Source: an uncultured Pirellulales bacterium
GTDB lineage: Bacteria > Planctomycetota > Phycisphaerae > Sedimentisphaerales > SM23-30
Length of the DNA: 64,000 nucleotides
Assembly: GCA_964482555.1 (NCBI GenBank)
Contig: CAYZXY010000011.1
Coordinates: 984 to 64,983 of the forward strand
Direction of reading: 5' to 3'
Part shown: positions 1 to 64,000 of the stretch, piece by piece
Numbering within the stretch: the first letter of the stretch is position 1
Layout of the letters: every line of letters begins with the position of its first letter
Program-made: the position numbers and the translations under genes
The notes under the pieces: generated by a model
The model's database searches: none
What the model saw: the letters and a program-made list of their open reading frames with translations, nothing else
Told to the model about the DNA's origin: nothing

Positions 1-2
1 CC

Positions 3-251
3 ACCCTTAATCATCCGGTCCTGAAAACACCTTATGTGATGGATTATGCCAACCATGAATATCTGCGCAATGTCACCCTGGACACTGTCAGCGTCGGCGG
101 AGGGGCTACGCTGGCATTCAGCAGTCTGGGCGTGCCCGAACGGCCGGACGGCACGGACCTGACCGCGCCGGCAGCCATCATTATATCCTCCGGCGGATTA
201 AGCAATACGGTTACGGTCGAACCCGTAACCGGGCGGATTATCAGCCCCTGA
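3..251 (+). CDS. C-terminal part of a GspH/FimT-like pseudopilin (5'-truncated by the window edge)
   Basis: The frame is open from position 3. The C-terminus 'LAFSSLGVP...IIISSGGLSNTVTVEPVTGRI' resembles GspH/FimT, and the gene lies just upstream of a secretin. Confidence 0.6.
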   Translation, partial: TLNHPVLKTPYVMDYANHEYLRNVTLDTVSVGGGATLAFSSLGVPERPDGTDLTAPAAIIISSGGLSNTVTVEPVTGRIISP

Positions 252-513
252 GTCTGGTTCTGATAATTCCGTGGATATAAAAAGCGAACGACCGATAACC
301 GGGCTCAAGGAAAAATGAACAGGAACTGACACTACTGGAAAACGTGTTTTTTGATTTGTATGGAAGTAGAGGTTTAGATGTTACCGGCAGCGGACGACAA
401 TAAGTAAGTCCGGTTGTCGGGCCATCGCAGCGAACAGATTTGCTGCAAGATCAACCGGGCGGAAACCAGCGCTAGGAGCGCCGCAAGGCTTGCAGCCAGA
501 GGAGATTCGAGTT

Positions 514-2535
514 ATGAAACGCATTGTCATCTCGTTAAGTTTGTTAATAGCACTCTTTTGGGGCCAGTCCCCCGATCTTGCGGCACAGGAAGCCATGCCG
601 GTAGAAGAGGACAACTTTATTACCGCGACAGAGGCGGTGACAGCGGTCGCGGAAGCGGAACAGGAACCGGCCGAACAGCCGGCCGAAACGGATTCTGACA
701 GCGCCGGCGGCTCGCTGTTCAAAAAGCTCATGACCGGCAGCAGTGAACCCGAAGAGGTCGCCGTGGCCGCCGTTCCCGATGATCTCAGCGGCAATGGAAC
801 GGCGCTGCCGGCGCCCGACGCCGAGGGGGTCATCAGCTCGGTGAATCACAAGGGTGATATCGTCGACTTTCTGAAGATTCTCAGCGTCACCTGCAACAAG
901 AATATTGTCCCAACCCAGGCTGTTCGTGGTCCGGTAGAGGTCAACCTGTTTAATATCACCTGGCGGGAAGCTCTGGAAGTCGTCCTGAAATCCAACGGGT
1001 TCGTCTATGAAGAAGAAGGGCCGTTCATTTATGTCTATACCGAAAAGGAATATGAAGAGAAACAACAGGCCGCCCGTCGGGTTGTGGCTCGCATTTTTCA
1101 TTTGAATTATCTGACCACACTCGATGCCGAAGCAATGATTAGGCCCCTGTTAAGCGAAGCGGGTACCCTTACCAGAACGCCGGATGTCGTCGATACTATT
1201 GAAGGTTCCAAGGAAAACTGGGCGGGCAGCAATGCCCTGATCGTCGTGGATTACCCCGAACGGCTGGAAGCGGTTGCCAGAACTCTTCAGGATATCGACA
1301 GACGTCCGCCGCAGGTGCTGGTGGAAGCGACAATCCTGGTCGCCAGCCTCGACGACAAAAACGAACTGGGCGTTGATTTTAACGTGCTCGGCGGCGTGGA
1401 TTTCCAGGCGGTCGGCGGTAAATTCGTGCCGCAGGATGATACCGTCGGCATCGACGGCTTAGAATCGAGCGTCGATACCGATTTTACCAGCACCCTTAGC
1501 GGTGGCGGCTTGAATATCGGTATTGTCAGCAGCAACATTGGTCTGTTCGTCAAGGCCCTGGAAAGCACGACGGACGTCGTCACCCTCGGTAATCCCAAGG
1601 TTCTGACTCTAAACCGCCAGACGGGCCAGGTCATCGTCGGCAAGCGTGACGGCTATATCACCACTGAAATATCCGCCACCACCTCGACCCAGACCGTGGA
1701 ATTTCTGGAAACCGGTACCCAGATGGTCTTTACCCCGTTTGTGATGGACGACGGTTATATCCGTATGGAGCTGCATCCCAAAGACAGTGACGGCGGTGTC
1801 GGCGCCAATGGGCTGCCTTCGGAAAACACCACCGAAGTTACCTCCAATGTCCTGGTGCGTGACGGCCGGACAATCGTTATCGGCGGTCTGTTCCGTGAAA
1901 AAACGACCATCGGCCGCAGTCAGATTCCGGTGCTGGGCAACATCCCGCTGATGGGCGAGCTGTTCAAGAGCTCTTCCGACAACAGCACCAAAGAAGAAGT
2001 CATCTTCCTGATCACACCGCATATCGTTAAGGAAGAAAAGGACTACGCCCTGGCCGAAGAGATTCTGGAGCGGACCAATTCGCTGATGCTGGGCGCCCGT
2101 GAAGGTATGCACCCGACCTCCCGCGACCGTCTGGCCAGTGTTCATTATAACCGGGCCCGTGAGGCACAAACCGTCGGCGATATTGATTCTGCCCTGTGGC
2201 ATACCAATCTGGCACTGTATGCCAGCCCTACGTTCCTGGATGCGATTGAATTGAAAAACGAGTTGCAGGGCCGGGAGATGTATGAAAAACACTACGGCTT
2301 TATGAAAGATATGATGCAGCGTCTGATAGAAACCTCTCCGGAGGGGATGGATGACGGCGTGTCCTGGCATCAGAATCATCCGCTGCGATTCAATGAATCG
2401 GACGAAGAAGACGATGATTCGGAAAAAGGTCCGCGTGAACCGGCTCCACCAGAGTTCAAGACTTCCGGCGGCCTCTTTTCCGACGGTGTGCGTAAACCTG
2501 AAGAACCGACACCGCCGGAGTATCGTGCCGGTTAA
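514..2535 (+). CDS. Secretin, GspD/PilQ family
   Basis: Signal peptide and GAGGAG RBS before ATG 514. Secretin motifs 'PPQVLVEATIL', 'GNPKVLTLNRQTG', 'VRDGRTIVIGGL', 'IPVLGNIPLMGELF', 'EVIFLITPHIV'. Confidence 0.93.
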   Translation: MKRIVISLSLLIALFWGQSPDLAAQEAMPVEEDNFITATEAVTAVAEAEQEPAEQPAETDSDSAGGSLFKKLMTGSSEPEEVAVAAVPDDLSGNGTALPAPDAEGVISSVNHKGDIVDFLKILSVTCNKNIVPTQAVRGPVEVNLFNITWREALEVVLKSNGFVYEEEGPFIYVYTEKEYEEKQQAARRVVARIFHLNYLTTLDAEAMIRPLLSEAGTLTRTPDVVDTIEGSKENWAGSNALIVVDYPERLEAVARTLQDIDRRPPQVLVEATILVASLDDKNELGVDFNVLGGVDFQAVGGKFVPQDDTVGIDGLESSVDTDFTSTLSGGGLNIGIVSSNIGLFVKALESTTDVVTLGNPKVLTLNRQTGQVIVGKRDGYITTEISATTSTQTVEFLETGTQMVFTPFVMDDGYIRMELHPKDSDGGVGANGLPSENTTEVTSNVLVRDGRTIVIGGLFREKTTIGRSQIPVLGNIPLMGELFKSSSDNSTKEEVIFLITPHIVKEEKDYALAEEILERTNSLMLGAREGMHPTSRDRLASVHYNRAREAQTVGDIDSALWHTNLALYASPTFLDAIELKNELQGREMYEKHYGFMKDMMQRLIETSPEGMDDGVSWHQNHPLRFNESDEEDDDSEKGPREPAPPEFKTSGGLFSDGVRKPEEPTPPEYRAG

Positions 2536-2557
2536 TACTCACAGAAACCATATGAGA

Positions 2558-2592
2558 CCTGCCCGTCGTCTTCGCGTCGGGCAGGATTTTCT
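2558..2592 (+). terminator. Hairpin, possible intrinsic terminator or attenuator after the secretin
   Basis: CCTGCCCG...CGGGCAGG stem followed by ATTTTCT. Confidence 0.5.
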
Positions 2593-2649
2593 CATTGATA
2601 TAAACAATTTTACCCGTACAGGAAACATCTTGCCTGAGGAGGCACCTTT

Positions 2650-3882
2650 ATGAAACGCTTGTTTTCTCTATTGATTGTCCCACTGGTCCTTGCCGCCGCG
2701 GGCTGTCAGAATCAGCATGTCGAATCGCGCAAGGAGCTCAGTGAACGCTGGAACAAAACCCGGGTGCAAATGGCTGTCAAGCAGGCCCGCCAGCAGTTCG
2801 ATTCCGGTCAACTGGAACTGGCGCTCCGCACGGTTCAGCGGGCTGCCGAGATCGATCCGGATTATGTGCCGGCCTATCTGCTTGTCGGTCAGATCTACCT
2901 GGAACAGGGCTATCTGGGGCCAGCTCAGAAACATCTGGAGCACTGCCTCGAGATCGACCCCTGCAACGCACCGGCCAGCTACAATCTGGGCGTTGTCTAT
3001 GAACGCCGCGGCATACTGGATAAAGCGTTCGATTGTTATGAGTTTTCCTGGCAGAAGCATCCCGAACGCAGTGCGTATGTCCTGGCCATGGCGGAGATGT
3101 ATGTCGGCCGTCAGGAATATCGGACCGGACTGGATATCCTGGAAGAATACATCAGCGGCTCGACCCACGGCGAGCCCAACCCATCGGTCTACCTGGCCGC
3201 GGGAAACATCAATCTTATGCTGAAGAAGCCGGAGGCGGCGGTGTCCTGTTTTCGCAGCGCCTGCAACCTCGCGCCGGATGATGACCGGCTGACGGAATCG
3301 CTGGCGTATGCGCTGATGGCGTCCGGAGATTACAAAGAGGCGCTGCGGCTTTTTGAACGGCTGCAGCGGCGGCTGCAAGATGAAGGCAGAAAGGTCGACT
3401 GGGCCCATGCTTTGGCCCTGGGCGATTGTTATATGAAAATGGGCAAGAATCATCAGGCGCTGCGCTGTTACCAGCAGGTCAGCGACGAAGCCCCATCAAA
3501 TCCGGCCGTATGGAACCGGATGGCCCGAACCGCCCTTGCCCGGGAGGATTATCAGCGGGCGCAGATGTGGGCGCGCAAGGCGATGGTACTTGATGATGAC
3601 AATACCGAGGCACGATTGATTCTGGGATTTACCGCTTTCCAGAAGCACAGATACCATGAAGTCGAGACGATTATGAATGAAGTCCTGGTCGTCGAGCCTG
3701 AGAATACAGTTGCCTGGTGTCTGCTGGGACAGGCGTATCAGGCCCAAGAAAAAAACCAGGAAGCGATGCAATGCTACGGCAAGGCGTTGCAGATCGACCC
3801 TAAAGATGCTTTTGCCCGGCGATGTCTGGCTAACCTGGATAATGTCCGGATCAGCCTCAATCCGGGAATCGATAGCCATTAA
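2650..3882 (+). CDS. TPR-repeat lipoprotein, possible pilotin (PilF/TadD-like)
   Basis: Lipobox 'LAAAGC', many TPR repeats (e.g. 'ASYNLGVVYERRG', 'AWCLLGQAYQAQ'), adjacent to the secretin. Confidence 0.8.
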   Translation: MKRLFSLLIVPLVLAAAGCQNQHVESRKELSERWNKTRVQMAVKQARQQFDSGQLELALRTVQRAAEIDPDYVPAYLLVGQIYLEQGYLGPAQKHLEHCLEIDPCNAPASYNLGVVYERRGILDKAFDCYEFSWQKHPERSAYVLAMAEMYVGRQEYRTGLDILEEYISGSTHGEPNPSVYLAAGNINLMLKKPEAAVSCFRSACNLAPDDDRLTESLAYALMASGDYKEALRLFERLQRRLQDEGRKVDWAHALALGDCYMKMGKNHQALRCYQQVSDEAPSNPAVWNRMARTALAREDYQRAQMWARKAMVLDDDNTEARLILGFTAFQKHRYHEVETIMNEVLVVEPENTVAWCLLGQAYQAQEKNQEAMQCYGKALQIDPKDAFARRCLANLDNVRISLNPGIDSH

Positions 3883-3988
3883 GAGCGGCTTCGACTGTAA
3901 AAAGTCTCAATGGAGTGAAATCTTGCGAAAAGACACAAAACAAAAAGAAGTAAAGATTATGAATATGGTATTCATGAACAGTGCCTGG

Positions 3989-4043
3989 ATTTCGGATTTG
4001 AGAATTATTTCAAATTTCGAACTTCGTGCTTCTGATTTCAGGT
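3989..4043. repeat. Degenerate heptamer tandem repeat
   Basis: TTCAAAT TTCGAAC TTCGTGC TTCTGAT TTCAGGT at 4009-4043, plus TTCGGAT upstream. Confidence 0.7.
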
Positions 4044-4066
4044 TTATCCGTGTTTGGAGGTAGTCC

Positions 4067-5560
4067 GTGTTACTTGCTCGTAAAATCAGAATGTTACAGG
4101 TGTCGCTTTCGCTGGCGGCGCTGCTTTCGCTGGTGATGCTCGGGGTGATACCGGCAGGGTTCTCCTCCGGCCTGAGCAACTGGCTGGGCTGGCTGGGGGT
4201 CGCTCTGATTGCTGTGGGTGGCTTTGTCGGCGTTTTTATCATGTATCGGCGTTATCTTATGATTCTCAGTGAAATCCACAACCAGATTCGCCATTTCATG
4301 AAAACCGGCCAGGTCGGTCTGATCATGCTCGATACGCATGATGAGCTTGCCGGCCTGATTAACGAGGTCAATAAATATTTGACGCATATTAAATTTAATT
4401 TTCAGAAAGAACGTCAGGTTCACAAAGAACTGTCTTTGCGAGCGTCCGTCGCAGAAACCGAAAAGCGTCAGGCCGAAGCCGTTATCTACAGCATCTCCGA
4501 AGCCGTCATTGTGACCGATCGTTATAACGAACTTGTTCTGGCTAACGAGACGGCTCAGGATCTTTTCGATTTCAATCTGGAGAAGCAGTACCGCCAGACG
4601 CTCGAACAGGTCATCGACTGGCCGGCCGCCGGCGAAATCATCAATGATGCCCGCTCCCGCGGCCGTATCACCATCAAGCGCGATTATCGCCATCCCGTGA
4701 CTCAGGCGGACTATAATCTGAAAATTTTTTCGTCGGCTATCCGGGATGACAATGATGAGATTATCGGCGTCGTCATGATCGTCCATGATGTTACCTCCGA
4801 ACAGGAACTGGTTCGCCTGAAAGATGATTTTGTCAGCTGCGTTTCGCATGAGCTCAAAACCCCGCTGGCCAGCATCCAGGCGTATGCCGAAATGCTCACC
4901 GACCACGAGGCCGGCACACTCAACGACCAGCGGCGGTTCTGCGATATCATCCAGAACCAGGCCGATCAGCTCAATCGCCTCATCGACGACATTCTGAATA
5001 TTTCCCGAATCGAGGCCGGCGTCGCCAGCCCGTTGATTAAGTCGTTCGATCTGGTCCGACTGGTCGATGAGATCATCAATATTTTACAGCCCCAGCTTGA
5101 CGGTAAAAAATTACAACTCAACTTCCAGAAGGATGAACCGGAAATGATCATTCAGGCCGACCGGGACCTGCTCTTTCATGCCATCATCAATCTGGTGAGC
5201 AATGCCGTAAAATACTCGCCGGAAAGCGCCGCCGTCGCCATCCGGCTGCAAAGAGATTCCTCCGAACAGGTTCACATCGAAGTCGAAGACCAGGGGGAAG
5301 GGATTCCCATCGGCATGCACGAACAGATTTTCGAGAAATTTTATCGAGTTTCGCAATCCACCGCTGTCGCCGGCACCGGTCTGGGACTGCATGTTGCCCG
5401 GGAAATCGTCAATACACTCCACGGCGGCAGCCTGGCGGTGCGCAGCGAGCCCGGCAAAGGCAGTTGTTTTCGGATAAGCCTGCCGCAGCCGCCGGTTCCT
5501 GTCCGCACAGCCGCCCCCATACCCTCTCTGGCCACTCAGAAAAATGGAGAAAAGCTATGA
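4067..5560 (+). CDS. Membrane PAS sensor histidine kinase
   Basis: Two N-terminal TM segments, PAS region, H-box 'SHELKTPL', N-box 'NLVSNAVKYS', G1 'DQGEGI', G2 'GTGLGL'. GGAGG RBS before a GTG start. Confidence 0.93.
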   Translation: MLLARKIRMLQVSLSLAALLSLVMLGVIPAGFSSGLSNWLGWLGVALIAVGGFVGVFIMYRRYLMILSEIHNQIRHFMKTGQVGLIMLDTHDELAGLINEVNKYLTHIKFNFQKERQVHKELSLRASVAETEKRQAEAVIYSISEAVIVTDRYNELVLANETAQDLFDFNLEKQYRQTLEQVIDWPAAGEIINDARSRGRITIKRDYRHPVTQADYNLKIFSSAIRDDNDEIIGVVMIVHDVTSEQELVRLKDDFVSCVSHELKTPLASIQAYAEMLTDHEAGTLNDQRRFCDIIQNQADQLNRLIDDILNISRIEAGVASPLIKSFDLVRLVDEIINILQPQLDGKKLQLNFQKDEPEMIIQADRDLLFHAIINLVSNAVKYSPESAAVAIRLQRDSSEQVHIEVEDQGEGIPIGMHEQIFEKFYRVSQSTAVAGTGLGLHVAREIVNTLHGGSLAVRSEPGKGSCFRISLPQPPVPVRTAAPIPSLATQKNGEKL

Positions 5561-5943
5561 ATCATGCACCTAAAATACTCGTTGTTGATGATGAAGTCCA
5601 TATTTTGCACGTCATCGCTTTGAAAATGCGTAACGCCGGTTTCGAGGTGCTCACCTCACAGAACGGCGCCGAAGGGCTCGAACTGGCTCAGGTCGAGCAG
5701 CCCGACCTGATCATTACCGATTATCAAATGCCCCGACTTTCCGGTCTGGAAATGTGCCAGCGTCTGCGCCATATCCCTGCGACCAGTCAGATTCCCGCGA
5801 TCATGCTGACCGCCCGCGGTTTTCAACTTGACCAGCAGGCCCTTGACGGCGCTGGAATCGCCTTATGCATTCATAAACCCTTTGCCCCGCGGCAACTGCT
5901 GAACGATGTCAGGGTCGTGCTGGAATCAATGGCCGCTGTCTGA
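5557..5943 (+). CDS. Single-domain response regulator (CheY-like)
   Basis: 'KILVVDDE', 'DLIITDYQMP', 'MLTA', 'KPF'. ATGA overlap with the kinase stop. Confidence 0.92.
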   Translation: MNHAPKILVVDDEVHILHVIALKMRNAGFEVLTSQNGAEGLELAQVEQPDLIITDYQMPRLSGLEMCQRLRHIPATSQIPAIMLTARGFQLDQQALDGAGIALCIHKPFAPRQLLNDVRVVLESMAAV

Positions 5944-5995
5944 TTGCCGGCTTTCGCTGCCAGCGCATCAACCAGACAGGCAAAGGTGGATTCTT

Positions 5996-7261
5996 ATGAC
6001 GACGGAACTGGAAAAGCTGTTATATAACGGATTGCATATCCAGACAGATTCCTGCGGTGAGTGCAGGGATTTATCGAACGAACTGGAAAAAATCACCGAG
6101 TCCCTCTCCAAAAGCTATGAGGAAGTCGCTCTCCTTCAGCGGATCAGCGACGATATGCGGCTGACTCAGAACCCACATGATTTCTTTGCCCGGCTCTGTC
6201 CGGATATTCGCGAAGTCATTGAGGTCGAGCATGTCTTCATCTTCTGGCAGGAGAACAACGAAGCGGATATTCATAAGATTCATGTCATGCCGCAGCCGGC
6301 CCCTCTGGGGCAGCCGCTGTTTGACTATATCTGGAATCGCGTCAGTGAACATGTCAGCCGGCATAACTCGATATTACTCGACGGTCCGGCAGGACAGACA
6401 GCCAACGCTGACTGGCCGTTGCCGGTGCGCAATATTGTTAGCGTGCCCATTTCCCGGAATGGACGGTTTTTAGGGGCGATCGTTGCTGTTAATTCGCTTT
6501 CCAAGATGGAGTTCGATTCGCTGGATACCCGGCTGCTGACTTCCGTTTCCAATGAGTTGGCCGTATTCCTGGAAAACCATTACCTTTACCACGACCTCCA
6601 AGACCTTTTCCTCGGCTCACTGCGAGCTCTTTCCAGCAGCATCGACGCCAAAGATCCTTACACTTTTGGCCATTCTGAGCGAGTCGCCCAGATCTGTCGG
6701 CATATCGCCGGCCAGTTCGACCTCGACGATCAGCAGATGAACATTGTTTATCTCTCCGGCCTGCTGCACGATGTCGGTAAAATCGGTATCGACGAGGCCA
6801 TTCTTCGCAAGCCTTCCCGGTTGACGGATGAGGAATTCGCCCATATTCGCAAACACTCTCAGATCGGCGCCGATATTCTCAAACCCATCAAACGCATGGA
6901 GCAGGTTTCGCATGCCGTTCTTTGTCATCATGAGCGTTATGACGGCTATGGTTATCCCAACCGTCTGGCCGGCAAGGATATTCCGCTTCCCGGCCGTATC
7001 ATTATGATCGCCGACGCTTTTGATGTCATGACCGGCGAACGCACCTACAGCAAAGCGCTGCCGCTGCAATCGGCCCTGGCCGAAATTCGTCGCTGTTCCG
7101 GTACCCAGTTCGACCCTGAACTTGTGGATGCGTTCCTCAACTCCGATATCAAAGGTCTTCTCGCCCGCCTGCAGACCTTTACGCCCAATACCACACCCGC
7201 CAACTATCCGGAATTTGTCGCTCCACATGTTCAATGCGGCAACCGCATCTTATCTGAATAG
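5996..7261 (+). CDS. GAF + HD-GYP cyclic-dinucleotide phosphodiesterase
   Basis: 'DAKDPYTFGHSERV', 'LHDVGKIG', 'HHERYDGYGYP', 'IADAFD', 'SGTQFDP'; N-terminal GAF-like region. Confidence 0.92.
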   Translation: MTTELEKLLYNGLHIQTDSCGECRDLSNELEKITESLSKSYEEVALLQRISDDMRLTQNPHDFFARLCPDIREVIEVEHVFIFWQENNEADIHKIHVMPQPAPLGQPLFDYIWNRVSEHVSRHNSILLDGPAGQTANADWPLPVRNIVSVPISRNGRFLGAIVAVNSLSKMEFDSLDTRLLTSVSNELAVFLENHYLYHDLQDLFLGSLRALSSSIDAKDPYTFGHSERVAQICRHIAGQFDLDDQQMNIVYLSGLLHDVGKIGIDEAILRKPSRLTDEEFAHIRKHSQIGADILKPIKRMEQVSHAVLCHHERYDGYGYPNRLAGKDIPLPGRIIMIADAFDVMTGERTYSKALPLQSALAEIRRCSGTQFDPELVDAFLNSDIKGLLARLQTFTPNTTPANYPEFVAPHVQCGNRILSE

Positions 7262-7480
7262 ATGCTTGAATACCCGGTTTTTCTTTCGTGATTATCGACG
7301 AGTGAAATGTCGGAACATCTTCATAATCTATATAGACATCGGTTTTTAAATGATTTATAATTTCTTTCCAGTGTTACGATTATGTTGTCACAAACTGGTA
7401 TTGATCGATTCTAATGAAGAATTGTTTAGCATAACTTTTCAAAAACAGTTCAAAATCCTGCAGAAATACCCCCAGATTTT

Positions 7481-8131
7481 ATGAAATTCGATACAAAGGC
7501 TCGCTTATATCCATTGTTTTCAAATATTTCCAACAGAAAAGTCGTCGTTATCGGCGGCGGTCCTGTCGCCGAGCGTAAGGTTGAGAGCTTACTTGTTTGC
7601 GGAGCGGATGTTACGGTGATATCTCCGGAGCTGACGGAGCGTCTTGAAGCTCTGGCGGCGACTGAAACAATTGCCCATTTGGACCGACCTTATCAGGGTG
7701 GTGATCTGGACAATGCCTGGCTGGTGATTGCGGCGACCGATGATGAAACGATTAATGAAGCGGTGTTTAATGAAGCGCAGGAAAGGCGTATCTTTTGTAA
7801 CATCGTTGATGTAACGCATTTATGCAGCTTTCAAGTGCCGGCTATTGTTCGCCGGGGGCCGTTGCAGATCGCTGTTTCGACGGGGGGGTCCAGTCCGGCG
7901 TTAGCGCGGCGGATTCGGGAAATACTGGAAAAGGAATTTGACGAAAGCTATGTGCGTTTACTGGAAATTATGGGTGAAATGCGGGAATTTTTGAAAGAAA
8001 AGTATCCTGATGACCAGAAACGTCGTCAGGAAATCTTGGAAAACTTCCTGGATTCGCCGATTTTTGAGGCAATACGTGAGAAAAATGAGCAAAAGTTGCA
8101 GGAAATCATCAATAAATGGAAGAAAGTATAG
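7481..8131 (+). CDS. Precorrin-2 dehydrogenase / sirohydrochlorin ferrochelatase (SirC / CysG N-terminal / Met8 family)
   Basis: 'VVIGGGPVAERK', 'VIAATDD', 'CNIVD...CSFQVPA', 'IAVSTGGSSPALA'. Confidence 0.92.
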   Translation: MKFDTKARLYPLFSNISNRKVVVIGGGPVAERKVESLLVCGADVTVISPELTERLEALAATETIAHLDRPYQGGDLDNAWLVIAATDDETINEAVFNEAQERRIFCNIVDVTHLCSFQVPAIVRRGPLQIAVSTGGSSPALARRIREILEKEFDESYVRLLEIMGEMREFLKEKYPDDQKRRQEILENFLDSPIFEAIREKNEQKLQEIINKWKKV

Positions 8132-8167
8132 AGGAAATTTGATAAGATAGGAAAAGTTGGAACTGAA

Positions 8168-8716
8168 ATGGGCATATTGAAACGAGGGCTGGTTCAGATT
8201 TATACCGGTAATGGAAAAGGCAAGACGACGGCGGCGTTGGGGCTGGCCTGGCGGATGCTGGGGGCGGGAGGTTCGGTGTATTTTTGCCAGTTTTTAAAGC
8301 CGGAAGATTTTTTGACATCGGAAGCAGTGATGGCGGGAGCTTTTTCTGAACGGCTGGAATTTGACCGTATTGATTACGATTGGGATATGCAGCGTTCATG
8401 GATAGACCAGGAACACTTGGCGGCCATGAAGCGGTTAATTGGTGAAAAGTTGCTACAAATACGCGAGATAGCCGAAAAGGGAGACTATGATTTAATGGTT
8501 CTGGATGAGTTTATCTTTTGTTTGAGTAAGGAAATGGCCGGTCTCAGTGAGGTTTTGAATATCATTGATTCCCGGGCGGAGCATGTGGAAGTGGTGTTGA
8601 CGGGGCGGGGACCTTGCCGGGAAATGGAAGCGGCGGCGGACCTGGTGACGGAAATGAAGGAAGTCAAGCATCCTTATCAGCAGCAGATTCTGGCGCGGAG
8701 GGGGATAGAGTTTTGA
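8168..8716 (+). CDS. cobO: Cob(I)yrinic acid a,c-diamide adenosyltransferase (CobO/BtuR)
   Basis: 'YTGNGKGKTTAALG', 'QFLK', 'VLDE', 'VVLTGR', 'ADLVTEM..KHP', 'GIEF'. Confidence 0.93.
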   Translation: MGILKRGLVQIYTGNGKGKTTAALGLAWRMLGAGGSVYFCQFLKPEDFLTSEAVMAGAFSERLEFDRIDYDWDMQRSWIDQEHLAAMKRLIGEKLLQIREIAEKGDYDLMVLDEFIFCLSKEMAGLSEVLNIIDSRAEHVEVVLTGRGPCREMEAAADLVTEMKEVKHPYQQQILARRGIEF

Positions 8717-8879
8717 AGAAAAGGAGCTAAGGCAATGAATTTTATACCCATGTCCCTGACGGGACTTTAACGACAAGACAAACGGTAATGGCTGAATTTT
8801 AATCAGTCATTTTCGTAAGCGTTTAAACAAATTATATGCCGGCAGGACGTCGGCGTAAATGGCAGGCATAAGACATTAT

Positions 8880-9839
8880 ATGTGGTGGTACATTTTACGA
8901 CGAATCATTATGTTCCCGATTACCCTTTGGGTGATCTATACCATTACATTTCTGATGGCGGTGACGATTCCGGGCAACCCGTTCAAAACGGGAGATCGTT
9001 CGCTGCACCCGGATGTTGAGCGACTGCTCAAGATGCAGTACGATGCGGATAATCCTGTCCGGTTTTACCGCAAGTATCTGACGGGATTGATTCAGCCGGT
9101 GCCGGCGATAAAAGGGGAAGGGCCGTTGATTAACCTGGGGCCGTCGTGGCAGTACCGCGACTGGACATGTAACCAGATCATCGCGGCGTCGCTGCCGGTG
9201 TCGGTTACGCTGGGCTTTGTCGCGATTTTAATAGCGGTGGCGGTTGGCGTGCCGGTAGGCGTGATAAGCGCGGTTAAGCGCAACAGTTGGTTTGATTACG
9301 CCTCGCTGGCGGTGGCGTTGGTTGGAATCTCACTGCCGACATTCGTGACGGGGACAGCGTTGCTGATCTGGTTTGCGTTATGGCTGGATGTGCTCCCGGT
9401 GGGCGGCTGGGGGCGGCTGGAGCAGTTGTGGCTGCCGGCGATTACGCTGTCGCTGCCGTTTATGGCGTATATCGCGCGGCTGATGCGTCTGGGGATGCTG
9501 GATATTGTTTCGGCGGATTATATTCGAACGGCCCGGGCGAAAGGGCTGAGCCAGCGGGTGGTCATCTGGAAGCACGCATTGAAGAATGCTTTTTTGCCGG
9601 TATTGAGTTTTCTGGGGCCGGCGACCGCGGCGGCATTGACAGGTTCTTTCGTGATCGAGAGTATTTTCAATATTCCGGGACTGGGACAACACTTTGTCGC
9701 GGCGGTGCAGAATCGCGACCGGACACTGATCCTGGCGACGGTGCTGGTTTATTCCGCCATTATCATATTCTTTAATCTAGTTGTGGATGTGCTGTATGCG
9801 TTTGTGGACCCGAGGATCGATCTGGAAGCGGAAACGTAA
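8880..9839 (+). CDS. oppB: Peptide ABC transporter permease, OppB/DppB family (copy 1)
   Basis: EAA motif 'YIRTARAKGL', 'ESIFNIPGLG', 'DVLYAFVDPR'. Start could be 8859. Confidence 0.9.
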   Translation: MWWYILRRIIMFPITLWVIYTITFLMAVTIPGNPFKTGDRSLHPDVERLLKMQYDADNPVRFYRKYLTGLIQPVPAIKGEGPLINLGPSWQYRDWTCNQIIAASLPVSVTLGFVAILIAVAVGVPVGVISAVKRNSWFDYASLAVALVGISLPTFVTGTALLIWFALWLDVLPVGGWGRLEQLWLPAITLSLPFMAYIARLMRLGMLDIVSADYIRTARAKGLSQRVVIWKHALKNAFLPVLSFLGPATAAALTGSFVIESIFNIPGLGQHFVAAVQNRDRTLILATVLVYSAIIIFFNLVVDVLYAFVDPRIDLEAET

Positions 9840-10001
9840 GACGTGGGACGTACGATGCCGAATGGGGAAGAGTCAAGCCCGACACAAATGTGAGAGGCAG
9901 GGCGCAAAGCCGATCGAGTCTTAACCCACTACAATCACAGGTAAAGAACGATTGGAGAATACGGAAAAACATAATCGCAAGCAGTATAACAGAGTAACAG
10001 A

Positions 10002-11051
10002 GTGATAAAGAATACAAGTGACAACAGCAGCAGGAGAGAAGACGAGAGGCCCGCGGTGCAATCGCCAGGGAGCCGGTCGTGGCGACGGTTCAGGCGGAAC
10101 CGCTCGGCGATGATCTCGCTTTGGGTCTTGCTGGTGATTATGCTTTGCTGTGTTGCGAGTGTACCGATTACGTGGAATGAGTATGCGAATCAGAAGCTGG
10201 ATTATAACCGTCACGCCCCGCAGTTGACGGCGGATTACCGGCCGCATCTGGAAGAGGGCGACCGAACCGCACTGGAAGCCGTTTATGATAGTGTGGTTAA
10301 TGTGACGCATGGGGTGTTCGGATACGATATGTTGGGGCGGAGCATGCTGTGGCGGTGTCTGTTTGGGGGGCTGGTAAGCCTGGGGATCGGACTGGCGGCG
10401 GCTTTGATTGCGGTGTTTATCGGGACGGGCTGGGGATTGGTTGCCGGCTGGTATGGGGGTCGTGTGGATAATGCCATGATGCGGGTGGTCGATGTGCTGT
10501 ACGGACTGCCTTATGTCCTGCTGGTGATTTTGCTGAAGGTGGCGTTTGAAGATAAAATGATCCATCTGTTTACCCGGCTTTTCGGGCCCGGTCATGAGCG
10601 GATAGCCAATATCGTGATACTGTTTGTGGCGATCGGGAGTGTGAGCTGGCTGACAATGGCGCGGGTGATTCGCGGGCAGGTGCTCTCGCTGAAGGCGCTG
10701 CCCTACGCGGAGGCGGCCCGGGCGATGGGGCTGCCGACCGGGCGTATCCTGGTCAGGCACATTCTACCGAATCTGGTCGGGCCGATTATTGTATATGCGA
10801 CGCTGACCGTGCCGCAGGCGATTTTGCAGGAGTCGTTTCTGAGCTTTCTGGGAATCGGGATTCAGGCGCCGGTGCCGACGTGGGGTTCGCTGGCGGCGGA
10901 AGGGGTCAAGGCGGTCAATACAGTGGTGAGCTTCTGGTGGATGGTGTTTTTTCCGAGTTTTTTCCTGGGGGTGACGCTGCTGTGCCTGAATTTTATCGGT
11001 GATGGATTGCGGGATGCGTTTGATCCGCGAGAGGTGGGACGTGGGACGTAA
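10002..11051 (+). CDS. oppC: Peptide ABC transporter permease, OppC/DppC family (copy 1)
   Basis: 'GYDMLGR', 'EAARAMG', 'HILPN', 'ESFLSFLGIG', 'GDGLRDAFDPR'. Confidence 0.9.
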   Translation: MIKNTSDNSSRREDERPAVQSPGSRSWRRFRRNRSAMISLWVLLVIMLCCVASVPITWNEYANQKLDYNRHAPQLTADYRPHLEEGDRTALEAVYDSVVNVTHGVFGYDMLGRSMLWRCLFGGLVSLGIGLAAALIAVFIGTGWGLVAGWYGGRVDNAMMRVVDVLYGLPYVLLVILLKVAFEDKMIHLFTRLFGPGHERIANIVILFVAIGSVSWLTMARVIRGQVLSLKALPYAEAARAMGLPTGRILVRHILPNLVGPIIVYATLTVPQAILQESFLSFLGIGIQAPVPTWGSLAAEGVKAVNTVVSFWWMVFFPSFFLGVTLLCLNFIGDGLRDAFDPREVGRGT

Positions 11052-11085
11052 GACGTGGAAACTTAAACAAAGAAAGAAGAAAGAT

Positions 11086-12828
11086 ATGAAAAAGCAAATC
11101 CTATTGATTCTGGTTATCGGTTTGGTGGTTGTGGGCGGCTGCCGGAAGCCGGGCAGTGAGACCAAGGGGACGCAAACCCGGAGTTACGATCCGGCAATGG
11201 ATCCGCTGGTGAATCCGCCGTCGCTGTTTGAACCGGCGCCGCAGGATCGTTCGCAGATCGCGACGGACGAGACGCTGTTGCTGCAACTGGACGGCAGTCC
11301 CAGTAACTTGAATCCGATATTTGCATCAAGTGCGTATGAACAGATTATGACCGGTGCCTTATTCGCGGGGCCGTTTACGTTTGATAAAGACCTGAACTGG
11401 ATGATGGATGAAGAATTTGTCGCATCGTTCGAGGAGTCGGAAGATCATACGACGTTCATCTTGAAAATCAATGAAGGTTTCCGCTGGCATGATGGCGAGC
11501 CGTTGACGGCCCATGATATTGTTTTCAGCTGGGAGCAGATCATCGATCCCTGCGTACCCTGTCCAGCGGTCAAGACCGGGACGATAGAAATCACTTCCTG
11601 TGAAGCACTGGATGATTACACGGTGCGGTATGTGCAGGATGAGCCGCTGGGGACGCGCTTATGGAATCTCAACTTTCCGATCATCCCCAGGCATATTTAT
11701 GAAAAAGAGAAGCAGCAGCATCCTGATTTGCTGGAAGGGGAATATTACAATCAGCAGAACCGTAATCCGGTCGGCAGCGGGCCTTACCGGATCGTGGCCT
11801 GGAAAGAAAACGACCGCATCGAGGTGGAACGATGGGACGATTATCAGGGGAGTAAGCCGCATTTTAAGCGCATCGTGTTCAAGATTGTGCCAGATAATAA
11901 TGTGGCGTTGCTGAATTTTGAAAAAGGCGATATCGATGTGCTGGAGCGGCTGACTCCGCAGCAGTTTGCTTTCGAGACCAGTGAATCGGAGGCCTTTAAA
12001 GCGATCGGGTACAAAGGGCTGGGGAGGCAGTGGTCATATGGCTATATCGGATGGAACATGGACGGTTCGAATCCGTTTTTCAAGGATAAACGGGTCCGCT
12101 ACGCGATGACGCATGCTTTTGATATGCCGCGGGTTTTGAAAGAAGTTTACTTCAATTTACATACGCAATGTCAAGGCATATTTCATCCGGATTCCTGGAT
12201 GTTCAATCCGGAGGTTGAACTGCTGCAATATGATCTGGATAAGGCCCGGCGTTATCTGGATGAGGCCGGCTGGCAGGTCGATCAGCAGAATGGCTGGCGT
12301 TATAAGGACGTGGATGGGAAGAGAGTGAAGTTTGAGTTTACACTGCTGGTGCCGCAGGGTTCGCCCACCTCGCCAAAGATTGCGGCGATTTTTCAGGAGG
12401 ATCTCAAGCGGCTGGGTATTATAATGAAGACCCGTATCATTGAATGGGCCAGTTTCATGAAACAGGTTCGTAACCATGAATTTGAGGCCCAGATTGCCGG
12501 CTGGGGGACCGGGGCCGACCCGGATACCAACTGGAATCTGTGGCATTCGAGCGAATATGAGGACGGGCGTAATTATGGCGGCTATAAAAATGAACGGGTT
12601 GATGAGCTTTTCGAGATTGGACGCCAGGTGTTTGAACGCGAAAAACGGCAGGAAGCTTATCAGGAGATACACAAGATCATTTATGAAGATCAGCCTTATT
12701 TATGGATTGCCAATGCGCCAATTCTGGCGGCGGTGAATCAGCGTGTTCATGGCATCGCGTTCAGTCCGCGCGGCATTTTCAGTTTTACACCGGGGATGTA
12801 TGCCTGGTGGATAGCGGCAGAGAATTAA
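11086..12828 (+). CDS. Peptide ABC transporter substrate-binding lipoprotein (family 5, OppA/AppA)
   Basis: Lipobox 'VVGGC', 'RWHDGEPLTAHDI', 'PVGSGPYR', 'KRVRYAM', 'YDLDKARRYLDEAGW'. Confidence 0.92.
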   Translation: MKKQILLILVIGLVVVGGCRKPGSETKGTQTRSYDPAMDPLVNPPSLFEPAPQDRSQIATDETLLLQLDGSPSNLNPIFASSAYEQIMTGALFAGPFTFDKDLNWMMDEEFVASFEESEDHTTFILKINEGFRWHDGEPLTAHDIVFSWEQIIDPCVPCPAVKTGTIEITSCEALDDYTVRYVQDEPLGTRLWNLNFPIIPRHIYEKEKQQHPDLLEGEYYNQQNRNPVGSGPYRIVAWKENDRIEVERWDDYQGSKPHFKRIVFKIVPDNNVALLNFEKGDIDVLERLTPQQFAFETSESEAFKAIGYKGLGRQWSYGYIGWNMDGSNPFFKDKRVRYAMTHAFDMPRVLKEVYFNLHTQCQGIFHPDSWMFNPEVELLQYDLDKARRYLDEAGWQVDQQNGWRYKDVDGKRVKFEFTLLVPQGSPTSPKIAAIFQEDLKRLGIIMKTRIIEWASFMKQVRNHEFEAQIAGWGTGADPDTNWNLWHSSEYEDGRNYGGYKNERVDELFEIGRQVFEREKRQEAYQEIHKIIYEDQPYLWIANAPILAAVNQRVHGIAFSPRGIFSFTPGMYAWWIAAEN

Positions 12829-12953
12829 ATTCAAAATGAAAGAAGGAGATATTCGCTGCCGGCGATTTTCCTGTTTTTTATTTATCATTTTGACGTTTAA
12901 TTTAACACATGGTGGGGCGAGGCCTGCCCTGCGAAAAATAGAGTCCAGGAAAA

Positions 12954-13934
12954 ATGTTTAATTATATCATTAAACGATTGCTTTTAGCGATACCGACGCT
13001 GCTGGGGATTACGCTGGTGACGTTCACAATCATCAACCTGGCGCCGGGCGATCCGGCGGAATTTCAGTCGCAAAGGATTATGGATTCAAGTATGTCTGAA
13101 CAGGCCTATCAGCAGTACCGTGAATATTACGGATTGGACAGGCCCCTGCAAGAGCAGTACGTCAAGTGGCTGGGACGATTAGTTAAATTTGATTTTGGCG
13201 AATCGATGTCGCCGGACCGACGACCGGTAATGGATAAGGTGCGCGAGAGGTTATGGCCGACGATGTCACTGGCGATTCTGGCGGTAGGGATCAGTCTGGC
13301 GCTGTCGATTCCGATCGGGATATATTCGGCGGCGCATCAAAACGGGCTTTTCGATACGATATCCGGGACGATTCTGTATGCGCTGTATTCGGTGCCGAGT
13401 TATGTGATGGCGGTGCCGCTGATTCTGTTGATCGGGGTGCAGTGGGATTGGCTGCCGTTCCAGGGGATGGTCTCGGATAATTACGATCAGCTCGGTCCGT
13501 ACGGGAAATTCGTCGATCTGGTGCGTCATTATACCCTGATAACGTTTTGTTTCAGTTTTGGCGCCTGGGCTTACTATTCGCGTTTTGTCCGGCAGAATAT
13601 GCTGGAGGTGCTGCGGCAGGATTTTATTCGCACTGCGCGGGCGAAGGGGCTGCCGGAACACGCGGTGATTATGCGGCATGGATTTCGTAATACGCTGATT
13701 CCGGTGATTACGCTGCTGGGGATGCTGCTGCCGACGATTGTGGGCGGTTCAGTGATTCTGGAGGTGATGTTCAATTGGCCGGGGCTGGGGCGGTTATTCT
13801 TCGACAGCATGCTGCAGCGAGATTATCCGACGATTATGTCGATGACGTTTATTACGGCGTGTCTGGTGCTGCTGGGGATTCTGCTATCGGATATCGGGTA
13901 TGCGATTGTCGATCCGAGGATAAAATACCGTTGA
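12954..13934 (+). CDS. Peptide ABC transporter permease, OppB/AppB family (copy 2)
   Basis: 'NLAPGDP', 'GLDRPL..QY', 'FIRTARAKGL', 'FNWPGLG', 'DPRI'. Confidence 0.92.
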   Translation: MFNYIIKRLLLAIPTLLGITLVTFTIINLAPGDPAEFQSQRIMDSSMSEQAYQQYREYYGLDRPLQEQYVKWLGRLVKFDFGESMSPDRRPVMDKVRERLWPTMSLAILAVGISLALSIPIGIYSAAHQNGLFDTISGTILYALYSVPSYVMAVPLILLIGVQWDWLPFQGMVSDNYDQLGPYGKFVDLVRHYTLITFCFSFGAWAYYSRFVRQNMLEVLRQDFIRTARAKGLPEHAVIMRHGFRNTLIPVITLLGMLLPTIVGGSVILEVMFNWPGLGRLFFDSMLQRDYPTIMSMTFITACLVLLGILLSDIGYAIVDPRIKYR

Positions 13935-13996
13935 TCCGCAGGTCAGTAAAAGAGTATATGAGTTGAAGAGTAATCAGTGGAGCGTTATAAGAGTCA

Positions 13997-15052
13997 ATGA
14001 ATAGAGAGGAAAAAACCGGGAAGCATAAGTCTGAGGCGTACTGGGTGAATGTGTGGCGGCGAATTGTGCACAATCGACGGGGGATGCTGGGCTTGTGTTT
14101 TGTGCTGGGGATGGGGCTGGTTTCGCTGTTCAGTCCGCTGTTGGCGTCGGATCAGCCGATCGTCTGCCAGTATCAGGGGAAGTGGTATTTTCCGGCGGTG
14201 ATTGAGATTGTGCAGTCGCGCGGGCCGGGGCCGCATTGGATAGCGAAGCCGCGGCCGTTTAATCTGCCGCAATTTGACGCGAAAAAAGAGTTGGATCCAG
14301 ATGATTTTGCGATCTGGCCTTTGATACCGTACAGTGAATTTGAGCAGACAACGAATCTACTCTCGCCGCCGTCGGCGGAGCACTGGCTGGGGACGGATGA
14401 TCTGGGGCGTGATATTGCGGCGCGAATGGTGCATGGAACGACGGTGTCGATCAAGGTGGGAATTGTGTCGATGGGGATTGCGGCGTTGATCGGGATTGTG
14501 ATTGGCGGTGTGGCGGGATACTGGGGCGGCTGGGTCGATATGGTAGTCAGCCGGATAATTGAGATTGTGATTTGCTTTCCGGTGTTTTTCCTGATTCTGG
14601 CGATTATGGTCTGGCTGGAGCCGAATATTATTAATGTGATGGTGGTGATTGGTCTGACGCGCTGGACAGCGATTGCGCGATACACGCGGGGGGAGTTCAT
14701 GCGGATTAAAGAGCAGGATTATGTGCTGGCGGCCAGGGCGCTGGGTGTGAACCATACGCAGATCATGATCCGGCATATTTTGCCGAATTCGCTGGCGCCG
14801 GTGTTGGTGAGCATCACGTTTGGAATAGCCAACGCGGTGCTGATCGAGGCGGGGTTGAGTTGGCTGGGTTTCGGTGTGCAGCCGCCGAATCCTTCGTGGG
14901 GTAATATTTTGCGGACGGCTTATGATTCGCTGCGGGTCGCGCCGTATATGGTGTATCCGCCTTGTATAGCGATTTTTCTGGCGGTATTGTCGTATAATCT
15001 GGTTGGCGACGCCTTACGCGATGCGATTGATCCACGGCTAAGGAGTAATTGA
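13997..15052 (+). CDS. Peptide ABC transporter permease, OppC/AppC family (copy 2)
   Basis: '[11 protein letters not shown]', 'YVLAARALG', 'HILPN', '[11 protein letters not shown]'. Confidence 0.92.
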
Positions 15053-16065
15053 TGAGCCCAAACAATGTGTTGTTATCCGTACGGGATTTGAGTGTGTCGT
15101 TTCGAACCGAGGGCGGCGTGGTGCGCGCAGTGAATGGTTCGAGTTTCGATATCGAGAAAGGCAAGACGCTGGCGCTGGTGGGCGAGAGCGGTTGCGGCAA
15201 GAGCGTGACGGCGATGAGCGTGCTGCGGCTGATTCCGCAGCCGCCGGGTCAGATCGAGGAAGGACAGATTCTGTTTCGGGGGATGGAGCTGCTGGCGTTG
15301 AACGAGCGGCGGATGCGGGAGATTCGGGGGAATGAGATCGCGATGATTTTTCAGGAACCAATGACAAGCCTGAATCCGGTATATACGGTGGGGGACCAGA
15401 TTGTCGAGGCGATTGAGCTGCACCAGAACAAGAAGGGCTCGGCGGCACGGGCGCATGCGGTGGATATGCTGCGGTTGGTAGGGATCGCGGAGCCGGACCA
15501 GCGTGCGTGCGATTATCCGCACCAGATGTCAGGCGGTATGCGGCAGCGGGTGATGATCGCAATGGCCTTGAGCTGCGATCCGGCATTGTTGATTGCGGAT
15601 GAACCGACGACAGCTCTGGATGTGACGATCCAGGCGCAGATTCTGGATTTGATCAAGGACCTGCAGAAGCGGAACGAGATGAGCGTGCTGCTGATTACGC
15701 ACGATCTGGCGGTGGTGGCCGAGCATGCCGACGATGTGGTGGTGATGTACGCGTCGAAGATTATGGAGAAGGCGGAGGTGCGGACGATTTTTGAACGGCC
15801 GCTGCATCCCTATACGCAGGGGCTGCTGCGGTCGCTGCCGCGGCTGGAGTGCCGGACGGAGCGACTGGAGGTGATTCCGGGGACCGTGCCGAACCCGGCG
15901 AATTTCCCGTCGGGGTGCAAGTTTCATCCGCGGTGCCCGTATTGTCGGGCGGGGGATGAGAAGTGCCGGACAGTGGAGCCGGAACTGGAGGAGATCGAGC
16001 CGGGGCACTGGGTGGCGTGCTGGAAGGCACGGGAGATCCAGGAAAAATTACCACCAAGGCACTAA
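15052..16065 (+). CDS. oppD: Peptide ABC transporter ATPase, OppD/DppD
   Basis: Walker A 'GESGCGKS', 'MSGGMRQR', '[10 protein letters not shown]', C-terminal 'GCKFHPRC'. Confidence 0.93.
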
Positions 16066-16073
16066 GGAGATAT

Positions 16074-16274
16074 ATGAATCCCGCACCGATTTCTACAGAA
16101 GTCGATTTACTTGCATCTCCAATTATCGATGCAGTTTATCATGTACGTAGAAATTTGGGGCCTGAGTTATGGAAAAGAGTTTATGAAGTAGGTTTCTGTT
16201 ATGAATTAGAGAAAAGGAATTTGAATTACCTCAAATTAAGAACGGCATCAAGCGCCTGGGTGGTTAATCAATGA
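16074..16274 (+). pseudogene. Internally deleted GxxExxY-family gene remnant
   Basis: The N-terminus 'IIDAVYHVRRNLGPELWKRVYEVGFCYEL' resembles a decayed GPGLLESVY motif. The family-like C-terminus 'IKNGIKRL' (attaagaacggcatcaagcgcctg, ~16235-16258) is in a different frame. AT-rich relative to its neighbours. Confidence 0.7.
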
Positions 16275-17248
16275 CTATGGATAATCTTTTACGAATAGAG
16301 AATGTCAAGACGTATTTCCCCATCCGCAAGGGGTTGTTTTCCCGGGTGGTGGCGAATGTCAAGGCGGTGGACGGTGTGAGTTTCGATATTCCGCGCGGGC
16401 GGACGCTGGGGCTGGTGGGCGAGTCGGGCTCGGGCAAGACGACGCTGGGCCGGACGATTCTGCGGCTGATTCCGCCTACCGCCGGCAGCGTGTTGTTCGA
16501 GGACCGGGACATCTTCAAGCAGGGGGCCCGGCAACTGCGGCGGCTGCGGCGGGATATGCAGATCATTTTTCAGGATCCGTTCGGTTCGCTGAACCCGCGT
16601 ATGACGGTTGGTAACATCGTCGGGGAGGCCCTGACGGTACACGGCATCGCGCGGGGCGGTAAACGTCGGGAGATGGTGGCGGAGCTGCTGGAGCGATGCG
16701 GGTTGTCGCCGGAGTATATTCATCGCTATCCGCATGAATTTTCCGGCGGGCAGCGGCAGCGGGTCGGTATCGCCCGAGCGTTGGCGTTGAATCCCAAATT
16801 TATCGTCTGCGATGAGCCGGTCAGTGCGCTGGACGTCTCGATTCAATCGCAGATTATCAACCTCTTGCAGGATTTGCAGCAGGAGTTCGGGTTGACCTAT
16901 CTGTTCATCGCGCACAATCTGGCAGTGGTCAAACATATCAGCGATGAGGTGGCGGTTATGTATCTGGGCAAGGTAGTCGAAAAAGCCCCGGCAGAGAGAA
17001 TCTACATCGAGCCGAAACATCCTTATACCATGGCGTTGCTGTCGGCGATCCCCGAACCCGATCCTCACCGTCGTCGCGAGCGTATCCCGCTCAAGGGCGA
17101 AATGCCCAGCCCGATCAATCCGCCGTCAGGCTGCCCGTACCATCCGCGGTGCCACATGCGCATCGAACGGTGCAGTACGGAGGTCCCTCCACTGGAAGTC
17201 AAGGGCGGCGACCCGAATCATGTAGCGGCTTGCTGGGTAACGGATTAG
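16271..17248 (+). CDS. oppF: Peptide ABC transporter ATPase, OppF/DppF
   Basis: 'GESGSGKT', '[13 protein letters not shown]', 'CDEPVSALD', 'PKHPYT', 'GCPYHPRC'. Confidence 0.93.
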
Positions 17249-17339
17249 AATAAATATGCAAAAGAGTGAAAGAGATGAGGAGAGATTGAATCCCAGCGGG
17301 ATGTCCTTAGTACAGGGTTACGAACATGCCTGGCGCAAT

Positions 17340-17393
17340 GCAGGCAAGATGCCTGTGGTACCGTTTTAATTACAGGCAGGATGCCTGCGGTAC
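17340..17393. repeat. Two tandem REP-like palindromes
   Basis: GCAGGCAAGATGCCTGTGGTAC (17340-17361) and ACAGGCAGGATGCCTGCGGTAC (17372-17393), between convergent genes. Confidence 0.7.
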
Positions 17394-17457
17394 ATGCATG
17401 CCTGGGCTCATTATCGCTGCGTTCAGGATTCTTGCAGGCATGGCACCCTTAATTTTT

Positions 17458-20400
17458 TTAAAAGTTATCAAGGGGCGGGAAGGCGTAGGGGCGGAATTTT
17501 TCCAGCAGGCCCTGTTCTTCGCTGAAGAAGAGGGCACGGTGGAAGCCGAGGCGGTTGGCCATGGGCGAATCGATCAACGTGCTGGAATCGGTAGCGCTCA
17601 TCTGGAAAAGGACGCGGTTGTCGAATTCACGCAGAGTGGAGCGTTCGAAGGTGCGTTCGAGTGAGGCGAGGGTGTCAGACCAGAGCAGGGTATGGATGCC
17701 GACGGCAGGGCCGTCGCGGAGGATTTCCGCGAAGAGCTTGTCGGTTTTCGGGGTGTTTTCTTCACTAAGGGATGCGAGGCCGAAATCGTCTTCGCTGCGG
17801 CGGAGCATGCGGTAGCGCTGGATACCGAAGATAAGCAGATAGGTGGTGGGGGCGTCATTGCCGGTGTGGGCATTCGTGCGTTGCTGCATATCCTGATGGA
17901 TTGCGCTAATCGTTTCTTCAGCATCCCGCCAGTCCACCATGGTGCAGTTGTTCGGGAGGGTCAGGGCCAGTTCGAGCAGTTTGCCGGCGGTGGGGGCGTC
18001 GGGGGCGCTGCCGTCAAGAATGAGGAAGCGGGTGGATTGCGGCGGATGGTGGGCGGCCAGGCTGACCAGAGCGGCGGCGAGAATGCCCAGGGCCGCTTCG
18101 TCGCGTTGTCCGATAATCATCAGATTGGCGCCGCTGAGGCTCTGGAATTTGACGCCGGTGGGTTCTTTGATGGCGACGGGTTCGCCGAGCCAGGCGGTGG
18201 CGGACTGGGGCGGTTTTTGCGGCGGATTGGCCCGAAGTTTCTGGAGCTGATGGTTTTGCGTAATGTCGGCGGGGATGTTGCCTTCAAAAACGATGGGGGG
18301 AGTGATTTCGAGGTTTTGTTGTCGGAGCAGTTCGTTGGCGCGGGCCAGGCAGCCGTCACGCTGAGCTTCGGAAAGCCAGGATATCTGGAAGGGGCTGTTG
18401 CCGACCACCATACCGCCGGCGTCGTTGTAGATGGCTTCGCCGGGCCGGTTGAGCAGGCGGGCGGCGGTGTTGTCGTCGTCGAGGATAATCTGCGAGTCGA
18501 TTTCGGAGCATTGGAGGGCGATGCGGATGGCCATCTGGCCGATGGTGCTGCGGGCGAGGTTGGAGGAACCGCCCAGGGTCTGCGAGCCGAGAATGACATG
18601 GATGCCGAAGGCCCGGCCCTGACGGACGAGTTGTTCCATATAGATGGCGGCGTCCTGCGAGAGTTTGTCGTCTTCGGTGAAGAATATCTGGAACTCATCG
18701 ACCAGCAGCAGGATACGCGGAAGTTTTTTGCCGGTGGTTTGGCGATAGGCGGCGATATCCTGTACGCCGGCCTGCCGGAAGAGGTTGCCGCGCTGGGTCA
18801 TGATGGCATCGAGACGCTGGAGGATGCTCAGGCCGAATTCGCGGTCGCTTTCGATGGCGATGGTACGGGCGTGGGGCAGGCGGTGCGTAACGTAGGTTTT
18901 GAACTCGACGCCTTTTTTGAAGTCGATGAGGTAGAGTTCGACCTCTTCGGGCGAGTACCACAGGGCCAGGTTGGTGATGATGACATGCAGCAGGGTGGAT
19001 TTGCCGGAGCCGGTTTTGCCCGCGAGCAGGCCGTGCTGGGCGACACCGTGGCCCATGACCAGCCGCTGCAGGCGATTGGCGCCGGTACGCCCGATGGGGA
19101 TGTTGATGTCTTTGGCGCTGCTGAGGGACCAGATTTCGTCGTCGTTGGGGGCGATGGTGGCGAAGGGGACTTCGACACGGGTGGTGTCTTTGGCGGCGTT
19201 GCCAACTTTGTGCATGATGGCGGTGAGGCGTTCTTCATCCGGGGGTGCGTCTTGAAGCAGTTCGAAACGGCGATAGACCTCATCCTGCCAGACGAAGCGG
19301 TTTTCCTCGTATTTCAAGTGGACGCTGCGGGCGGCGAGATCGTCGAGGTCGAGTTCGGGTGGCATATCTTGTCGGGCGTCGTAGGCGATGAGGGTATAGA
19401 CGCCGCAGCGGGGGCCGCTGTTGATAATGCTGCTGAGCTGGCGGACGGCATCCTCGTTGAAATGATGCGGGAAATCGGCGATGACCAGATAGCGATAGGG
19501 CTCGGCCAGTTCGCCGGCCCGACGGTTGTATTCCTCGATGGTCGAGAATTCGTTGCGGAGATATTTCTGGATGACGTTTTCCATGTGGTGGGTCAGGTCA
19601 GTGAGCTGCTGCTGAATCTGTGCGGCGTCGGTCCAGATACGCCCGCCGACCAGGGCTTCGACATAATCAGCGGCGTGCATGAAACCGGCGAAGTTTTCGC
19701 CCAGGCTGACCGGATCGAGTATGGTAAACTGCACGCGGCCGGGCGGAATAGTTGTGAAGAGCCGCAGGATGACGGCACGCAGCAGATAGATAGCTTGCTC
19801 GCGACCCTGGCGTCTGGTCTCCAGCAGCAGCGAACCGCGGTCCGTAAAGGATAAGATCGCGGGGACGGTCAGGGGTGTGTTTTGCGGGAAATCGGCCAGC
19901 TGCCGGGCTTCGTCGTCAAGGGCGCTCCAGTCGAGTTCAATACGGCCAAAGCGGTACTGCGGGTGGTTTTCGTAAGGCGGTTCCCAATGTTTCCAGGCGG
20001 GATCCTGCCAGTTGCAGAAGACATCGGGGGGCTGGGCGGCGTTGGCGTCCTGAAACTGTTTGAGTATATTGAGGCTTTGCTGCCAGCGTTCATGGAGGCG
20101 GGCGCGGGCGGATTCGTAACGGTCCTGCAGGTCGCGGGTTTTCCGGCTGGTTTTCTGGATGAGTTCCTGGTGTGCCTGTTCGCACTTGGTTTCAATGCGG
20201 TTGAGGGTTTCCTCGTGACCGGTTTGGGCATTCTGTAATTCTGTGTCGTATTCGCTTTTAATGCGATTGCAGGTCTGCTGAAATTGATCGTTGATCTTCT
20301 GTAACTCATCGTCCCGTTGACTAACGAGGTAGTGGTTGAGTTTTTCGAAGTGGGCGCGGGCCTTATTGATATCGGCGGCTTTGGTTTCGGTGACTTTTTC

Positions 20401-21366
20401 CAGTTGCTGCTGGAAATGGGCAAGTCCCATTTCGTTATATTGCTCCAAAGCGATCTTTGCGGCGGCTAAAGATTCTGTCATCGCTTGGTGGATATCGGTG
20501 GTCCGGGTGCGGGCTTTTATCCAGAGCAGCCGGCCGATACCGGCGGTGATGGCCAGGGTCGAGACGAAAGCGGCAATGCCGGCAGTGAGCGGAGGGATTT
20601 GCGTGATGACGTCAAGCCTGGTGAGCAGAAATGCGATGCCGGCAGCTGCGCCGCTGATGGTGAACAGCAGCAGGAATGGTATAAGACCGGCGAACAGACG
20701 GGCGATGCCGGAGTTGGCCAGGTCTTCAGAGAGCTCGTCCAGCCGCTGTTCCTGTTTTTTGAGGACGGCTTCGGGATTCGGCAGCGGTGTGACTTCGGGA
20801 GCTGGCGTTTCCGTTGTTTCGGGGGCGGGCTGGCGGTAATGACGGATGAGAGCCAGGGCCGTTTCGTAACGCTGGTCGAGTCGCCGGCGGCGGGCCGGGA
20901 TAGATGCGGCGAACTGCTGGCGCTGTTGTTTAAGCTTCTTGCGGGTGCCGTCGGCGACGGTTTCAGCGGTGAGGATATCGTATTCGCATTTTTGTCTGCC
21001 TTCCTGGTCGGCGGCATCAAAATTACTGGAAACGTCGCTGGTATCACGGTCTTTGTGTTTTTGCAGGTCATCGAGTTGATTTTCATAATGGCGGCGGATA
21101 CCGGCGACGGTTGCTTCGTACTGCTGTCTGGCGGCGGTTATGTTTTGCTCACCGGTTTGCTCGATTTCATGGCGGGCATCGGCCATTTCGTTGTCGATGG
21201 CTTTCTGGGCGATGGTGTAGTAGGATTCGACCTGAGCCTGGGCCGGGCCGGCGATTTCTTTGGTCAGCCGGTCGAATTCACGGAGGGCGATTTTCTGCAG
21301 AGCCGCATAATTGTCCGGCACTTGGGGAGCCGGTTCGTTTAGGTAAGTTTCCAGATAGTCTGTCAT
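17458..21366 (-). CDS. FtsK/SpoIIIE-family membrane ATPase, EccC/EssC-like (type VII secretion-like)
   Basis: N-terminal coiled coil, a TM hairpin, a second coiled coil, then RecA-like domains. Intact 'AGKTGSGKST', 'LIDFKKG', 'LLVDEFQ', 'GRAFGIHVILGSQ'. Adjacent to WXG100 genes; GGAGTGAGGA RBS. Confidence 0.88.
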   Translation of the reverse strand: MTDYLETYLNEPAPQVPDNYAALQKIALREFDRLTKEIAGPAQAQVESYYTIAQKAIDNEMADARHEIEQTGEQNITAARQQYEATVAGIRRHYENQLDDLQKHKDRDTSDVSSNFDAADQEGRQKCEYDILTAETVADGTRKKLKQQRQQFAASIPARRRRLDQRYETALALIRHYRQPAPETTETPAPEVTPLPNPEAVLKKQEQRLDELSEDLANSGIARLFAGLIPFLLLFTISGAAAGIAFLLTRLDVITQIPPLTAGIAAFVSTLAITAGIGRLLWIKARTRTTDIHQAMTESLAAAKIALEQYNEMGLAHFQQQLEKVTETKAADINKARAHFEKLNHYLVSQRDDELQKINDQFQQTCNRIKSEYDTELQNAQTGHEETLNRIETKCEQAHQELIQKTSRKTRDLQDRYESARARLHERWQQSLNILKQFQDANAAQPPDVFCNWQDPAWKHWEPPYENHPQYRFGRIELDWSALDDEARQLADFPQNTPLTVPAILSFTDRGSLLLETRRQGREQAIYLLRAVILRLFTTIPPGRVQFTILDPVSLGENFAGFMHAADYVEALVGGRIWTDAAQIQQQLTDLTHHMENVIQKYLRNEFSTIEEYNRRAGELAEPYRYLVIADFPHHFNEDAVRQLSSIINSGPRCGVYTLIAYDARQDMPPELDLDDLAARSVHLKYEENRFVWQDEVYRRFELLQDAPPDEERLTAIMHKVGNAAKDTTRVEVPFATIAPNDDEIWSLSSAKDINIPIGRTGANRLQRLVMGHGVAQHGLLAGKTGSGKSTLLHVIITNLALWYSPEEVELYLIDFKKGVEFKTYVTHRLPHARTIAIESDREFGLSILQRLDAIMTQRGNLFRQAGVQDIAAYRQTTGKKLPRILLLVDEFQIFFTEDDKLSQDAAIYMEQLVRQGRAFGIHVILGSQTLGGSSNLARSTIGQMAIRIALQCSEIDSQIILDDDNTAARLLNRPGEAIYNDAGGMVVGNSPFQISWLSEAQRDGCLARANELLRQQNLEITPPIVFEGNIPADITQNHQLQKLRANPPQKPPQSATAWLGEPVAIKEPTGVKFQSLSGANLMIIGQRDEAALGILAAALVSLAAHHPPQSTRFLILDGSAPDAPTAGKLLELALTLPNNCTMVDWRDAEETISAIHQDMQQRTNAHTGNDAPTTYLLIFGIQRYRMLRRSEDDFGLASLSEENTPKTDKLFAEILRDGPAVGIHTLLWSDTLASLERTFERSTLREFDNRVLFQMSATDSSTLIDSPMANRLGFHRALFFSEEQGLLEKFRPYAFPPLDNF

Positions 21367-21558
21367 ATCCTCACTCCAGGTCCGAGAATAAATAGCTGGG
21401 TAAGAGCTTCTATGATTAATCAGGATAATTATAATTATCGCTTATGTAAATTATAAAATATGTCAGGAGGGTATGTGGTTTTCGCCTGGGCCGGTCGTAA
21501 GTTAAGAGACGCCCTAAAGCATTCCATGGATTTGTATTATGGCAACTGGAGGACTTTA

Positions 21559-21719
21559 GGGCACCTCTAAAAATTCATTTTGGGCTGCAAGCGATCTTTT
21601 TTCCTTCTGGCCTTCGTCATGAAAAACCGTGAATATTCACCCATATGCCCGGTTTTGCATTTCTTGTCAGACGAAAAAAATCTTCGTTTTCGCCTCAAAA
21701 GCAATTATTAGAGGCACCC
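21559..21719. mobile_element. 161-bp MITE with IS-type terminal inverted repeats
   Basis: Left end GGGCACCTCTAAAAATT and right end AATTATTAGAGGCACCC are imperfect inverted repeats (3 mismatches in 17). TTTA flanks both sides (21555-58, 21720-23). No transposase. Confidence 0.75.
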
Positions 21720-21746
21720 TTTAGTGAAAACGGGCCGCAAGCGGTG

Positions 21747-21959
21747 TTACTGGCATTCACGGCGCAAGCGGTCGATAAGGGTGGCTATACGCTCCATGGC
21801 CTGGCTGGTCTTTTTGATTTCAGCTTGCAGGGGGAGGATGTAGTCATTTTCAAACTGCCGGCAGTTATCGTCCTTCCAGATGTTTTTCATTTCGTTCCAG
21901 TGCAGGTCCAGTTTTCTGGCGGCCTGGATCAGTTTCGCATGGCTGTCATCAATGCTCAT
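21747..21959 (-). CDS. Small WXG100-like helical hairpin protein (WKD variant)
   Basis: 70 aa, all-helical pattern with central 'IWKDDNCRQFE'. AGGAG RBS; sits between the FtsK and WXG100 genes. Confidence 0.7.
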   Translation of the reverse strand: MSIDDSHAKLIQAARKLDLHWNEMKNIWKDDNCRQFENDYILPLQAEIKKTSQAMERIATLIDRLRRECQ

Positions 21960-22104
21960 TGTGATTCACTCCTGATTTAGCTCTTATAAGTGGCTTATTG
22001 CACAATCAGGCAATAAAGTTAAGAATGACGAAACCAGTCGGACTTCGGCATTCGAAATTCTGATTAAGTTTTTCAGGTATCACCGGCGGGGATACGAATT
22101 TTTA

Positions 22105-23148
22105 TTAATCTTCTGGCAGACAATTGACGTCGTCCGCATTGAAAACGGCTATAAGCCGGCCCTGTTCCAGGACGATCAGGAAGCCGGCGGGTAATTTTAA
22201 CAGGTCCATGAAATCGAGCCTGAGCGTCAGAATATCCTTGACAGTACAGGCCTGATAAGCGGCGTGTGTTGCTTTATCGGCGTCAGCGATAAACCAGCCG
22301 CTGTCGTTGGGGCTTGCAGTTGCGATGCGTTCCAGGTAAATCGTGCCGCCGGGTGCCGGGAGATCGGCCAGGATGATTTTGTAGCCCGGTGCGAGCGGCT
22401 GCCTGACGGCGGTCAGGCGATTTATGAGGTCACGGTCTTTATTGTCAAGGCGGACAAGACCGAGATCGGATTGCCGAAGGGCATCGAGAGTGATTTGCTG
22501 CCGCTGCGATACAGAAGGGGTTAACACCCGCAGATTGAGGAAACGGCTCAGCGGATCGCCGGTATCATCGGCAGGGGGTGCCTCAGGACCTTCCGGGGTG
22601 GTGGTGGAGACACTTTGGGATTCGTTGATGCCGGCGGTCGGATCGGCCGCCGCAGCGGGAGGGGCGACGATAAGGTATTGCTCAAGCGAACGCATCATGT
22701 TTTCCAGGCGGGCCAGGGCGTTGGGGATTTCCGAATCGATGAAACCGGCCAGCCCCTGCATCTGCCCCCGGCAGGTGAAGATTTCAGTTTCAAGTTGAGC
22801 CGTGTAGGTTTTGATGCGCTCGTTTTTCTGTTCAGCCTTCTGCAGCTGCCTTTCGGCCTGAGCGAGGGCTTTTTTTTCGTCGATATAGGAATACTGGCCG
22901 CCAATGGGTGATTGCTCGAGGTCTTGTTTGCGTTTGAGGTTCAAGCGGGCCTGTTCGTATTTCTCGCGGCGGAGCCGAAGCTGATTTTTCCAGTAGCGGG
23001 CCCGGTCCTGGGTCAGCCAGAGCGTCGCCTGCTGCATGTCGGCCATGGTTTCATCCAGGGCGGCCATGGCCGTGTCGGAGAAAACGGACAGCGTGTTTTT
23101 CAGCTCTTGGAGCTTTTCGATAGAATATATGCGGGCGTGATCAACCAT
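22105..23148 (-). CDS. Helical-bundle protein with C-terminal Imm33/DUF2185-like domain
   Basis: About 160-aa coiled-coil N-terminus, a Pro/Ala/Thr-rich linker, and a C-terminus 'YLER....NDSGWFI...ILTLRLDFMDLLKLPAG' resembling Imm33. Confidence 0.65.
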   Translation of the reverse strand: MVDHARIYSIEKLQELKNTLSVFSDTAMAALDETMADMQQATLWLTQDRARYWKNQLRLRREKYEQARLNLKRKQDLEQSPIGGQYSYIDEKKALAQAERQLQKAEQKNERIKTYTAQLETEIFTCRGQMQGLAGFIDSEIPNALARLENMMRSLEQYLIVAPPAAAADPTAGINESQSVSTTTPEGPEAPPADDTGDPLSRFLNLRVLTPSVSQRQQITLDALRQSDLGLVRLDNKDRDLINRLTAVRQPLAPGYKIILADLPAPGGTIYLERIATASPNDSGWFIADADKATHAAYQACTVKDILTLRLDFMDLLKLPAGFLIVLEQGRLIAVFNADDVNCLPED

Positions 23149-23273
23149 GAGGGAATGTCAAGATAACAAAGTAGTTGATATATTTTTAAGTCATCAAGTC
23201 GTAATTGGCCATTACGCCAGGGCACTCGTTCGGGAAACAGGTTAACAACACTCTTGTGATTTCGAATGTTTGC

Positions 23274-23546
23274 TTATCGCTGCTGGAGATATTCTTCGAT
23301 CAGGTGTGCTTTTTTGGTCAGGAACGACACGTGGCGGGTGGACGATTCCAAAAAGCGGCTCAGGGTTTTCATGGTTTGTTCAAATTCGGCGGAGAATTTG
23401 CGCTGTTCCTGATCCTGCCAGGTTTTTTCTAGATTACGCATTCGCTGATGCAGACCGTTGGTCAGGGTTTCCAGTTCGGTATTGAACCGGTGCAGGTCGC
23501 GGGCAAATCGTCTCAGTTCGGCCGGGTCAACATTGGCTTTACTCAT
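23274..23546 (-). CDS. WXG100-family protein (EsxA-like, WQD variant)
   Basis: 90 aa 'MSKANVDPAELRRFARDL...TWQDQEQRKFSAEF...IEEY'. Typical 'VDP.EL' start and central W-x-D; no signal peptide. Confidence 0.88.
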   Translation of the reverse strand: MSKANVDPAELRRFARDLHRFNTELETLTNGLHQRMRNLEKTWQDQEQRKFSAEFEQTMKTLSRFLESSTRHVSFLTKKAHLIEEYLQQR

Positions 23547-23770
23547 GTCCAGTTCCTGAAGCGAGGTAAAGGTATCAATTTTGAGAAAAACATTCCACAT
23601 TTATTTTATCATATCGCAATAAAAATGGCAAACAATTTGTATAACGATTCCAGAGAGGACAATATTGCGGCAATATTTTACAATCTATTGCATTAGCAGG
23701 AGTTAAAGGATAAAATATAGCAATAACCATTACATGCCATGATAGCAGTTATACGTTTCCGGAGCCAGCC

Positions 23771-24793
23771 TTGAAGTCAGATCAAACCCGTCTCCAGATT
23801 TTCTCCTCGCATGACGAATCCGTCGAGCAGCAGAACTCGTCTATTTTTGCATTTGACAGCAAGTGGTCAACAGAGCAGATCGATAATGTGCTGGGATGGG
23901 GGGCGTCGCTTATTATCCATGTTATCATCGTACTGACGTTGTTTTATTTGTCCTGGCCGGGCCGTCCTGTTTTGCCATCGGGGCCAGCAGAAGTCGGTCT
24001 GGTCATGGAGCCAACGGGTAATGAGGATGCTTTTAATTCGGCTTCCGAAGGCTTCGAGGCGATTAGAATAAATCCAGTGGATGTAGCTGAATCTTTGCCA
24101 GAAGTTGATCTGCAGATGGATGATATGACGCTGGAAATGACGCAGGCCATTCCGCAGGAGACTACGGAACAGGATGAGATGAATCCGGCTGATATGCCGG
24201 GGGAAGATTTTTCGCCGTTGGCGATGGGCGATCCGGAAGGATTGATGGTTGGCGGCGGCCGCGCTGTCGGCGGCACGGCCAGCTTTTTCGGTTTGCAGGT
24301 CAAGGGGCAGAAGTTTGTTTATGTCGTCGATTATTCCGGCAGTATGACGGGATTGAAACTGCAGCGGGCTAAACAGGAAATTGTACGTTCACTGTATTCT
24401 CTGGACAGCAACATGGAGTTCTTCATAATTTTTTATGATAATGGATATATGACCATGCCCGGCGACAAATTGATGCCGGCGACCGATATGAACAAACAGC
24501 GTTACGCGAATTGGCTGCTTGAAGTTCGTGGCGGGGGCGGGACCGATCCGACCGGAGCGATGATGAAAGCGTTATCGCTGGGCCCGGATGCCGTGTGGCT
24601 GCTTTCGGACGGCCGCTTTGATCCAGTGGTGTGCGACGTCATACAACGAGCCAACGCCGTGCGTAAAGTGCGCATTAATACCATTGCTTATCATGACGAC
24701 AGCAGCGAGCAGCAATTGCGTCTGATAGCCCAGCAGAGCCAGGGGCAGTTCCGGTTTGTCCCGGCGCCGGCAGGCTGGCGCGGCCGTAGATGA
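23771..24793 (+). CDS. Membrane-anchored VWA-domain protein
   Basis: TM 'SLIIHVIIVL' (TonB-anchor-like SxxxH), acidic linker, 'ASFFG', MIDAS 'VVDYSGSM', 'GGT', 'LLSDG'. Confidence 0.85.
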   Translation: MKSDQTRLQIFSSHDESVEQQNSSIFAFDSKWSTEQIDNVLGWGASLIIHVIIVLTLFYLSWPGRPVLPSGPAEVGLVMEPTGNEDAFNSASEGFEAIRINPVDVAESLPEVDLQMDDMTLEMTQAIPQETTEQDEMNPADMPGEDFSPLAMGDPEGLMVGGGRAVGGTASFFGLQVKGQKFVYVVDYSGSMTGLKLQRAKQEIVRSLYSLDSNMEFFIIFYDNGYMTMPGDKLMPATDMNKQRYANWLLEVRGGGGTDPTGAMMKALSLGPDAVWLLSDGRFDPVVCDVIQRANAVRKVRINTIAYHDDSSEQQLRLIAQQSQGQFRFVPAPAGWRGRR

Positions 24794-24839
24794 ATCGTTT
24801 GCAGAAAAAGAAATGAATACGTGTATCTGGAGTACTTTT

Positions 24840-25592
24840 ATGCGAAAGCTGATAATTCTGGGATTGGCGTCAGGCATTATTCTGGGAGGTATGTTTGCGG
24901 GTTATTCGCCCCTGAGGGGTCAGGAAGACGCGTTGCCGGAGACGGCAGCCGCGGCGGAGAGCCATGATATTTCGCTGTGGCAGGTGGTGCAATCAGGCGG
25001 CATGGTGGGATACCTGATTCTGGTGATGTCGCTGGCGGCGCTGGCACTGATTATACGGAACTTTATCACGCTGCAGCGGCGACGGCTGCTGCCGGACCCG
25101 CTGGAAGCAGAATTGGAGGAACTGCTGCAAAAGCATGAGTATGAGCAGGCCCGGCAGGTGTGCGGGGATAATCCTTCGTTTCTGGCGCATGTGATCGGTG
25201 CGGGCCTGACGCAGGTGGGCTCGATGTTTGGCTTTTTTGATATGCAGAACGCGATGCAGGAGACCAGTGAGCGGGAGATTTCCCGTTTGTATCGAAAACT
25301 GGAATATCTGGCGTTTATCGCCTCGACCGCGCCGATGCTGGGATTGCTGGGGACGGTGTTGGGTATGATCAAGGCATTTAATGAAATTTCGCTGTCTGAG
25401 GGGGCGGCGCAGCCGTCGCAGCTGGCGGGCGGTATATCCGAAGCGCTGGTGACAACGTGTCTGGGGCTGATTGTGGCGATTCCCACGATGTTTTTCGTTG
25501 CATTTTTCCGCAACCGGATCGATTCGACCGTTTCGGAGGCGGAGATAGTCGTCGAGAAATTAATGGGCCGCTTTCGCCGTCAGAGTGTGTAA
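24840..25592 (+). CDS. exbB: MotA/TolQ/ExbB proton channel protein
   Basis: 'APMLGLLGTVLGMIKAF', 'LAGGISEALVTTCLGLIVAIP'. Confidence 0.92.
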   Translation: MRKLIILGLASGIILGGMFAGYSPLRGQEDALPETAAAAESHDISLWQVVQSGGMVGYLILVMSLAALALIIRNFITLQRRRLLPDPLEAELEELLQKHEYEQARQVCGDNPSFLAHVIGAGLTQVGSMFGFFDMQNAMQETSEREISRLYRKLEYLAFIASTAPMLGLLGTVLGMIKAFNEISLSEGAAQPSQLAGGISEALVTTCLGLIVAIPTMFFVAFFRNRIDSTVSEAEIVVEKLMGRFRRQSV

Positions 25593-25635
25593 TAATCGCT
25601 CGTTTCTATTCGAATCTAAGACAGAGTGAAACATC

Positions 25636-26070
25636 ATGCGTTTACGAAAAACGTTTCATCGACCAGGATATCAGATCAACATTGCACCGCTGATTGATGT
25701 GGTGTTTCTGCTGATTGTGTTTTTTCTGGTCGTATCCCAGTTTACCCGTATCGAGGTTGAGCCGCTGGAATTACCACAGGCCCGGACGGAGACTAAGGAC
25801 ACATCTCCGGCGCCACGACCGGTTATTGTCAATATCGACCGGGACGGGATCATCATGGTTGCCGGCGTCACACATTCGGAAGGGTCGTTTGGGTACCTTT
25901 TGCAGGAGCATCTTGAAAGGTCAAATGCTGGTGATGTGTCGGTGCTGGTGCGGGCCGATCGCATGAGCGATTGGGGTGTCGTCCGGCAGGTGATGGCGCA
26001 ATGCGCCCGCAAAGGCATCTATCGTGTGAAGGTTGCCGCGTTGGAAGAAAAACCAGCTGCGGAAGAATAA
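25636..26070 (+). CDS. exbD: ExbD/TolR family protein
   Basis: 'INIAPLIDVVFLLIVFF', 'LPQA', 'VRAD'. Confidence 0.92.
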   Translation: MRLRKTFHRPGYQINIAPLIDVVFLLIVFFLVVSQFTRIEVEPLELPQARTETKDTSPAPRPVIVNIDRDGIIMVAGVTHSEGSFGYLLQEHLERSNAGDVSVLVRADRMSDWGVVRQVMAQCARKGIYRVKVAALEEKPAAEE

Positions 26071-26093
26071 ATGTGATACTGAGATAATGTAAG

Positions 26094-26519
26094 ATGTTAT
26101 TAACGAGACAGAAAAGAAAAACAATTCCGCCCGAATTGAATATGGCGGCCATGATTGATGTAGTGTTTCTGCTGTTGATATTTTTCATGTGCACCAGTTC
26201 TTTGCAGCATCCGGAGCGGAAACTGTTGGCATGGCTGCCGCAGTCGTCGCAGGCTTCGGAGCCGGTCAGCGATTTTGAACCTGTGGTTATTACGGTGACA
26301 GGCGGGCCCGGGGCGGCCGTACTTGAATGTGATGGTGTGCCCTGTACAGGTATAAGGGAACTGCGTCGGGAATTGCGGCTACGACGGCAGGTGGCCGATA
26401 TGCCGGTAATTATACGGGGCGATGAGGGCGTTCCTTTTGAACTGATGGTGGATGTAATGGATATTTGCTATGAGGAAGAATTTCAGCAGGTGGCATATGC
26501 CGTCCGCGTTTTTGAATAG
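26094..26519 (+). CDS. exbD: ExbD/TolR family protein (second copy)
   Basis: 'LNMAAMIDVVFLLLIFFM', 'IIRGDEGVPF'. Confidence 0.9.
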   Translation: MLLTRQKRKTIPPELNMAAMIDVVFLLLIFFMCTSSLQHPERKLLAWLPQSSQASEPVSDFEPVVITVTGGPGAAVLECDGVPCTGIRELRRELRLRRQVADMPVIIRGDEGVPFELMVDVMDICYEEEFQQVAYAVRVFE

Positions 26520-26524
26520 CTGTT

Positions 26525-29056
26525 ATGAGTTGTTTTCGTAATATATTGTGTAAAGCGTGGCGCCGGGGAAGCCGCTGGTTCATATTATTTTGCTGGGTGA
26601 TAGCGTTGGTGATATGCTGTTGTGGGGCGGATAATATTAAGACGGAGCAGACGCCCGATCAGCTCGAAGAAGCCATCTCCCGTCAGCTTGGCGAGGTATT
26701 AAACATGTCGGATTATGCTGCCGCCGAAAAGGCGGTCGCAGCCGTGAACCGGCAGATTGAGGAGGCGGAGCGTCTGGACGAACTTGCCGTTGCGTTTCTG
26801 CGGGCTCAGGTTATGCAGGTGCGCGGCCGTATTCGACTGGTGCACTGGCGGGAAGGTGAGCATCGGGAGAACGATCGTCGCCTGGCGTATGAGGATCTGA
26901 CGGCGGCGCGGGAAGGCATGCAGGCCGTGTGGGAACAGAGCGATGAAGAACTAAAGGTTCTGCGGGAAAAGTATCGTTCCAATGCCCCCAAACAAAGTCG
27001 TTGGCGCCAGCTGCAGAATTATCTCAGCCGTATTCATTATACGAAGGCCTGGATCGATTATTCGCTGGGATTGCTGATTCCAAAAGAACAGGCCCCGGAA
27101 AAACATTTCCGCAGGGCGATGAACACCTTCGAAACGTTTACCAGCGACGGCTATCAGCCGCATCCGGTGGTGGCGGACTGCTTTTTGGGCGTGGGGTTGT
27201 GTTTATATGAGCTGGGCGAGCATCAACGTATTCTGGAACTGCTGAATGTAAACAGGGTGACGCCGGATAATACGCCGGTGCGTATCTTCCGGCGGATGAC
27301 ACGGCTGCGGATCAAGGCCGCACAGGCGATTCCTTCTCATTTACACGTAATTAACGCGGCGCAACAGTATCTGGAGTCTTTGCCGGCGGAGAGCGGTATG
27401 TCGGCGGGGGATTTGCAACTGTCGTTGGCGTGGGCTAAGAGCATCAAGGTTTTTTTGAGTTCGTCAGTTCCTCAGGCATACCGTGAAAGTCTTTTTCATC
27501 AGCGCCGTCGGCTTATCATGATGGTGTATTCTTATGGTGATGCCTGGCGAGAGGCGCTGCTGCAAGAGCTGGAACCGATTGAAACACCAGATGTTCTGAC
27601 GGAGCTTTTACAAAGTCGTGTCCATTTTTCCCGGCAGGAGTATGTACCAGCTCTGAAGGCCGCTGTGAATTGTCTGGAACGGGGGGAAGGATCATTGCCG
27701 GCGGCGTATTTGCCGGATTTGTATTTTCTCCATGCGGCATCGAACTGGAATCTCCAGCATTGGCAAGCGGCATATATATCCGCGAGGGCCTTTGTCGTTA
27801 AGTTTCCCGACGACGACCGACGCGGTCGCATGGGATCCATTGTTTTGCAGGGCGGCTATCGGGCGTTGCAGGCGAATCAGGTTTCTGCGGATGAATTTCA
27901 AAACGCTTTGAGGGAAATGAAGGAATTTGCCTGGCCGGACGACATGAAAGATGCCATGACATGGTATGAAGCGAAAACGCTGCTGGACCGGAAGTTGTAT
28001 GAAAATGCCTTACAGGTTCTGGAAACCATTGAAAAGAGCTCTTTACAGTTTTCTTTAGCGTTGTATGGCTGTGCTCTCGCCCATTTTGAGCGGGCGGTCC
28101 TGCTGATTAAGCGGCATGGAGATGAAGCGGTCTACCGGGATCGGATTCTTTTGCATCTGAATGACACGATAACAAATCTGGAAACGTTTATCGCTCTGGG
28201 AGCGGAGACGGATTCGGAATCGCTTCGTCAGGGGATGTTGACGATCGGGTTGGCCGCGGCTCAGACCGCTCTGACTCTTGATCCGCCGGCGTATGAACCG
28301 GCTCAAAAGGCGGTGCACGTGCTCGAAACTGACTTATCCTCCGAGCAAGAGTTCGCCGGGCAGCGGCAGGCTCTCAAGCTGGCTGCATTTGCCCGGGAGG
28401 ATATTGAGGCGACCTGCGAAGCGATTATGGAAATCATCGAAGAGCGTGCGGATGAAGAACCATTCCTGCGGGCCCTGATAACGATAGCCAATATTTATGA
28501 GCAGGCCGTTCGTGAGGATGCCGGCGCTTTAGGTACATCAACCATGGAAAAGGTGAATCAGTGTCTGCTGGCTGTTTATGAATATCTGTCGGGCATCGAG
28601 AGAGTAAACCGGTTCAGTGAAGGGCTGGATGAGTATGCCCTGCGAAAGAGAACGGCCGATGTGATGATGCGGCTGGGCCAGTATGATTTTGCCGCTGCCC
28701 ATTATGAATGGCTTATGAAACAGTCCCGTCGAGGCGACACCGCCACCATCGAACGGGAACTGGCGCTGGCATATACTATGACGCAGGACTATAAAGCGTC
28801 GTTGACGTATTGGCGCCGTCTGACGCGCATTCGGCCCGGTGGATCTGCCGGCTGGTTCGAGGGGTATTACTATATGATTAAGGCATATCGGCATCTCGAT
28901 CAGCACGATAAGGCGGTTCAGTTGTTGAATTATGTCCGGCTTCGTTATCCGGATATCGAGAACGAAACATGGCGTGAGGCTTTTATGCGTCTGAGTGAGG
29001 AAATAATGATTGCACAGCCAGCTGAAACCGGTGACTCAAAGGAAGATAGACCATGA
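26525..29056 (+). CDS. Large exported TPR/alpha-solenoid protein
   Basis: Hydrophobic N-terminus with Cys, helical repeats, C-terminal 'GWFEGYYY...LRYPD'. Confidence 0.7.
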   Translation: MSCFRNILCKAWRRGSRWFILFCWVIALVICCCGADNIKTEQTPDQLEEAISRQLGEVLNMSDYAAAEKAVAAVNRQIEEAERLDELAVAFLRAQVMQVRGRIRLVHWREGEHRENDRRLAYEDLTAAREGMQAVWEQSDEELKVLREKYRSNAPKQSRWRQLQNYLSRIHYTKAWIDYSLGLLIPKEQAPEKHFRRAMNTFETFTSDGYQPHPVVADCFLGVGLCLYELGEHQRILELLNVNRVTPDNTPVRIFRRMTRLRIKAAQAIPSHLHVINAAQQYLESLPAESGMSAGDLQLSLAWAKSIKVFLSSSVPQAYRESLFHQRRRLIMMVYSYGDAWREALLQELEPIETPDVLTELLQSRVHFSRQEYVPALKAAVNCLERGEGSLPAAYLPDLYFLHAASNWNLQHWQAAYISARAFVVKFPDDDRRGRMGSIVLQGGYRALQANQVSADEFQNALREMKEFAWPDDMKDAMTWYEAKTLLDRKLYENALQVLETIEKSSLQFSLALYGCALAHFERAVLLIKRHGDEAVYRDRILLHLNDTITNLETFIALGAETDSESLRQGMLTIGLAAAQTALTLDPPAYEPAQKAVHVLETDLSSEQEFAGQRQALKLAAFAREDIEATCEAIMEIIEERADEEPFLRALITIANIYEQAVREDAGALGTSTMEKVNQCLLAVYEYLSGIERVNRFSEGLDEYALRKRTADVMMRLGQYDFAAAHYEWLMKQSRRGDTATIERELALAYTMTQDYKASLTYWRRLTRIRPGGSAGWFEGYYYMIKAYRHLDQHDKAVQLLNYVRLRYPDIENETWREAFMRLSEEIMIAQPAETGDSKEDRP

Positions 29057-31167
29057 CAGGCTGGTCTATATTTTTTCAGTTGCTGGGTCTTGCGGAATCC
29101 GAGGCGACGAACTATTATCGCCTGCTCGGTCTCCCGTCCCGCGATTGCCGGGCGGAACAGGTGGACCTGGCCTTTCATCAACGCCGTCAGCAATTACGGC
29201 AGGCGATTCCAGGAGCCAGCTTTCTGCCGTTGCTGGCCAGGTTTGAGAAGGAGTGTCTGGAGACTGCCGCTGCGGTGCTTAAAGATCCCGCCAGGAAGGC
29301 CGTTTATGACCGGCGATTGGAAGCTGTGCCGGTGATTTATTCCCCGCAAGAGATTCAGGCGATGCGGATGGCGGCGATTCGTATGGGACATCAGAAGGTG
29401 TCAGCCCGATTGCTGCCGGACGGGACCTTGCCGCTGGAGCATAAACTGCCGCTGGCGGCAGAATTAAGGCAGCTTGGCTTCTCGCCAGGGGATATTGAGG
29501 TGCTGTTTTCAGGCCTCAGTCGCCAAAGGACCGCCAGAGAGGAAGGGCCGCCGGCAACGGTGACTAAAGAAACAGGTTGGGATGATGCCGATGAGGATGT
29601 TGAAGGGGATAAGGCGAAACAGAAGGAGGTGGACGGTGTAGCCTTATCGAGTAAAAAGGGGACAGGTTTATCTCCGGGCCGTTTGATGAAATGGCTTTTA
29701 GGTACAAGCATTCCTCTTGCGTTTATGGCATTGTTTCTGATGTTTCTCCAGCATCTGGTCCGGCCGCCGGCACCGCAGCGGGATGCCACGGAGACGCCCA
29801 TTACCCGTCAGGAAGAACCGGAAGTGACCGCGCCGCCTGTCACGGCAGACGCGGCTCCGTCTGTCAGTAAGGTCAAACCTGTCGTGCCGCCTGCGAGCGA
29901 CGAAGTGGAGAAAACCGTACCGGATGAAGGGACTGATTTGTCGCCGCTGCTGGCCGGTTTGCGAGAAAGTTACACATTCAGCGACAATGCGGGTTATCTG
30001 CTGGCCGATCTGGCGTTGACGAATCTGGTGATGTATGAGCAGATCGTACGGCTGGTGTATGATGATCTGGTATTTACGGACGGGGCATCTCATATACTGG
30101 CAGCGAACAGCCGCAACGAACGGATGAGTCTGTTGTTCCGCGGGGATGAATTCTTGCCGCGGACCAGCTCAGAGCCGGCTTTGATTCTGGCCGAAGAAGT
30201 GAACTATTTTGAATCGCTCAAAGAAAAGCTGGAATCTAATGAAAAGGCTGTTGTTTATCAGGCAATCAAGGAACTGGAGATTGTCAACAACGATCAGGCC
30301 GTGTCCCTGCTGCTGGAAACCCTGAAGAATACGCAAACGCTACGGCTTTCGGTCAATACGCGTATTCTGCGCGCGATGGAAAGGATGGATCATCCCCGGG
30401 TACAGACCGACTTGATCAATCTGCTGGCCAATGCCCCGCCGGCCCTGATTCATCCGCTTACCCGGACGTTGGCACGGATGAACGGTTTCGATGAGAATCC
30501 TCCGCGTGATTTTGCGGGACTGCTGCCTTATCGGTACAATCTCAATCAACTCCAGGAATGCATCAGCTGGTGGCAGTATTACGAAATGCAGCGAATCCGG
30601 CAAACGTCTTATCCGCAGCCATCTGCAAGGCCGGGAAGACAGTCGCTGCTTTCGGTTCGTTCTCTGGCGTTTTCGGCCAGGTTGCTGCAGGATTCTGTCC
30701 GTACGCTGGAGCAGTTTTCGTGGGAGGGCCGCAATGCCGCGGCCGGCTTCTCCGTGTCCCCATATAATCCGGGCTCCACTGTCTCGGATCCCTACGAGGG
30801 GATGAAAGATGCGCTGAAACAGATGAATGACCATTTACTGCGACTGGCCCGGACGCACCCGCGATGCGGTGAATTTGCTGCGGCGATTGATATCATCGAA
30901 TGCGAATTGCGAAACCGTCGACTGATTGCGGATACGGTTTATAAGAGCATGGCCGGTGAACTGGACGGCATCAACCGGCTTCTTGTGGTTATTATCAGTC
31001 AGTTGAATGGTGATGATGCATATGCAGAAAAAGTTGATGCCCTGGGCAGGGAGTTTGCCCCGGGAGTTAACAAAGAATTTAACCTGACGGGAATTCGCCA
31101 GCGATGTTTTTACGGCTGCCGCTTGTGGGAACTGTTCGCAGGAATTCATGGAAACAATGGCCAATGA
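29053..31167 (+). CDS. Membrane protein with N-terminal J-domain-like region (no HPD) and HEAT-like repeats
   Basis: 'NYYRLLGL...AAAVLKDPARKAVYD' brackets a J-like fold; one TM, a Pro-rich linker and HEAT-like repeats. ATGA coupling on both sides. Confidence 0.6.
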   Translation: MTGWSIFFQLLGLAESEATNYYRLLGLPSRDCRAEQVDLAFHQRRQQLRQAIPGASFLPLLARFEKECLETAAAVLKDPARKAVYDRRLEAVPVIYSPQEIQAMRMAAIRMGHQKVSARLLPDGTLPLEHKLPLAAELRQLGFSPGDIEVLFSGLSRQRTAREEGPPATVTKETGWDDADEDVEGDKAKQKEVDGVALSSKKGTGLSPGRLMKWLLGTSIPLAFMALFLMFLQHLVRPPAPQRDATETPITRQEEPEVTAPPVTADAAPSVSKVKPVVPPASDEVEKTVPDEGTDLSPLLAGLRESYTFSDNAGYLLADLALTNLVMYEQIVRLVYDDLVFTDGASHILAANSRNERMSLLFRGDEFLPRTSSEPALILAEEVNYFESLKEKLESNEKAVVYQAIKELEIVNNDQAVSLLLETLKNTQTLRLSVNTRILRAMERMDHPRVQTDLINLLANAPPALIHPLTRTLARMNGFDENPPRDFAGLLPYRYNLNQLQECISWWQYYEMQRIRQTSYPQPSARPGRQSLLSVRSLAFSARLLQDSVRTLEQFSWEGRNAAAGFSVSPYNPGSTVSDPYEGMKDALKQMNDHLLRLARTHPRCGEFAAAIDIIECELRNRRLIADTVYKSMAGELDGINRLLVVIISQLNGDDAYAEKVDALGREFAPGVNKEFNLTGIRQRCFYGCRLWELFAGIHGNNGQ

Positions 31168-31859
31168 AAAACCTTATTATGAAAAACAGATATTATTTAA
31201 TCTGGGCATTTGTACTGGTAATGCTGATTCCTGAGATGTTTGGTGAATCCACGACCGAAACGTCCGGGTTGTCACTTGGGCGGCAACTGGAAGTCGACCC
31301 ATTCAACCTGCAACTTGTGGGCCGGCTCCGCCAACAGCGATTGCAGGAGCAGGAGCAGGACCGTTATGCCTTTGTTTCATTCCTTCGAGGCTTACGTGCC
31401 TGTCGACAGAACGAACCGGAGCTGGCCGTCAAATGGCTGGCCATCGCTCAGACCTCACCGCGAATCCGCCGCCTGCACAAGGCTTTTGTTTCCATCGAAC
31501 TGGATAAAATACTGACGATGGCCGGAGTAGCTGCCCGACAGGCGGAGTGCGCCAACTGCGGCGGACGGCATGAACTGGATTGCCCGCAATGCCGGGGTGT
31601 GGGCTGGTTTCAATGTCCGCGCTGCCGGGGGGCGGGAAAAGTCTTGCAGGCCGGTTCCGCCACGCCGCAGGATTGTCCAGTCTGTTATGGCAGCGGTATC
31701 GCGGAATGCTCCCGGTGCCGGAGCGCCGGCGTCATTGATTGTCCGGATTGTCAGCTCGTATGGCTTACGCCGCGACTTGACGAAGAAATCGATCAGTTAC
31801 TGACGCTGATAAGCTATCTGCCGTCGCTGGAGGCGATGGAATTTGCGCTCCAGCGTTGA
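31164..31859 (+). CDS. Exported protein with DnaJ-type CxxCxGxG zinc-finger repeats
   Basis: Signal peptide; CANCGG, CPQCRGVG, CPRCRGAG, CPVCYGSG, CSRCRSAG, CPDC. Confidence 0.75.
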   Translation: MKNLIMKNRYYLIWAFVLVMLIPEMFGESTTETSGLSLGRQLEVDPFNLQLVGRLRQQRLQEQEQDRYAFVSFLRGLRACRQNEPELAVKWLAIAQTSPRIRRLHKAFVSIELDKILTMAGVAARQAECANCGGRHELDCPQCRGVGWFQCPRCRGAGKVLQAGSATPQDCPVCYGSGIAECSRCRSAGVIDCPDCQLVWLTPRLDEEIDQLLTLISYLPSLEAMEFALQR

Positions 31860-32914
31860 AAGGCTTCATTATTCGATAGCGCCTCTGCCAGGACAGCGTA
31901 ACCTGCCGCTGTCGGGTGGCTCTGGTCGGCAAACAACTCTGCCGGAAGTGCGGGAGAAATAAAATAAGGCACAGCGTCCGTTTTCAGGGAAATTTCTATT
32001 TGCGCCAGCACGTCCAGAAAGACATCATGATTTGTGTCTGTCATGCTCGCTCTACACCAGGGAGTAATCATAATGAAGACCGCATTTTCATTCTGGCGTA
32101 AAAGCTCAGCTGTTCGCAGAAAAAACGCCCATTGTAATGATTCCTCCGGCATAACCCAGGGATAATTCTGCCTCATACGGGGCGAGTGTTTTTTTTCTAT
32201 GGAGATGACGGTTGTGTCGTTTTCAATATCGGCCTGCTCCAATAACGGCTTCTGAGGATGATCGTCAGGATGTTTCAACGTCCAGACCGGTGGGGCTGCG
32301 TTGTTGTAATAACGCTGCCGGATATGTGCCGTCCATTGGAGAAAACTGCTTGATTTCATCAATACTCTTTCCAGTCGTATTGACACCTTAGCCTGATAAG
32401 CCGGTATGTCCTCTCCAAATTGCGGCAGCAGGGCTGGATGGTTGATGTTTCCTTCACTGGATTCCCGCAGGTTATGCCGTGGGCTGCTCAGCCACAAGGG
32501 ATTGAAGCACAGTAAAATTTTCCGCTCCCGCAGATCTTTTTCGCACGTCCGCAGCAAACCATATTGCGCCGCCGGGTGCAGACCTTGCCTTCCCAGATTG
32601 CTGAATACCCCCTCTCCGGCGAGCTGGTTTAGCCGGCAGCTTAATGTCTCGTCCTGTTTTACGTAATGCCCCCAGACGAACGAATCGCCCAGAACCAATC
32701 GCTTTGCCGTATCGTCGGACGGGTGTACCTGACGTCGAAAATTCCAGATATCCCCGCTCAATGCGTAAGGAACACGATAATTGGCTGTCGGATTGAAACG
32801 AACAACCGTTCCATACAGCCACGGCAGCAGAACATACGCCGCAGCGCAATGCCCCCATACTACGGCCCATTGCCGGGGGGGTAATGTCAAACTGTATTTC
32901 TTTACGGATTTCAT
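31814..32914 (-). CDS. SGNH-like (DltD/AlgJ/PatB-like) partner of the MBOAT
   Basis: 'LGDSFVWG' and C-terminal 'DQSH' catalytic-like motifs; directly downstream of the MBOAT gene. Confidence 0.65.
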   Translation of the reverse strand: MKSVKKYSLTLPPRQWAVVWGHCAAAYVLLPWLYGTVVRFNPTANYRVPYALSGDIWNFRRQVHPSDDTAKRLVLGDSFVWGHYVKQDETLSCRLNQLAGEGVFSNLGRQGLHPAAQYGLLRTCEKDLRERKILLCFNPLWLSSPRHNLRESSEGNINHPALLPQFGEDIPAYQAKVSIRLERVLMKSSSFLQWTAHIRQRYYNNAAPPVWTLKHPDDHPQKPLLEQADIENDTTVISIEKKHSPRMRQNYPWVMPEESLQWAFFLRTAELLRQNENAVFIMITPWCRASMTDTNHDVFLDVLAQIEISLKTDAVPYFISPALPAELFADQSHPTAAGYAVLAEALSNNEAFQRWSANSIASSDGR

Positions 32915-32915
32915 A

Positions 32916-34292
32916 TTAAAACCGGTAATATATAAAGGTTCTCTCAGTTATTCCGCCGCATAAAAACAGGTAGAGTATCATCCCAGTCATAAAACCGATG
33001 CGTACAAGCGGATGCTCCAGGATGTGTCGCAATCGCGACTCACTCAGCAGTTCATATCCCCATGCCGCCATCATGAGCCAAATCATAAACACCGGCATTC
33101 TCGTATCCTGCCAGCTGAATGATGATATGCCGGCAGCAATTTGCGACATCTGCTGCCAGTTATCTGCCCGAAACAGTATCCAGCCACACGTCACCAGAAT
33201 AAAAGTCCAGACGATTTTGACCAGCGACGGTATCCTGTCCCGATACCACCGGCTGTTCTCCAGACCGCGCAGCAGGCACAGCAATATACCATGATAGGCT
33301 CCCCATAGCACAAACGTCCACCCGGCGCCATGCCATAATCCCGAGACCAGCATTACCAGCATGAGGTTACGGACCGTCACCATGCTGCCGGCACGGCTGC
33401 CCCCCAGCGGCAAATAGAGATAATCTCTAAACCAGGTTGACAGGCTGATATGCCAGCGATGCCAGAACTCACGCAATCCCTTTGCCAGATATGGTCGGTT
33501 AAAATTCTCCATGATCTCAAAGCCCAGCAGCCGCGCAATCCCCCGGGCCATGTCCGTATAACCGCTGAAATCGAAATAAATCTGCCAGCCAAACGCCATT
33601 GTCGCCAGCAGCAGCGCGGGCCCCGCAAAAGCGTCGGGATTTCCATACACTTTATCGACATACAACGCGAAATAATCCGCCAGGGCAACCTTTTTGAATA
33701 TTCCCTTAATAAAAAGGCTCAAGCCCTCCGCGAGATCGCCCGCTGTAAAGTGCTTATCTTGCTTGAATTGCGGCAGCAGGTGTCCCGCCCGCTCGATCGG
33801 TCCTGCCGGGAGAATCGGGAAAAATCCCACAAAGACGGCATACTGAATGAAATCCCGCTGCTGGTTCACCTTTCCCCGATAGCAGTCAATCACATACGCC
33901 ATCGACTTTAAAATGAAGAAAGATAACCCCACCGGCAGTAAGAATCCCGGCAGTTTCACCACCCATGGCGAATTTGCCGCTATCAGTGCGGTGTTTAAAC
34001 TTTCCACCAGGAAAAAACTGTACTTGAAAATCGCCAGCATCAGCAGTTGATTGACTATACTGACAATCAGCCAGCTTTTTTTATGGGGACTGCGGGCCAT
34101 CCTCGCCGTCATCCGGAAATCAACCAGCGTGACATATCCCATTATTACCGGATATGCCGGATGCCACCATCCGTAAAAGACATAAGAAACCAGCAGCAGC
34201 CAGATGTTGCGCCATCGATTATTTCTGACCGGCCAGTATGCCAGCAGCACCGCCCCCAGAAAAAACGCAAACAGCCAGCTATGAAATAACAT
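32916..34292 (-). CDS. MBOAT family O-acyltransferase (AlgI/PatA/DltB-like)
   Basis: 'LPVGLSFF', 'AGPIER', 'QIYFDFSGYTDMA', 'ENFNRPY', 'FWHRWHISLSTWFRDYLY', 'GLWHG'. Confidence 0.93.
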   Translation of the reverse strand: MLFHSWLFAFFLGAVLLAYWPVRNNRWRNIWLLLVSYVFYGWWHPAYPVIMGYVTLVDFRMTARMARSPHKKSWLIVSIVNQLLMLAIFKYSFFLVESLNTALIAANSPWVVKLPGFLLPVGLSFFILKSMAYVIDCYRGKVNQQRDFIQYAVFVGFFPILPAGPIERAGHLLPQFKQDKHFTAGDLAEGLSLFIKGIFKKVALADYFALYVDKVYGNPDAFAGPALLLATMAFGWQIYFDFSGYTDMARGIARLLGFEIMENFNRPYLAKGLREFWHRWHISLSTWFRDYLYLPLGGSRAGSMVTVRNLMLVMLVSGLWHGAGWTFVLWGAYHGILLCLLRGLENSRWYRDRIPSLVKIVWTFILVTCGWILFRADNWQQMSQIAAGISSFSWQDTRMPVFMIWLMMAAWGYELLSESRLRHILEHPLVRIGFMTGMILYLFLCGGITERTFIYYRF

Positions 34293-34368
34293 CATTTCTC
34301 CGGAAGGTAACTGATGCCGATAACCACTCATCAGGAATTAACAGCTTGAGAATCTATGACATGTCGGG

Positions 34369-35412
34369 CTATTTGCCCAGATTCCCCCGGTCATAGACAA
34401 TCATCACTTTTCGCAGCAATATATAATACCGTCCCTGATATCGTGTGATCATACCGGAGATGCGAAATTTAAACTGTCGTGACCGTTGCATCTTGTTTTT
34501 CAACACGGCCAGCAGCATATTCGGATGAACGATAACCGGCGGTTCATCAAAGGCTTCACTCTGTGATTCAAAAATGATCTTGTAAGTATTATCATTAAAA
34601 TCAAAGTTCAGTCGTCCCACGCGGTCCTTGATGTGCACACCCTCGCGCCATTCTTTCTTTTCCGTTCCGATGCCGCCTCGAATACCGCCGTCGGAAGCGG
34701 GTTCTGTTTTGCTCCCGCCTTCGAGCGTTTCGTTTTCCGTCTCCAGGGTATGTGATCTGGGGATCGCCAGCAGCATTTCCCGCATATTTTCCGACAGGTT
34801 CACATTGTCTGGTGCATCGTCCGGTTTATTTTCTTCTTCTTCTTCTTCTTGTACGCCGTAGATACGGTTCAGAATACTCGAACGGCCGGCAGTATTATCG
34901 CTTTTGCCGTTTTGGCCAGCGTTGCCAAAAAGATACAGTGTATCGACTCGCGTCGGCAGGATATAATTTCGTTTGTTATAGGTTGTGATTTCTCCCCAGA
35001 CACGATAAACGATTGACATATTGGTTTCTTTGGCTGATAACTTCGTCATCGACGTCAGCCATTTTCCCGGCAGCACTTCAATGGGCCAGCTGTATTCGTT
35101 TTGCGATTCATTATTCTCATTTTTTTGCGTTTCAGTTATGATGGGTTCTACGGTGGTTATTCGCGTGTCCGGTTTCATATCCTGCGGCAGCTTGAAAAGC
35201 AGGAACCAGCGGCCGTCTTCGGGATGCTGCGCCAGTTTAGCCTTTTGTTCGATTATCAGATAGCCTTCCCGCAGCAGCGGCACCTTAATTCGCGATTTTT
35301 GCGGCGTAGCCGACGTATCCTTTTCGTCGCTGACCGGGCTTTGGGCTGATAACATAACGCTTGAATACAAAAGCGCGAAACAGACTAAAACTCCATTTTT
35401 AAATAATCGCAT
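34369..35412 (-). CDS. Exported hypothetical protein with two similar beta-rich domains
   Basis: Signal peptide and GGAG RBS; internal duplication visible (see findings). Confidence 0.7.
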   Translation of the reverse strand: MRLFKNGVLVCFALLYSSVMLSAQSPVSDEKDTSATPQKSRIKVPLLREGYLIIEQKAKLAQHPEDGRWFLLFKLPQDMKPDTRITTVEPIITETQKNENNESQNEYSWPIEVLPGKWLTSMTKLSAKETNMSIVYRVWGEITTYNKRNYILPTRVDTLYLFGNAGQNGKSDNTAGRSSILNRIYGVQEEEEEENKPDDAPDNVNLSENMREMLLAIPRSHTLETENETLEGGSKTEPASDGGIRGGIGTEKKEWREGVHIKDRVGRLNFDFNDNTYKIIFESQSEAFDEPPVIVHPNMLLAVLKNKMQRSRQFKFRISGMITRYQGRYYILLRKVMIVYDRGNLGK

Positions 35413-35488
35413 ATCTTATCTCCATGTATTCCTTACCGCACAGCATCGGAATCGAAGCGGATATGGCAAAAAATACCACAAACTCTAT

Positions 35489-36028
35489 TTATTGACTTTT
35501 ACTGAAATACTTTTTCAAATATCGTACCACATCTTGTGCTGAATACGCAAAATGAATGCTTTTTCCATCCGATTCGCCGGCAGCCACAATCGTTTCCACC
35601 ACAATCTTCCAATAGTCGGTCATACATATTATCGGAACATTCTGCAGAAAACGTTTATTAGTCAATTCCCAAATTGCCGCCAATTCCAGTAATGTCCCGG
35701 TACCGCCGGGAAGGACGATGTACCCATCGCCGATTTCGATGAGCCGGTTCAGCCGTTCCATGAGATGTGACGTTTGTATCTCATTTATAATGAAAGGGTT
35801 AGGCCCTGATCGGCCGAACTGGGAACAGGTAATGCCGGTGATGCCGACTGGTTGGTCGGAAAAGGCGGCCCCTTCGGCGGATGCCGTCATGATCCCGTCG
35901 TAACCGCCGTTAACTATGGAGTAGCCTTCATTGGCCAGACAATAGCCGATTTCATAAGCCATGTGATACTCTTCACTAAGAGGCGCAGGTTTTGACGATC
36001 CGAAAATAGCGATGGTTTTTTGCTTCAT
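35489..36028 (-). CDS. LOG-family (Rossmann-fold, lysine-decarboxylase-like) protein
   Basis: 'IAIFGSS', 'NGGYDGIMTASAEGA', 'PGGTGTLLEL'. Confidence 0.88.
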   Translation of the reverse strand: MKQKTIAIFGSSKPAPLSEEYHMAYEIGYCLANEGYSIVNGGYDGIMTASAEGAAFSDQPVGITGITCSQFGRSGPNPFIINEIQTSHLMERLNRLIEIGDGYIVLPGGTGTLLELAAIWELTNKRFLQNVPIICMTDYWKIVVETIVAAGESDGKSIHFAYSAQDVVRYLKKYFSKSQ

Positions 36029-36305
36029 AAATTATCCTTAAGGGCCGTCCAGGTTATAAGGAGACGATTCTGTCTGTGCCGATTATGCGGATCAGGAAAA
36101 AGTTTTTAACAATTAAACTGTTGCTATTTTTACCATATTTGGGTAATGTATTGTATATTAAATGCATAAAGTCTGTGAAATTTTACAAAGGAGAGTTAAT
36201 TAAGCATTAAGGGAGAGAAAAGAAGGAGCGGTCATACACCTGTCTTTTTTTCAAAAATGGTATGTTTATACAGGGCAGTTTAAGCAATCCTATCAGGAGG
36301 ATATT

Positions 36306-37388
36306 ATGAAAAAGGCGGCAATACTGGGGTTAGTAATACTGGTGACAATGAATATGCATCTGTGGGCGAATGAGGAGGATCAGGCAATCGAGCCACTCAC
36401 GTCGGTCATTTTTGATGATCCCAATCTGGAACTGGCTGTGGAAAACAGGCTGGGGATTGAAGATCCCAATGAAACGGAGATGCTCGCGCTGACGGAATTG
36501 AGTGCGTCCAGTCTGGGCATCAGCAGTCTGGCCGGTCTGGAAACAGCCCTGAATCTGCAAAAGCTTTATCTCAATGATAATCAGATTACAGACCTTGAGC
36601 CTCTGGAAAATCTGACCCAGATGATCGAACTGGAACTGGGCAACAACCAGATCAGCGACCCTTGCGAACTTGCCAACATGACGGAATTGAAGGTCTTATT
36701 GCTATTTGAAAATCAGTTGTCCGATATTTCCGCCCTGGCGAATTTGACGAAATTGACAAATCTGAATTTGCAGGAAAATCAGATATCCTATCTGACGCCA
36801 ATGGCCGGTATGACAAAGCTGCTTCGCTGCAATCTGCAGAAAAACCAGATTGCGAATTTATCCGGACTGGAAAATTCGGTTGATATGCTGGCGTTGTTCC
36901 TAGATGAAAATGATATTGCGGACCTGAGCCCGTTGCAGAATATGACGAAACTCCAGCAGTTGCAGGTTGAGGACAATCAGGTCATAAGCGTAGAACCGTT
37001 GCAGAATCTGCACAGTCTGGTATTCCTGGTTCTTGCCCGTAATGATATTAATGATATTTCGACACTGGCCGACAGTGCCTTTAATAAGTACTCTGTTGTC
37101 AACCTGCTTTTCAATCCATTGGAACCGAAGGCCTATTGTGAATCTTTGCCGGCGATCAAAGTGAATAATCCCGGGGCCAATGTGTTTCCGTCTGCTGCCG
37201 ATAGTCCCTTCGCCATTCTGCAGGATTGCATGGGATCCATCGAGGATCTGGAAGTGATCGCATCTTTCTGGTTGAGCGATTGTGACGCAGAAGATTTATG
37301 CGGCGGCACCGATCTCGACCGCAGCGGACGTATTGACCTGGACGATATCGATCTGTTCACCGAATTCTGGTTTTCAGGTGCGCCGTAA
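36306..37388 (+). CDS. Exported internalin-like leucine-rich repeat protein with C-terminal dockerin/EF-hand-like motif
   Basis: Signal peptide, cap 'FDDPNLELAV', 22-aa LRRs 'LxxLxLxxNQIxDLxPL', terminal 'DLDRSGRIDLDDIDLFTEFW'. AGGAGG RBS. Confidence 0.88.
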   Translation: MKKAAILGLVILVTMNMHLWANEEDQAIEPLTSVIFDDPNLELAVENRLGIEDPNETEMLALTELSASSLGISSLAGLETALNLQKLYLNDNQITDLEPLENLTQMIELELGNNQISDPCELANMTELKVLLLFENQLSDISALANLTKLTNLNLQENQISYLTPMAGMTKLLRCNLQKNQIANLSGLENSVDMLALFLDENDIADLSPLQNMTKLQQLQVEDNQVISVEPLQNLHSLVFLVLARNDINDISTLADSAFNKYSVVNLLFNPLEPKAYCESLPAIKVNNPGANVFPSAADSPFAILQDCMGSIEDLEVIASFWLSDCDAEDLCGGTDLDRSGRIDLDDIDLFTEFWFSGAP

Positions 37389-37415
37389 AGCCGGTCCCGC
37401 TTACGGAGCTACCGA

Positions 37416-39917
37416 TTATTTCAATGTTATGAAGCTGGTGGGGACGTTCTCCGAGGAAACGCTTAGTACCGATACGCCCTGATTGAGTTTGACATCAATG
37501 ACAGCCCGGCCGTTATAGACCTGGACCTTGCGCGAGGCGTGTGAGGTGCCGAGATTGTCAATGAGTGTGCCGTCGCCGGCAAGCTCGAAGTCAACGACGT
37601 TGGTCGCATTGAGGCAGACGACCCCATCGGCATCGAGCAGCCGGGTTTCTATGGTGACTTGTTCCGGATTACGGGTTATCTCGTACAACTCGAGCTGAGC
37701 AGGTTTGCCCCACTGTCGGGTTTCATAACGGAAGGTGATTTCATCGGTTACTTTTTTGCCGTCTTTAAAACCTGCGGCCCGAAGATGCTGGATACCGGCA
37801 TCCAGTCGAACCAGCCATCGCAGGCCGGCAGCGGGAAAATCCTGACTATTGCGTTTTCTTTTTCCCAGTGAGTCACCGTTGTGGAACAGTTCGACTTCGG
37901 GGCAATTGGAATACACTTTGATCAGTTTTTTCTGGCCGGATTGACCCCAGCGAACAGGCCAGGTATGGCCGTAGATATGTATCATCGGCTCAGCGGCCCA
38001 GAAGGATTGAAAGACATAAAAGCTTTCCTTGGGCGTCAGGTCGCGTTCGACGACGCCTTTCTGATTGACGAAAGGAACGGGGTTTTCCGGTCGAAGAGGG
38101 GTGGAAAAATCCTTAAAAGGCCAGTAGGCCGTCCCGGTCAGCCAGTCCATGGTTTCCTGTTCCTTGAGATGCCAGTCGATCAGGTTGCAGGCGTAGGTTT
38201 CCGTCCAGTCGCTGTCGCGGGAGACGCGGGCCTGGCCGCCTTCGGGCAGAAAATCGCCGGCACGTTCATCCGCCCCCTGGCCGATAGCGATTTTTTCGAG
38301 GCCGACGTCCGGGTCTTCGGAGTGCCGGCGGGCATGATGACTGGCGCCCCATTCCACATGCAGATAATGATCGACTCTCTGCATCTGCTCGTATGAGACT
38401 TCTTTGAATTCGGTGAAGCGGCCGCGATACCATCCGGACCAGATGGAGGGTGAATAGACATCGACTATATCCCGGCAGAAATCGCAGCGGCGAATACAGG
38501 TTTTTCTCTCGGGATCGAGGGTGTGCGTCAACTGGTGCAGTTCGCCCATAAACGCGCGAATTGCTTCCTGATCGAACTGGGGATGTTCGCCTTTCCAGTC
38601 ATGTTCGTTGCCCAGACCCCAGAGGATGACAGCTGGATGATTGTAATGCTGATAGATCATATTAATCAGCATCCGGCGGGTTTGCTGTTTGTAGTTTGTG
38701 CTGCCGATAACGCCGCGACACCAGGGGATTTCCTCCCAGACGAGCAAGCCCAGTTCATCGCACAGCTGGAGAATGGTGCGTGATTGCTGATAATGACCCA
38801 GCCGGATAAAATTCGCACCCATGTCGCGTATCATCTGCATTTCCCGGCTCATCAGTTCGCGGCTCATGGCGGCGCCCAGGCTGGCATGGTCTTCATGGCG
38901 ATGCGTACCGCGGAGCAGGAGCCGCCTGCCGTTGAGATGGAAGGGGCCGTGCTTGATGAACTTAAAGGTGCGAAGGCCGAAACGTTCCTGCATGTGTTGC
39001 GTTCCGGCGCTGGTTTTCAGTTGTATCCGGCATTGATACAGGGCGGGATTGGTCGTGTCCCATAATTCAATGTCTCTCAGCTTCAACTGAAATAAATTTT
39101 TTTCCTGTTCCCAGGACATGGTCCTGATGGTTTCGGCGGCGGCTGTTGTGCCGTCCGGTGCGATGATTGTCAGCTCGATGGTAAGGTTTTCGTCCAGAGA
39201 GAGCGGATTATGGAGGACGCCTCTGATCATCAGGGAAGCGGTGTTTTCCCGGGTAATATCGCTCTGAACGTGAATCCGGCTCAGAGAAACAGCCGGCACA
39301 TAAATCAGATTGACATGGCGATAAAGCCCGCCATAGAGGTTGAAATCGCTCAGGTCGGAAGGAATCATTTGCAGATCGCGCGAGTTGTCGCAGCGGACCC
39401 CCAGCGGGATTTTGCCTTTGACGGGTTGATGATCTCGCGCATCGCTCTGGAATCGTTCATGCTGTTTGAAGGCATCAATCGCGTCGGTGATATCCACGGT
39501 GAATTCATCATAGCCGCCGGTATGATGGGCCACGTGGCGGTCGTACACCCAGATGTCGGTTTTCTGGCCGGCGGCTTCGAAGAGCAGCAGCGTCCGGCCT
39601 TGCGGATAGGGATTGTCAATCGACAGCGCGGTCCGATACCAGGCCGCTCCCTGATAATAAGAGTCGTCCGGATCGACCGCATCAAACGCGTTGTAGCAGT
39701 GGGGAATCGTAACAGTTTCCCAGGGAACGGCGTCATAAGTCTTCCGCCATAATTCCCACCAGCCGCCTACGTCCTTTCGTAAAAACGTCCAGTCATCAGT
39801 CAGTTCTGTCGTATGCTGCGACAGGTACGGGCGGGTTTCAGGCTGCATAGCCGCCCGGCATGCCGCCGCCATTGTAATAATAATGAGCAAGCCCCGTAGG
39901 AATGAACGTGTCGTCAT
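37416..39917 (-). CDS. Glycoside hydrolase family 2 (beta-galactosidase/glucuronidase-like)
   Basis: 'YGGLYR', 'LRGTHRHED', 'GANFIRLGHY', 'NHPAVILWGLGNE'; signal peptide. Confidence 0.92.
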   Translation of the reverse strand: MTTRSFLRGLLIIITMAAACRAAMQPETRPYLSQHTTELTDDWTFLRKDVGGWWELWRKTYDAVPWETVTIPHCYNAFDAVDPDDSYYQGAAWYRTALSIDNPYPQGRTLLLFEAAGQKTDIWVYDRHVAHHTGGYDEFTVDITDAIDAFKQHERFQSDARDHQPVKGKIPLGVRCDNSRDLQMIPSDLSDFNLYGGLYRHVNLIYVPAVSLSRIHVQSDITRENTASLMIRGVLHNPLSLDENLTIELTIIAPDGTTAAAETIRTMSWEQEKNLFQLKLRDIELWDTTNPALYQCRIQLKTSAGTQHMQERFGLRTFKFIKHGPFHLNGRRLLLRGTHRHEDHASLGAAMSRELMSREMQMIRDMGANFIRLGHYQQSRTILQLCDELGLLVWEEIPWCRGVIGSTNYKQQTRRMLINMIYQHYNHPAVILWGLGNEHDWKGEHPQFDQEAIRAFMGELHQLTHTLDPERKTCIRRCDFCRDIVDVYSPSIWSGWYRGRFTEFKEVSYEQMQRVDHYLHVEWGASHHARRHSEDPDVGLEKIAIGQGADERAGDFLPEGGQARVSRDSDWTETYACNLIDWHLKEQETMDWLTGTAYWPFKDFSTPLRPENPVPFVNQKGVVERDLTPKESFYVFQSFWAAEPMIHIYGHTWPVRWGQSGQKKLIKVYSNCPEVELFHNGDSLGKRKRNSQDFPAAGLRWLVRLDAGIQHLRAAGFKDGKKVTDEITFRYETRQWGKPAQLELYEITRNPEQVTIETRLLDADGVVCLNATNVVDFELAGDGTLIDNLGTSHASRKVQVYNGRAVIDVKLNQGVSVLSVSSENVPTSFITLK

Positions 39918-39969
39918 AGTTACGCTCCCTGAGAAAAGATAATTTTCGACGTTTCGATGAATAAACGAC

Positions 39970-40644
39970 TTATGACTGCGAGCGATAATCTTCCGCGCGG
40001 TGGCGGATGATTTCCCCTGTTATCATGTAGATCACATCTTCGGCGATATTGGTCGTATGGTCGGCAATACGTTCCAGGTGGCGCGAGACCGAGAACAGAT
40101 GCACCAGCGAATCGATTTGTTCAGGATATTCGCGGATGCCGTCCTGAAAACGAAAAAAGATATCGCTGTTCAGGGCGTCAACTTCTTCGTCGTCGGCACA
40201 GACTTTCCGGGCCAGTTCCGGACTGAGATTGACCAGGGCATCGAGGCTTTCTTTGAGCATAAGTTTGGCCTTTTTCGCCATGCCGGCAAAATCGAACGTA
40301 ATGCTGGTCGGCGGCTGGGTGGCCAGAAATGCCGCTCGTTCGGCAATATTCACCGACAGATCGCCGATGCGTTCCAGATCGTTATTGATCTTCAGTACCG
40401 CGATAATAAATCGCAGGTCTGTGGCGACCGGTTGATGCAGCGCCAGAATTTTCAGGCACTCTTCTTCGACTTCCACTTCCATGTTGTCTATTTCAATATC
40501 GTTGGCAATGACCCGGGCGGCCTGTTCCATATCGCGGTTATTTATCGCCTGGATCGACTGGCGCACACTCTCTTCCACCTTGGCGCCGAGTCCAAGAACT
40601 TTCTTTTTGATATTATCAATTTCCCTTTTTAAATGCACAGCCAT
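39970..40644 (-). CDS. phoU: Phosphate signalling protein PhoU
   Basis: 'HQPVATDLR', 'DLERIGD', 'LERIADH...IAEDVIY'. Confidence 0.95.
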   Translation of the reverse strand: MAVHLKREIDNIKKKVLGLGAKVEESVRQSIQAINNRDMEQAARVIANDIEIDNMEVEVEEECLKILALHQPVATDLRFIIAVLKINNDLERIGDLSVNIAERAAFLATQPPTSITFDFAGMAKKAKLMLKESLDALVNLSPELARKVCADDEEVDALNSDIFFRFQDGIREYPEQIDSLVHLFSVSRHLERIADHTTNIAEDVIYMITGEIIRHRAEDYRSQS

Positions 40645-40719
40645 ATATTAGTCCCCTGGTCGCCGGACAGACGAACGAAGCACAGAACATACAGTACCGC
40701 AAACAAGCAATATGACATC

Positions 40720-40825
40720 TATACCCAATTGGGTAGCAAGCTTCGGGCCGGGCCGAGCGTAAGCTTTTTATCCGCAGATAATGACGTTCCGACAAAACGG
40801 ATTATTTTCAATCGGAACGAATATA
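40720..40825 (+). repeat. ~105-bp dispersed repeat, copy A
   Basis: TATACCCAATTGGGTAG...GCGTAAGCTTTTTATCCGCAGATAAT...ATTTTCAATCGGAA; closely matches 45933-46037. Confidence 0.9.
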
Positions 40826-40866
40826 TACTATAAGGCATGAATTTATTAATGTCAAGCAGGTTTTCA

Positions 40867-41766
40867 TCAGCCAAAACGGCCGGTGATATAATCTTCCGTT
40901 TCCTTGTTGCCGGGATTCGTAAAGATGTGGTGGGTTTGATTGTATTCGATAAGTTCTCCCAGACAGAAAAAGGCTGTATATTCACTGACGCGTGCCGCCT
41001 GCTGCATGTTATGTGTTACGATGACGATGGTATATGAAGACTTGAGCTGAGAAATCAGGTCTTCGATGCGGCCCGTCGCCAGCGGGTCGAGAGCGGAGCA
41101 GGGTTCGTCCATCAAAAGCACTTTGGGTTTAGTGGCCATCGCCCGGGCGATGCACAGCCGCTGCTGCTGGCCGCCGGAAAGGGCCAGCGCCGATTTGTTT
41201 AGGTCGTTTTTTACTTCTTCCCAGAGGGCGGCGTCCCGCAAGCATTGCTCAACAATCTGATAGAGATCCGAGCGTTTTTTAATGCCCTGCAGCCGGGGAC
41301 CGTAGGCGATGTTATCGAATATGCTTTTGGCAAAAGGGTTGGGTTTCTGAAATACCATGCCAATCTCCTGGCGGAGATTGACCAGGTTGATCCGCTTGTC
41401 GTAAATGTGCTGGCCGTTCACTTCCAGTAAACCTTCGACGCGCGTGTTGGGAATCAGATCGTTCATGCGATTGATGCTGCGGAGAAAGGTGCTTTTGCCG
41501 CAGCCGCTGGGGCCGATGATCGCCGTAACCTTGCGGGGGAGAATAGATATGGTGATGTCCTTGACGCCGATCGTCTTGCCGTAAAAAAAAGAAAAATTCC
41601 GAGCGCTGATGATCCCATTCTCCGGCATCAGTTCATTCTCGTCGACGGTTTTCTGGAAGGAAACATCGTTCGTTTGATCCATCTGTTTGGTACTGGTATG
41701 TTCATTTGTTCTATCCATATTGTCAGGGCTTTGATAAGATAAGGTCTTCTCGCTTTCCTGAAGCAT
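40867..41766 (-). CDS. pstB: Phosphate ABC transporter ATPase
   Basis: 'GPSGCGKST', '[10 protein letters not shown]', '[13 protein letters not shown]', '[10 protein letters not shown]', 'YITGRFG'. Confidence 0.96.
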
Positions 41767-41768
41767 AA

Positions 41769-43388
41769 TCAATAACCTCGCATTTTTTTAGCGGTTCGAG
41801 AACGAATAACGATCGCAATGACATTCAGCAGCAGTACCAGCAGAATCAGCGTGCTTACCATACCGTATTGCTGATGAGGCACCTGCGGAGCGTTGGCGCT
41901 GCCGACGGCAATATTAAAAGCCCCGGTCGAAAGCGCCCGGGTCTGATCGAACAGCGACTGGGGGATATGGCCGGAGGTCACCGCGCCGGTCAGCAGGATG
42001 GGGGCCGTTTCTCCCGCGGCGCGACTGAGCCCCAGAATGATGCCGGTTAGTATCCCCGGCAGTGCGGCCGGCAGCGTCACTGCTGTGAAGGTTCGAAAAT
42101 GTCCGGCTCCCAGAGCCAGCGATGCCTGTTTGAATGTGGGCGGCACCCCGCGGATGGCCTCCTCACTGGCCCGAATAATCACCGGCAGGGTCAGAATCGC
42201 CAGCGTCAGCGATGCGGTCATTACGCAGGGTTTGGGCGACTGGCCGATTTTCGGCATGAAAACACCGGCAAAAAAGGCCAGGCCGAACAAACCGAAAACG
42301 ATACTGGGAACGCCGGCCAGCGTATTAATGCACATCCGAATCATCCGGATTACCATGTTATCGCCCGCGCATTCCACCAGATACGCCGCGGCAATAATCC
42401 CCAGTGGTACGGCAAACGCCATCGACACAAGCGTCAGGATGAGGGTTCCGAGTATTTCCGGACCTACGCCGCCGAAATAATACTGGTCAATATTGTCATC
42501 GATAAAATACTGCCAGTAAACGGTTTTTTGAGGACGCAGCATGGCATCCAGGTTCGTCTCAACTTTTTCGAACAGCGATTCCATCATTGTGCCCGCGAAA
42601 ATTTCCTTTCGCGGCAACGGTTTATTCACCAGCGGTTTATCGGGATCGACTTCCACCCAGTTCTCCTTGTAAAGCAGTTTTTCCAAAGCGATTTTGGCCA
42701 TGTCCATGCGGGTGGCGCCGTATTTCATCATGGCCTGGGTCGGCGTCGGATCGGTGGGCAGCGGGCCGAAAAGCTTGCATAACGCCTGTTCTATCGCCGG
42801 TATCTCCGCCAGATAAAAATCTCGTTTTTCCAGATCGATCTCAGAGATGGTATTCTGGTATGAGCGGGCCAGGTCAAAAAACCGCATGGCCGGAGAATTC
42901 TCAAATTCAGGTGTGGCGGTTTCCTCCGCCATGATATCTTTAAGCTCATCCTGAACCATGTCGCGGTCGTTACTTTCAAAAATATCTGTCAGTCTTATGC
43001 GTACATCGCGGGCTTTCCGGCGCAGCGTTCTCTTTTTCGTGGTGGGCAGAGGGTCGATATGGTCCCGGTAAGCGTCATAAACGGCGTCGACTTCTTTTTC
43101 AAATTGCAGATTCAGGGAGTCTTTGAACGTTTGCAGCAAGTTATATATTTCCGCCCGCTCTGCTTGCACCGCGGCCAGTTCCTGATTGAGCGCTTCCCGG
43201 CTGCCGCGATCGAAAACATCAAACTGCATTTCGCGAAACTCAACGGTACCGCTGAAGACGACCGCCTGGCCGCCGCGCCAGAGCATGGGCAGCAGTATGA
43301 CGGCCAGCGCCAAAGTCATCAGCATCACCGCGAAGCCGGAACAAAAGGTAAACAGCCGGTTATAAAACAGACGCAGCTTGTTCTTCAT
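41769..43388 (-). CDS. pstA: Phosphate ABC transporter permease PstA with a large extracytoplasmic insertion
   Basis: '[10 protein letters not shown]', '[13 protein letters not shown]', 'RAAGETAP'. Confidence 0.92.
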
Positions 43389-44372
43389 TTATGATTTCCC
43401 CCGGGAACGTTTAACCTTGCTGATGAAATATTCGCTGATAATGTTTAGTACAAACGTAAAAGTCAGCAGTAGAAAACCGATCGCAAACAGCGACTTACGG
43501 TGGTCGGTCCCGACGCCGGTCTCGCCCATTTCGCCGATAATCGTGGCTGTCATGGTCTGGACGGACTGGGTAATATCCCACCAGGGTGAGGGAAACTGCC
43601 GCACGTTGCCGGAGGCCATGTAAACGACCATTGTTTCGCCGATAGCCCGCATCATTCCCAGAATTACCCCCGCGACGATGCCGCTGCTGGCCGACGGGAT
43701 GACGACTTTGATAATCGTTTCCGCACGGGTAGCCCCGAGACCGTATGAAGCTTCACGGATTTCTCGGCCGATAGCCGAGAGAGAATCTTCCGCCACGCTG
43801 ATGATCGTCGGCAGCGCCATGATGGCCAGAAGTACCGACGCATTCAGGATGTTGGCCCCTGTTCGCAGTCCCATCGTATTTTGTAGCCAGGGAGCCAGCA
43901 CCAGTATGGCAAAAAAACCATACGCCACCGATGGAATAGCCGCCAGAACCTCGATCAGCGGCTTGATGATTTGCTGTACGTTGAACGGTGCCATATCGCT
44001 CAGAAAAACCGCCGCCAGCACACCCAGAGGCACCGCGATAATCAGCGATACCGTGGTGACATAAATCGAACCGGCCAGCAGAGAGACTGAACCGAAGGCA
44101 GGGGGAGTGGCTTTGGGATTCCAGTTCAGATCGGTGAGGAAGGCTTTAAAGCCATAGTCGGCCAGAAAAGGAAGTGCTTTCTGAATGATAAACCAAAAAA
44201 TCAGCAGCACCACCAATAATGAAACCAGAGTCAGCAACAGTAAGATGAAACGGCCGATGTGGCTGGCCAGATAAGACTTAAGGTCTTGCGAGGCTGACAG
44301 CCGCAGCGGCCGGCTGAACTCGACCGCCGCCTTATCCGTTTTCTGATCTTCTGGTAGAAAAGATGGCGTCAT
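43389..44372 (-). CDS. pstC: Phosphate ABC transporter permease PstC
   Basis: 'LAAIPSVAYG', 'REASYGLGAT', 'RAIGETM'. Confidence 0.94.
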   Translation of the reverse strand: MTPSFLPEDQKTDKAAVEFSRPLRLSASQDLKSYLASHIGRFILLLLTLVSLLVVLLIFWFIIQKALPFLADYGFKAFLTDLNWNPKATPPAFGSVSLLAGSIYVTTVSLIIAVPLGVLAAVFLSDMAPFNVQQIIKPLIEVLAAIPSVAYGFFAILVLAPWLQNTMGLRTGANILNASVLLAIMALPTIISVAEDSLSAIGREIREASYGLGATRAETIIKVVIPSASSGIVAGVILGMMRAIGETMVVYMASGNVRQFPSPWWDITQSVQTMTATIIGEMGETGVGTDHRKSLFAIGFLLLTFTFVLNIISEYFISKVKRSRGKS

Positions 44373-44554
44373 AACAGGCTCTGTTTAGCGGGTTAATGAT
44401 TATGTGTTCTTAGTCTCTTATTAGTGAAAACTTGTGCAACAGGGCAACAATAATTCGAAGCAAGAAATCCAGTGCGATTTCGCCCTTTTTATTGTGACAA
44501 CATTTCAGGAAAAGGCTTAACAGAGCCTTTTTTCCGGCAACTTAACATTTTTAG

Positions 44555-44638
44555 TGCATTCGATCATTTATCCGAAAGTTATAAATAAACTCATCGAACT
44601 TAAAAGGCCCTGCCAGAAGTTTCAGCCCTGAAGGGTAT
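44555..44638 (-). repeat. Degenerate copy E of the ~105-bp repeat
   Basis: GGCCCTGCCAGAAGTTTCAGCCCTGAAGGGTAT resembles the ends of copies C and D. The left boundary is uncertain. Confidence 0.5.
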
Positions 44639-44697
44639 CTCTTTAAGTTCCGGTTTCGACGGATCATGTTTTCGAACTCTCGGCTGTTACCCCATGA

Positions 44698-45612
44698 TTA
44701 ATAATCGGTCAAAGGAACGAAGGATAACTCTTCGATAAGGTCATGACCGTCTTCGGTTAAATGAAACGTACAAAAGGCATACATCAGCGATCCGATCCTG
44801 GGGTAACCGTCGGTGAATAAAAACAACGGACGTCCAATAGGATATTTACCCGAAACGATGGTCTTTTTGCCGGGCATGACACCATTTATTCTAATGGCTT
44901 TGACAGTGCCTTCGGCAAAGCCCAGACCAACATAGCCGATGGCGCCCTGGGTGGTGGTGACTCTTGCTTTCAAGTGGGCATTGGATGAACCATACTCTGT
45001 TTTGCTTGCCATTGGTTCATTATTCATAACAAATTGTCCGAACGCTTCATACGTGCCGGATTCCGTGTCCCGACTGATAACGACGATGTCCATATTCGAG
45101 CCGCCGACTTCACTCCAGTTATTGATCTTGCCCTGATAGATATCTTTCACCTGCTGTATGGTTAAGTTTGTAACGGGATTGCTTTTATGAACTATGACAC
45201 AAATACCGTCCATTGCCACCACATGCGCGACCGGCATAACGCCTTTCTCAATGGCCCGTTGGAATTCTTCCATCTTCATGAACCGACTCATCATGCAGAT
45301 GTCGCATCGCTTTTCCAGCAGGGCTTCCGCGCCAGCGCCGCTGCCGGGTTTACTGACCGTAATGGAGGCGTCCGGAAAGGTCTCATCAAATATTTGAGAA
45401 AAGGCGTCGACGATGGGGCCGACGGTCGTCGAACCGACGATATACAGGGTTTCCCGATTGTCATCTGCCGCCACATTGCAGGGAGCGGCAAGGGGGCTGG
45501 GTTTGAGTCCGTCATTATTTTCCGATCTTACAGGACTGAAAAATTGTCCCGCCAGAGGAATAATCCCGACGATAATGAGCGCGCATAGAACTATCGCGAC
45601 TTTCTTTGTCAT
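44698..45612 (-). CDS. pstS: Phosphate-binding protein PstS
   Basis: 'GSTTV', 'GSGAG', 'MMSR', 'SRDTESGT', 'YPIGRPLF'; AAGGAG RBS. Confidence 0.93.
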   Translation of the reverse strand: MTKKVAIVLCALIIVGIIPLAGQFFSPVRSENNDGLKPSPLAAPCNVAADDNRETLYIVGSTTVGPIVDAFSQIFDETFPDASITVSKPGSGAGAEALLEKRCDICMMSRFMKMEEFQRAIEKGVMPVAHVVAMDGICVIVHKSNPVTNLTIQQVKDIYQGKINNWSEVGGSNMDIVVISRDTESGTYEAFGQFVMNNEPMASKTEYGSSNAHLKARVTTTQGAIGYVGLGFAEGTVKAIRINGVMPGKKTIVSGKYPIGRPLFLFTDGYPRIGSLMYAFCTFHLTEDGHDLIEELSFVPLTDY

Positions 45613-45647
45613 CATAAAGCTCCTTGTCTGTTTCGCTTGGTCAAATA

Positions 45648-45752
45648 TATACTCGTTTCGATTGGGAATTCCCGTTTTATCCAAACGTAAATATGTGCGG
45701 AGAAAGCTGTTACGTCTGGCCCTGGCGGGAATTCTCATACCCTTCGGGTATA
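45648..45752 (-). repeat. ~105-bp dispersed repeat, copy C (inverted)
   Basis: TATACTCGTTTCGATTG...TGCGGA...CCCTG...TACCCTTCGGGTATA aligns end to end with the reverse complement of copy B. Confidence 0.8.
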
Positions 45753-45932
45753 TTTATGACGCATCCGGTCTATTCATAACATAAATCGTTTTACAGGCCG
45801 ATGATGCGTATTATCATACGAAGAATTCAGTATTATGTATTTTTGGGCTTACCGGATCGTTGGTTCAGGTAAGTATTTCAGCAATATGTTACGAATTCTT
45901 ATTCATTTTTCAATATAATTCATGATCTTTAT

Positions 45933-46037
45933 TATACCCAATTGGGTAGAAAGCTCTTGGCAGGGATGGGCGTAAGCTTTTTATCCGCAGATAATCATGT
46001 TCCGAAAATACGGGTATTTTCAATCGGAAAGAGTATA
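45933..46037 (+). repeat. ~105-bp dispersed repeat, copy B
   Basis: Bounded by TATAC...GTATA; closely matches copy A. Confidence 0.9.
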
Positions 46038-46076
46038 AATCTTTCCGGACGGGTCAGGAAATTTCAACCCTGCTCA

Positions 46077-47903
46077 TCATTTATTGACATGATGCTGCTG
46101 GTTGATATCCTGTTCTTTCGATTCCCCGGCATAGTTCAGGGGAATATGGATGTTGAACGTGCTTCCCTCTCCCGGCCAGCTCTGCACCGTGACAAAACCG
46201 CCGTGAGCCTGGGCGATGTGTTTAACGATCGCCAGTCCCAGGCCGGTGCCGCCCAGCTTGCGGCTGCGCGCTTTATCGACCACATAAAACCGCTCGAAAA
46301 TACGCGGCAGCAGTTCTTCGGCAATCCCGCAGCCGTTGTCTTTGACAGATATGACGACATGGTCGTCGATAATCCGGGTGATGATCCGGACGACATCATT
46401 CTCCCGGCTGTATTTGATGGCGTTGTCGATTAAATTTACCACCGCCTGCTCCAGCAGAGCTGTATTTATCGGGGCCCAGGTGTCCTGCTCGCCTTCCTGG
46501 ATCACGGTGATGTTCTTGTTCCGGGCCTGGACCTGCGAAATGTCGGTCGCGGCGTCAATAACAGCCTTGATGGGATCCTGCTTTAGAACAATATGGCCTT
46601 TTTCACTGTCGGCTTCCAGACGAGACAGGCTGAGCAGGTCTTCGATAATGGCATGTAAACGGTCGGTTTGTTTAGCGATTATCGCCAGGAACTTATGAAC
46701 CTGTTCCTTGTTTTCAAACTGACCTTCCAGCAGTGTTTCGACAAATCCTTTAATGGATGTGACAGGGGTTTTCAATTCATGCGAAACATTCGCCACGAAA
46801 TCCCGACGGATGTTTTCCAGTCGTTTCAGGCGTGTCATATCGTTGAGCACGATTACCGCGCCGTGGCGTTCTCCCCGGCTGTTAGTCATGCCCGTACCAT
46901 GAAGCTGAAAAAAACTGGCCTCGCCATGCGGCCAGATGATGCTTGCTTCTATACTGTGGTCGCTTTTGAGTGTCTCGGTGATAAAATCCTGCAGGTCGGG
47001 GTTGCGTATGATTTCCTGAACGCTGTGACCGGTTGTTTTTTCCGTTTCCACGCCCAGCAGCCGGGCCGCCGCCTGATTAATACTGACGATCTTTTCCTGC
47101 ATGTCGATAGCCAGAACACCCTCAGCCATGCTGGAAAGCACTGCTTTCAATTCATTACGCTGCTCGATAATACCCTGAAGATTCTTGTCGAGATTCCGGG
47201 CCATGTCGTTCAGCGATTCCGTCAGATCATCCAGACCTGTCGAGGCCGGCAGCAGAATACGGTGCGTAAGATCCCCTTCGGCGAACCGCCGGGCCACCGA
47301 TTTGATCTGCTCGACCGGCTGCCGTAGCCGGGACAGCATAACCAGGCTGATAACGGCCGCCGTCAGTCCAATAATAAGTCCGTTAATTGTCAGCCGGCGA
47401 AACATCTCCGCCTTCATTTCATCCAGATCCGCGACACTGACTGCCGCTCGCAATATGACATACTCATTCTCTGCCGTATCCACTGGCAAAGCATGCACCA
47501 TGGCTTTTTTGTATAACAGATCGTCGAAGCGGATAATGTAATCTTCCTGCTGTTTCAGAGCCTGGGCGATTTCCGGCATATTCTTCTGGCTGGCCAGAGT
47601 ATCCGCCTGCCCATGTGAATCGGCTATAACCGTACCGTTGGGCAGAATGATCGAGATATGGAGATTGCTGTTCAGCCCCAGTTCCCTGCAGGCCTGCTCC
47701 AGCTCCCCATTCTCACGCCCGGCCATCAGCGGAGTCAGATACTGCGCGATTAATTGCGCCTTCGCGCTGATATCACGTCTTACCAGTCGGTAATAGCTTT
47801 CGCTCAGGTGGTCGATCGCATACCAGCCGTAACCGCCCAGTGCCGCGATCAATAACAGGAGAAAGGCCGGAAAAATATGTCTAAACATCAATTTAAACGT
47901 CAT
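46077..47903 (-). CDS. phoR: Phosphate sensor histidine kinase PhoR
   Basis: Two TMs, HAMP, PAS, 'RRDFVANVSHELKTP', 'FERFYVVDKARSR', 'GGTGLGLAIVKH'; pst context. Confidence 0.92.
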   Translation of the reverse strand: MTFKLMFRHIFPAFLLLLIAALGGYGWYAIDHLSESYYRLVRRDISAKAQLIAQYLTPLMAGRENGELEQACRELGLNSNLHISIILPNGTVIADSHGQADTLASQKNMPEIAQALKQQEDYIIRFDDLLYKKAMVHALPVDTAENEYVILRAAVSVADLDEMKAEMFRRLTINGLIIGLTAAVISLVMLSRLRQPVEQIKSVARRFAEGDLTHRILLPASTGLDDLTESLNDMARNLDKNLQGIIEQRNELKAVLSSMAEGVLAIDMQEKIVSINQAAARLLGVETEKTTGHSVQEIIRNPDLQDFITETLKSDHSIEASIIWPHGEASFFQLHGTGMTNSRGERHGAVIVLNDMTRLKRLENIRRDFVANVSHELKTPVTSIKGFVETLLEGQFENKEQVHKFLAIIAKQTDRLHAIIEDLLSLSRLEADSEKGHIVLKQDPIKAVIDAATDISQVQARNKNITVIQEGEQDTWAPINTALLEQAVVNLIDNAIKYSRENDVVRIITRIIDDHVVISVKDNGCGIAEELLPRIFERFYVVDKARSRKLGGTGLGLAIVKHIAQAHGGFVTVQSWPGEGSTFNIHIPLNYAGESKEQDINQQHHVNK

Positions 47904-47904
47904 T

Positions 47905-48029
47905 GGTACTGCTTCCAATTGAGTCTTCGCTTACGCGGCTCTTTGTGTCCCGTTTTCTCCAATCATAACTGTTTTGGAAAAATACGGTCTGGCGTGGCCC
48001 TGCCGAGAGCTTTTTGCCCGATGGGGTAT
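47905..48029 (-). repeat. Copy D of the ~105-bp repeat (inverted, with ~20-bp insertion)
   Basis: TCCCGTTTTCTCCAATCATAA and CCCTGCCGAGAGCTTT...GGGGTAT match copy C and the reverse complement of copy B. Confidence 0.7.
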
Positions 48030-48033
48030 GAAT

Positions 48034-48735
48034 CTAGTCCTTGAAGCGATATCCCACGCCGCGGACGGTTTCGATGTATTTCCCGCAATGTTTGAGTTTT
48101 TTTCTTAGTGACACGATCTGAACATCCACGGCCCGGTCCGTGACGGCATATTCGCTCCCGCGTATCGCGTCGACAATCTGATATCGCGTGAATACCTGAC
48201 CCGGCCGCTGCGTCAGCGTCTGCAGCGTGCGAAATTCCGTAAAGGTTAAATCGATCGGCTCGCCGTCAATCAGCACTTCATGCCGCACCGGATCGATCAC
48301 CATATCATGGATGCGAATCTTATCCCCGTCGTTAAGTTGCTTATCATTGCGTCGGAGCAGTGAACGCACCCGTGCCAGCAGCACCTTGGGGCTGAACGGC
48401 TTGGTGACATAATCGTCGCCGCCGACTTCCAGGCCGGTTACGATATCGGACTCTTCCGTCTTGGCCGTAAGCATAATAATCGGTACATTCTCGGTCTTGG
48501 CGCCTCGTTTCAATTGTTTGCAGACGTCCAGGCCGTTGATTCCCGGCAGCATCAGATCCAGAATAATCAGATCCGGCAGAGGTTCCTCCGATTTCTTCAG
48601 CGCTTCTTCTCCGGTATCCGCGCAAACCACCTGATACCCTTCCTTGATCAGGTTGTACCGGAGCAGTTCCAGAATATCTTCTTCATCATCAACCACTAAA
48701 ATCGTTTCTTTTGTTGGTGGATTTGTTGTAACCAT
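48034..48735 (-). CDS. phoB: OmpR/PhoB-family response regulator PhoB
   Basis: 'LVVDDE', 'DLMLPG', 'KPF', winged helix 'RAVDVQIVSLRKK', 'IETVRGVGY'. Confidence 0.93.
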   Translation of the reverse strand: MVTTNPPTKETILVVDDEEDILELLRYNLIKEGYQVVCADTGEEALKKSEEPLPDLIILDLMLPGINGLDVCKQLKRGAKTENVPIIMLTAKTEESDIVTGLEVGGDDYVTKPFSPKVLLARVRSLLRRNDKQLNDGDKIRIHDMVIDPVRHEVLIDGEPIDLTFTEFRTLQTLTQRPGQVFTRYQIVDAIRGSEYAVTDRAVDVQIVSLRKKLKHCGKYIETVRGVGYRFKD

Positions 48736-48879
48736 AGGACCTCGTTGATTCTCCTTCGTTAGTCAATCTTGTGGATTGGAGATAAGGATTTTCAATTGTG
48801 CAGCAATTACAGAAGCACAAAATTGACCATAACTATATCATACTGCGGGGCTTACTGTCAAGAGAAGATGGACTGTAAC

Positions 48880-48900
48880 TGTGTTAAAAGCATGTTAAAA
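48880..48900 (-). promoter_or_regulatory. Candidate Pho box upstream of phoB
   Basis: Minus strand reads TTTTAACATGC-TTTTAACACA, i.e. TTAACA direct repeats 11 bp apart. Confidence 0.55.
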
Positions 48901-49027
48901 TTGCCGAAAAATGGAAAATATTTCCCAGGCGATTTGAAGGGGATTTGTTGTTGGTGTGAACGGTAACTCTCTGTCAAGCCGGTGCTTGTGTGCTGTTTTC
49001 GCGTGAGGCCGGCGGATTTTATCCTTT

Positions 49028-49936
49028 TCATCGCTTATGAAGAAAGCCGACCGTCGATTCCATGATGCGATGGCGGAGCCGGCTGTTCTCACTTTCACGG
49101 GTCTGTTCCTGCAGGTCCACCATGTTTGCCTGACAGAAGTTGCATCCGAGCGTGTGCAAATGAAACCGGGCGTAATCGGCCCAGGGGTCGTCCAGCGTCT
49201 GCAATAGAAATGCCCCGATCGTGCTGCGCTTCAGGCAGCTCAACCGTTGTCTTTCCCAGATTTCGCTGATGAAGGTCTCCATTCCGGGGCTTTCCAGGTC
49301 GGGCCGATATGCCTGATGCGATATTTTTCCCTGGATCTGTTTGAAAATGCGATGCTTGATGACCGCGATGTTGCGATCGCTGATATTGATGAGTTGCGCT
49401 ATCTTCTTATTTGGCAACTGGCAATATAAAATGCACTCGATGATCTTCAAATCACGGAAATTCTGTGAGTTCTTCATGCCGTTGACCATCTCCCGCAGCA
49501 CATCCGTAAAGGCCGTTTCGCTTTGCCGGCGGCCTTCGTCGCGGCGAGCATAGCCGCTGGCGGTCAGATCCGCCGCCGCGATTGTCTGAAAAGGGTCCGA
49601 GCCGTGGGAATCCTCCTGGGGGTATTTGATCACATCCTGCAAAAGGCAGACGCGGGCCGATTGCCGGCTGCGATAGGTATTGATAATCTTCCGGCGGAGT
49701 ATGGTGAACAGGTAGGTCTCAAGACTGGCCTCGCCGCGAAAGTCGTTCAATCCCTTGAGAAACGCCAGAAAAGTGTCCTGAACAATATCATCGGCGTCGG
49801 CCTTCTGGGGCAGCTTGCTTATGGCGAACATTACCAGTCGTCCCTGATAACGCTCGACGACCTGGGTCCAGGCTTGCGAATCGCCCTGGCGTATCTGATC
49901 GAGTAAATATTGTTCGGCTTGGGTGATTTCGCTCAT
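49028..49936 (-). CDS. ECF sigma factor with C-terminal zinc-finger-like extension
   Basis: Sigma region 2 'GDSQAW...YQGRL...DADDIVQDTFL...LETYLFTILRRKII', region-4-like HTH, C-terminal 'CLKR...FHLHTLGCNFC'. Confidence 0.85.
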   Translation of the reverse strand: MSEITQAEQYLLDQIRQGDSQAWTQVVERYQGRLVMFAISKLPQKADADDIVQDTFLAFLKGLNDFRGEASLETYLFTILRRKIINTYRSRQSARVCLLQDVIKYPQEDSHGSDPFQTIAAADLTASGYARRDEGRRQSETAFTDVLREMVNGMKNSQNFRDLKIIECILYCQLPNKKIAQLINISDRNIAVIKHRIFKQIQGKISHQAYRPDLESPGMETFISEIWERQRLSCLKRSTIGAFLLQTLDDPWADYARFHLHTLGCNFCQANMVDLQEQTRESENSRLRHRIMESTVGFLHKR

Positions 49937-49982
49937 TTTACGTCTTTGCGTTTACGGGTTAATGGGTTCATGGATTTTCAGG

Positions 49983-51950
49983 TTAAGCTAAAAACAATAC
50001 AATGGCAAGGCCGGCCGCGACGATGATGATCGCGCCAATGCGGAGCGTCAGGGAGTAATAGCCGCGGGTGGCAAAATTCAGGAATACGTATAACCCGGTT
50101 ATCAGGGCCATCATGCCCAACACGGAAACGGCGCGGTCGAGCCATAGATTTCTTTTCATCTTTGTTTGCTGTCGTGGCCCTGGCCCTTCAGTGATTCCGG
50201 CCACGATCGTACGGTCCAGGCTGTTGAGATTCTCCGGCGAGGCATTGATCAGTAACGCTTCACGGACAATCGGGCCGGCGCTGCCGTAAAAGCTTTGGAC
50301 AAACGTGTCTGCGATGAATATATTATCATTGTTTTGCAGCAAAGCAGGCGTGATCGAATCATGTACTTCGGGCGATCGTTGATAGACAAGTTGATTTAGT
50401 TTGTCGGAAGCATCATGCAGGGCCTGCCAGCGGGCTTCATCTTCAGTCACGCAGGAATCGTCGGAGCGGCCGATAATCCATTGTTCGCCGGGGCGGTTGT
50501 TGGTAAATGCCGGCCAATCGTCCGCCCACTGTTTCTCCATGAATTTCAGGGAATGGGACAGCGCTTTTTTGCCATCTGCGGTATATACGGTCATTTCAAC
50601 GGTTCCATTCTTCTGGTGCAGTGGTTTATATTTATATCGGCTCATGCTGCGTGTTTGATTCTGGCGGATGTCGAGATTCAAACGGATGTGAACCGGTTCG
50701 GCAGGCATTTTCGCCTCGACGCCGGCTTCCGGCAGCGTCTCAGTTAATTCCATCGCCTCGTAGGAGTTTGCCGGCGTATCGGTTTCGTCCTGCGTCTGAT
50801 AGAATCTGACGGGGGTGTCGGATGTCATATCCGCTTTGGTATTATGAGCGGCTAGAATTGGCCCTGTTTCCATCGTTTGGGAGTTTTCCGGCGGAACGGA
50901 TGGTTTCAGTGTATCTTTCTTATCATTCATTGGATGTTGACGTATGGTAATGCTCACTTTCATGGCGCCGGCCAGTTTGGCTTCATCGACGATTTGCACC
51001 AGCGTTTCGGTTTTCGCGTTGGCGCCGGTCAGGATTATCACCGGTGATTCTTTAACTTGGAGTCTGCTTTTTACCAGCGGCCCCACACCGCTAACGCCGA
51101 TTTCCTTGCCGTCATGCAGCACCAGACCATCATCCGTCAGGATAATCATTATGCTGTTTCTGTCTTGCGGTTCAAACGAAACGGTTTCCTTGATGGGAGG
51201 AAACGGCTTGGGGATAGTGGTTTCCACATGAATCTCAACGGGATGCGGCAGATGCTTCTCGCGGATTTCTTCGGCGAAAGCATACAAAATATCGCTGGTG
51301 AAATAATGCGGATCCACATCGCCGTAAAGGTATATTTCCCGCGGCCAGGTGTGACCTGCCTCCAGTGGCATCCGCTGGTACAGCTTGTTGGCCAGCGCCC
51401 GCGAAGCGGCGATCGGCGACGGATAGTAATCGGCGAAAAACTGTTCTTCTACCGCTTCGGACCAGACCGGCGACGCCGTTGCGTCCAACGTTCCATAATG
51501 AGAGGTGTCGGGATTCTGTGCTATTGGCCGGGCCTCCTTCTGGGCCTGTCTCAGATGGGTTTCTTGAACAGCCTCAGTCCTGCTGAAGAAGATGAAAGGC
51601 AGCAATACTAATATCGGCACCACCAAAACCAGTAAGGCCGTAATCAGTATCGCCGGCTTGACTTTGCGAACAGCGAACACTATCAATCCCAGTCCGACGG
51701 CTCCCAGCAGCATTATTATAAAGCCACGTTTAAATGGTATCCCTCTCTGCAGGGCAAATGGAGCCGCACAAATAAATCTGGCCAGAAATAATCCGCCAAT
51801 GATAATCGCCGGTGCCATAAAAACCCATTTCAGCCGGCGCGGATCCCGTCTGACAAATTTCAGCAACAAGAAGGCCCCGGCGATAATAAGGACTGGGATT
51901 ATTATTATTATGATTAATCCAAAATTAGGTATTGGCATGGTTGGTGTCAT
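49983..51950 (-). CDS. Multi-pass membrane protein with an internal ExbD-like periplasmic domain
   Basis: Four N-terminal and two C-terminal TMs; 'PVIILTGANAKTETLVQIVDEAKLAGAMKVSI' resembles the ExbD/TolR C-terminal domain. Confidence 0.7.
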   Translation of the reverse strand: MTPTMPIPNFGLIIIIIIPVLIIAGAFLLLKFVRRDPRRLKWVFMAPAIIIGGLFLARFICAAPFALQRGIPFKRGFIIMLLGAVGLGLIVFAVRKVKPAILITALLVLVVPILVLLPFIFFSRTEAVQETHLRQAQKEARPIAQNPDTSHYGTLDATASPVWSEAVEEQFFADYYPSPIAASRALANKLYQRMPLEAGHTWPREIYLYGDVDPHYFTSDILYAFAEEIREKHLPHPVEIHVETTIPKPFPPIKETVSFEPQDRNSIMIILTDDGLVLHDGKEIGVSGVGPLVKSRLQVKESPVIILTGANAKTETLVQIVDEAKLAGAMKVSITIRQHPMNDKKDTLKPSVPPENSQTMETGPILAAHNTKADMTSDTPVRFYQTQDETDTPANSYEAMELTETLPEAGVEAKMPAEPVHIRLNLDIRQNQTRSMSRYKYKPLHQKNGTVEMTVYTADGKKALSHSLKFMEKQWADDWPAFTNNRPGEQWIIGRSDDSCVTEDEARWQALHDASDKLNQLVYQRSPEVHDSITPALLQNNDNIFIADTFVQSFYGSAGPIVREALLINASPENLNSLDRTIVAGITEGPGPRQQTKMKRNLWLDRAVSVLGMMALITGLYVFLNFATRGYYSLTLRIGAIIIVAAGLAIVLFLA

Positions 51951-52074
51951 TTCTAGTTGTTCCTTCGTTTATTCTAACAGGCCCGAAGGGCGGATTTTGT
52001 ACAGCCCCGGGCAAAGCCATGAGTTAATGAATCGAAATCAGCGTATAAGCTTTGCAAGGGCGTTTTGCCTTTCT

Positions 52075-55000
52075 TTATTGTACATTCCTGGCCTCTATCA
52101 CATTTCTGCGTTTCTCCGGCCAGCACAACATCACCAGCGAGACGATGAACCAGAATGCCGCAAACAAAACATATTGCCGGTCGGCCTGATTCATGATCGT
52201 GATGAAAAAGTTCATCACGTCGTCGAAATGATTGATTTCCATGTAATTTGGCAAGATGCCGTTCATCATGTTAAACATCAGATAAAAGCCGAACAGGGCC
52301 GCCAGTGATCGAAGTATATGACCCCCATTGAAACGGCGGGCGAAGATCATAAAGACAGCCGCCAGGACGAGTAATGCCGTGGCGATAAAACCGCCCAGCG
52401 ATTCCGCCATGGCCGGCCAGGCTTCGCCGCCAAACAGGCGCTGCATGTCCCGACAGAGTCCGGGGCAAAACCCGGACTGGGCGATAAGGTGCGGTACATG
52501 CAAGTGCGATACCAGGGCGGCGAGCAGGGCGAAAAACAGACAGGCGATGCCGAGAATGCCGGAGATACTCGTTAATGAGTGAGCGGGCATTTTCCATCTG
52601 GAATCCTGCGTAATACCCGAGGTATTAAACCTTGAGCCGGCCGGTGTCGGCTCCGACATGGTCGCCGGAGATGCTTGATGCCGGGAGTGTCGTCTTTGGG
52701 ATGACCGGGGATGACCGGCAGGTCGGGCATGAGTCGTCGCGGCCGGTTCAGGGTTGTCGGTTGTTTCAATCTTTTGACGAGGGCCCACAATAACATCTTC
52801 GCCAATCAGTTCCGACGTTTCAAACCAGATTTTCAGAGGGTGGCCGTTGATGTCGCGGAAACTGCCGGAAAGAATGCGAATGAAATCGACCAACTGACCG
52901 ATTATAAACAAACCACCTGTTAAAAGCCAGATAACGCCGGTCGTTATTTTACCGGCATAAAATCGGTGCAGCCCGCCAATCCCGATAAACAGCCCCGCAC
53001 AACACAGCAACGCCCAGCATCGCTTATAAGGCGAAACGCATTTCGGATCGGGTTTAGTAATTTTCTTCGCAGGGATAAACAGCATAATAAAATATAACAC
53101 GGTTGAAAACAAAATGATAGAGGTAAGAATTACAACTGCTGCCGGGGAGTTTATACTGCCGATCGTCATGGCACTGACGCAAAAAATTGCAGCCTGGACA
53201 CAAATCATCATGGCCAGCGGTTTGATCAGATAGCTGAACCAACCATTAAACGTATCCTGGTATAATCTTTTCAGGCTGAATATGGTTAACATGAATGACA
53301 GAGGCCCGAATAAACACAAGAATATTTCCGCTGTTTCGTCTTTAGATTTCATGTTTAAAACCGGCAATATAATCGTTCCCGCCAGCGCTGCAATAAACAC
53401 GATTCCCCAAACGGGTTTCATCCACCGCAGGATAGATTGTTTTTCGGGAGCGTGTGAACCAGTTTGATTCAAAGCAGAGGCGGCTCCGGCTCCTGCCGTG
53501 TTTTCTCGTTTATAATTGTCATACTGCCGGAACGTTTGATCTGGTTCCGATGGCTGCGTTTGCCGGGGTGGCGTCGGCGGTCGTGTACGGCCGGACTGGT
53601 GCAGCGCTTCCTGGAATTGCCGGCGGAGGTCGCGGGGAATATAGGGGCTGGCGAGCTGAATGACCATGACAACACCGGCAATAATACCAATAGTCAATGG
53701 CACCGGGCTGCCAAAGACTTCCGCCGCCGCGAATCCGAGCGCCCCCCAGCCGACGGCGGCTCCGAGCGAGAGCCGTTTTTCCCGCAGCGGATTCATGAGG
53801 GCAGACCAGTCGATCAATATAAAAATTATGATACCCGAAAGGAACATCCCCAAGACTGGCTGCTCTTTTAAAGGCGATGCCACTAAAAGCGGCAAGGAAA
53901 TGATCGTTCCCAGCAGGCCGATACTGCCGGAGATCAGACGCCGTAGCCAGGAGGATTCGGCTTCAATCCGGGCGGTCAGTTTCCGTTCGCTGATACTGAT
54001 GCCCAGAGAAGCGCCCATTAGCATTAAAACGCTAACTATGCCGTAACCCCAAACATCATCATCATTTATCACGGGCCCTGCCATGAACAGGCCGATGCCC
54101 AGCGAAATGATGAGTATGGATATAATGAGGAGTCCCCATTTCTGGCCTTTGGTAACGGGGTCCATTTTCTGAGCGAGCTTAAAACGCAATTCCGGTGAAG
54201 CGGCAGGGGATGTTACGGCATCGACCGTCATATCCTCTTTCGGGTTTTGGCCCCGGCCGTGGAATTTGCCATGAATATGATCGGTAATATCTTCCATTTT
54301 TTTACCGATCTTTTCGCCATTTTCTCCCATTTCCCTGCCGAATTTATCACCCCATTGGCTCTTTTTCTCGCCGAAATCCGCCGTCTTCTGCCCGAAATCC
54401 TCAACGTCACGGGCGTTATGGTCCTTTTCCCGAACATAATTGCCGTTGGGTATCTGTGTGCTTTTGCGATTTTGCGACGGGGAATCAGACGCTGGTTTGC
54501 CGGAATCGCCTATTTTTTCTGTTTTGCCGGCGGCATAGGCCGCGATGATCGAAAGACTGTCCGGCGAAAACTGCGATACGCTATTGCGGACATGTTCGGC
54601 CCCGAAAACATCCTCCACCATTTCCTGAATGATGTGGTATCGCTGGGATGGATCTTTGGCGAGGGCCTTTTCGATAACCCGTTTGAAAGGCTGTTCGACA
54701 TCGGTAATATCCGGTTTGACGGTCATATGTTTCATGAGGATTTCACCGGGGCTGGAGCCGAAAAAGGGTACCTGTCCGGTCAGCATTTCATAAATCAGCA
54801 CGCCCATGGCATATATATCGATGCTTTTATCATAGCAGCCGGCACCGATTTCCGGAGCCATATAATGCACCGTGCCGACGGTGATGGTCTGGCCGCTGTG
54901 AATGCCCTGACGGATAGCCTTACTCAGGCCGTAATCGCCTATTTTAACATAGCCGTTTTCGTAGAAAATATTACCGGGCTTGATATCGCGATGGACGATG

Positions 55001-55458
55001 CCGCAATCATGGAGATAGGAAAGGCCTTTAGCGATTTCGCGGAGGAAAAACGCCGTTTTTTGCGGTCCCAGGCCGCTGGGAGCGTTATCGATCAGGTCAC
55101 GCAGTGAAGGACCGGCTACATATTCCATGATGACAAAGGGCCGCCCGTCCTGGTTGTACTTGACATCGAAGATCGTGACCAGATGGGGGTTCTTCAGATT
55201 CATGCACTGGGTGATGCCGCGCAGCTCGATCTGCTCGTAGTTCTGGATCGCTTTGAGCGCAACCTGCCTGCCGCCGTCGCTGACGGCGTAATAGACTTCA
55301 CCAAAACCACCGCGACCGGCAGCCCGATGAATCGTGTACCCTTCGAGGGGTTTGTCTCCATATTTATACCGAAAATTATGCATCCTGGATACCCTGTCCA
55401 TTATATCATATTCGTCCTGCTTTGCCAATTGCCCGGTACTCGATTTCGCCTTCAGCAT
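52075..55458 (-). CDS. Hanks-type Ser/Thr protein kinase with many TM segments and a TM2 (NINE) domain
   Basis: 'GRGGFGEVY', 'ALK', 'HRDIKPGN', 'DYG', 'GTVHYMAPE'; TM2 '[23 protein letters not shown]...VD'. AGGAGGT RBS before ATG 55458. Confidence 0.92.
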
Positions 55459-55610
55459 AATGTGTACCTCCTGCCCACTCAACCTTGTTTACCCGCAGGC
55501 GTTTACGCTTATTTTTCCTGTTTTGTGACGACAGCAATAATCAGGGTGTTGGCGTTACTTTGATTCTTCACTTCATTCTTTATTGACCATTCATTCAATA
55601 TTGTACCACA

Positions 55611-57227
55611 TTAAGTCCTTACCAGAACCATAGAAAGAGATCCCATTTTTATGGGTGTCTCCAGAGGAAGTCTATCTGTTTTTTCAGCCGGCTTTCCGTC
55701 GATGATGACCGGTTCTTCCGAGCGGCAGGTCAGTCGGCCGTCTTTATCGACGAGCGTTATGGTTTCGTTGGCCCGTTCATTGCGAATATGAGCCGACTTA
55801 CCGGGACCTATAATTATTTCCCGGTCCAGCAGCACGGCATTTCGTATATCCATTTGGGGATAGCGGGCGCCGCTGAAGGAGACGATCGCGGTGGCGCTGG
55901 CGGCATGGGGACGTTTGAACTCCAGATAACAGCGCGGCGAGAGTTCTATTTTTTCTTGTGAACCGAGCAGTTTTTTATTTGGACTGTTTAAAACGGCGCC
56001 GCCGACGCGAACGGGACCGCGGGAACGCAGGAAGTAATCTTCGTCCATACGTTCAATGATAACCTGGGGAATATCCGGACCGGCGACCAGGCCGATATCT
56101 GCCGGCTTATTGCCGCTGATGGGGCCGATTGTGATTTTCGGGTTCCGTAAAATAAGATAGCTGCCGATACCGTCGAGCTGCAGGATGTATTTTTCCGGCA
56201 GCGGTTCGGGCATCAATGCGGCATTGTAAGTGTTAATGGATTGCTTCATGGCTGGCTCATCGAAGGGTGTTATAAAAGATGGGCTGGGTTTAGTTGGCAG
56301 GTTTTCTCCAGAATCATCAGGTTGAGTTGAAGGAGGCAAAACCCAGCCCAGTGGACCCGTTTGAATCGTTTCCAATGCTTCGGCTGTTTTGTGCAATTGT
56401 TCGATGGCGTTGTTGAGCCAGGGGTAATCCGGCAGGATATTCTGCACCTGCCGCAGCGTGTTCAGTCCCGGGCGGAATTTTCCCTGGCGAATATGGCGGG
56501 CGGCGCGTTGCAGTTGTTCATATATATGCTGGAGTTCCTGCCATTGCAGGTTATTGTTCATGTGGGGGGCGAGCGTTTCCAGATACCATTTTGTCAGGTC
56601 GAGCCGGCCCTGGGCGAGCGTGTCTTGCGTGATTTGCAAGGCGTTTTGGGTGATTTTGCCCCAGAGTTCGGCCAGTTCCCGGCGCTGTTCCCTGACTTTT
56701 CCGCAGTCTTGCAGCGTTTGAAAGGCGGCGGACAGATCGCTGCGTTCAAGGGCTTCGCGAGCCTTTTTCATGGCGATTTCAAGATCCTGACGTCGGGCAT
56801 TGATTTTTTCCTTCAATAATTCGGTGTGTCCATGGTCGTCGCCGGCGCCGTCAAGAATCTGCTCAGCGGAACTGAGCCAGCCCTGTTCGATATGACGCAG
56901 GACATGTTTGAATTTGTCGCCGTTATGCTGCTGGTTTTGCTGCCGGTTATTGACGGCATCGGTGACGGCCTGTTTAAGTGATGCAATCTGGGGAATGTTG
57001 CCGGCGAGGATTTCGGCTTTCCGGCAGTCGTTGAGGGCCTGGTTCAGGTGATGATTTTGGAGGTGGTTGCGGCCGCGATCGGCCAGCGCCATGGCCAGTT
57101 TGCCGATCAGTTCCTGACCGCGGCGCTGTTGACGAATCTCACGGTCGTCGGCCAGTTCGAAGGCTTCGTCCAGACATCCGCCGTTAAAGGCAGTCTCAGC
57201 TTGTTTTAATCGCAAATTCAACACCAT
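55611..57227 (-). CDS. TPR/helical-repeat protein with C-terminal FHA-like beta domains
   Basis: Helical N-terminal ~290 aa, Pro-rich linker, beta-rich C-terminus 'LDGIGSYLIL..ITIG', 'IIIGPGKSAHIR'. The FHA assignment is by resemblance only. Confidence 0.55.
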   Translation of the reverse strand: MVLNLRLKQAETAFNGGCLDEAFELADDREIRQQRRGQELIGKLAMALADRGRNHLQNHHLNQALNDCRKAEILAGNIPQIASLKQAVTDAVNNRQQNQQHNGDKFKHVLRHIEQGWLSSAEQILDGAGDDHGHTELLKEKINARRQDLEIAMKKAREALERSDLSAAFQTLQDCGKVREQRRELAELWGKITQNALQITQDTLAQGRLDLTKWYLETLAPHMNNNLQWQELQHIYEQLQRAARHIRQGKFRPGLNTLRQVQNILPDYPWLNNAIEQLHKTAEALETIQTGPLGWVLPPSTQPDDSGENLPTKPSPSFITPFDEPAMKQSINTYNAALMPEPLPEKYILQLDGIGSYLILRNPKITIGPISGNKPADIGLVAGPDIPQVIIERMDEDYFLRSRGPVRVGGAVLNSPNKKLLGSQEKIELSPRCYLEFKRPHAASATAIVSFSGARYPQMDIRNAVLLDREIIIGPGKSAHIRNERANETITLVDKDGRLTCRSEEPVIIDGKPAEKTDRLPLETPIKMGSLSMVLVRT

Positions 57228-57290
57228 AAGACTCCTGTATAATACGCCAGAAATACCCGGTCATTTTCTGCCAGCGTGAAACAGCAGCAA

Positions 57291-57318
57291 AGCGCCCGAT
57301 GATTGGTAACGGGCGCTC
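57291..57318 (-). terminator. Hairpin after the PspA-like gene (terminator/attenuator)
   Basis: AGCGCCCG...CGGGCGCT 8-bp stem, followed by TT(G) on the minus strand. Confidence 0.5.
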
Positions 57319-57333
57319 TGATGTCAGAATGTT

Positions 57334-58185
57334 TTACATACCACGGGCGGCCATATGATACTGATCTTCAGTGTCAGTCGTTTCTTCTTTTTCGGGCCTG
57401 GTTGCCGTCGGAGAGAAATACTCATCGATTTCTTCCAGCATGTCTTGTTCTTGAACGGTATCGACGGGGATGTTCTCAATGAATTTGCTTTCATGAGACA
57501 GAACCCGTTCGGCGACTTCCAGACGTTTCTTGATGCTCGAGATCAGATTTTCGGTTTGCTGGAGCTTGCTGTTATCCAGCTTCAGCGTTTTAGAATCCGC
57601 GGCAGCCGTTTTCAGCAGGCGGTGCTGACTGGCGAGCGTCTCTATCTTGTTTTCCAGCAGCAGTTTCTGGCTGCGGGTTTCGTCCAGTTGCCCCAGGGCG
57701 CTTTTAAGTGCGTTTTCCCGCGTGGCCAGCAATTTCTTTTTTGTCTGTAATACGAGTTCGGCTTCCTTGAAGGTCTCGAATTGACGGCCCAGTTCGTCCT
57801 TCACCTGGGCACGGGTGTATTCGTGACGACCGAAGGTGTAGTTTGCCTTCTGTAAGTCAAGCGATTCCCGTAGTTTAGATACTTCTGCACGTTGGTCCTT
57901 CAACCGCTTCTCCGACATTTCGATGTCCTTCCTCAGGTTCGCCACCTCGACTTCTTCCTGGGCGATGAGCCGGATTTGGGCATGCATCTCCGGGATGACC
58001 ATTTCCAGCAGGTCCTGGGCCCGTTTCAGCTCAAACTCAATCGGAACGTTGTTTTTTGCGGCTTTTTGTACCGATTTGACCGAGCTGTTTATATAACTGA
58101 ACAACTGGTCGCCAAACAGCAGGCCACCCACGACCAATATCGCGATGCCAAGAAACAACCCTTTTTTACATACTTGTTTAACCAT
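57334..58185 (-). CDS. Membrane-anchored PspA/IM30-like long coiled-coil protein
   Basis: N-terminal hydrophobic segment, then about 200 aa of continuous heptads with PspA-like size and layout; AAGGAG RBS. Confidence 0.6.
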   Translation of the reverse strand: MVKQVCKKGLFLGIAILVVGGLLFGDQLFSYINSSVKSVQKAAKNNVPIEFELKRAQDLLEMVIPEMHAQIRLIAQEEVEVANLRKDIEMSEKRLKDQRAEVSKLRESLDLQKANYTFGRHEYTRAQVKDELGRQFETFKEAELVLQTKKKLLATRENALKSALGQLDETRSQKLLLENKIETLASQHRLLKTAAADSKTLKLDNSKLQQTENLISSIKKRLEVAERVLSHESKFIENIPVDTVQEQDMLEEIDEYFSPTATRPEKEETTDTEDQYHMAARGM

Positions 58186-58521
58186 GATATAACTCCTTTT
58201 GTAATTACAGGACCATAATTATTCATTTTTTTTTCTAACCACAAAGATGGAGTCATGCAACAGGGAGGTGTATTACAAAAAAATCAATAAATATACCCAA
58301 TGGGTATGAAAAAACCCGATAACGATACAAAATTCCAATGACGAATTCTGTTATAATTCTGTGGGAAGGTGAGATTCCGTCAGGAAAAGCTATGCCAAAG
58401 TGGTGCATAAGTTCATGTAATAAATATAGTTACGGATGGTTGCCTTGGGCATCGCTGCATGGAGGCTGTGCTATTGTTTTCATATATTGCATTTTATGAC
58501 CATTCTCTTTAAAATTGTTTT

Positions 58522-59490
58522 ATGAAATCCAAACACTATTTGAAAAATCCATGCTTCGCCCCAAACGGCCGGCAATGCCGGGGGTCGCAATCTACCCTGG
58601 CCACTCTTGTACTCGCGGGTATTTTGGTCGGTGCGTTGATTTCGGCTCAGATTCTGGTCATGCGGCGAAATCTGCCCCCACAGGTGATTGACAATGCGGC
58701 CAGACTGCTGGAGAAGATTTCACAAGAAGGATTGGCGGCATATATCCGTAAGCCGGAGATTAATTTCTATCTGATTGAACGAGATGACGATCTGGTGGGA
58801 TACAGCATCGAAGCCATTCGTTCCGATGAAAACAATACGCAGTTTAGAGGACGTGATTTCAGTTATTTTGATAACACGTCTATCCAGAATCAGTACATCA
58901 TCAGTAACGATCTGTCACAATACACTATTAATGAAGAACGTGTTAATACCCGTGAGGGCATTTCCGAAACTTTTCGTATGGTGAGAAACGATAAGGTGCT
59001 CCGTATTACCGGTCAAGTCTCTTTTTCCGGGACCACGCAACCGCTGGGCTTTAGACAGACGGAAACCATACCGGAGAATCTTATTCCCCCGCCACTGCTG
59101 GGATTGTTTGTCGGGATGCTGCGGGATGAAACTTTCGAGAGGGGGGCGGCGTTCCTTTATCCTTATCCCGAAGCCACACGCCAGGGTGTGAAATTAAAAC
59201 TGCCCGCCTGCTGGGTTCGCAAAGAGGGCGCTATTCCCGGCCCGGTGAAAAACCGCTATCCGCAAGGCTATGCGATGCAAACCCGGTGGTACGGTATTGC
59301 GTTTAAGCAGAATATGCTTTTCGATTATGATAAACAGTTGCTCTGGAGTGAAAACATCCAGGATGACAGCAGGGAAATCATTCGCCGGACGACGCTGACG
59401 GAATTGTTATCTGAATTCCCGGAAGCCCAGAATAATCTTAAAGATCAGTTTGGCGATTATGAAATCGTTAATCAACAGGAAATCCTGTAA
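58522..59490 (+). CDS. Membrane-anchored hypothetical protein
   Basis: 322-aa ORF with one TM followed by a beta-rich domain. Confidence 0.7.
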   Translation: MKSKHYLKNPCFAPNGRQCRGSQSTLATLVLAGILVGALISAQILVMRRNLPPQVIDNAARLLEKISQEGLAAYIRKPEINFYLIERDDDLVGYSIEAIRSDENNTQFRGRDFSYFDNTSIQNQYIISNDLSQYTINEERVNTREGISETFRMVRNDKVLRITGQVSFSGTTQPLGFRQTETIPENLIPPPLLGLFVGMLRDETFERGAAFLYPYPEATRQGVKLKLPACWVRKEGAIPGPVKNRYPQGYAMQTRWYGIAFKQNMLFDYDKQLLWSENIQDDSREIIRRTTLTELLSEFPEAQNNLKDQFGDYEIVNQQEIL

Positions 59491-59530
59491 TTCTCAGGCC
59501 TATAGAGCCTGACCAAATATTATATATACT

Positions 59531-61078
59531 ATGAAACATTCATTGACATCCCGGCTCCGATTCCAGCAGATGCTGCTGTTGACGCTGGCAATTCTGGGCG
59601 GTATACGTTTTTTATGTGCTCAAAACGCCACAGTTCCGCCGGCGGAAAAACCAGCGACGATGCCGATGCCTCAATACGTAGATATTCTTAACGGTTTTTC
59701 GCTGCGGTGTCCCTGGCCTGCCGTTCCCTTGAGCAACATTCCTTCCACGTTGCAAAATCAGGCCATGGGCAAACTCAACGGTCATTATGCTCCTCATCAG
59801 GCCTGGCAGGATTTTCAGAACTGGGACGCGGTCAAGTTTCCGGCGGGCAAGGAACTGGTCCGCTTCTTCCCGGCTCACGACAAAGACCTCGGTTGCCTGA
59901 TGGTGTATCTGGTTGTGACCCGCGAAAGCCTCGGCATCGAACAGCTCATGCAGGCCCGCCTCAATTATTGGAATAAATATCCACGGCGAATCGACATGCG
60001 GCAATCCACGATCGGAATCAGCAACGGCCGGGCAGCCGCACGCTTGCAACTTTCCTGGAAAAAAGACGAAAACGCCTTGCCCAGCCAGCACATTGCCGAG
60101 GCCCTGGTCCAGAACGAAAAAGACCGCTATTTTCTGATTATGCTGGCCCATAACAATGGCGACCCGTGCCAGGTTGATGCGATGTTCGACCTGACCCTTC
60201 AGACGTTTCAATGCCTTAGCAAAACCGAAGAGGATAAACGCTGGGAACAGGCCAAAAAACAAGGCGAAGCCTTTCTCGATCAGTTGAATGCTGACAAGAT
60301 CGCTTCCGCGTTGAATTCCATAACCGGCTTTCGCATCGTTCACCAGGGTAAGGAAGTCGGCTTCCTGATGCTGACGGAACAATTCAGTCGCAGCGGGGAA
60401 GATCCTTCCTTGCAGATCACCATGCAGGGGTATCTGGAGCAGGCGTCGCAGGTCTTCAAACTGGCGGATATGCAGGGCTGGCGTTCGTCCATCAAATATT
60501 CTGATAGCGATATGCAGTTTCCCGGCAGTCCCGTGTGGGTGCAATGTACCCTGAACATTGCCGTCACTCTCAAAACCGGCAGTTTTGATTACGTCCTGCG
60601 GCCCACAAACTCACCCGGTATGGGTTATCGCGAACAAGGCGCTTTCAGCAACGGCACACTGACTGTCAAACGCTACCTGCCCATTGAGACGAAAGAGCCG
60701 TCTGTTGACACCCTCAAAATTGTCAACAGTATTTATCTGCCCTGGTCGCTGCGTCCCTTGCTGCATCGCCTGACGGACCGAAAAGTCGGCGGTGAGTATG
60801 TCTTCATGACTTATCACGACGGCAATCTCTGCTACCAGACACTGCATTACAACGCGGATATTCCCCTCACTGTTGATGGTGCGACCTTCAATACAATCTA
60901 TGCTGTTGCCCAACCCGGCGTTCAGGGGCCAATCATCGAATACTGGCTCGACAGCAAGGGTCGTATCGTTCAACAGCGTTGTGGTGAGATAATGCTCATC
61001 AAGGATGACATCAATAATTTAAAAGCGAAATGGCCCGAACCATTCGAATCAATGACCGCCGCCGGGCAGCCGGGATAG
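59531..61078 (+). CDS. Exported hypothetical protein
   Basis: 515-aa ORF with a signal peptide; the C-terminal half resembles the upstream gene. Confidence 0.72.
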   Translation: MKHSLTSRLRFQQMLLLTLAILGGIRFLCAQNATVPPAEKPATMPMPQYVDILNGFSLRCPWPAVPLSNIPSTLQNQAMGKLNGHYAPHQAWQDFQNWDAVKFPAGKELVRFFPAHDKDLGCLMVYLVVTRESLGIEQLMQARLNYWNKYPRRIDMRQSTIGISNGRAAARLQLSWKKDENALPSQHIAEALVQNEKDRYFLIMLAHNNGDPCQVDAMFDLTLQTFQCLSKTEEDKRWEQAKKQGEAFLDQLNADKIASALNSITGFRIVHQGKEVGFLMLTEQFSRSGEDPSLQITMQGYLEQASQVFKLADMQGWRSSIKYSDSDMQFPGSPVWVQCTLNIAVTLKTGSFDYVLRPTNSPGMGYREQGAFSNGTLTVKRYLPIETKEPSVDTLKIVNSIYLPWSLRPLLHRLTDRKVGGEYVFMTYHDGNLCYQTLHYNADIPLTVDGATFNTIYAVAQPGVQGPIIEYWLDSKGRIVQQRCGEIMLIKDDINNLKAKWPEPFESMTAAGQPG

Positions 61079-61179
61079 GGTTTTTCCAAATAAGCCTGTT
61101 GTGTATTGAGTTTGATGCCGGTGAACCGGTATGAAATTCAGAAAATTTGACAAGAAAATTACATTAATGAGGTAGTCAC

Positions 61180-62166
61180 ATGTCTGAAATTCAAAAAGAT
61201 GTCGTTATTATTGGCGCCGGGCCGGCCGGCCTGGGAGCTGGTCTTTATACCGCCCGGGATCGAAATGAAACTGTCATACTGGATAAACTGGTCCCCGGAG
61301 GCCAGATCAACCTGACCGACCGTATCGAAAATTATCCCGCCATCGAGAAAATAAGCGGGCCGGATATGGTAGCGGACATGGTGCAGCAGTGTAAAACCTT
61401 TGGTGCCGAGATAAAAAACAACACCGAAGTTACCGGTCTTTCCTACCGCGAAGACGGCATGAAAGTCGTCACCACTGATGAAGATACGTATCTGGCGAAA
61501 GTTGTTATTCTCAGCCCCGGCAGCGATTACCGCAAGCTTGGTGTTCCCGGTGAAGATAAATTCCGGGAAGCCGGCGCCGGCGTCAGCTACTGCGGAACAT
61601 GCGACGCTCCCTTCTTTCGCGACAAGGAGGTCGTTGCGGTCGGCGGCGGCAATGTCGCGGTAGAAGACACCATTCATCTGGGCAAATACTGCAAGAAGGT
61701 GACGATGGTTCATCGCCGCAAGGAGTTTCGGGCCGAAAAAATTCTCGTTGAAGAGTTGCTTAACGAAACCAGTAAAGGCATCATTAATATTAAATATGAT
61801 ACCGTTCTGACAGAAATCAAAGGCAGCGACAGGGTCGAATCGGCGCTGTTGAAAAACGTCCTGACCGGGGAAACCGAGGAAGTTCCCTGCGGCGGCGTCT
61901 TCATTTTTGTCGGCATGATTCCCAATACCGGATTTCTCAAAGACGCGGTCGAGCTGGATGAAAGCGGTTTTATCAAATGCGACCCGGAATATCTGCGGAC
62001 CAATATGCCGGGTGTTTTTGTGGCCGGCGACTGCCGGGTCGGTGCTGCCATGCAGTTGGCCACGGCCATTGGTGATGGCGTTGCCGCAGCGATGTTCATG
62101 AAAGAATATCTCCGCAATCCTGCCTGGTGGCATACGGCTTATGTTCCCCAGGCAATGGGCTGGTAA
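61180..62166 (+). CDS. trxB: Thioredoxin-disulfide reductase
   Basis: 'IIGAGPAG', 'IENYP', 'VSYCGTCD', 'VGGGN', 'VHRR', 'GVFVAGD'. Confidence 0.95.
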   Translation: MSEIQKDVVIIGAGPAGLGAGLYTARDRNETVILDKLVPGGQINLTDRIENYPAIEKISGPDMVADMVQQCKTFGAEIKNNTEVTGLSYREDGMKVVTTDEDTYLAKVVILSPGSDYRKLGVPGEDKFREAGAGVSYCGTCDAPFFRDKEVVAVGGGNVAVEDTIHLGKYCKKVTMVHRRKEFRAEKILVEELLNETSKGIINIKYDTVLTEIKGSDRVESALLKNVLTGETEEVPCGGVFIFVGMIPNTGFLKDAVELDESGFIKCDPEYLRTNMPGVFVAGDCRVGAAMQLATAIGDGVAAAMFMKEYLRNPAWWHTAYVPQAMGW

Positions 62167-62338
62167 GAGACTTATACCGTAAGTTGAGAATCAAGTTGCA
62201 ATGGAGCGATTGTATTTTTAACCGTTGTGCCCCATGGTTTTTCGCCGGGAGCCTTTGCCATATATGCCTGATGGGGGATATATTCGCCATTACGCGGGCG
62301 GGAAGCCCTCCCTGCATTCTTTTCGCAACAGAAACTAT

Positions 62339-62538
62339 CTAGCCCCAATTGAGTAATAAGCTTCCGGCAGGACCGCGGAAAAGTGCGACAGGTGGCATGT
62401 CAGATGCAGGACGGGGAAGAGGCAAGCCTGGCTCAAACTCGGAAGGTAAGGCACGAAGCTGATGGGGTCGTATATACATTCAACCAAATGTATAAGTAAT
62501 GATTGCAGAAAACGGAAAAACTCAATCGGAAGCCGTAA
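62339..62538 (+). repeat. Longer variant (copy F) of the ~105-bp repeat
   Basis: CCCAATTGAGTAATAAGCTTCCGGCAGGACCG matches the left end of copy A, and AAAACGGAAAAACTCAATCGGAA matches its right end. About 95 extra internal bp. Confidence 0.6.
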
Positions 62539-62554
62539 TAAGAACGAAGAACAT

Positions 62555-62592
62555 AAAAAAAGCACAGGCATCTTAACCAACACCTGTGCTTT
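62555..62592 (-). terminator. Intrinsic terminator after the tRNA
   Basis: AAAGCACAGG...CCTGTGCTTT stem with a T-run on the minus strand. Confidence 0.75.
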
Positions 62593-62598
62593 ATGAAA

Positions 62599-62672
62599 TA
62601 GCGGGAATAGGATTCGAACCTATGACCTCCGGGTTATGAGCCCGGCGAGCTACCAGACTGCTCCATCCCGCG
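62599..62672 (-). tRNA. tRNA-Met(CAT), initiator type
   Basis: CGCGGGATGGAGCAGTCTGGTAGCTCGCCGGGCTCATAACCCGGAGGTCATAGGTTCGAATCCTATTCCCGCTA. C1:U72 mismatch, three consecutive G-C pairs in the anticodon stem, CCA not encoded. Confidence 0.96.
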
Positions 62673-62772
62673 ATATTTCGTAGTTAATGTTCTATCGGTC
62701 AAATTCAGTTTTTTTAATGAATTAATTATTATACAACCACTTTAATCTCAATACAACCTTTTTTTAACAAAT

Positions 62773-63933
62773 TTAACTTTCCTTTTTTGCAGGAGCAGGA
62801 ACAGGCAGACCGGCTGGCTGTTTACCCGGGGCATCGTTTTGATTGACATATTCTATCTCGGCATCTTTCTTGACCTCGTCCAGATACTCTTCTCTGGCCT
62901 TGGCCAGGTTTTCATTATGCAACTGCATCTTAATCATGTCATGAGCTTCTTTGAACGGAATCACTTTGCCATCCTTCTTATCGGTTACTTTGATGATATG
63001 GTAACCAAACTGGGTTTTTACGATATCGCTGACTTCACCCACTTCCATATTGAAGGCTGCTTCGGAAAATTCAGGCACCATTCTATCTTTCGCAAAGAAA
63101 TTTAGATCGCCGCCGTTACTGCTGGACGGGCAATCTGAATGATCTTTGGCTACTTCGGCAAAATCAACGTCCGGTTTGGCCAGATCCTGCTTGATCTTTT
63201 CGCATTTCTCAAAGGCGGCTTTTTGTTCTTCTTCCGATTTGGGCTGGCGTTGTTCGTCAAGAATAGAACACAGGATATGGCTTGCTCTCACCTGAGCATT
63301 TTGTGTAAACTGACTTTCTTTATTCTTTTCGTAATGCTCTTCAATAGCTGTTTCGGTCACTTTCAGCTTTTCGGGGAATTTTCGCTCCAGCAGTTTTCCC
63401 TGTAAAATAGCGGCTCGCGCTCCGTCATCCTTCTTTATATTCTCCACCTGCTGCTTCTTAAAGTCTTCCATGTTGGTAAAGCCGGGGGCGCTTTTCAGGT
63501 TTTCCACCAACTCTTCTTCGCTCCAACCCTGCATGGACCGGAACTGCTCGAGCTGCTCATCCAGTATTTCCATATAGTCCTTGTCAGTTACTTTTACGTT
63601 TTCCTTTTTCGCCATCTGGATCATTAATTCGTTATTGACCAGCATTTCGATGATCTGTGTGCGGTAAAACTTTTTGAATTGTTCCATCTGCTCCGGCTGC
63701 AACTGCGTCTGCTGTTGTGAAAGAATCCTCATAATGTTTTTTTCTACCTGATCTTCCGTAATGGTTTCCCCGTTGACTTTTACGACCACATTCGATTTGG
63801 CTTCTTCGGTTCCGGCAGTTTCTCCGCCGCCAGCCTGGGCCGTATCTTCTGCCGCATTGGTAAAAACATTTAAGCAAAATACACCAACAAAAGCAATTAT
63901 TACGATAAATACAGCTAATTTCGTCTTCATCAT
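62773..63933 (-). CDS. PpiC/parvulin peptidyl-prolyl isomerase (PrsA/SurA-like foldase)
   Basis: 'VVKVNGETIT', 'VRASHIL', 'SDCPSSSNGGDL', 'MVPEFSEAAF', 'VKTQFGYHII'. Confidence 0.93.
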   Translation of the reverse strand: MMKTKLAVFIVIIAFVGVFCLNVFTNAAEDTAQAGGGETAGTEEAKSNVVVKVNGETITEDQVEKNIMRILSQQQTQLQPEQMEQFKKFYRTQIIEMLVNNELMIQMAKKENVKVTDKDYMEILDEQLEQFRSMQGWSEEELVENLKSAPGFTNMEDFKKQQVENIKKDDGARAAILQGKLLERKFPEKLKVTETAIEEHYEKNKESQFTQNAQVRASHILCSILDEQRQPKSEEEQKAAFEKCEKIKQDLAKPDVDFAEVAKDHSDCPSSSNGGDLNFFAKDRMVPEFSEAAFNMEVGEVSDIVKTQFGYHIIKVTDKKDGKVIPFKEAHDMIKMQLHNENLAKAREEYLDEVKKDAEIEYVNQNDAPGKQPAGLPVPAPAKKES

Positions 63934-64000
63934 AAACCTTTCCACTATTTTTTACCATTGAGAATTTTAGAAATATACACGAATTTTATATTATATTGTG

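What the first reader, a model, noticed from the sequence alone, without database searches (positions are those of the whole stretch)
17458..23546. Minimal type VII-like (WXG100 + EccC/EssC) locus in a diderm bacterium
Seen: four co-oriented genes, namely a WXG100 protein, a helical/Imm33-like protein, a second small WXG100-like protein and a 1302-aa membrane FtsK ATPase. The same window encodes a secretin and ExbBD, which indicates an outer membrane. Established: characterised T7SS need EccB/D/MycP (Actinobacteria) or EsaA/EssA/EssB/EsaB (Firmicutes); none of these is recognisable here. Inference: a stripped-down ESX-like system with unknown substrates and an unknown route across the outer membrane, or a periplasm-targeting system.
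Basis: partly seen in the sequence, partly recalled or inferred. Interest (0 to 1): 0.85.

Follow-up and report, generated by a model that had tools for sequence, protein, structure and literature searches.

The report
Minimal type VII-like secretion cassette, Planctomycetota
A bacterium with an outer membrane carries a conserved four-gene set (three small helical proteins plus a membrane ATPase of the type VII secretion kind) and none of the usual helper parts, so it is a natural stripped-down version of that secretion machine whose function is still untested.

Summary
Four co-oriented minus-strand genes encode a WXG100 protein (Pfam pass), a 347-aa protein (long helical hairpin plus an Imm33-like C-terminus), a 70-aa helical protein and a 1302-aa two-TM FtsK/SpoIIIE ATPase. 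By sequence and predicted fold the ATPase is closest to EccC/EssC, not FtsK.

The genome (97% complete) shows no EccB, EccD, EccE, mycosin, EsaA, EssA, EssB or EsaB over cut-off, and it does encode Omp85, a secretin and ExbBD.

The cassette is not a one-off. All four genes lie in the same order in 15 of the 15 Planctomycetota loci that had upstream DNA. The hairpin family was found in 50 of 401 sampled Planctomycetota genomes, always together with the WXG100. It has 3054 representative clusters and no Pfam model.

A complex model places the 70-aa protein on the hairpin (ipSAE 0.83, best control 0.02), which resembles LXG–Lap or Esx pairs.

The WXG100 is of the Helicobacter HP0062 type (W-x-D turn). 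WXG100/FtsK pairs in Gram-negatives are already noted in print but remain untested.

Best reading: a minimal T7SS-like exporter into the periplasm. Export itself is inferred, not shown.

The parts
23274..23546 (-). WXG100 protein, 90 aa, HP0062 type (hairpin turn W-Q-D instead of W-x-G; conserved C-terminal tail with invariant Tyr86)
   Evidence: PF06013 39.2 bits, cut-off 27.3. Profile A2 best PDB hits are HP0062 at E 1.3e-11, then EsxB and EsxA. 61-73% identical in 15 syntenic loci. The start at 23546 is supported by alignment A2.
22654..23148 (-). N-terminal domain (aa 1-165) of the 347-aa protein: a long antiparallel helical hairpin, with no Pfam family; the conserved core of this gene
   Evidence: AlphaFold model with helices 7-78 and 89-161, pLDDT above 90. 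No Pfam or NCBIfam hit. 3054 representative clusters at E<=0.001, with the domain always N-terminal among the 150 listed. Found in 50 of 401 Planctomycetota genomes.
22144..22434 (-). Imm33-like C-terminal domain (aa 239-335) of the 347-aa protein; an optional add-on in this family
   Evidence: PF24719 32.7 bits, cut-off 27. Present in 5 of the 14 Planctomycetota sequences aligned. 78 of the 150 best representatives are 320-419 aa long and 71 are 160-299 aa.
21747..21959 (-). 70-aa helical protein, weakly WXG100-like (invariant W21, W28, D30), predicted partner of the hairpin domain
   Evidence: Conserved between the hairpin gene and the ATPase in 15 loci. Complex prediction ipSAE 0.83 in three runs against a best control of 0.02. 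hhalign to the WXG100 profile: probability 15.6%, E 0.0017.
17458..21366 (-). 1302-aa EccC/EssC-like membrane ATPase: poorly conserved N-terminal coiled coil (aa 1-215), TM hairpin (aa 219-283), coiled-coil stalk (aa 300-440), three tandem P-loop domains
   Evidence: PF01580 122.1 bits. EssC, EccCa and EccCb are the best NCBIfam matches. EccC is the best match in the PDB by sequence and by fold.
20518..20712 (-). Two predicted transmembrane helices of the ATPase (aa 219-247 and 259-283), joined by a loop of about 10 residues
   Evidence: Kyte-Doolittle window 19 exceeds 1.6 only at these two places. Read directly from the sequence.
19177..19959 (-). P-loop domain 1 (aa about 470-730): well conserved, Walker A degenerate (G-R-E in place of G-K-S/T)
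   Evidence: Second PF01580 stretch, 22.3 bits. Conservation. An alpha/beta domain in the model.
18307..19119 (-). P-loop domain 2 (aa about 750-1020): the only one with intact Walker A (G-K-T-G-S-G-K-S-T, aa 782-790) and Walker B (V-D-E-F)
   Evidence: Invariant columns in alignments of 17-20 homologues. Best PF01580 stretch at aa 775-926.
17467..18219 (-). P-loop domain 3 (aa about 1050-1300): degenerate Walker A (G-Q-R-D-E) and no acidic Walker B; candidate substrate-binding domain
   Evidence: It aligns with the last ATPase domains of EccC and EssC. The role is inferred.
23603..23631 (-). Promoter-like site upstream of the WXG100 gene (consensus match only)
   Evidence: TTGCCA-17-TAAAAT, 10 of 12 positions, with TG. 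9 sites were found against 3.6 expected in shuffles.
21428..21457 (-). Promoter-like site inside the 380-nt AT-rich spacer between the 70-aa gene and the ATPase gene (consensus match only)
   Evidence: TTTATA-18-TATAAT, 10 of 12 positions. The spacer was read. No Rfam family reached threshold there.

Best explanation
The locus encodes a minimal type VII-like (WXG100/EccC-type) protein export module of a diderm Planctomycetota bacterium.

Proposed mechanism, step by step.

(a) Inferred by homology: the 1302-aa ATPase sits in the inner membrane through a two-helix hairpin and oligomerises as EccC/EssC do. Only its middle P-loop domain can hydrolyse ATP.

(b) Supported by a model: the 347-aa protein's N-terminal 165-residue helical hairpin pairs with the 70-aa protein into a four-helix bundle. 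This is analogous to EsxA-EsxB, PE-PPE or LXG-Lap pre-secretion complexes.

(c) Inferred: the HP0062-type WXG100 protein is a co-substrate or targeting partner. Its invariant C-terminal tail, which the model places next to the C-terminus of the 70-aa protein, is read by the degenerate last P-loop domain.

(d) Inferred: the folded helical bundles, with whatever C-terminal module the hairpin protein carries (here an Imm33-like domain), are moved across the inner membrane into the periplasm.

No component for crossing the outer membrane is encoded in the cassette. None of the canonical accessory membrane proteins exists in the genome. The ATPase itself would therefore have to form the channel.
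For: Family assignments. WXG100 passes Pfam. Its closest solved relatives are HP0062, EsxB and EsxA.

ATPase. It is closest to EccC/EssC by HMM (120/113/107 bits against FtsK 24), by PDB sequence (130 against 35 bits) and by fold (E 8.7e-35 across three tandem domains against 1e-13 for FtsK). It has two TM helices followed by three P-loop domains, with only the middle one intact.

Genetic linkage. All four genes lie in the same order in 15 of the 15 Planctomycetota loci that had upstream DNA; 4 more loci were cut inside the ATPase gene. WXG100 and the hairpin protein are also adjacent in 3 Chloroflexota loci and 1 Deltaproteobacteria locus. The hairpin family occurs in 50 of 401 sampled Planctomycetota genomes, and all 50 are among the 52 that carry the WXG100. 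That includes 11 genomes where the two genes are unlinked. In the 4 family-f9 genomes checked (3 of them among those 11), an ATPase of this family was present, unlinked to the hairpin gene.

Complex model. The 70-aa protein sits on hairpin residues 3-53 and 108-151. ipSAE was 0.83 in three runs and the best of three controls 0.02. That mark was reached by 58 of 80 solved complexes and 2 of 110 mismatched pairs. The runs agreed in at least 95% of contacts and partner pLDDT was 91.

Carrier-like architecture. The hairpin domain is always N-terminal and its C-termini vary: none, Imm33-like, or one phosphodiesterase.

No N-terminal hydrophobic signal peptide is visible in any of the three small proteins (read).

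No accessory T7SS parts (97-99).

Published precedent for small WXG100-like targeting factors that bind a long helical domain: Klein et al. 2022, PMC9600955 (abstract read).
Against: There are no experimental data and no RNA data; no RNA run holds the locus.

The ATPase scores far below the curated equivalog cut-offs for EssC/EccC (120 against 778 bits). It has one P-loop-like domain fewer than EccC/EssC as I recall them.

The hairpin fold is generic. Foldseek found nothing at E<=0.001 and VIA-align's best Z was 10.8, among unrelated coiled coils. The sequence link of the hairpin and of the 70-aa protein to WXG100 is weak (probabilities 18% and 16%).

An Imm33-like domain is typical of cytoplasmic immunity proteins (PMC3482391, passages read), which is an odd cargo.

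The complex verdict used my own shallow alignments and three chains, unlike the tool's calibration, and helical bundles are easy to model. The WXG100's own position in the complex was not scored.

Characterised T7SS all need further membrane components. A channel made by the ATPase alone is unproven.
Confidence: 0.6

Rival explanations
1. This is a non-secretory membrane-associated ATPase complex. The helical proteins would be cytoplasmic adaptors or regulators of an FtsK-like motor, for example in envelope or division-related remodelling or in signalling, and nothing crosses the membrane.
For: The TM hairpin has only a loop of about 10 residues outside, and the protein carries about 440 residues of poorly conserved cytoplasmic coiled coil. 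An Imm33-like domain is normally cytoplasmic. No outer-membrane component is linked. There is one copy per genome in the 50 of 401 carriers, which looks like a housekeeping-style accessory module.
Against: The closest relatives of both marker proteins are secretion proteins. The hairpin domain carries variable C-terminal modules, as secretion carrier domains do. The patchy distribution (50 of 401; absent from 0 of 6 genomes of the sister family f2) argues against a core cellular role.
Confidence: 0.2
2. This is an interbacterial-conflict (polymorphic effector) system. The hairpin protein would be an LXG-like effector carrier whose C-terminal modules are toxins or anti-toxin decoys, delivered to competitors.
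For: The N-terminal carrier domain has variable C-termini, including longer unrecognised C-termini in Chloroflexota (225-418 aa frames in 8 of 251 genomes). Small WXG-like partners resemble Lap1/Lap2. Imm33 belongs to the toxin-immunity world.
Against: No toxin domain was found in any C-terminus tested: 0 of 10 variants and 0 of 6 sequences at E<=1. No immunity gene follows, since the conserved 70-aa gene is the next gene. There is one copy per genome with no cassette arrays. About half of the family has no C-terminal module at all. No route across the producer's outer membrane is encoded.
Confidence: 0.1
3. This is a DNA-handling or anti-phage FtsK/HerA-type ATPase (conjugative coupling, DNA pumping, or an SspH-like defence module).
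For: PADLOC SspH 92 bits and mad8 66 bits on the active P-loop domain. Weak FtsK and TcpA similarity.
Against: These hits cover only the 150-210-residue P-loop core. The three small proteins hit no PADLOC model. No FtsK alpha or gamma domain is listed at E<=1. The genome has a separate true FtsK (211.7 bits). The flanks are an Opp-type ABC transporter and a vWA-ExbBD cluster, with no mobile, relaxase or modification genes.
Confidence: 0.05

Closest known systems
Helicobacter pylori HP0062 (PDB 3FX7, 2GTS) and its neighbouring FtsK/SpoIIIE gene
   Same: HP0062 is the best solved match of the WXG100 profile (E 1.3e-11). It has the same W-R/Q-D turn in place of W-x-G and the same clustering with an FtsK/SpoIIIE protein, in a diderm host (PMC3397514, passage read).
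   Different: The function of HP0062 is unknown too. I could not read the H. pylori locus with the tools left, so whether it has the hairpin and 70-aa genes or the same ATPase architecture is untested. The margin over Bacillus EsxB hits is small (47.9 against 42.5 bits).
T7SSb (Ess/Yuk) of Bacillota
   Same: WXG100 substrate; EssC-type ATPase with two TM helices and tandem P-loop domains (best NCBIfam hit TIGR03928). Long helical carrier domains that need small WXG100-like partners (Klein 2022, abstract read).
   Different: No EsaA, EssA, EssB/YukC or EsaB/YukD. No FHA domains at the N-terminus; instead a poorly conserved coiled coil of about 215 aa. Three rather than four P-loop-like domains, with only the middle one intact. 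The host is diderm.
T7SSa (ESX) of Actinomycetota
   Same: EccC is the best structural and sequence match in the PDB. Substrates are helical-hairpin dimers. From memory: published ESX-5 structures place the EccC TM helices at the centre of the hexamer.
   Different: No EccB, EccD, EccE or mycosin. The ATPase reaches 113 and 107 bits against cut-offs of 509 and 347. No PE/PPE or EspG.
LXG-Lap1-Lap2 (and EatA-TapA1-TapA2) pre-secretion complexes
   Same: One long N-terminal helical domain with a variable C-terminus, plus two small helical proteins encoded beside it. The 70-aa protein is modelled onto the long hairpin. Abstracts were seen.
   Different: No LXG family hit at E<=1. No toxin domain or immunity gene. 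The homology is unproven: hhalign to WXG100 gives 18% probability. Fold searches return only generic coiled coils.

Membership tests
Type VII secretion in the broad sense (WXG100 + EccC/EssC-type ATPase) | A WXG100-family protein encoded with the ATPase | tested here: met
   PF06013 39.2 bits, cut-off 27.3. Adjacent in 15 of the 15 Planctomycetota loci with upstream DNA.
Type VII secretion in the broad sense (WXG100 + EccC/EssC-type ATPase) | Membrane-anchored FtsK/SpoIIIE ATPase with tandem P-loop domains, closer to EccC/EssC than to FtsK | tested here: met
   Two TM helices plus three P-loop domains. EssC 120 bits against FtsK 24. EccC 130 against FtsK 35. Foldseek EccC E 8.7e-35 against FtsK 1e-13.
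Type VII secretion in the broad sense (WXG100 + EccC/EssC-type ATPase) | ATPase-dependent export of the WXG100 protein | not testable with these tools
   Needs fractionation or proteomics in a carrier strain. No RNA or protein data were available.
EssC / EccC equivalogs (NCBIfam TIGR03928, TIGR03924, TIGR03925) | Score over the curated cut-off | tested here: not met
   120.2 against 778.4; 113.2 against 509.15; 107.1 against 346.55 bits.
T7SSa (ESX) | EccB, EccD, EccE and mycosin MycP in the genome | tested here: not met
   EccB: 0 matches. EccD TIGR03920: 0 matches. EccE: 12.5 bits, cut-off 23.7. Mycosin: best 46.1 bits, cut-off 278.75. Genome 97.09% complete.
T7SSb (Ess) | EsaA, EssA, EssB (YukC) and EsaB (YukD) in the genome | tested here: not met
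   0 matches at E<=1 for TIGR03929, PF10661, PF10140 and PF08817. The controls rang in B. subtilis. The accession-to-component mapping was checked in PMC3415414.
FtsK DNA translocase | FtsK equivalog score; alpha and gamma (DNA-binding) domains | tested here: not met
   NF007615 24.2 bits against a cut-off of 1566. No FtsK alpha or gamma family listed at E<=1. A separate true FtsK lies on contig C48.
HP0062-type WXG100 subfamily | W-x-D hairpin turn, about 90 aa, clustered with an FtsK/SpoIIIE gene, diderm host | tested here: met
   Invariant W43 and D45 in alignment A2. Best PDB hit is HP0062. The features of HP0062 come from PMC3397514.
LXG polymorphic toxins | LXG domain hit and a C-terminal toxin domain with a downstream immunity gene | tested here: not met
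   No LXG family at E<=1. No toxin domain in 10 variants or in 6 further sequences. The next gene is the conserved 70-aa gene.
LXG polymorphic toxins | Fold likeness of the N-terminal helical domain to solved LXG or other T7SS substrate structures | tested here: inconclusive
   Only generic coiled-coil hairpins were returned, with best Z 10.8, which is below the level that is informative for helical models.
Imm33-like domain (PF24719) | Score over the Pfam gathering cut-off | tested here: met
   32.7 bits, cut-off 27, at aa 239-335. The classical Imm33 family PF09951 reaches only 13.9 bits against 25.4.
Known anti-phage defence systems (PADLOC) | Several components of one system matched | tested here: not met
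   Only the P-loop core of the ATPase hits SspH and mad8. The three small proteins hit nothing.

The most novel reading that the evidence does not exclude
This is a self-sufficient minimal type VII machine. A hexamer of the EccC-like ATPase alone would form the inner-membrane channel, with no EccB/D/E or EssA/B/EsaA scaffold. It would export a bundle of hairpin protein, 70-aa protein and WXG100 into the periplasm of diderm bacteria. There the helical proteins would act on, or themselves build a passage through, the outer membrane. The module is spread over Planctomycetota, Chloroflexota and Deltaproteobacteria in my loci, probably Verrucomicrobiota by protein-atlas taxa, and Campylobacterota via HP0062. 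It would then represent the ancestral core from which T7SSa and T7SSb were elaborated.
Probability: 0.3. Interest if true: 0.85.

Novelty: new variant of a known kind. Interest (0 to 1): 0.62.

Why it matters
An open question for type VII secretion is what the minimal translocon is, and whether the EccC/EssC ATPase itself forms the channel. A naturally stripped-down module that keeps only the ATPase and three helical proteins gives a direct test bed for that question. It is abundant: 12% of sampled Planctomycetota genomes and thousands of sequence clusters. Some carrier genomes are complete chromosomes.

The module also defines two unannotated protein families: a 165-aa hairpin domain with 3054 representative clusters, and a 70-aa partner. 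These link the solved but unexplained H. pylori protein HP0062 to a wider system. Finally, it raises the question of what folded helical bundles do in the periplasm of diderm bacteria.

Tried and rejected
1. C-termini of the Chloroflexota hairpin homologues (L026, L028). By eye they looked nuclease-like (ParB- or HNH-like). Pfam found nothing at E<=1, so I dropped the idea.

2. Fold searches with the 347-aa model. Foldseek against the PDB gave no hit at E<=0.001. VIA-align wide gave a best Z of 10.8 among unrelated coiled coils. This is uninformative and is no evidence for or against LXG or PE/PPE likeness.

3. PDB profile search with the hairpin domain returned only keratins and other coiled coils, with best E 0.006.

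4. Expression. The look-up of sequencing runs listed 4 DNA runs of one microbial-mat metagenome study and no RNA holder.

5. Rfam on 17000-24000 found nothing near threshold: one miRNA family at 26 bits against a gathering score of 90.

6. The PADLOC ZorA hits (31 bits) on the ATPase stalk, aa 295-445, I judged to be coiled-coil composition.

7. The H. pylori locus could not be read.

9. The papers of Sutcliffe 2011 and Unnikrishnan 2017, which a review cites for WXG100/FtsK pairs in Gram-negatives, are not held. I cannot say whether they already list Planctomycetota. Full-text searches for type VII secretion or WXG100 with Planctomycetes, Planctomycetota or EssC found no paper that describes this cassette.

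10. Rows left out. L015 and L018, near-duplicates of L013 and L012, were left out of alignments A2-A5; L018 and L027 were left out of A1. Four loci cut at a contig end (L019, L021, L030, L031) cannot speak to synteny.

Full report
WHAT IS THERE

The window is G000:C11:984-64983 of a 3.6-Mb, 154-contig genome, 97.09% complete and 0.11% contaminated. Relatives of its proteins come from MAGs labelled Phycisphaerae, Sedimentisphaerales and Planctomycetota.

Four genes lie head to tail on the minus strand:
- a WXG100 gene at 23274-23546;
- a 347-aa gene at 22105-23148;
- a 70-aa gene at 21747-21959;
- a 1302-aa gene at 17458-21366.

The WXG100 ORF could start at 23600, but every homologue starts at the internal Met.

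The flanks are unrelated. Downstream, and convergent, is an Opp-type ABC transporter at 10999-17248. Upstream, and divergent, is a vWA-ExbB-ExbD-ExbD cluster at 23771-26519.

A 380-nt AT-rich spacer separates the 70-aa gene from the ATPase gene. It holds a promoter-like site, and another promoter-like site precedes the WXG100 gene. These are consensus matches only. No Rfam family reaches threshold in the region.

FAMILY ASSIGNMENTS

The 90-aa protein passes Pfam WXG100 (39.2 bits, cut-off 27.3). It just misses the NCBIfam subfamily model (37.2 against 44.85). A profile of 14 homologues finds solved WXG100 dimers only: H. pylori HP0062 first (E 1.3e-11), then EsxB and EsxA. Its hairpin turn is W-Q-D, with W and D invariant. 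A review describes the same "WRD" for HP0062, and also notes its clustering with an FtsK/SpoIIIE gene (PMC3397514, passage read).

The ATPase has PF01580 at 122 bits. Its best NCBIfam matches are EssC (120 bits), EccCa (113) and EccCb (107), against FtsK at 24. All are far below the equivalog cut-offs. Against PDB sequences the order is T. curvata EccC 130 bits, EccC5 93, B. subtilis YukB 69, FtsK 35 and the coupling protein TcpA 34.

A model of residues 451-1302 (pLDDT 77.9, pTM 0.63) shows three alpha/beta domains. Foldseek aligns it to the three-ATPase cytoplasmic domain of EccC at E 8.7e-35. EssC fragments score about 1e-21, FtsK 1e-13 and TcpA 1e-11.

An alignment of 20 homologues (17) shows the following layout:
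- a poorly conserved first 450 residues, which are coiled coil;
- two hydrophobic helices at 219-247 and 259-283, joined by a loop of about 10 residues;
- a second coiled-coil stalk;
- three well-conserved P-loop domains.

Only the middle P-loop domain has an intact Walker A and Walker B. The first has G-R-E and the last G-Q-R-D-E at the P-loop position, and the last has no acidic Walker B.

The genome has a separate ordinary FtsK (211.7 bits on C48) and no second WXG100 over cut-off.

THE TWO PROTEINS WITHOUT A NAME

The 347-aa protein has an Imm33-like domain at aa 239-335 (32.7 bits, cut-off 27) and nothing on its first 165 residues. AlphaFold2 with 18 homologues gives two antiparallel helices, 7-78 and 89-161, at pLDDT above 90. 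These are followed by a disordered linker and a small alpha/beta domain.

Fold searches return only generic coiled-coil hairpins.

A profile of the hairpin domain finds 3054 representative clusters at E<=0.001 and 2247 at E<=1e-10 among 1.84 billion representatives. In the 150 listed, the domain is always at the N-terminus. Of those 150, 71 are 160-299 aa (hairpin only), 78 are 320-419 aa and one is 674 aa.

I scanned 10 variants picked for unusual length. Four carry Imm33-like, one carries a type I phosphodiesterase domain, and five carry nothing recognisable. The hairpin therefore behaves as an N-terminal carrier with optional C-terminal modules.

The 70-aa protein has no family. Its invariant W21, W28 and D30 and near-invariant F36 mirror the W-x-D...F motif of the WXG100, and hhalign puts the two motifs in register, but at only 15.6% probability. 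Its only PDB profile hits at E<=10 are S. aureus EsxA at E 0.5. The nearest protein-atlas cluster with any Pfam family is WXG100, at a score of 0.81, which is a lead only. Its 30 nearest clusters are unnamed 70-aa proteins of Planctomycetota and Verrucomicrobiota.

The hairpin's first helix also aligns weakly to WXG100 (18% probability, E 0.0013).

LINKAGE

The search for related loci returned 23 loci. Their make-up was as follows.
- In 15 loci, all labelled Planctomycetota-type, all four genes are present in the same order. Identities to the window are 61-73% for the WXG100, 30-41% for the hairpin protein, 26-51% for the 70-aa protein and 46-50% for the ATPase.
- Four loci begin inside the ATPase gene at a contig end.
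- The remaining four (three Chloroflexota and one Deltaproteobacteria) keep the WXG100 and a hairpin homologue adjacent, with the ATPase 0.1-5 kb further on. In between lie a transposase, a CopG/DUF433 pair or an FGE-sulfatase-like gene, and no type VII part. No 70-aa homologue was detected in these four by tblastn.

In a sample of 401 Planctomycetota genomes the hairpin family is in 50 (30 of 244 high-quality ones), with one match each. The distribution is patchy: 13 of 20 in family f9, 10 of 23 in f18, and 0 of 6 in f2, the sister family of the window's own. The WXG100 profile is in 52 of the same 401, and these include all 50.

By my reading of the coordinates, the two genes are adjacent in 39 of the 50. 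They are unlinked in 11, of which 10 belong to family f9. In the four f9 genomes checked, an ATPase of this family is present and far from the hairpin gene (regions read). Co-presence without linkage is good evidence of a shared function.

In G008 the ATPase lacks TM helices, and a separate 124-aa membrane protein is encoded just upstream of it.

In a sample of 251 Chloroflexota genomes the hairpin family is in 8.

The ATPase family itself is very large: 7998 of the 8000 best candidates scored at E<=0.001, and most of the named ones are annotated as FtsK.

MISSING PARTS AND ENVELOPE

In the window's genome:
- EccB, YukD/EsaB, YukC/EssB, EsaA, EssA and EccD give no match at E<=1.
- EccE gives 12.5 bits, below its cut-off.
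- The best subtilase reaches 46 bits against the mycosin cut-off of 279.

The positive controls rang in B. subtilis or C. glutamicum as expected.

In 10 further carrier genomes (six Planctomycetota, three Chloroflexota, one Deltaproteobacteria), YukD, YukC and EccB were not found over cut-off.

The organism is diderm. It has Omp85 (142 bits), a secretin at 490-2535 (139.5 bits) and ExbB/ExbD.

HOW IT PROBABLY WORKS

A three-chain model (hairpin residues 1-165, the WXG100, and the 70-aa protein as the scored partner) gave ipSAE 0.83 in three runs. The best of three controls gave 0.02. That mark was reached by 58 of 80 solved complexes and 2 of 110 mismatched pairs. The runs agreed in at least 95% of contacts, and the partner's pLDDT was 91. 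The tool warns that my own alignments and the three-chain set-up differ from its calibration.

The 70-aa protein packs along hairpin residues 3-53 and 108-151, that is, along the open end of the hairpin, making a four-helix bundle. It touches the WXG100 only at the latter's last residues, 86-90. The position of the WXG100 itself was not scored.

This layout resembles the LXG-Lap1-Lap2 pre-secretion complexes of T7SSb, in which small WXG100-like proteins bind a long helical domain and carry an export motif (Klein et al. 2022, abstract read).

I therefore read the cassette as ATPase plus substrate complex. The hairpin/70-aa bundle and the WXG100 (probably a dimer, like HP0062) would be recognised through their conserved C-terminal tails by the degenerate last P-loop domain. 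The middle domain would drive them through a channel made by the ATPase's own TM hairpins, into the periplasm.

What is shown: the families, the architecture, the synteny, the co-occurrence and the absence of accessory genes. What is supported only by a model: the hairpin-70-aa pairing. What is inferred: oligomerisation, tail recognition, export and destination.

RIVALS

Three alternatives are set out in the Rival explanations section with their evidence: a non-secretory adaptor complex (0.2), a conflict system with polymorphic effectors (0.1), and DNA handling or defence (0.05).

The main weaknesses of the preferred reading are these. There are no expression or protein data. The hairpin fold is generic. 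Imm33-like domains are normally cytoplasmic immunity modules (PMC3482391, passages read). No characterised T7SS works without extra membrane proteins.

COMPARISON AND NOVELTY

In the broad sense this is a type VII-like, or WXG100 secretion, system. It is a member of neither T7SSa nor T7SSb, because the defining accessory proteins were tested and not met.

The general observation is in print. [quoted passage not shown] I could not read those two papers. A 2026 review still describes T7SS as primarily of Actinomycetota and Bacillota (PMC13492133, passage read). Full-text searches found no description of a Planctomycetota cassette.

What appears new here is:
- the conserved four-gene unit;
- the large unannotated hairpin family and its predicted pairing with the 70-aa protein;
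- the three-domain ATPase with a single active site;
- the co-occurrence statistics.

I rate it a new variant of a known kind, with interest 0.62.

Noticed in passing
G008 (locus L036 4997-8671): A split form of the system. The WXG100 gene is followed by a 124-aa protein with TM helices, and then by a 960-aa ATPase that lacks any TM segment. The membrane anchor is therefore a separate gene, reminiscent of EccCa/EccCb splits. No hairpin homologue was detected in this genome at E<=1e-5.
   Followed up: partly
G156 (loci L034, L035) and other genomes of family f9: The components are dispersed. The hairpin gene, the WXG100 gene and the ATPase gene lie hundreds of kb to Mb apart. In G156 the hairpin gene is followed by a 1367-aa membrane protein with a huge low-complexity Gly/Pro/Gln/Lys-rich tail instead of the 70-aa gene.
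   Followed up: partly
window 23771-31167: Divergent from the cassette lies a membrane vWA protein, ExbB, two ExbD, and then two large proteins (843 and 704 aa) with no Pfam family. This may be a TonB-less ExbBD-powered module of unknown function.
   Followed up: no
window 52075-55482 (-): A 1135-aa Ser/Thr protein kinase with a TM2 domain in its C-terminal half (Pkinase 166.5 bits, TM2 42.8 bits).
   Followed up: no
window 49983-51950 (-): A 655-aa protein whose only recognisable part is an ExbD-like stretch (26.1 bits, just over cut-off). This is an unusually long ExbD-family protein.
   Followed up: no
window 21367-21746: A 380-nt AT-rich spacer between the 70-aa gene and the ATPase gene. 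In most related loci these two genes abut or overlap. The spacer contains a promoter-like site and no Rfam match.
   Followed up: partly
protein P0202: A 674-aa member of the hairpin family carries a type I phosphodiesterase/nucleotide pyrophosphatase domain (105 bits) after the hairpin. It is either a possible enzymatic cargo or a gene-call fusion.
   Followed up: no
alignment A1 (70-aa family): There is a nearly invariant Cys at the penultimate or last positions (motif R/K-x-D/E-C-x at the C-terminus). In the complex model it lies next to the WXG100 C-terminal tail. Its meaning is unknown.
   Followed up: no
L028 5048-6777 and L026 2771-5667: In Chloroflexota relatives the space between the hairpin gene and the ATPase gene has been invaded by a CopG/DUF433 pair, a YhgA-like transposase and an FGE-sulfatase-domain gene.
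   Followed up: partly

Follow-up and report, generated by a model that had tools for sequence, protein, structure and literature searches.

We consider, with moderate confidence, that the 347-aa protein encoded at 22105–23148 on the minus strand of the window (the whole 64,000-nucleotide stretch of DNA analyzed here) is a long-hairpin member of a conserved four-gene cassette, and that the Imm33-like domain at its C-terminus is an anciently fused, dispensable and fast-diverging accessory for protein binding, rather than swappable cargo or a cognate antidote. The cassette keeps its gene order, the hairpin gene is single-copy, its C-terminus occurs in two states, and its two domains have diverged together. 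As the domain is kept or absent, and almost never replaced, an accessory binding module of old standing is more likely than a slot for interchangeable antidotes.

The initial annotation had proposed a helical N-terminus, a linker and a C-terminal 'DSGWFI...LLKLPAG' domain. This three-part layout is real: both motifs are present in the reading frame, and an AlphaFold2 model of the whole protein, built from a 13-sequence alignment, shows the following parts.

22666..23148, minus strand: long two-helix hairpin, residues 1–161 of the 347-aa protein (AlphaFold2 helices 3–79 and 89–161), a conserved single-copy subunit of the cassette
22558..22665, minus strand: disordered linker of Pro, Ala, Thr and acidic residues, residues 162–197 (pLDDT below 50 at 166–197)
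22105..22557, minus strand: Imm33-like domain, residues 198–347 (PF24719, 32.7 bits; AlphaFold2 pLDDT 93)

As the model has two N-terminal helices, this region is a single long hairpin and not a bundle of several helices. Past the linker, the model forms a compact alpha/beta domain, and residues 198–347 modelled in isolation also reached a pLDDT of 93 (pTM 0.88). Hydropathy analysis found no hydrophobic segment anywhere in the protein. Structure searches with the whole model returned generic coiled coils only (best E 0.013 with Foldseek, best Z 11 with VIA). The Foldseek comparison that had been suggested for the C-terminal domain gave no fold match in the PDB libraries searched (best E 0.06), nor did the search scored by Z (best Z 3.4), and a PDB sequence search gave nothing besides one chance match at E 1.1; these absent matches do not establish a new fold. 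Word-indexed homologue searches, which are insensitive to coiled-coil sequences, found five matches for the whole protein, none for the N-terminal domain and only self-matches for longer forms, and their results were kept out of arguments from absence.

The similarity to Imm33/DUF2185 that had been claimed for the C-terminal domain holds for one of the two related families. The Imm33-like profile PF24719 matched residues 239–335 as its core (E 7e-8, 32.7 bits against a cut-off of 27), and the isolated domain scored 35.2 bits against the same gathering cut-off, whereas Imm33/DUF2185 itself (PF09951) stayed below its cut-off of 25.4 bits (13.9 for the reading frame, 15.7 for the isolated domain). 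All 11 aligned C-terminal domains matched PF24719 at E ≤ 1, and the top ESM Atlas matches of residues 198–347 were Imm33-like clusters (scores 0.90–0.91). Another ESM Atlas cluster (433 members, 353-aa proteins, 64% with PF24719, mostly Planctomycetota) is treated as a lead only because its score was 0.84. Across 136 fused homologues, in which the median linker length is 38 aa, the domains have a median identity of 26%, and R274, D282-G284-W285, L317, P320 and G322 are 80–94% conserved. Fused forms also keep an N-terminal extension of about 40 aa ahead of the Pfam core, with L206, R207, P211 and R216. In the window's own genome (97% complete, assembled in 154 contigs), PF24719 matched only this reading frame.

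A type VII secretion-like context had likewise been proposed, and it is supported by the adjoining WXG100 and EccC/EssC-like genes. The parts of the cassette beside the hairpin gene are as follows.

23274..23546, minus strand: WXG100-family protein, 90 aa, in which W-x-D replaces W-x-G in the turn (PF06013, 39.2 bits against a cut-off of 27.3)
21747..21959, minus strand: WXG100-like small helical protein, 70 aa, with invariant W21, W28 and D30 (hhalign against a WXG100 alignment, 78%, E 1.8e-5)
17458..21366, minus strand: EccC/EssC-like FtsK/SpoIIIE ATPase, 1302 aa (PF01580, 122 bits)
23603..23631, minus strand: match to a sigma70-like promoter consensus at 10 of 12 positions with TG present, upstream of the WXG100 gene; not evidence of function

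In the loci examined, WXG100 gene, hairpin gene, gene for the 70-aa WXG-like protein and ATPase gene follow one another in this order. Both small flanking proteins, earlier put forward as candidate partners of the hairpin, are conserved in this adjacency, which supports them as candidates. The 90-aa protein is the sole above-cut-off WXG100 in its genome; it scored 37.2 bits with TIGR03930, under that model's cut-off of 44.85, and W-x-D is found in 22/22 aligned homologues. Its closest relatives in named records come from Planctomycetota, largely Phycisphaerae, which makes the host a planctomycete and probably a member of this class. For the 70-aa protein, the Pfam scan gave nothing above cut-off. 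Residues 1–60 of the hairpin align weakly to WXG100 residues 1–50 (hhalign 68%, control 9%), and the C-terminal half reached 14%. As a lead only, the hairpin may thus be an elongated WXG100 paralogue, with weak support from its N-terminal half and little from its C-terminal half.

The ATPase has two hydrophobic segments (about residues 216–283) and, in its 1302 aa, a single canonical Walker A motif (GxxxxGK[ST], 783–790) with a Walker B at 886–891; FtsK-like stretches lie both before and after this region. It matched TIGR03928, TIGR03924 and TIGR03925 at E 1e-35 to 1e-31, with 107–120 bits against cut-offs of 346–778, below equivalog level. Among the window's scanned ORFs, there were no matches to the other T7SSa or T7SSb membrane subunits (EccB/D/E, MycP, EsaA, EssA, EssB, EsaB).

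The cassette itself, here predicted from its genes, is already known. Footnote 6 to a table of Zhang et al (2012; PMC3482391) describes planctomycetes and other Gram-negative lineages in which solo WXG genes accompany a YueA-like ATPase. The window resembles this minimal module in its planctomycete host, in having a WXG100 gene beside an EccC/EssC-like ATPase gene, and in the lack of linked toxins; the module is described there as having only the middle ATPase domain catalytically intact, with which the window's ATPase agrees at the motif level. The long hairpin, the 70-aa paralogue and the Imm33-like fusion differ in that the passages of Zhang et al on this module do not mention them. We found no description of the fusion of an Imm33-like domain to the hairpin in the open-access literature searched. 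By description, the cassette can also be likened to HP0062 of Helicobacter pylori, a Gram-negative WXG100-like hairpin with WRD (W-x-D) in its bend that is clustered with FtsK/SpoIIIE and whose function is given as not known (PMC3397514); the parts of that report covering HP0062 differ in mentioning no Imm33-like fusion.

The hairpin gene was present in 75 of the best 80 WXG100 loci (out of 540 confirmed). It is single-copy wherever found, in 21 of 61 relatives, in 57 of 401 phylum genomes (one match each) and in 130 of 401 class genomes, two of which show it in fragments; the class tally takes in the unpublished genome G690, on which no claim rests. Genes flanking the cassette are unrelated housekeeping genes that vary from locus to locus. 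In several genomes of family f15, the cassette appears to be split, as the hairpin gene has no close downstream ATPase gene and sometimes no upstream WXG100 gene in the fetched flank (L033/L067, L036, L037, L040, L043, L045, L047, L048, L051, L052, L054).

Several other features of the window were observed around the cassette. A 170-bp element with terminal inverted repeats (21554–21723), likely a MITE, with 50 further copies in the genome (≥140 nt, ≥85% identity), separates the 70-aa gene from the ATPase gene, and a promoter-like match (21457–21428, minus strand) is located between this element and the ATPase start. A divergent operon at 23771–31859 (plus strand) encodes a vWA protein, an ExbB/MotA protein, two ExbD proteins, an 843-aa TPR-like protein, a 704-aa protein and a Cys-rich zinc-finger-like protein; it is not kept beside the cassette in relatives. 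Further away, 49031–58185 (minus strand) encodes an ECF-type sigma factor, a Ser/Thr kinase with a TM2 domain and several proteins without a Pfam match at E ≤ 1e-8.

The initial annotation had gone further and suggested that the C-terminus may be a polymorphic cargo slot, comparable to that of LXG toxins and occupied here by an immunity-like domain. Homologues of the N-terminus were therefore collected and their C-termini compared, and they carried the same domain or a low-complexity tail. Among 21 relatives, 10 hairpins are fused to the same domain, 10 are unfused with a short acidic tail and one is broken. In the best 150 of 2601 library representatives, a sample biased to close relatives, the domain is present in 83 and missing from 67, one of the latter being a truncated form. 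When all sources were pooled at 95% identity, 143 of the 310 non-redundant hairpins had the Imm33-like domain (seven of them partial) and 167 lacked it, with a toxin domain at this position in 0/310. The unfused tails consist largely of Ala, Pro, Glu, Gly and Asp and are at most 100 aa long in 162 of the 167; the long or odd exceptions are two long low-complexity tails and those of P0071, L190 and L155.

Other folded cargo is suggested in at most two of the 310 hairpins. First, L155:771-1634, unlike every other hairpin, ends in a clearly distinct C-terminal tail of about 65 aa that looks structured and has no Pfam match. Second, P0100 has a truncated start of an Imm33-like domain followed by a phosphodiesterase, and it may be a chimera. 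Further candidates were rejected: the tail of P0071 lacks a Pfam match and resembles off-frame sequence, that of L190 is a read-through into the small gene, and an apparent stand-alone C-terminal domain near the cassette in L064 is an off-frame match overlapping a large repeat-protein gene. Long open frames of hairpins in the phylum and class samples were mostly upstream extensions. A profile of the fused domain matched 56 of 401 class genomes (55 of the 56 within the hairpin reading frame), and in this class sample the domain is retained across at least 10 family codes. We found no downstream cassette of alternative C-termini and no recombination-promoting repeats around the domain. A polymorphic slot could draw on L155 and P0100 as possible alternative C-termini and on the 2451 library matches that lie outside the best 150. 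Set against these are the absence of toxin domains from all 310 proteins, the single-copy gene, the lack of alternative C-termini downstream and the co-divergence of the two domains described below, so that this reading is largely refuted in the sample and, in our estimate, highly improbable overall.

Among the 136 fused proteins, pairs with more similar N-terminal domains also tend to have more similar C-terminal domains (Mantel r 0.46; the highest of 999 permutations gave 0.13). The six closest pairs without saturation had dS values of 0.39–1.0 for the C-terminal domain and 0.30–1.35 for the N-terminal domain; as these values are similar, there is no sign of swapping. Amino-acid change in close pairs is several times faster in the C-terminal domain: in the five closest unsaturated pairs, where N-terminal domains are 90–94% identical, C-terminal domains are 63–79% identical in four and 43% in the fifth. 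The dN/dS of the C-terminal domain is about 0.2–0.45 in the closest pairs, close to the linker value, and below 1 in 24 of 24 pairs. The domain is thus under purifying but relaxed selection, and its fast change could equally reflect an arms-race immunity role or slow decay.

One rival reading is a near-neutral passenger, an immunity gene fused by chance long ago, weakly constrained (mostly for folding) and lost upon truncation. The frequent absence of the domain in close kin, the seven partial forms and the linker-like dN/dS are in line with this. We nonetheless give it little credence, considering the retention across family codes, the 80–94% conservation of the seven core residues in 136 domains and the consistently sub-unity dN/dS.

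Regarding the origin of the fusion, a tree of 41 fused C-terminal domains (the window's and 40 random ones) and 20 other Imm33-family sequences over 110 columns did not reject one origin (p-AU 0.72; the constrained tree had the higher likelihood). The free tree is poorly resolved, and two canonical immunity proteins nest within the fused group. On the hairpin tree, at least 61 changes between fused and unfused states are needed (102 when shuffled), 14 of them forced by strong branches; these counts do not separate loss from repeated gain. Outside the class, 0/27 sampled phylum hairpins are fused (median tail 9 aa), so the cassette is kept there without the domain; in records labelled Planctomycetia, the fusion is present in 3 of 17 distinct hairpins. 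A linker motif, defined post hoc after inspection of the data, was present in 71/143 fused, 65/123 long-tail unfused and 1/44 short-tail hairpins (shuffled mean 4.8, maximum 12). As it is common to the fused and long-tail unfused forms and not to the short-tail ones, the motif fits loss by truncation. One old gain followed by many truncations is the simplest reading, compared with repeated gains.

The earlier observation that no toxin lies nearby was upheld. None of the 46 window ORFs scanned with Pfam (10 at E ≤ 1 and 36 at E ≤ 1e-8, the three ABC-transporter ORFs at 13997–17245 lying outside the scan) matched polymorphic-toxin, RHS or immunity families, and neither did any of 117 ORFs flanking 27 fused loci at the strict threshold of E ≤ 1e-12 and with short downstream flanks; these flanks did contain one type IV toxin-antitoxin pair, which is unrelated. 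The fused gene has the WXG100 and 70-aa genes as neighbors, and not the preceding toxin gene or polyimmunity locus expected of an immunity gene. No relatives of three toxins with an NGO1392-like pattern were found in the 97%-complete genome (best tblastn E 0.21). This genome also has two RHS cores, one above cut-off and one below (G000:C74:14937-15140 and C96:10205-10273; L090, L091), and the core on C74 is cut off by the end of its contig ahead of any toxin domain.

Family members elsewhere do occupy such positions. In two planctomycete genomes, canonical 118-aa Imm33-like genes lie directly 3' of RHS toxins (L079:1477-2833 and L249:1474-3304), and the family therefore includes immunity-context genes. 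These toxin ends carry CxxC-DH-CxxC-Q, by which Zhang et al characterize the NGO1392-like HNH toxins (PMC3482391). At L080:2-1419, an HNH-like toxin is followed by two Imm33-family genes, and these three loci offer candidate toxin-immunity pairs. Other planctomycetes have a longer Imm33-like form with an unnamed 90–100-aa domain ahead of the Imm33-like part, with no Pfam match in those scanned; it stands alone or is fused to a Cys-rich N-terminus (L250, L256, L259, L260, L266) or TPR repeats (L255, L258), with further examples in L167, L252, L253, L261 and L263. The window's domain is 13–29% identical to these longer forms, and 14–16% identical to the two toxin-adjacent 118-aa proteins.

These family members bear on whether the fused domain could be an orphan immunity protein, which would neutralize competitors' nuclease toxins of the HNH/EndoVII fold in the cytoplasm, with the hairpin as a steadily expressed carrier. 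In the passages of Zhang et al on the family, Imm33 is listed with Tox-HNH, Tox-DHNNK and NGO1392-like HNH toxins and as a component of toxin-free polyimmunity proteins (PMC3482391), and the placement of the canonical genes in L079 and L249 and the quick evolution of the domain point the same way. However, the window's domain is 14–21% identical to canonical proteins, occurs as one copy, with neither paralogues in tandem nor arrays of immunity genes in the scanned flanks, and has long co-diverged with a structural subunit. In addition, PA2504 of Pseudomonas aeruginosa (DUF2314-DUF2185), the one studied DUF2185 protein that our literature search found, is proposed as a likely tether of cellular proteins in the part of the report that concerns it (PMC8466066). 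Considering both sides, we regard orphan immunity as possible but unlikely. PA2504 is alike in that its DUF2185 domain is reported there without a structural match, as is the case for the window's domain; it differs in belonging to the PF09951 family, in its fusion partner and in having no T7SS-like context. Compared with predicted Imm33/DUF2185 (PF09951) and Imm33-like (PF24719) immunity domains in general, the window's domain shares the DSGW and LPxG core and scores above the PF24719 cut-off, and it differs in its toxin-free location and its extra conserved 40-aa N-terminal extension. Its partner differs as well: Zhang et al name SUKH, SuFu, Imm13 and Imm34 as partners of Imm33 in the passages on these proteins, and here the partner is a secretion-type hairpin (PMC3482391).

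We also compared the protein with the LXG-Lap heterotrimer TelA-LapA3-LapA4 of T7SSb, described in the sections of that report on the complex (PMC10801868). Both combine a helical N-domain with a C-terminal globular domain and two small WXG100-like neighbors, and for the window these two adjacent genes are conserved. The LXG domain of TelA was solved there with nine helices and has a functional LxG motif, whereas the window's hairpin has two helices and no PF04740 match, is single-copy and non-polymorphic, and is associated with neither a toxin nor a downstream immunity gene. The LXG profile PF04740 matched 2 of 36 hairpins at E ≤ 0.1 (best 0.042), none at E < 0.04 and not the window's protein, and it had no matches in the window's own genome. 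The small proteins of the cassette have no WxG and no Y/FxxxD/E in their last 25 residues (0/22 and 0/27). Thus, the LXG analogy that had been drawn survives as a loose resemblance, and sequence comparison does not support the hairpin as an LXG domain. It may still work like a carrier, as it is helical, has a flexibly attached domain, lies between two WXG100-like genes and is accompanied by an EccC-like ATPase.

This resemblance to LXG-Lap complexes, in which a helical carrier, a linker and a C-terminal domain stand beside two small partners, speaks in favor of an exported antidote or decoy, in which the ATPase would send the hairpin bundle with its fixed, fast-evolving domain to the periplasm or surface, and toxins would be intercepted there before entry. 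As the protein has no hydrophobic segment, export would need a non-Sec route. The small proteins nevertheless lack both motifs, the LXG profile is unmatched, more than half of the sampled cassettes do without the cargo, and the literature we found shows no export for the cassette; we therefore view such a decoy outside the cytoplasm as quite improbable.

For the preferred reading, an anciently fused accessory binding module, a working model can be proposed. By analogy with WXG100, Lap and PE-PPE biology, the hairpin would bundle with the 90-aa and 70-aa proteins, and the membrane-anchored ATPase would engage this bundle and probably move it across the inner membrane. The Imm33-like domain was probably gained once, in or near the ancestor of Phycisphaerae, and then repeatedly lost by truncation, which would often have left the linker as an acidic tail. 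Where retained, it most likely tethers or caps a putative protein partner of the bundle through its R274, DSGW and LPxG core.

For more than a decade, the minimal WXG100/EccC-like cassette has been on record in Gram-negative lineages without a known substrate or function. About 46% of the sampled cassette copies carry a natural folded passenger on their own subunit, which offers a handle for testing both export by the cassette and its tolerance of folded cargo. Were the domain an exported decoy after all, a diderm bacterium would be using a type VII-like system to deliver protection and not attack. The fusion also provides a conserved, toxin-free context for learning what the Imm33-like domain binds.

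Follow-up and report, generated by a model that had tools for sequence, protein, structure and literature searches.

PspA, IM30, and Vipp1 are bacterial ESCRT-III proteins, and PspA acts on the membrane. The Psp system comprises PspA, PspB/PspC, and PspF, a sigma54 activator, and its operon begins with the PspA gene. In the Lia system of Firmicutes (LiaIH plus LiaFSR), a PspA-family effector is induced by an adjacent membrane-sensing pathway. The Lia system is outlined in passages of PMC11237479. The ECF61 passages of the ECF classification supplement describe a planctomycetal sigma factor group with a kinase of at least five TM helices at position -2, and they report no conserved promoter motif. 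Accounts of the kinase-associated groups (ECF43, ECF59-62, and ECF217/267/283) give the Vibrio parahaemolyticus ECF43 factor as the studied case and propose regulation by direct phosphorylation. Going by these passages, the link between a kinase and an ECF factor is in itself already known as a predicted type (ECF61). We found no description in the searchable literature of a membrane-anchored PspA-like protein wired to a polytopic kinase and its own sigma factor.

A conserved five-gene module in Planctomycetota

The minus strand of the window, the whole 64,000-nucleotide stretch of DNA analyzed here, carries five co-oriented ORFs between 49028 and 58185, with the same limits and shared strand as in the initial annotation. 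The features are as follows.

58252..58276, minus strand: GTAAT-N16-TGAC, a promoter-like dyad closely preceded by a T-run and some 70-90 nt ahead of the g1 ATG
57334..58185, minus strand: g1, 283 aa, predicted TM-anchored helical-hairpin protein
57288..57320, minus strand: g1-g2 stem-loop, GC-rich, 11-bp stem (57320-57310 / 57298-57288), 11-nt loop, then UUUGCUGCUGUUU
55611..57227, minus strand: g2, 538 aa, predicted cytoplasmic protein with TPR-like region 1-295, disordered linker 301-339, and FHA-fold beta domains 346-445 and 447-537
52075..55482, minus strand: g3, 1135 aa, Hanks-type Ser/Thr kinase (49-289), then about 13 hydrophobic segments including TM2 (827-868)
49983..51950, minus strand: g4, 655 aa, membrane protein with four N-terminal and two C-terminal hydrophobic segments
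49028..49936, minus strand: g5, 302 aa, ECF sigma factor (sigma2, sigma4) whose C-terminal extension, about 75 aa long, is conserved

Between the longest ORFs, the intergenic gaps from g1 to g5 are 106, 128, 124, and 46 nt. Of 80 related loci, 46 extend at least 9.8 kb 3' of g1, and 44 of these retain the full five-gene set with order and strand unchanged, which places the arrangement beyond chance. The two exceptions are L005, where g5 was not found, and L025, where the kinase is cut and g4 and g5 were not found. The gene after g1 is g2 at 62 of 62 loci, and g3 is next at 60 of 60. The g4 start overlaps the g3 stop in many orthologous loci (e.g., L002, L004, and L012), and g2 and g3 are fused in one open frame of 1356 aa at L055. 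These data identify the five-gene cluster as one conserved Planctomycetota module, and the conserved gene order on which the initial annotation depended is found in many genomes.

Kinase, membrane protein, and sigma factor

The polytopic Hanks kinase and the ECF sigma factor of the initial annotation were both confirmed by domain searches. The g3 product scores 166 bits for Pkinase and 42.8 bits for TM2, its VALK, HRD, DYG, and APE kinase motifs can all be read in the sequence, and the two domains occur together in 14 of the 15 orthologs scanned. Judging by ortholog lengths, translation of g3 probably begins with the ATG at 55383. The g5 product matches Sigma70_r2 and TIGR02937 (sigma70-ECF; 81 bits against a cut-off of 42.9). 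Its extension follows the pattern C-x24-H-x5-C-x2-C, with C32, H57, C63, and C66 invariant in 28/28 sequences (ortholog alignment, n = 49), and searches of the extension gave no zf-HC2 or PDB match. Conservation of g4 covers about residues 76-250 and 400-655. The stretch at 251-400, which gives a weak ExbD match, is an insertion peculiar to the window copy (occupancy near zero at 251-375 across 30 orthologs), and an ExbD-like domain was rejected as a feature of the module.

The gene context of g5 fits ECF61, an assignment made by description and context: the module is planctomycetal, its ECF factor has no obvious anti-sigma gene, and a kinase with at least five TM helices lies two genes upstream. 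The ECF61 passages are silent on a C-terminal extension, a coiled-coil gene, and a TPR/FHA-fold gene, all of which are conserved here together with a promoter motif.

The g3 kinase domain also matches the PADLOC models mad6 (221 bits) and PD-T4-6, and it scores 118 bits against NCBIfam MADS6, far below the cut-off of 460. We judge it highly improbable that these matches mark an anti-phage defense or other accessory mobile system built on a Ser/Thr kinase, because they are limited to the generic kinase domain (residues 31-300) and PADLOC finds nothing in the other four proteins. The cluster is near-always single-copy, is syntenic across orders, and has its own sigma factor and promoter, a pattern atypical of defense islands.

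TPR-like repeats and FHA-fold domains in g2

The g2 product was initially called TPR-FHA-like, and its model (AF2, pLDDT 87.3) retains both parts as predicted folds. Comparison with PDB profiles detected TPR-like repeats at 2e-9, and Foldseek returned the P58IPK TPR (2.6e-4), the EssC tandem FHA domains (E = 1.2e-3), and EmbR (E = 5.5e-3). In VIA, the beta domains align with PscD (Z 7.9), YscD (Z 7.6), and the CT664 FHA domain (Z 7.2) over 87-88 residues each at an rmsd of about 2 Å (2.0-2.1 Å for PscD/YscD). The FHA sequence signature, in contrast, was not detected: Pfam FHA gave no match at E ≤ 10, the whole protein had no family match, and similarity to a canonical FHA was 0.3%. The likeness is therefore one of fold only, and the idea that g2 reads phosphothreonine through an FHA domain is not supported.

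The FHA domains of EssC and YscD are not known to have phosphothreonine-binding residues. EssC, a type VII secretion protein, has two tandem FHA-fold domains, as does g2, and the non-canonical FHA folds of the type III secretion proteins YscD/PscD are among the best matches of the g2 beta domains. EmbR of Mycobacterium tuberculosis, a substrate of the kinase PknH, combines a helical repeat with FHA and has a Ser/Thr kinase partner; the g2 repeats likewise precede its beta domains. A DNA-binding or ATPase part is absent from g2, which also shows no sequence similarity to FHA models.

Putative promoter and stem-loop

A dyad of the GAAAT-N16-CGAC type was found by regular expression in 54 of 79 g1 upstream regions at about -97 from the ATG, and its spacer is 16 nt at 54 of 55 sites. 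The window dyad is the local form of this conserved TGAAATAA/CGCAATAA-N16-CGAC motif; it deviates at two positions and was not distinguished when the genome it comes from was scanned with a PWM. Relatives carry GTAAT-N16-CGAC (a same-family genome) and GAAAC-N16-CGAC (a same-class genome) at the same place. Two of two complete genomes each contain the exact pattern a single time, upstream of g1. These data point to a conserved ECF-type dyad that is a putative promoter, and the module is probably autoregulated.

The hairpin noted earlier after g1 is present, with a folding energy of -21.3 kcal/mol that was reached by none of 12 shuffles (whole spacer, z = -2.5), and the tail that follows it is a moderate U-tract only. 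Its conservation is partial. Among 77 orthologous g1-g2 spacers, 29 contain a local hairpin more stable than all 12 shuffles, and none has a strong stem with at least six T in the next 12 nt.

g1 is a candidate PspA-like protein

The initial description of the leading gene product as a membrane-anchored long coiled coil agrees with its sequence, in which a single hydrophobic/TM segment (residues 10-28) precedes a coiled coil. AF2 predicts an ESCRT-III/PspA-like layout in which helices 49-110 and 125-197 form a hairpin, followed by helices 205-236 and 246-257. Of the two outcomes named beforehand as refuting the initial reading, a missing hairpin and an unconserved gene order, neither was observed. 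There are 601 relatives at E ≤ 1e-3 and 1450 representative clusters. Searches of g1 against Pfam, NCBIfam, and PDB sequences gave no family match and none linking it to PspA, and PF04012 searched over whole genomes never detected the g1 genes. The g1 product is, by prediction, a TM-anchored helical-hairpin protein of a large family that is without a Pfam model.

The proposed Foldseek comparison of 57334-58185 with PspA/Vipp1 gave a divided answer: Vipp1 holds ranks 1-5, but the matches are weak (E = 3.6e-3 to 1.9e-2, 17-20% identity). A second structural aligner placed generic helical hairpins on top at Z 11-12, below its helical-protein noise of about Z 13, and did not single out Vipp1. In hhalign, the window's g1 clade (A3) against 20 planctomycete PspA sequences gave 34.5 (36%), compared to 16.7 and 17.5 for reversed controls; direct profile comparisons of this clade with PspA ranged over only 2.9-36%. 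After trimming of the TM segment, the g1 profile gave 31.1 against PspA, 21.1 against OmpH, 16.6 against LemA, and 13-16 against reversed controls. Eleven distant g1-family members matched PspA at 85.7% (E = 5.5e-6) over 241 collinear columns, with reversed PspA at 4.4%, and a second profile comparison of the same members gave 81.2% (E = 1.2e-5); the 81-86% figure rests on these 11 sequences, and their subgroups spread over 71%, 19%, and 3.9%. Compared with the window's clade, these 11 members score 100% (E = 1.2e-40). Profile comparison thus shows that distant members of the family resemble PspA/IM30. We consider g1 itself a candidate divergent PspA/IM30-like protein of the ESCRT-III type, with support that is real and under the usual bar: the distant members, a PspC-kinase subclade, and, weakly, the Foldseek ranking argue for the PspA-like label of the initial annotation, and the low value for its own clade argues against it.

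In the AF2 model, g1 shares helix order and approximate helix lengths with Psp/Vipp1 proteins. It departs from PspA in three ways: PF04012 does not match it, its N-terminus carries a TM helix in place of an amphipathic one, and the alignment shows a beta-hairpin insert of about 12-15 residues at the hairpin tip.

The orientation of g1 in the membrane bears on its role. The N-terminal flank of the TM segment is more positive than the C-terminal flank in 63 of 91 family members (mean net charge +2.15 versus +1.1), which by the positive-inside rule would make the coiled coil extracytoplasmic and separate it from the kinase domain and from the site of PspA action. This N-in/C-out bias may contradict a cytoplasmic-hairpin model. 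It would suit an exported, periplasm-facing coiled coil that resembles PspA by convergence and, partnered by g4 and the g3 outer loops, serves an otherwise ordinary kinase-linked pathway of the ECF61 type as co-sensor or negative regulator. The absence of a Pfam PspA match, the generic structural matches, the presence of EnvC (rank 15) and PcsB (rank 37), both periplasmic coiled coils, in the Foldseek list, and the name 'signal peptide-containing protein' given to some relatives in public records are all in line with such a protein. However, the similarity to PspA is collinear over up to 241 columns and is stronger than in the reversed, OmpH, and LemA controls, and OmpH, itself a periplasmic coiled coil, reaches only 21-23 after TM trimming. 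Inspection of the sequence and alignment revealed no evident signal-peptidase site in the residues LFG-D/K after the hydrophobic stretch, and the pairing with a PspC domain in one subclade agrees with PspA-type biology. We regard such an exported g1, unrelated to PspA, as unlikely.

Genomic distribution and the PspC-kinase subclade

In one g1 subclade (four genera of one family), the g1-like gene lies immediately 5' of a Pkinase-PspC fusion in four of four genomes, and an FHA-sigma54-activator and an HtrA-type protease are next in line in one of them. The PspC domain and the sigma54 activator are shared with Psp, and this context points to envelope stress in that subclade. Of 10 distant g1 loci, only four have a same-strand kinase close downstream.

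The cassette, scored by a g1 match, is present in 34 of 151 Planctomycetota genomes, with a single match in 33 of the 34 and two in G083. This wide spread at nearly always one copy per genome is what might be expected if the same module were a housekeeping machine for membrane organization or division/morphogenesis, with g1 as a coiled-coil scaffold, PspA-derived or not, timed by the kinase, g2, and the sigma factor. The g1 sequence is conserved to a degree unusual among coiled coils (48-74% identity within alignment A1, 50 invariant columns). At least six genomes (G003, G043, G070, G094, G095, and G118) encode canonical PspA as well as g1, so g1 is no simple PspA substitute, and the confinement of the strict promoter motif to this operon in both complete genomes suggests a dedicated circuit and not a broad stress regulon. 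Absence of the cassette from 117 of the 151 sampled genomes would be odd for core machinery, however, and the PspC-kinase/FHA-sigma54-activator/HtrA context favors envelope stress. A housekeeping role in place of a stress response is a reading that we hold to be unlikely.

Proposed explanation

The cluster is a conserved, near-always single-copy module. There is about an even chance, in our estimate, that it is a probably self-activating system in which a membrane sensor kinase controls a PspA-like protein of the membrane. Under this model, the membrane part of g3, probably with g4, would sense the state of the cytoplasmic membrane, and the g3 kinase domain would activate g5 by direct phosphorylation or by relief of an inhibitory C-terminal extension, with g2 as a scaffold between the kinase and its targets. 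The g5 factor would drive the GAAAT-N16-CGAC promoter before g1 and raise expression of the whole operon, and the stem-loop 3' of g1 would let g1 accumulate above the signaling proteins. Held in the membrane by its TM helix, which would replace the PspA amphipathic helix, g1 would assemble on the bilayer and stabilize or reshape the membrane.

The module resembles the psp operon in having g1 as its first gene, and Lia in placing a PspA-family-type effector beside the genes of its own dedicated signal pathway. It differs from Psp in that the sensor is a Hanks kinase and not PspBC alone, and in the window an ECF sigma factor takes the place of PspF as output regulator. Lia uses a histidine kinase, a response regulator, and a separate anchor protein, LiaI, whereas the module has a Hanks kinase, an ECF sigma factor, and an anchor built into g1. 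The initial reading of the locus as an alternative Psp-like response acting through a kinase and an ECF sigma factor is partly supported as a whole. We infer the function, topology, and phosphorylation targets of what would be, in these Planctomycetota, a Psp-like, kinase-coupled, and probably autoregulated module.

Organization of the five-gene cassette

The cassette consists of five minus-strand genes, g1 to g5, and ORF prediction gave limits identical to those in the initial annotation, which had described five co-oriented genes at 49028..58185.

57334-58185, minus strand: g1, coiled-coil PspA-like candidate, 283 aa
55611-57227, minus strand: g2, protein with TPR-like repeats and predicted FHA-fold domains, 538 aa
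52075-55482, minus strand: g3, Hanks kinase, 1135 aa in the longest ORF
49983-51950, minus strand: g4, membrane protein, 655 aa
49028-49936, minus strand: g5, ECF sigma factor, 302 aa

Pfam and NCBIfam named the families of three of the five proteins (g3, g5, and, at a borderline score, g4) and returned no match for g1 or g2. A hydropathy scan placed one membrane segment in g1 (residues 10-28), about 13 in g3, and four plus two in g4; g2 and g5 had no such segment. Our best reading, to which we give an even chance, is that a TM-anchored protein, probably related to PspA, leads a module linked to a kinase and an ECF sigma factor.

The hairpin that had been placed after g1 was recovered as an 11-bp GC-rich stem with an 11-nt loop at -21.3 kcal/mol, and none of 12 shuffled sequences folded as low. 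The stem is followed downstream by UUUGCUGCUGUUU. The hairpin is conserved in part, occurring in 29 of 77 orthologous g1-g2 spacers with a classical U-tract in none, which counts against the best reading.

An OmpR-type response regulator (48034-48735, minus strand) and a HAMP-PAS histidine kinase (46077-47918, minus strand) lie directly downstream of g5, and there is a strong sigma70-like site at 48861-48832. On the other side are two divergent plus-strand ORFs of 322 aa (58522-59490) and 515 aa (59531-61078), which have no Pfam or NCBIfam match and no counterpart beside the cassette in 80 related loci. Neither the upstream ORFs nor the two-component genes (46077-48735) belong to the conserved set, and the two-component genes are unlinked to the cassette in most related loci.

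Conservation of gene order

A word-indexed search identified 601 g1 relatives at E<=1e-3, and an exhaustive profile search expanded the family to 1450 representative clusters. Scanning one genome for each species yielded 139 relatives, and 80 loci were kept for comparison. Their record titles are mostly Phycisphaerae, Sedimentisphaerales or Anaerohalosphaeraceae, with some MAGs labelled Pirellulales, and Fontivita pretiosa is the one cultured record; its locus (L080) contains the whole five-gene set. The family is present in 34 of 151 genomes that evenly sample the phylum, as a single match in all but one of the 34.

Synteny was scored by tblastn of the five window proteins against the 80 loci, counting only loci long enough to judge. 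Conservation of gene order had been named beforehand as a check on the operon, and g1 to g5 were found in order on one strand in 44 of the 46 loci that extend 9.8 kb or more downstream. The gene after g1 is g2 in all 62 judgeable loci, and g3 comes next in 60 of 60. The two exceptions to the five-gene order are L005, where g5 was not found, and L025, where the kinase is cut and g4 and g5 were not found. Two short loci (L038 and L046) have the sigma gene upstream on the opposite strand. The start of g4 overlaps the stop of g3 in many related loci. On one MAG contig (L055:11154-15224) the g2 and g3 homologues occupy a single 1356-aa frame in which the g2 match stops at residue 453 of 538; the frame is an assembly error or else a natural fusion, in which case the two proteins would be functionally linked.

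Relationship of g1 to PspA

PspA and Vipp1 are the bacterial members of the ESCRT-III membrane-remodeling superfamily, and the initial annotation had placed g1 in a candidate Psp-like system. The PF04012 model did not match g1 at E<=0.01, was absent from the family matches of 30 relatives at E<=1, and never matched a g1 gene in a search of the window's genome and 121 others from the phylum. In the window's genome (97% complete) nothing passed the PF04012 cut-off; the sole match is sub-threshold (25.9 bits versus a cut-off of 33.9, at C28:14412-14702 in locus L081 of this genome, G000) and spans profile positions 39-132 within a 487-aa ORF. A PDB sequence-profile search with g1 returned no PspA or Vipp1, only coiled-coil and ACP rows at chance level. 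The ESM Atlas search returned the protein's own unnamed family, with no named family for residues 40-262, and five longer g1-family proteins (P0258, P0207, P0172, P0138, and P0206) carry no informative additional domain.

The AF2 model of g1 has a pLDDT of 77 overall and 87-96 across the hairpin. It has the ESCRT-III/PspA helical layout expected of a PspA-like protein: a TM helix, a helix at 49-110, a beta-hairpin tip at 115-124, and helices at 125-197, 205-236, and 246-257. Foldseek ranked Vipp1 in each of the first five places, but these matches were weak (E 3.6e-3 to 1.9e-2), and Smc and axonemal coiled coils were close behind. VIA-align placed generic helical hairpins first, with Z scores of 11-12 that are below the noise level for helical proteins. 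Because this ranking cannot separate families, the modeled structure alone does not decide PspA kinship, and the predicted layout is also common to unrelated hairpins. The N-terminal amphipathic helix of PspA is absent from g1, which has the hydrophobic TM segment (residues 10-28) instead. In the profile alignment, the conserved g1 stretch just after the TM segment aligns with the PspA N-terminus, and the g1 beta-hairpin is an insertion at the tip of the PspA hairpin.

Profile-profile comparisons were performed with hhalign against a reference of 20 planctomycete PspA proteins. The narrow g1 alignment (A1) gave 2.9%, with reversed scores of 16.1 and 16.7, and the broader alignment of 62 representatives (A3) gave 36% and a score of 34.5 versus 16.7 and 17.5 for the reversed profiles. 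After the TM segment was trimmed, A3 scored 31.1 compared to 21.1 for OmpH, 16.6 for LemA, and 13-16 for reversed controls. The 11 distant members, from other families of the phylum, reached 85.7% (E 5.5e-6) over 241 collinear columns, compared to 4.4% with reversed PspA, 3.3% with LemA, and 33.8% with OmpH, the last through its N-terminal hydrophobic part only. A second comparison run gave 81.2% (E 1.2e-5), and the same 11 members matched the window's clade, the g1 relatives close to the window copy, at 100% (E 1.2e-40). Subgroups of the distant members differed in their match to PspA (71%, 19%, and 3.9%). Across comparisons the controls ranged from 0.2-4.8% for reversed profiles, 0.4-3.3% for LemA, and 2.5-5% for OmpH after TM trimming. 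The usual bar for profile-profile homology is 90-95%, and the best g1-family values, though suggestive, are below it. Circular-shift controls were uninformative because local alignments survive the shift, and reversal of both profiles is no control because collinearity is kept. The predicted layout and the collinear similarity reached through the distant members support the PspA-like assignment, but the PF04012 result, the absent amphipathic helix, and values short of the bar weigh against it. We consider g1 a probable, but unproven, remote homologue of PspA.

The flanks of the g1 TM segment carry a mean net charge of +2.15 on the N side versus +1.1 on the C side, and the N side is the more positive one in 63 of 91 members. 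Under the positive-inside rule, such a bias would leave the coiled coil outside the cytoplasm, separated from the kinase domain, g2, and PspA's site of action, which counts against the best reading. A protein so oriented may be an exported coiled-coil co-sensor unrelated to PspA. We regard this account as unlikely; the charge bias agrees with it, and the collinear profile similarity to PspA does not.

Distant g1 loci and the PspC-kinase neighborhood

A Ser/Thr kinase lies close downstream on the same strand in four of ten distant g1 loci. In three loci of one family (L168, L169, and L170, from genomes G083, G108, and G129), the g1-like gene precedes a small protein (about 230 aa) and then two Ser/Thr kinases. 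The small protein has a weak TPR_2 match in L168 only, and asparaginase II comes after the two kinases in two of the three loci. In L173 (genome G101), a 217-aa ORF comes after the g1-like gene, then a 749-aa protein whose ECF sigma regions span 325-460. Another genome, G100, has a variant operon.

L172 6532-13343, minus strand: 148-aa ORF with a lipoprotein-like N-terminus, g1-like protein, Pkinase-PspC protein, FHA-Sigma54_activat-HTH_8 protein, HtrA-type protease

The PspC domain on the G100 kinase scored 69.8 bits. A search with the G100 protein located three further genera of the same family, and the gene next to the g1-like gene encodes a Pkinase-PspC fusion in all four genomes of this subclade (PspC 50-70 bits). 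The FHA-sigma54 activator was seen in one of the two PspC-subclade loci long enough to show it. A sigma54-type element with two mismatches is in the expected place near the G100 operon (13337-13352); it is weak, as the locus has 17 such matches versus about 10 by chance. The window kinase g3 carries TM2 without PspC.

PspC is the classical membrane partner of PspA, and of the independent evidence that the g1 family has a Psp-like role, the PspC-kinase neighborhood is the strongest. One survey (PMC11237479) argues, in the part covered here, that PspC serves as a membrane-proximal sensor domain; the same part mentions no planctomycetes, FHA, or Ser/Thr kinases. Canonical PspA occurs together with g1 in at least six genomes, which counts against the best reading. 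The other main rival account gives the cassette a housekeeping membrane-organizing role. We hold it to be unlikely; the genomes that have both proteins agree with it, and the PspC-kinase neighborhood does not.

The g2 protein combines TPR-like repeats with FHA-fold domains

The AF2 model of g2 (pLDDT 87.3) contains helical repeats over residues ~1-295 (pLDDT 85-97), a disordered linker, and two beta domains (~90). The repeats are TPR-like by a PDB profile match (E 2e-9) and by the Foldseek match to the P58IPK TPR (2.6e-4); Pfam TPR_2 reached E 4.2 only. For the beta domains, the best Foldseek match was the tandem FHA of EssC (E 1.2e-3), and EmbR was also found (5.5e-3). VIA aligned them with PscD (Z 7.9), YscD (Z 7.6), and the CT664 FHA domain (Z 7.2) at 2.0-2.2 A over 87-88 residues, and these Z scores are middling. 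The models identify the FHA fold, an eleven-stranded beta-sandwich, in the predicted beta domains.

An FHA sequence signature was not detected. Neither FHA (PF00498) nor Yop-YscD_cpl matched g2 at E<=10, and hhalign of g2 gave 0.3% against canonical FHA (62 bits to PF00498). Canonical FHA loops carry the motifs G-R, S-x-x-H, and N-G. On inspection, both beta domains appear to have conserved I-G-P stretches in place of the canonical phosphothreonine-binding motifs. The initial description of g2 as TPR-FHA-like therefore survives for the repeats and the fold but not for the FHA signature, and the premise that g2 reads phosphothreonine is unsupported. A scaffold is the more likely role. Complex prediction for g2 with g1 residues 29-283 gave no verdict (score 0.00, mark 0.32). 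One idea is that the g2 TPR is a putative binder of the conserved acidic VDEYF stretch in g1.

The g3 kinase and its g4 partner

The g3 Pkinase domain (PF00069) scored 166.5 bits versus a cut-off of 31.7, which together with the ~13 hydrophobic segments agrees with the polytopic Hanks kinase originally proposed. The kinase motifs VALK, HRD, DYG, and APE are present by inspection, and activity is predicted from sequence. A TM2 domain (PF05154) was identified at residues 827-868 (42.8 bits versus a cut-off of 27.9), and the Pkinase plus TM2 architecture is found in 14 of 15 orthologous kinases. PADLOC matched only a generic kinase domain in the cassette. A near-consensus sigma70-type promoter (55400-55428, minus strand; TTGGCA-17-TATAAT with TG, 11/12) is located within the 5' end of the longest g3 ORF. 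Orthologous kinases begin about 33 residues later, so the true g3 start is probably the ATG at 55383. The predicted promoter could provide g3-g5 with a basal level of expression that does not depend on the g1 promoter.

An ExbD/TolR domain (PF02472) matched g4 at a borderline level (residues 251-337; 26.1 bits versus a cut-off of 25.4). It was rejected as the family domain because it falls in an insertion of about 150 residues (251-400) that 30 aligned orthologs all lack (occupancy 0-0.02). The conserved parts of g4 belong to no family.

The g5 sigma factor and a promoter-like element upstream of g1

The ECF assignment made for g5 is correct: of the sigma regions the protein has only sigma2 and sigma4, and it scored 58.1 bits with Sigma70_r2, 33.5 bits with Sigma70_ECF, and 81 bits with TIGR02937 (cut-off 42.9). 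The linker between sigma2 and sigma4 has a conserved Cys and a conserved T-A-S-W-Y stretch, the latter a candidate phosphorylation site for the g3 kinase. A C-terminal extension of about 75 residues contains C-x24-H-x5-C-x2-C, invariant in 28 of 28 sequences. The canonical ZAS/zf-HC2 motif is H-x3-C-x2-C. A ZAS anti-sigma domain was considered for the extension and rejected, because despite the resemblance neither spacing nor family agrees: the H-x3-C-x2-C spacing in the window protein arises only through a non-conserved second His, and the extension had no zf-HC2 match at E<=10 and no PDB match. Pfam and NCBIfam found no anti-sigma family among the five cassette proteins.

The ECF61 group was reportedly founded by Jogler in 2012. 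Kinase-linked ECF groups are described in the ECF reclassification paper, and the part of its supplement covered here lists ECF61 as a planctomycetal group in which a kinase with five or more TM helices occupies position -2, and adds the remark 'promoter motif not conserved'. The cassette fits this description as far as the supplement was covered: the kinase is two genes upstream of g5 with ~13 hydrophobic segments, and there is no anti-sigma match. The kinase-ECF pairing is an already known predicted type.

A conserved promoter-like dyad upstream of g1 has the form TGAAATAA or CGCAATAA, N16, CGAC. Exact words of this region are common to up to 39 of 79 upstream sequences, versus at most 8 in one shuffled set. 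A loose regular expression found the dyad in 54 of 79, nearly always about 97 nt before the ATG, and 54 of 55 sites have a 16-nt spacer. At the same place, the window has GTAAT-N16-TGAC (58276-58252), and a genome of the same family has GTAAT-N16-CGAC. In two of two complete genomes the exact pattern has a single occurrence, which lies before g1. A PWM scan of the window's genome peaked at 24.5, not close to the training scores (median 28.1); it did not single out the window copy and defined no regulon there. This dyad form is typical of ECF promoters, and we infer that g5 may be its reader.

Many loci, including L002, L003, L016, and L030, have a stem-forming stretch about 8 nt after CGAC, consisting of AATGTGGCCG, a few bases, and CGGCCG. 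In most loci the dyad is followed by a GGCCG...CGGCC stem, which probably lies at the transcript's 5' end. Of 79 upstream regions, 37 contain the word TGTGGCC, and the window has only the degenerate TTTGTGG. Five loci of family f6 (L105, L106, L108, L109, and L113) have another conserved pair at the dyad position, TTTCAA(G/T)AAT and CGAAT(A/G)AC separated by ~12-23 nt. This replacement suggests that, from clade to clade, the promoter changes together with the sigma factor.

Discussion

The observation of a five-gene operon is confirmed with strongly conserved gene order, and its interpretation as a kinase-controlled, Psp-like envelope-stress system is partly supported. The literature searched, including PMC11237479 and PMC11032199 with supplements partly covered, contained no description of the cassette. 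No description was found there of the g1 family and its constant pairing with kinases of the TM2 or PspC type, nor of the TPR/FHA-fold partner, the Cys/His sigma extension, or the promoter of the cassette.

A more speculative proposal, which we think very unlikely, is that g1 founds a TM-anchored PspA/ESCRT-III branch that forms with its dedicated polytopic kinase a planctomycete membrane-remodeling machine rather than a mere stress buffer. Such a machine might act on the periplasmic membrane face, as the charge bias hints, and might serve FtsZ-independent division or the membrane invaginations typical of Planctomycetota. Phosphorylation would take the place of the ATPases of ESCRT-III.

The best reading of a kinase- and ECF-linked module has wider consequences if g1 is a true relative of PspA. 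The ESCRT-III superfamily would gain a large branch of 1450 representative clusters with its own membrane anchor, invisible to current models. The known PspA/Vipp1 control circuits are PspBC/PspF and LiaFSR. The cassette would be a third wiring of a PspA-type protein, in which the sensor is a eukaryote-like kinase with a TM2 or PspC membrane module, with either an ECF sigma factor or an FHA-sigma54 activator as the output. ECF61, so far purely predicted, would gain a conserved promoter, a Cys/His extension, and defined partner genes, which would make sigma control by phosphorylation directly testable in planctomycetes. The TM2 domain, which has no known role from bacteria to animals, would be given a functional setting, as a module that senses the membrane.
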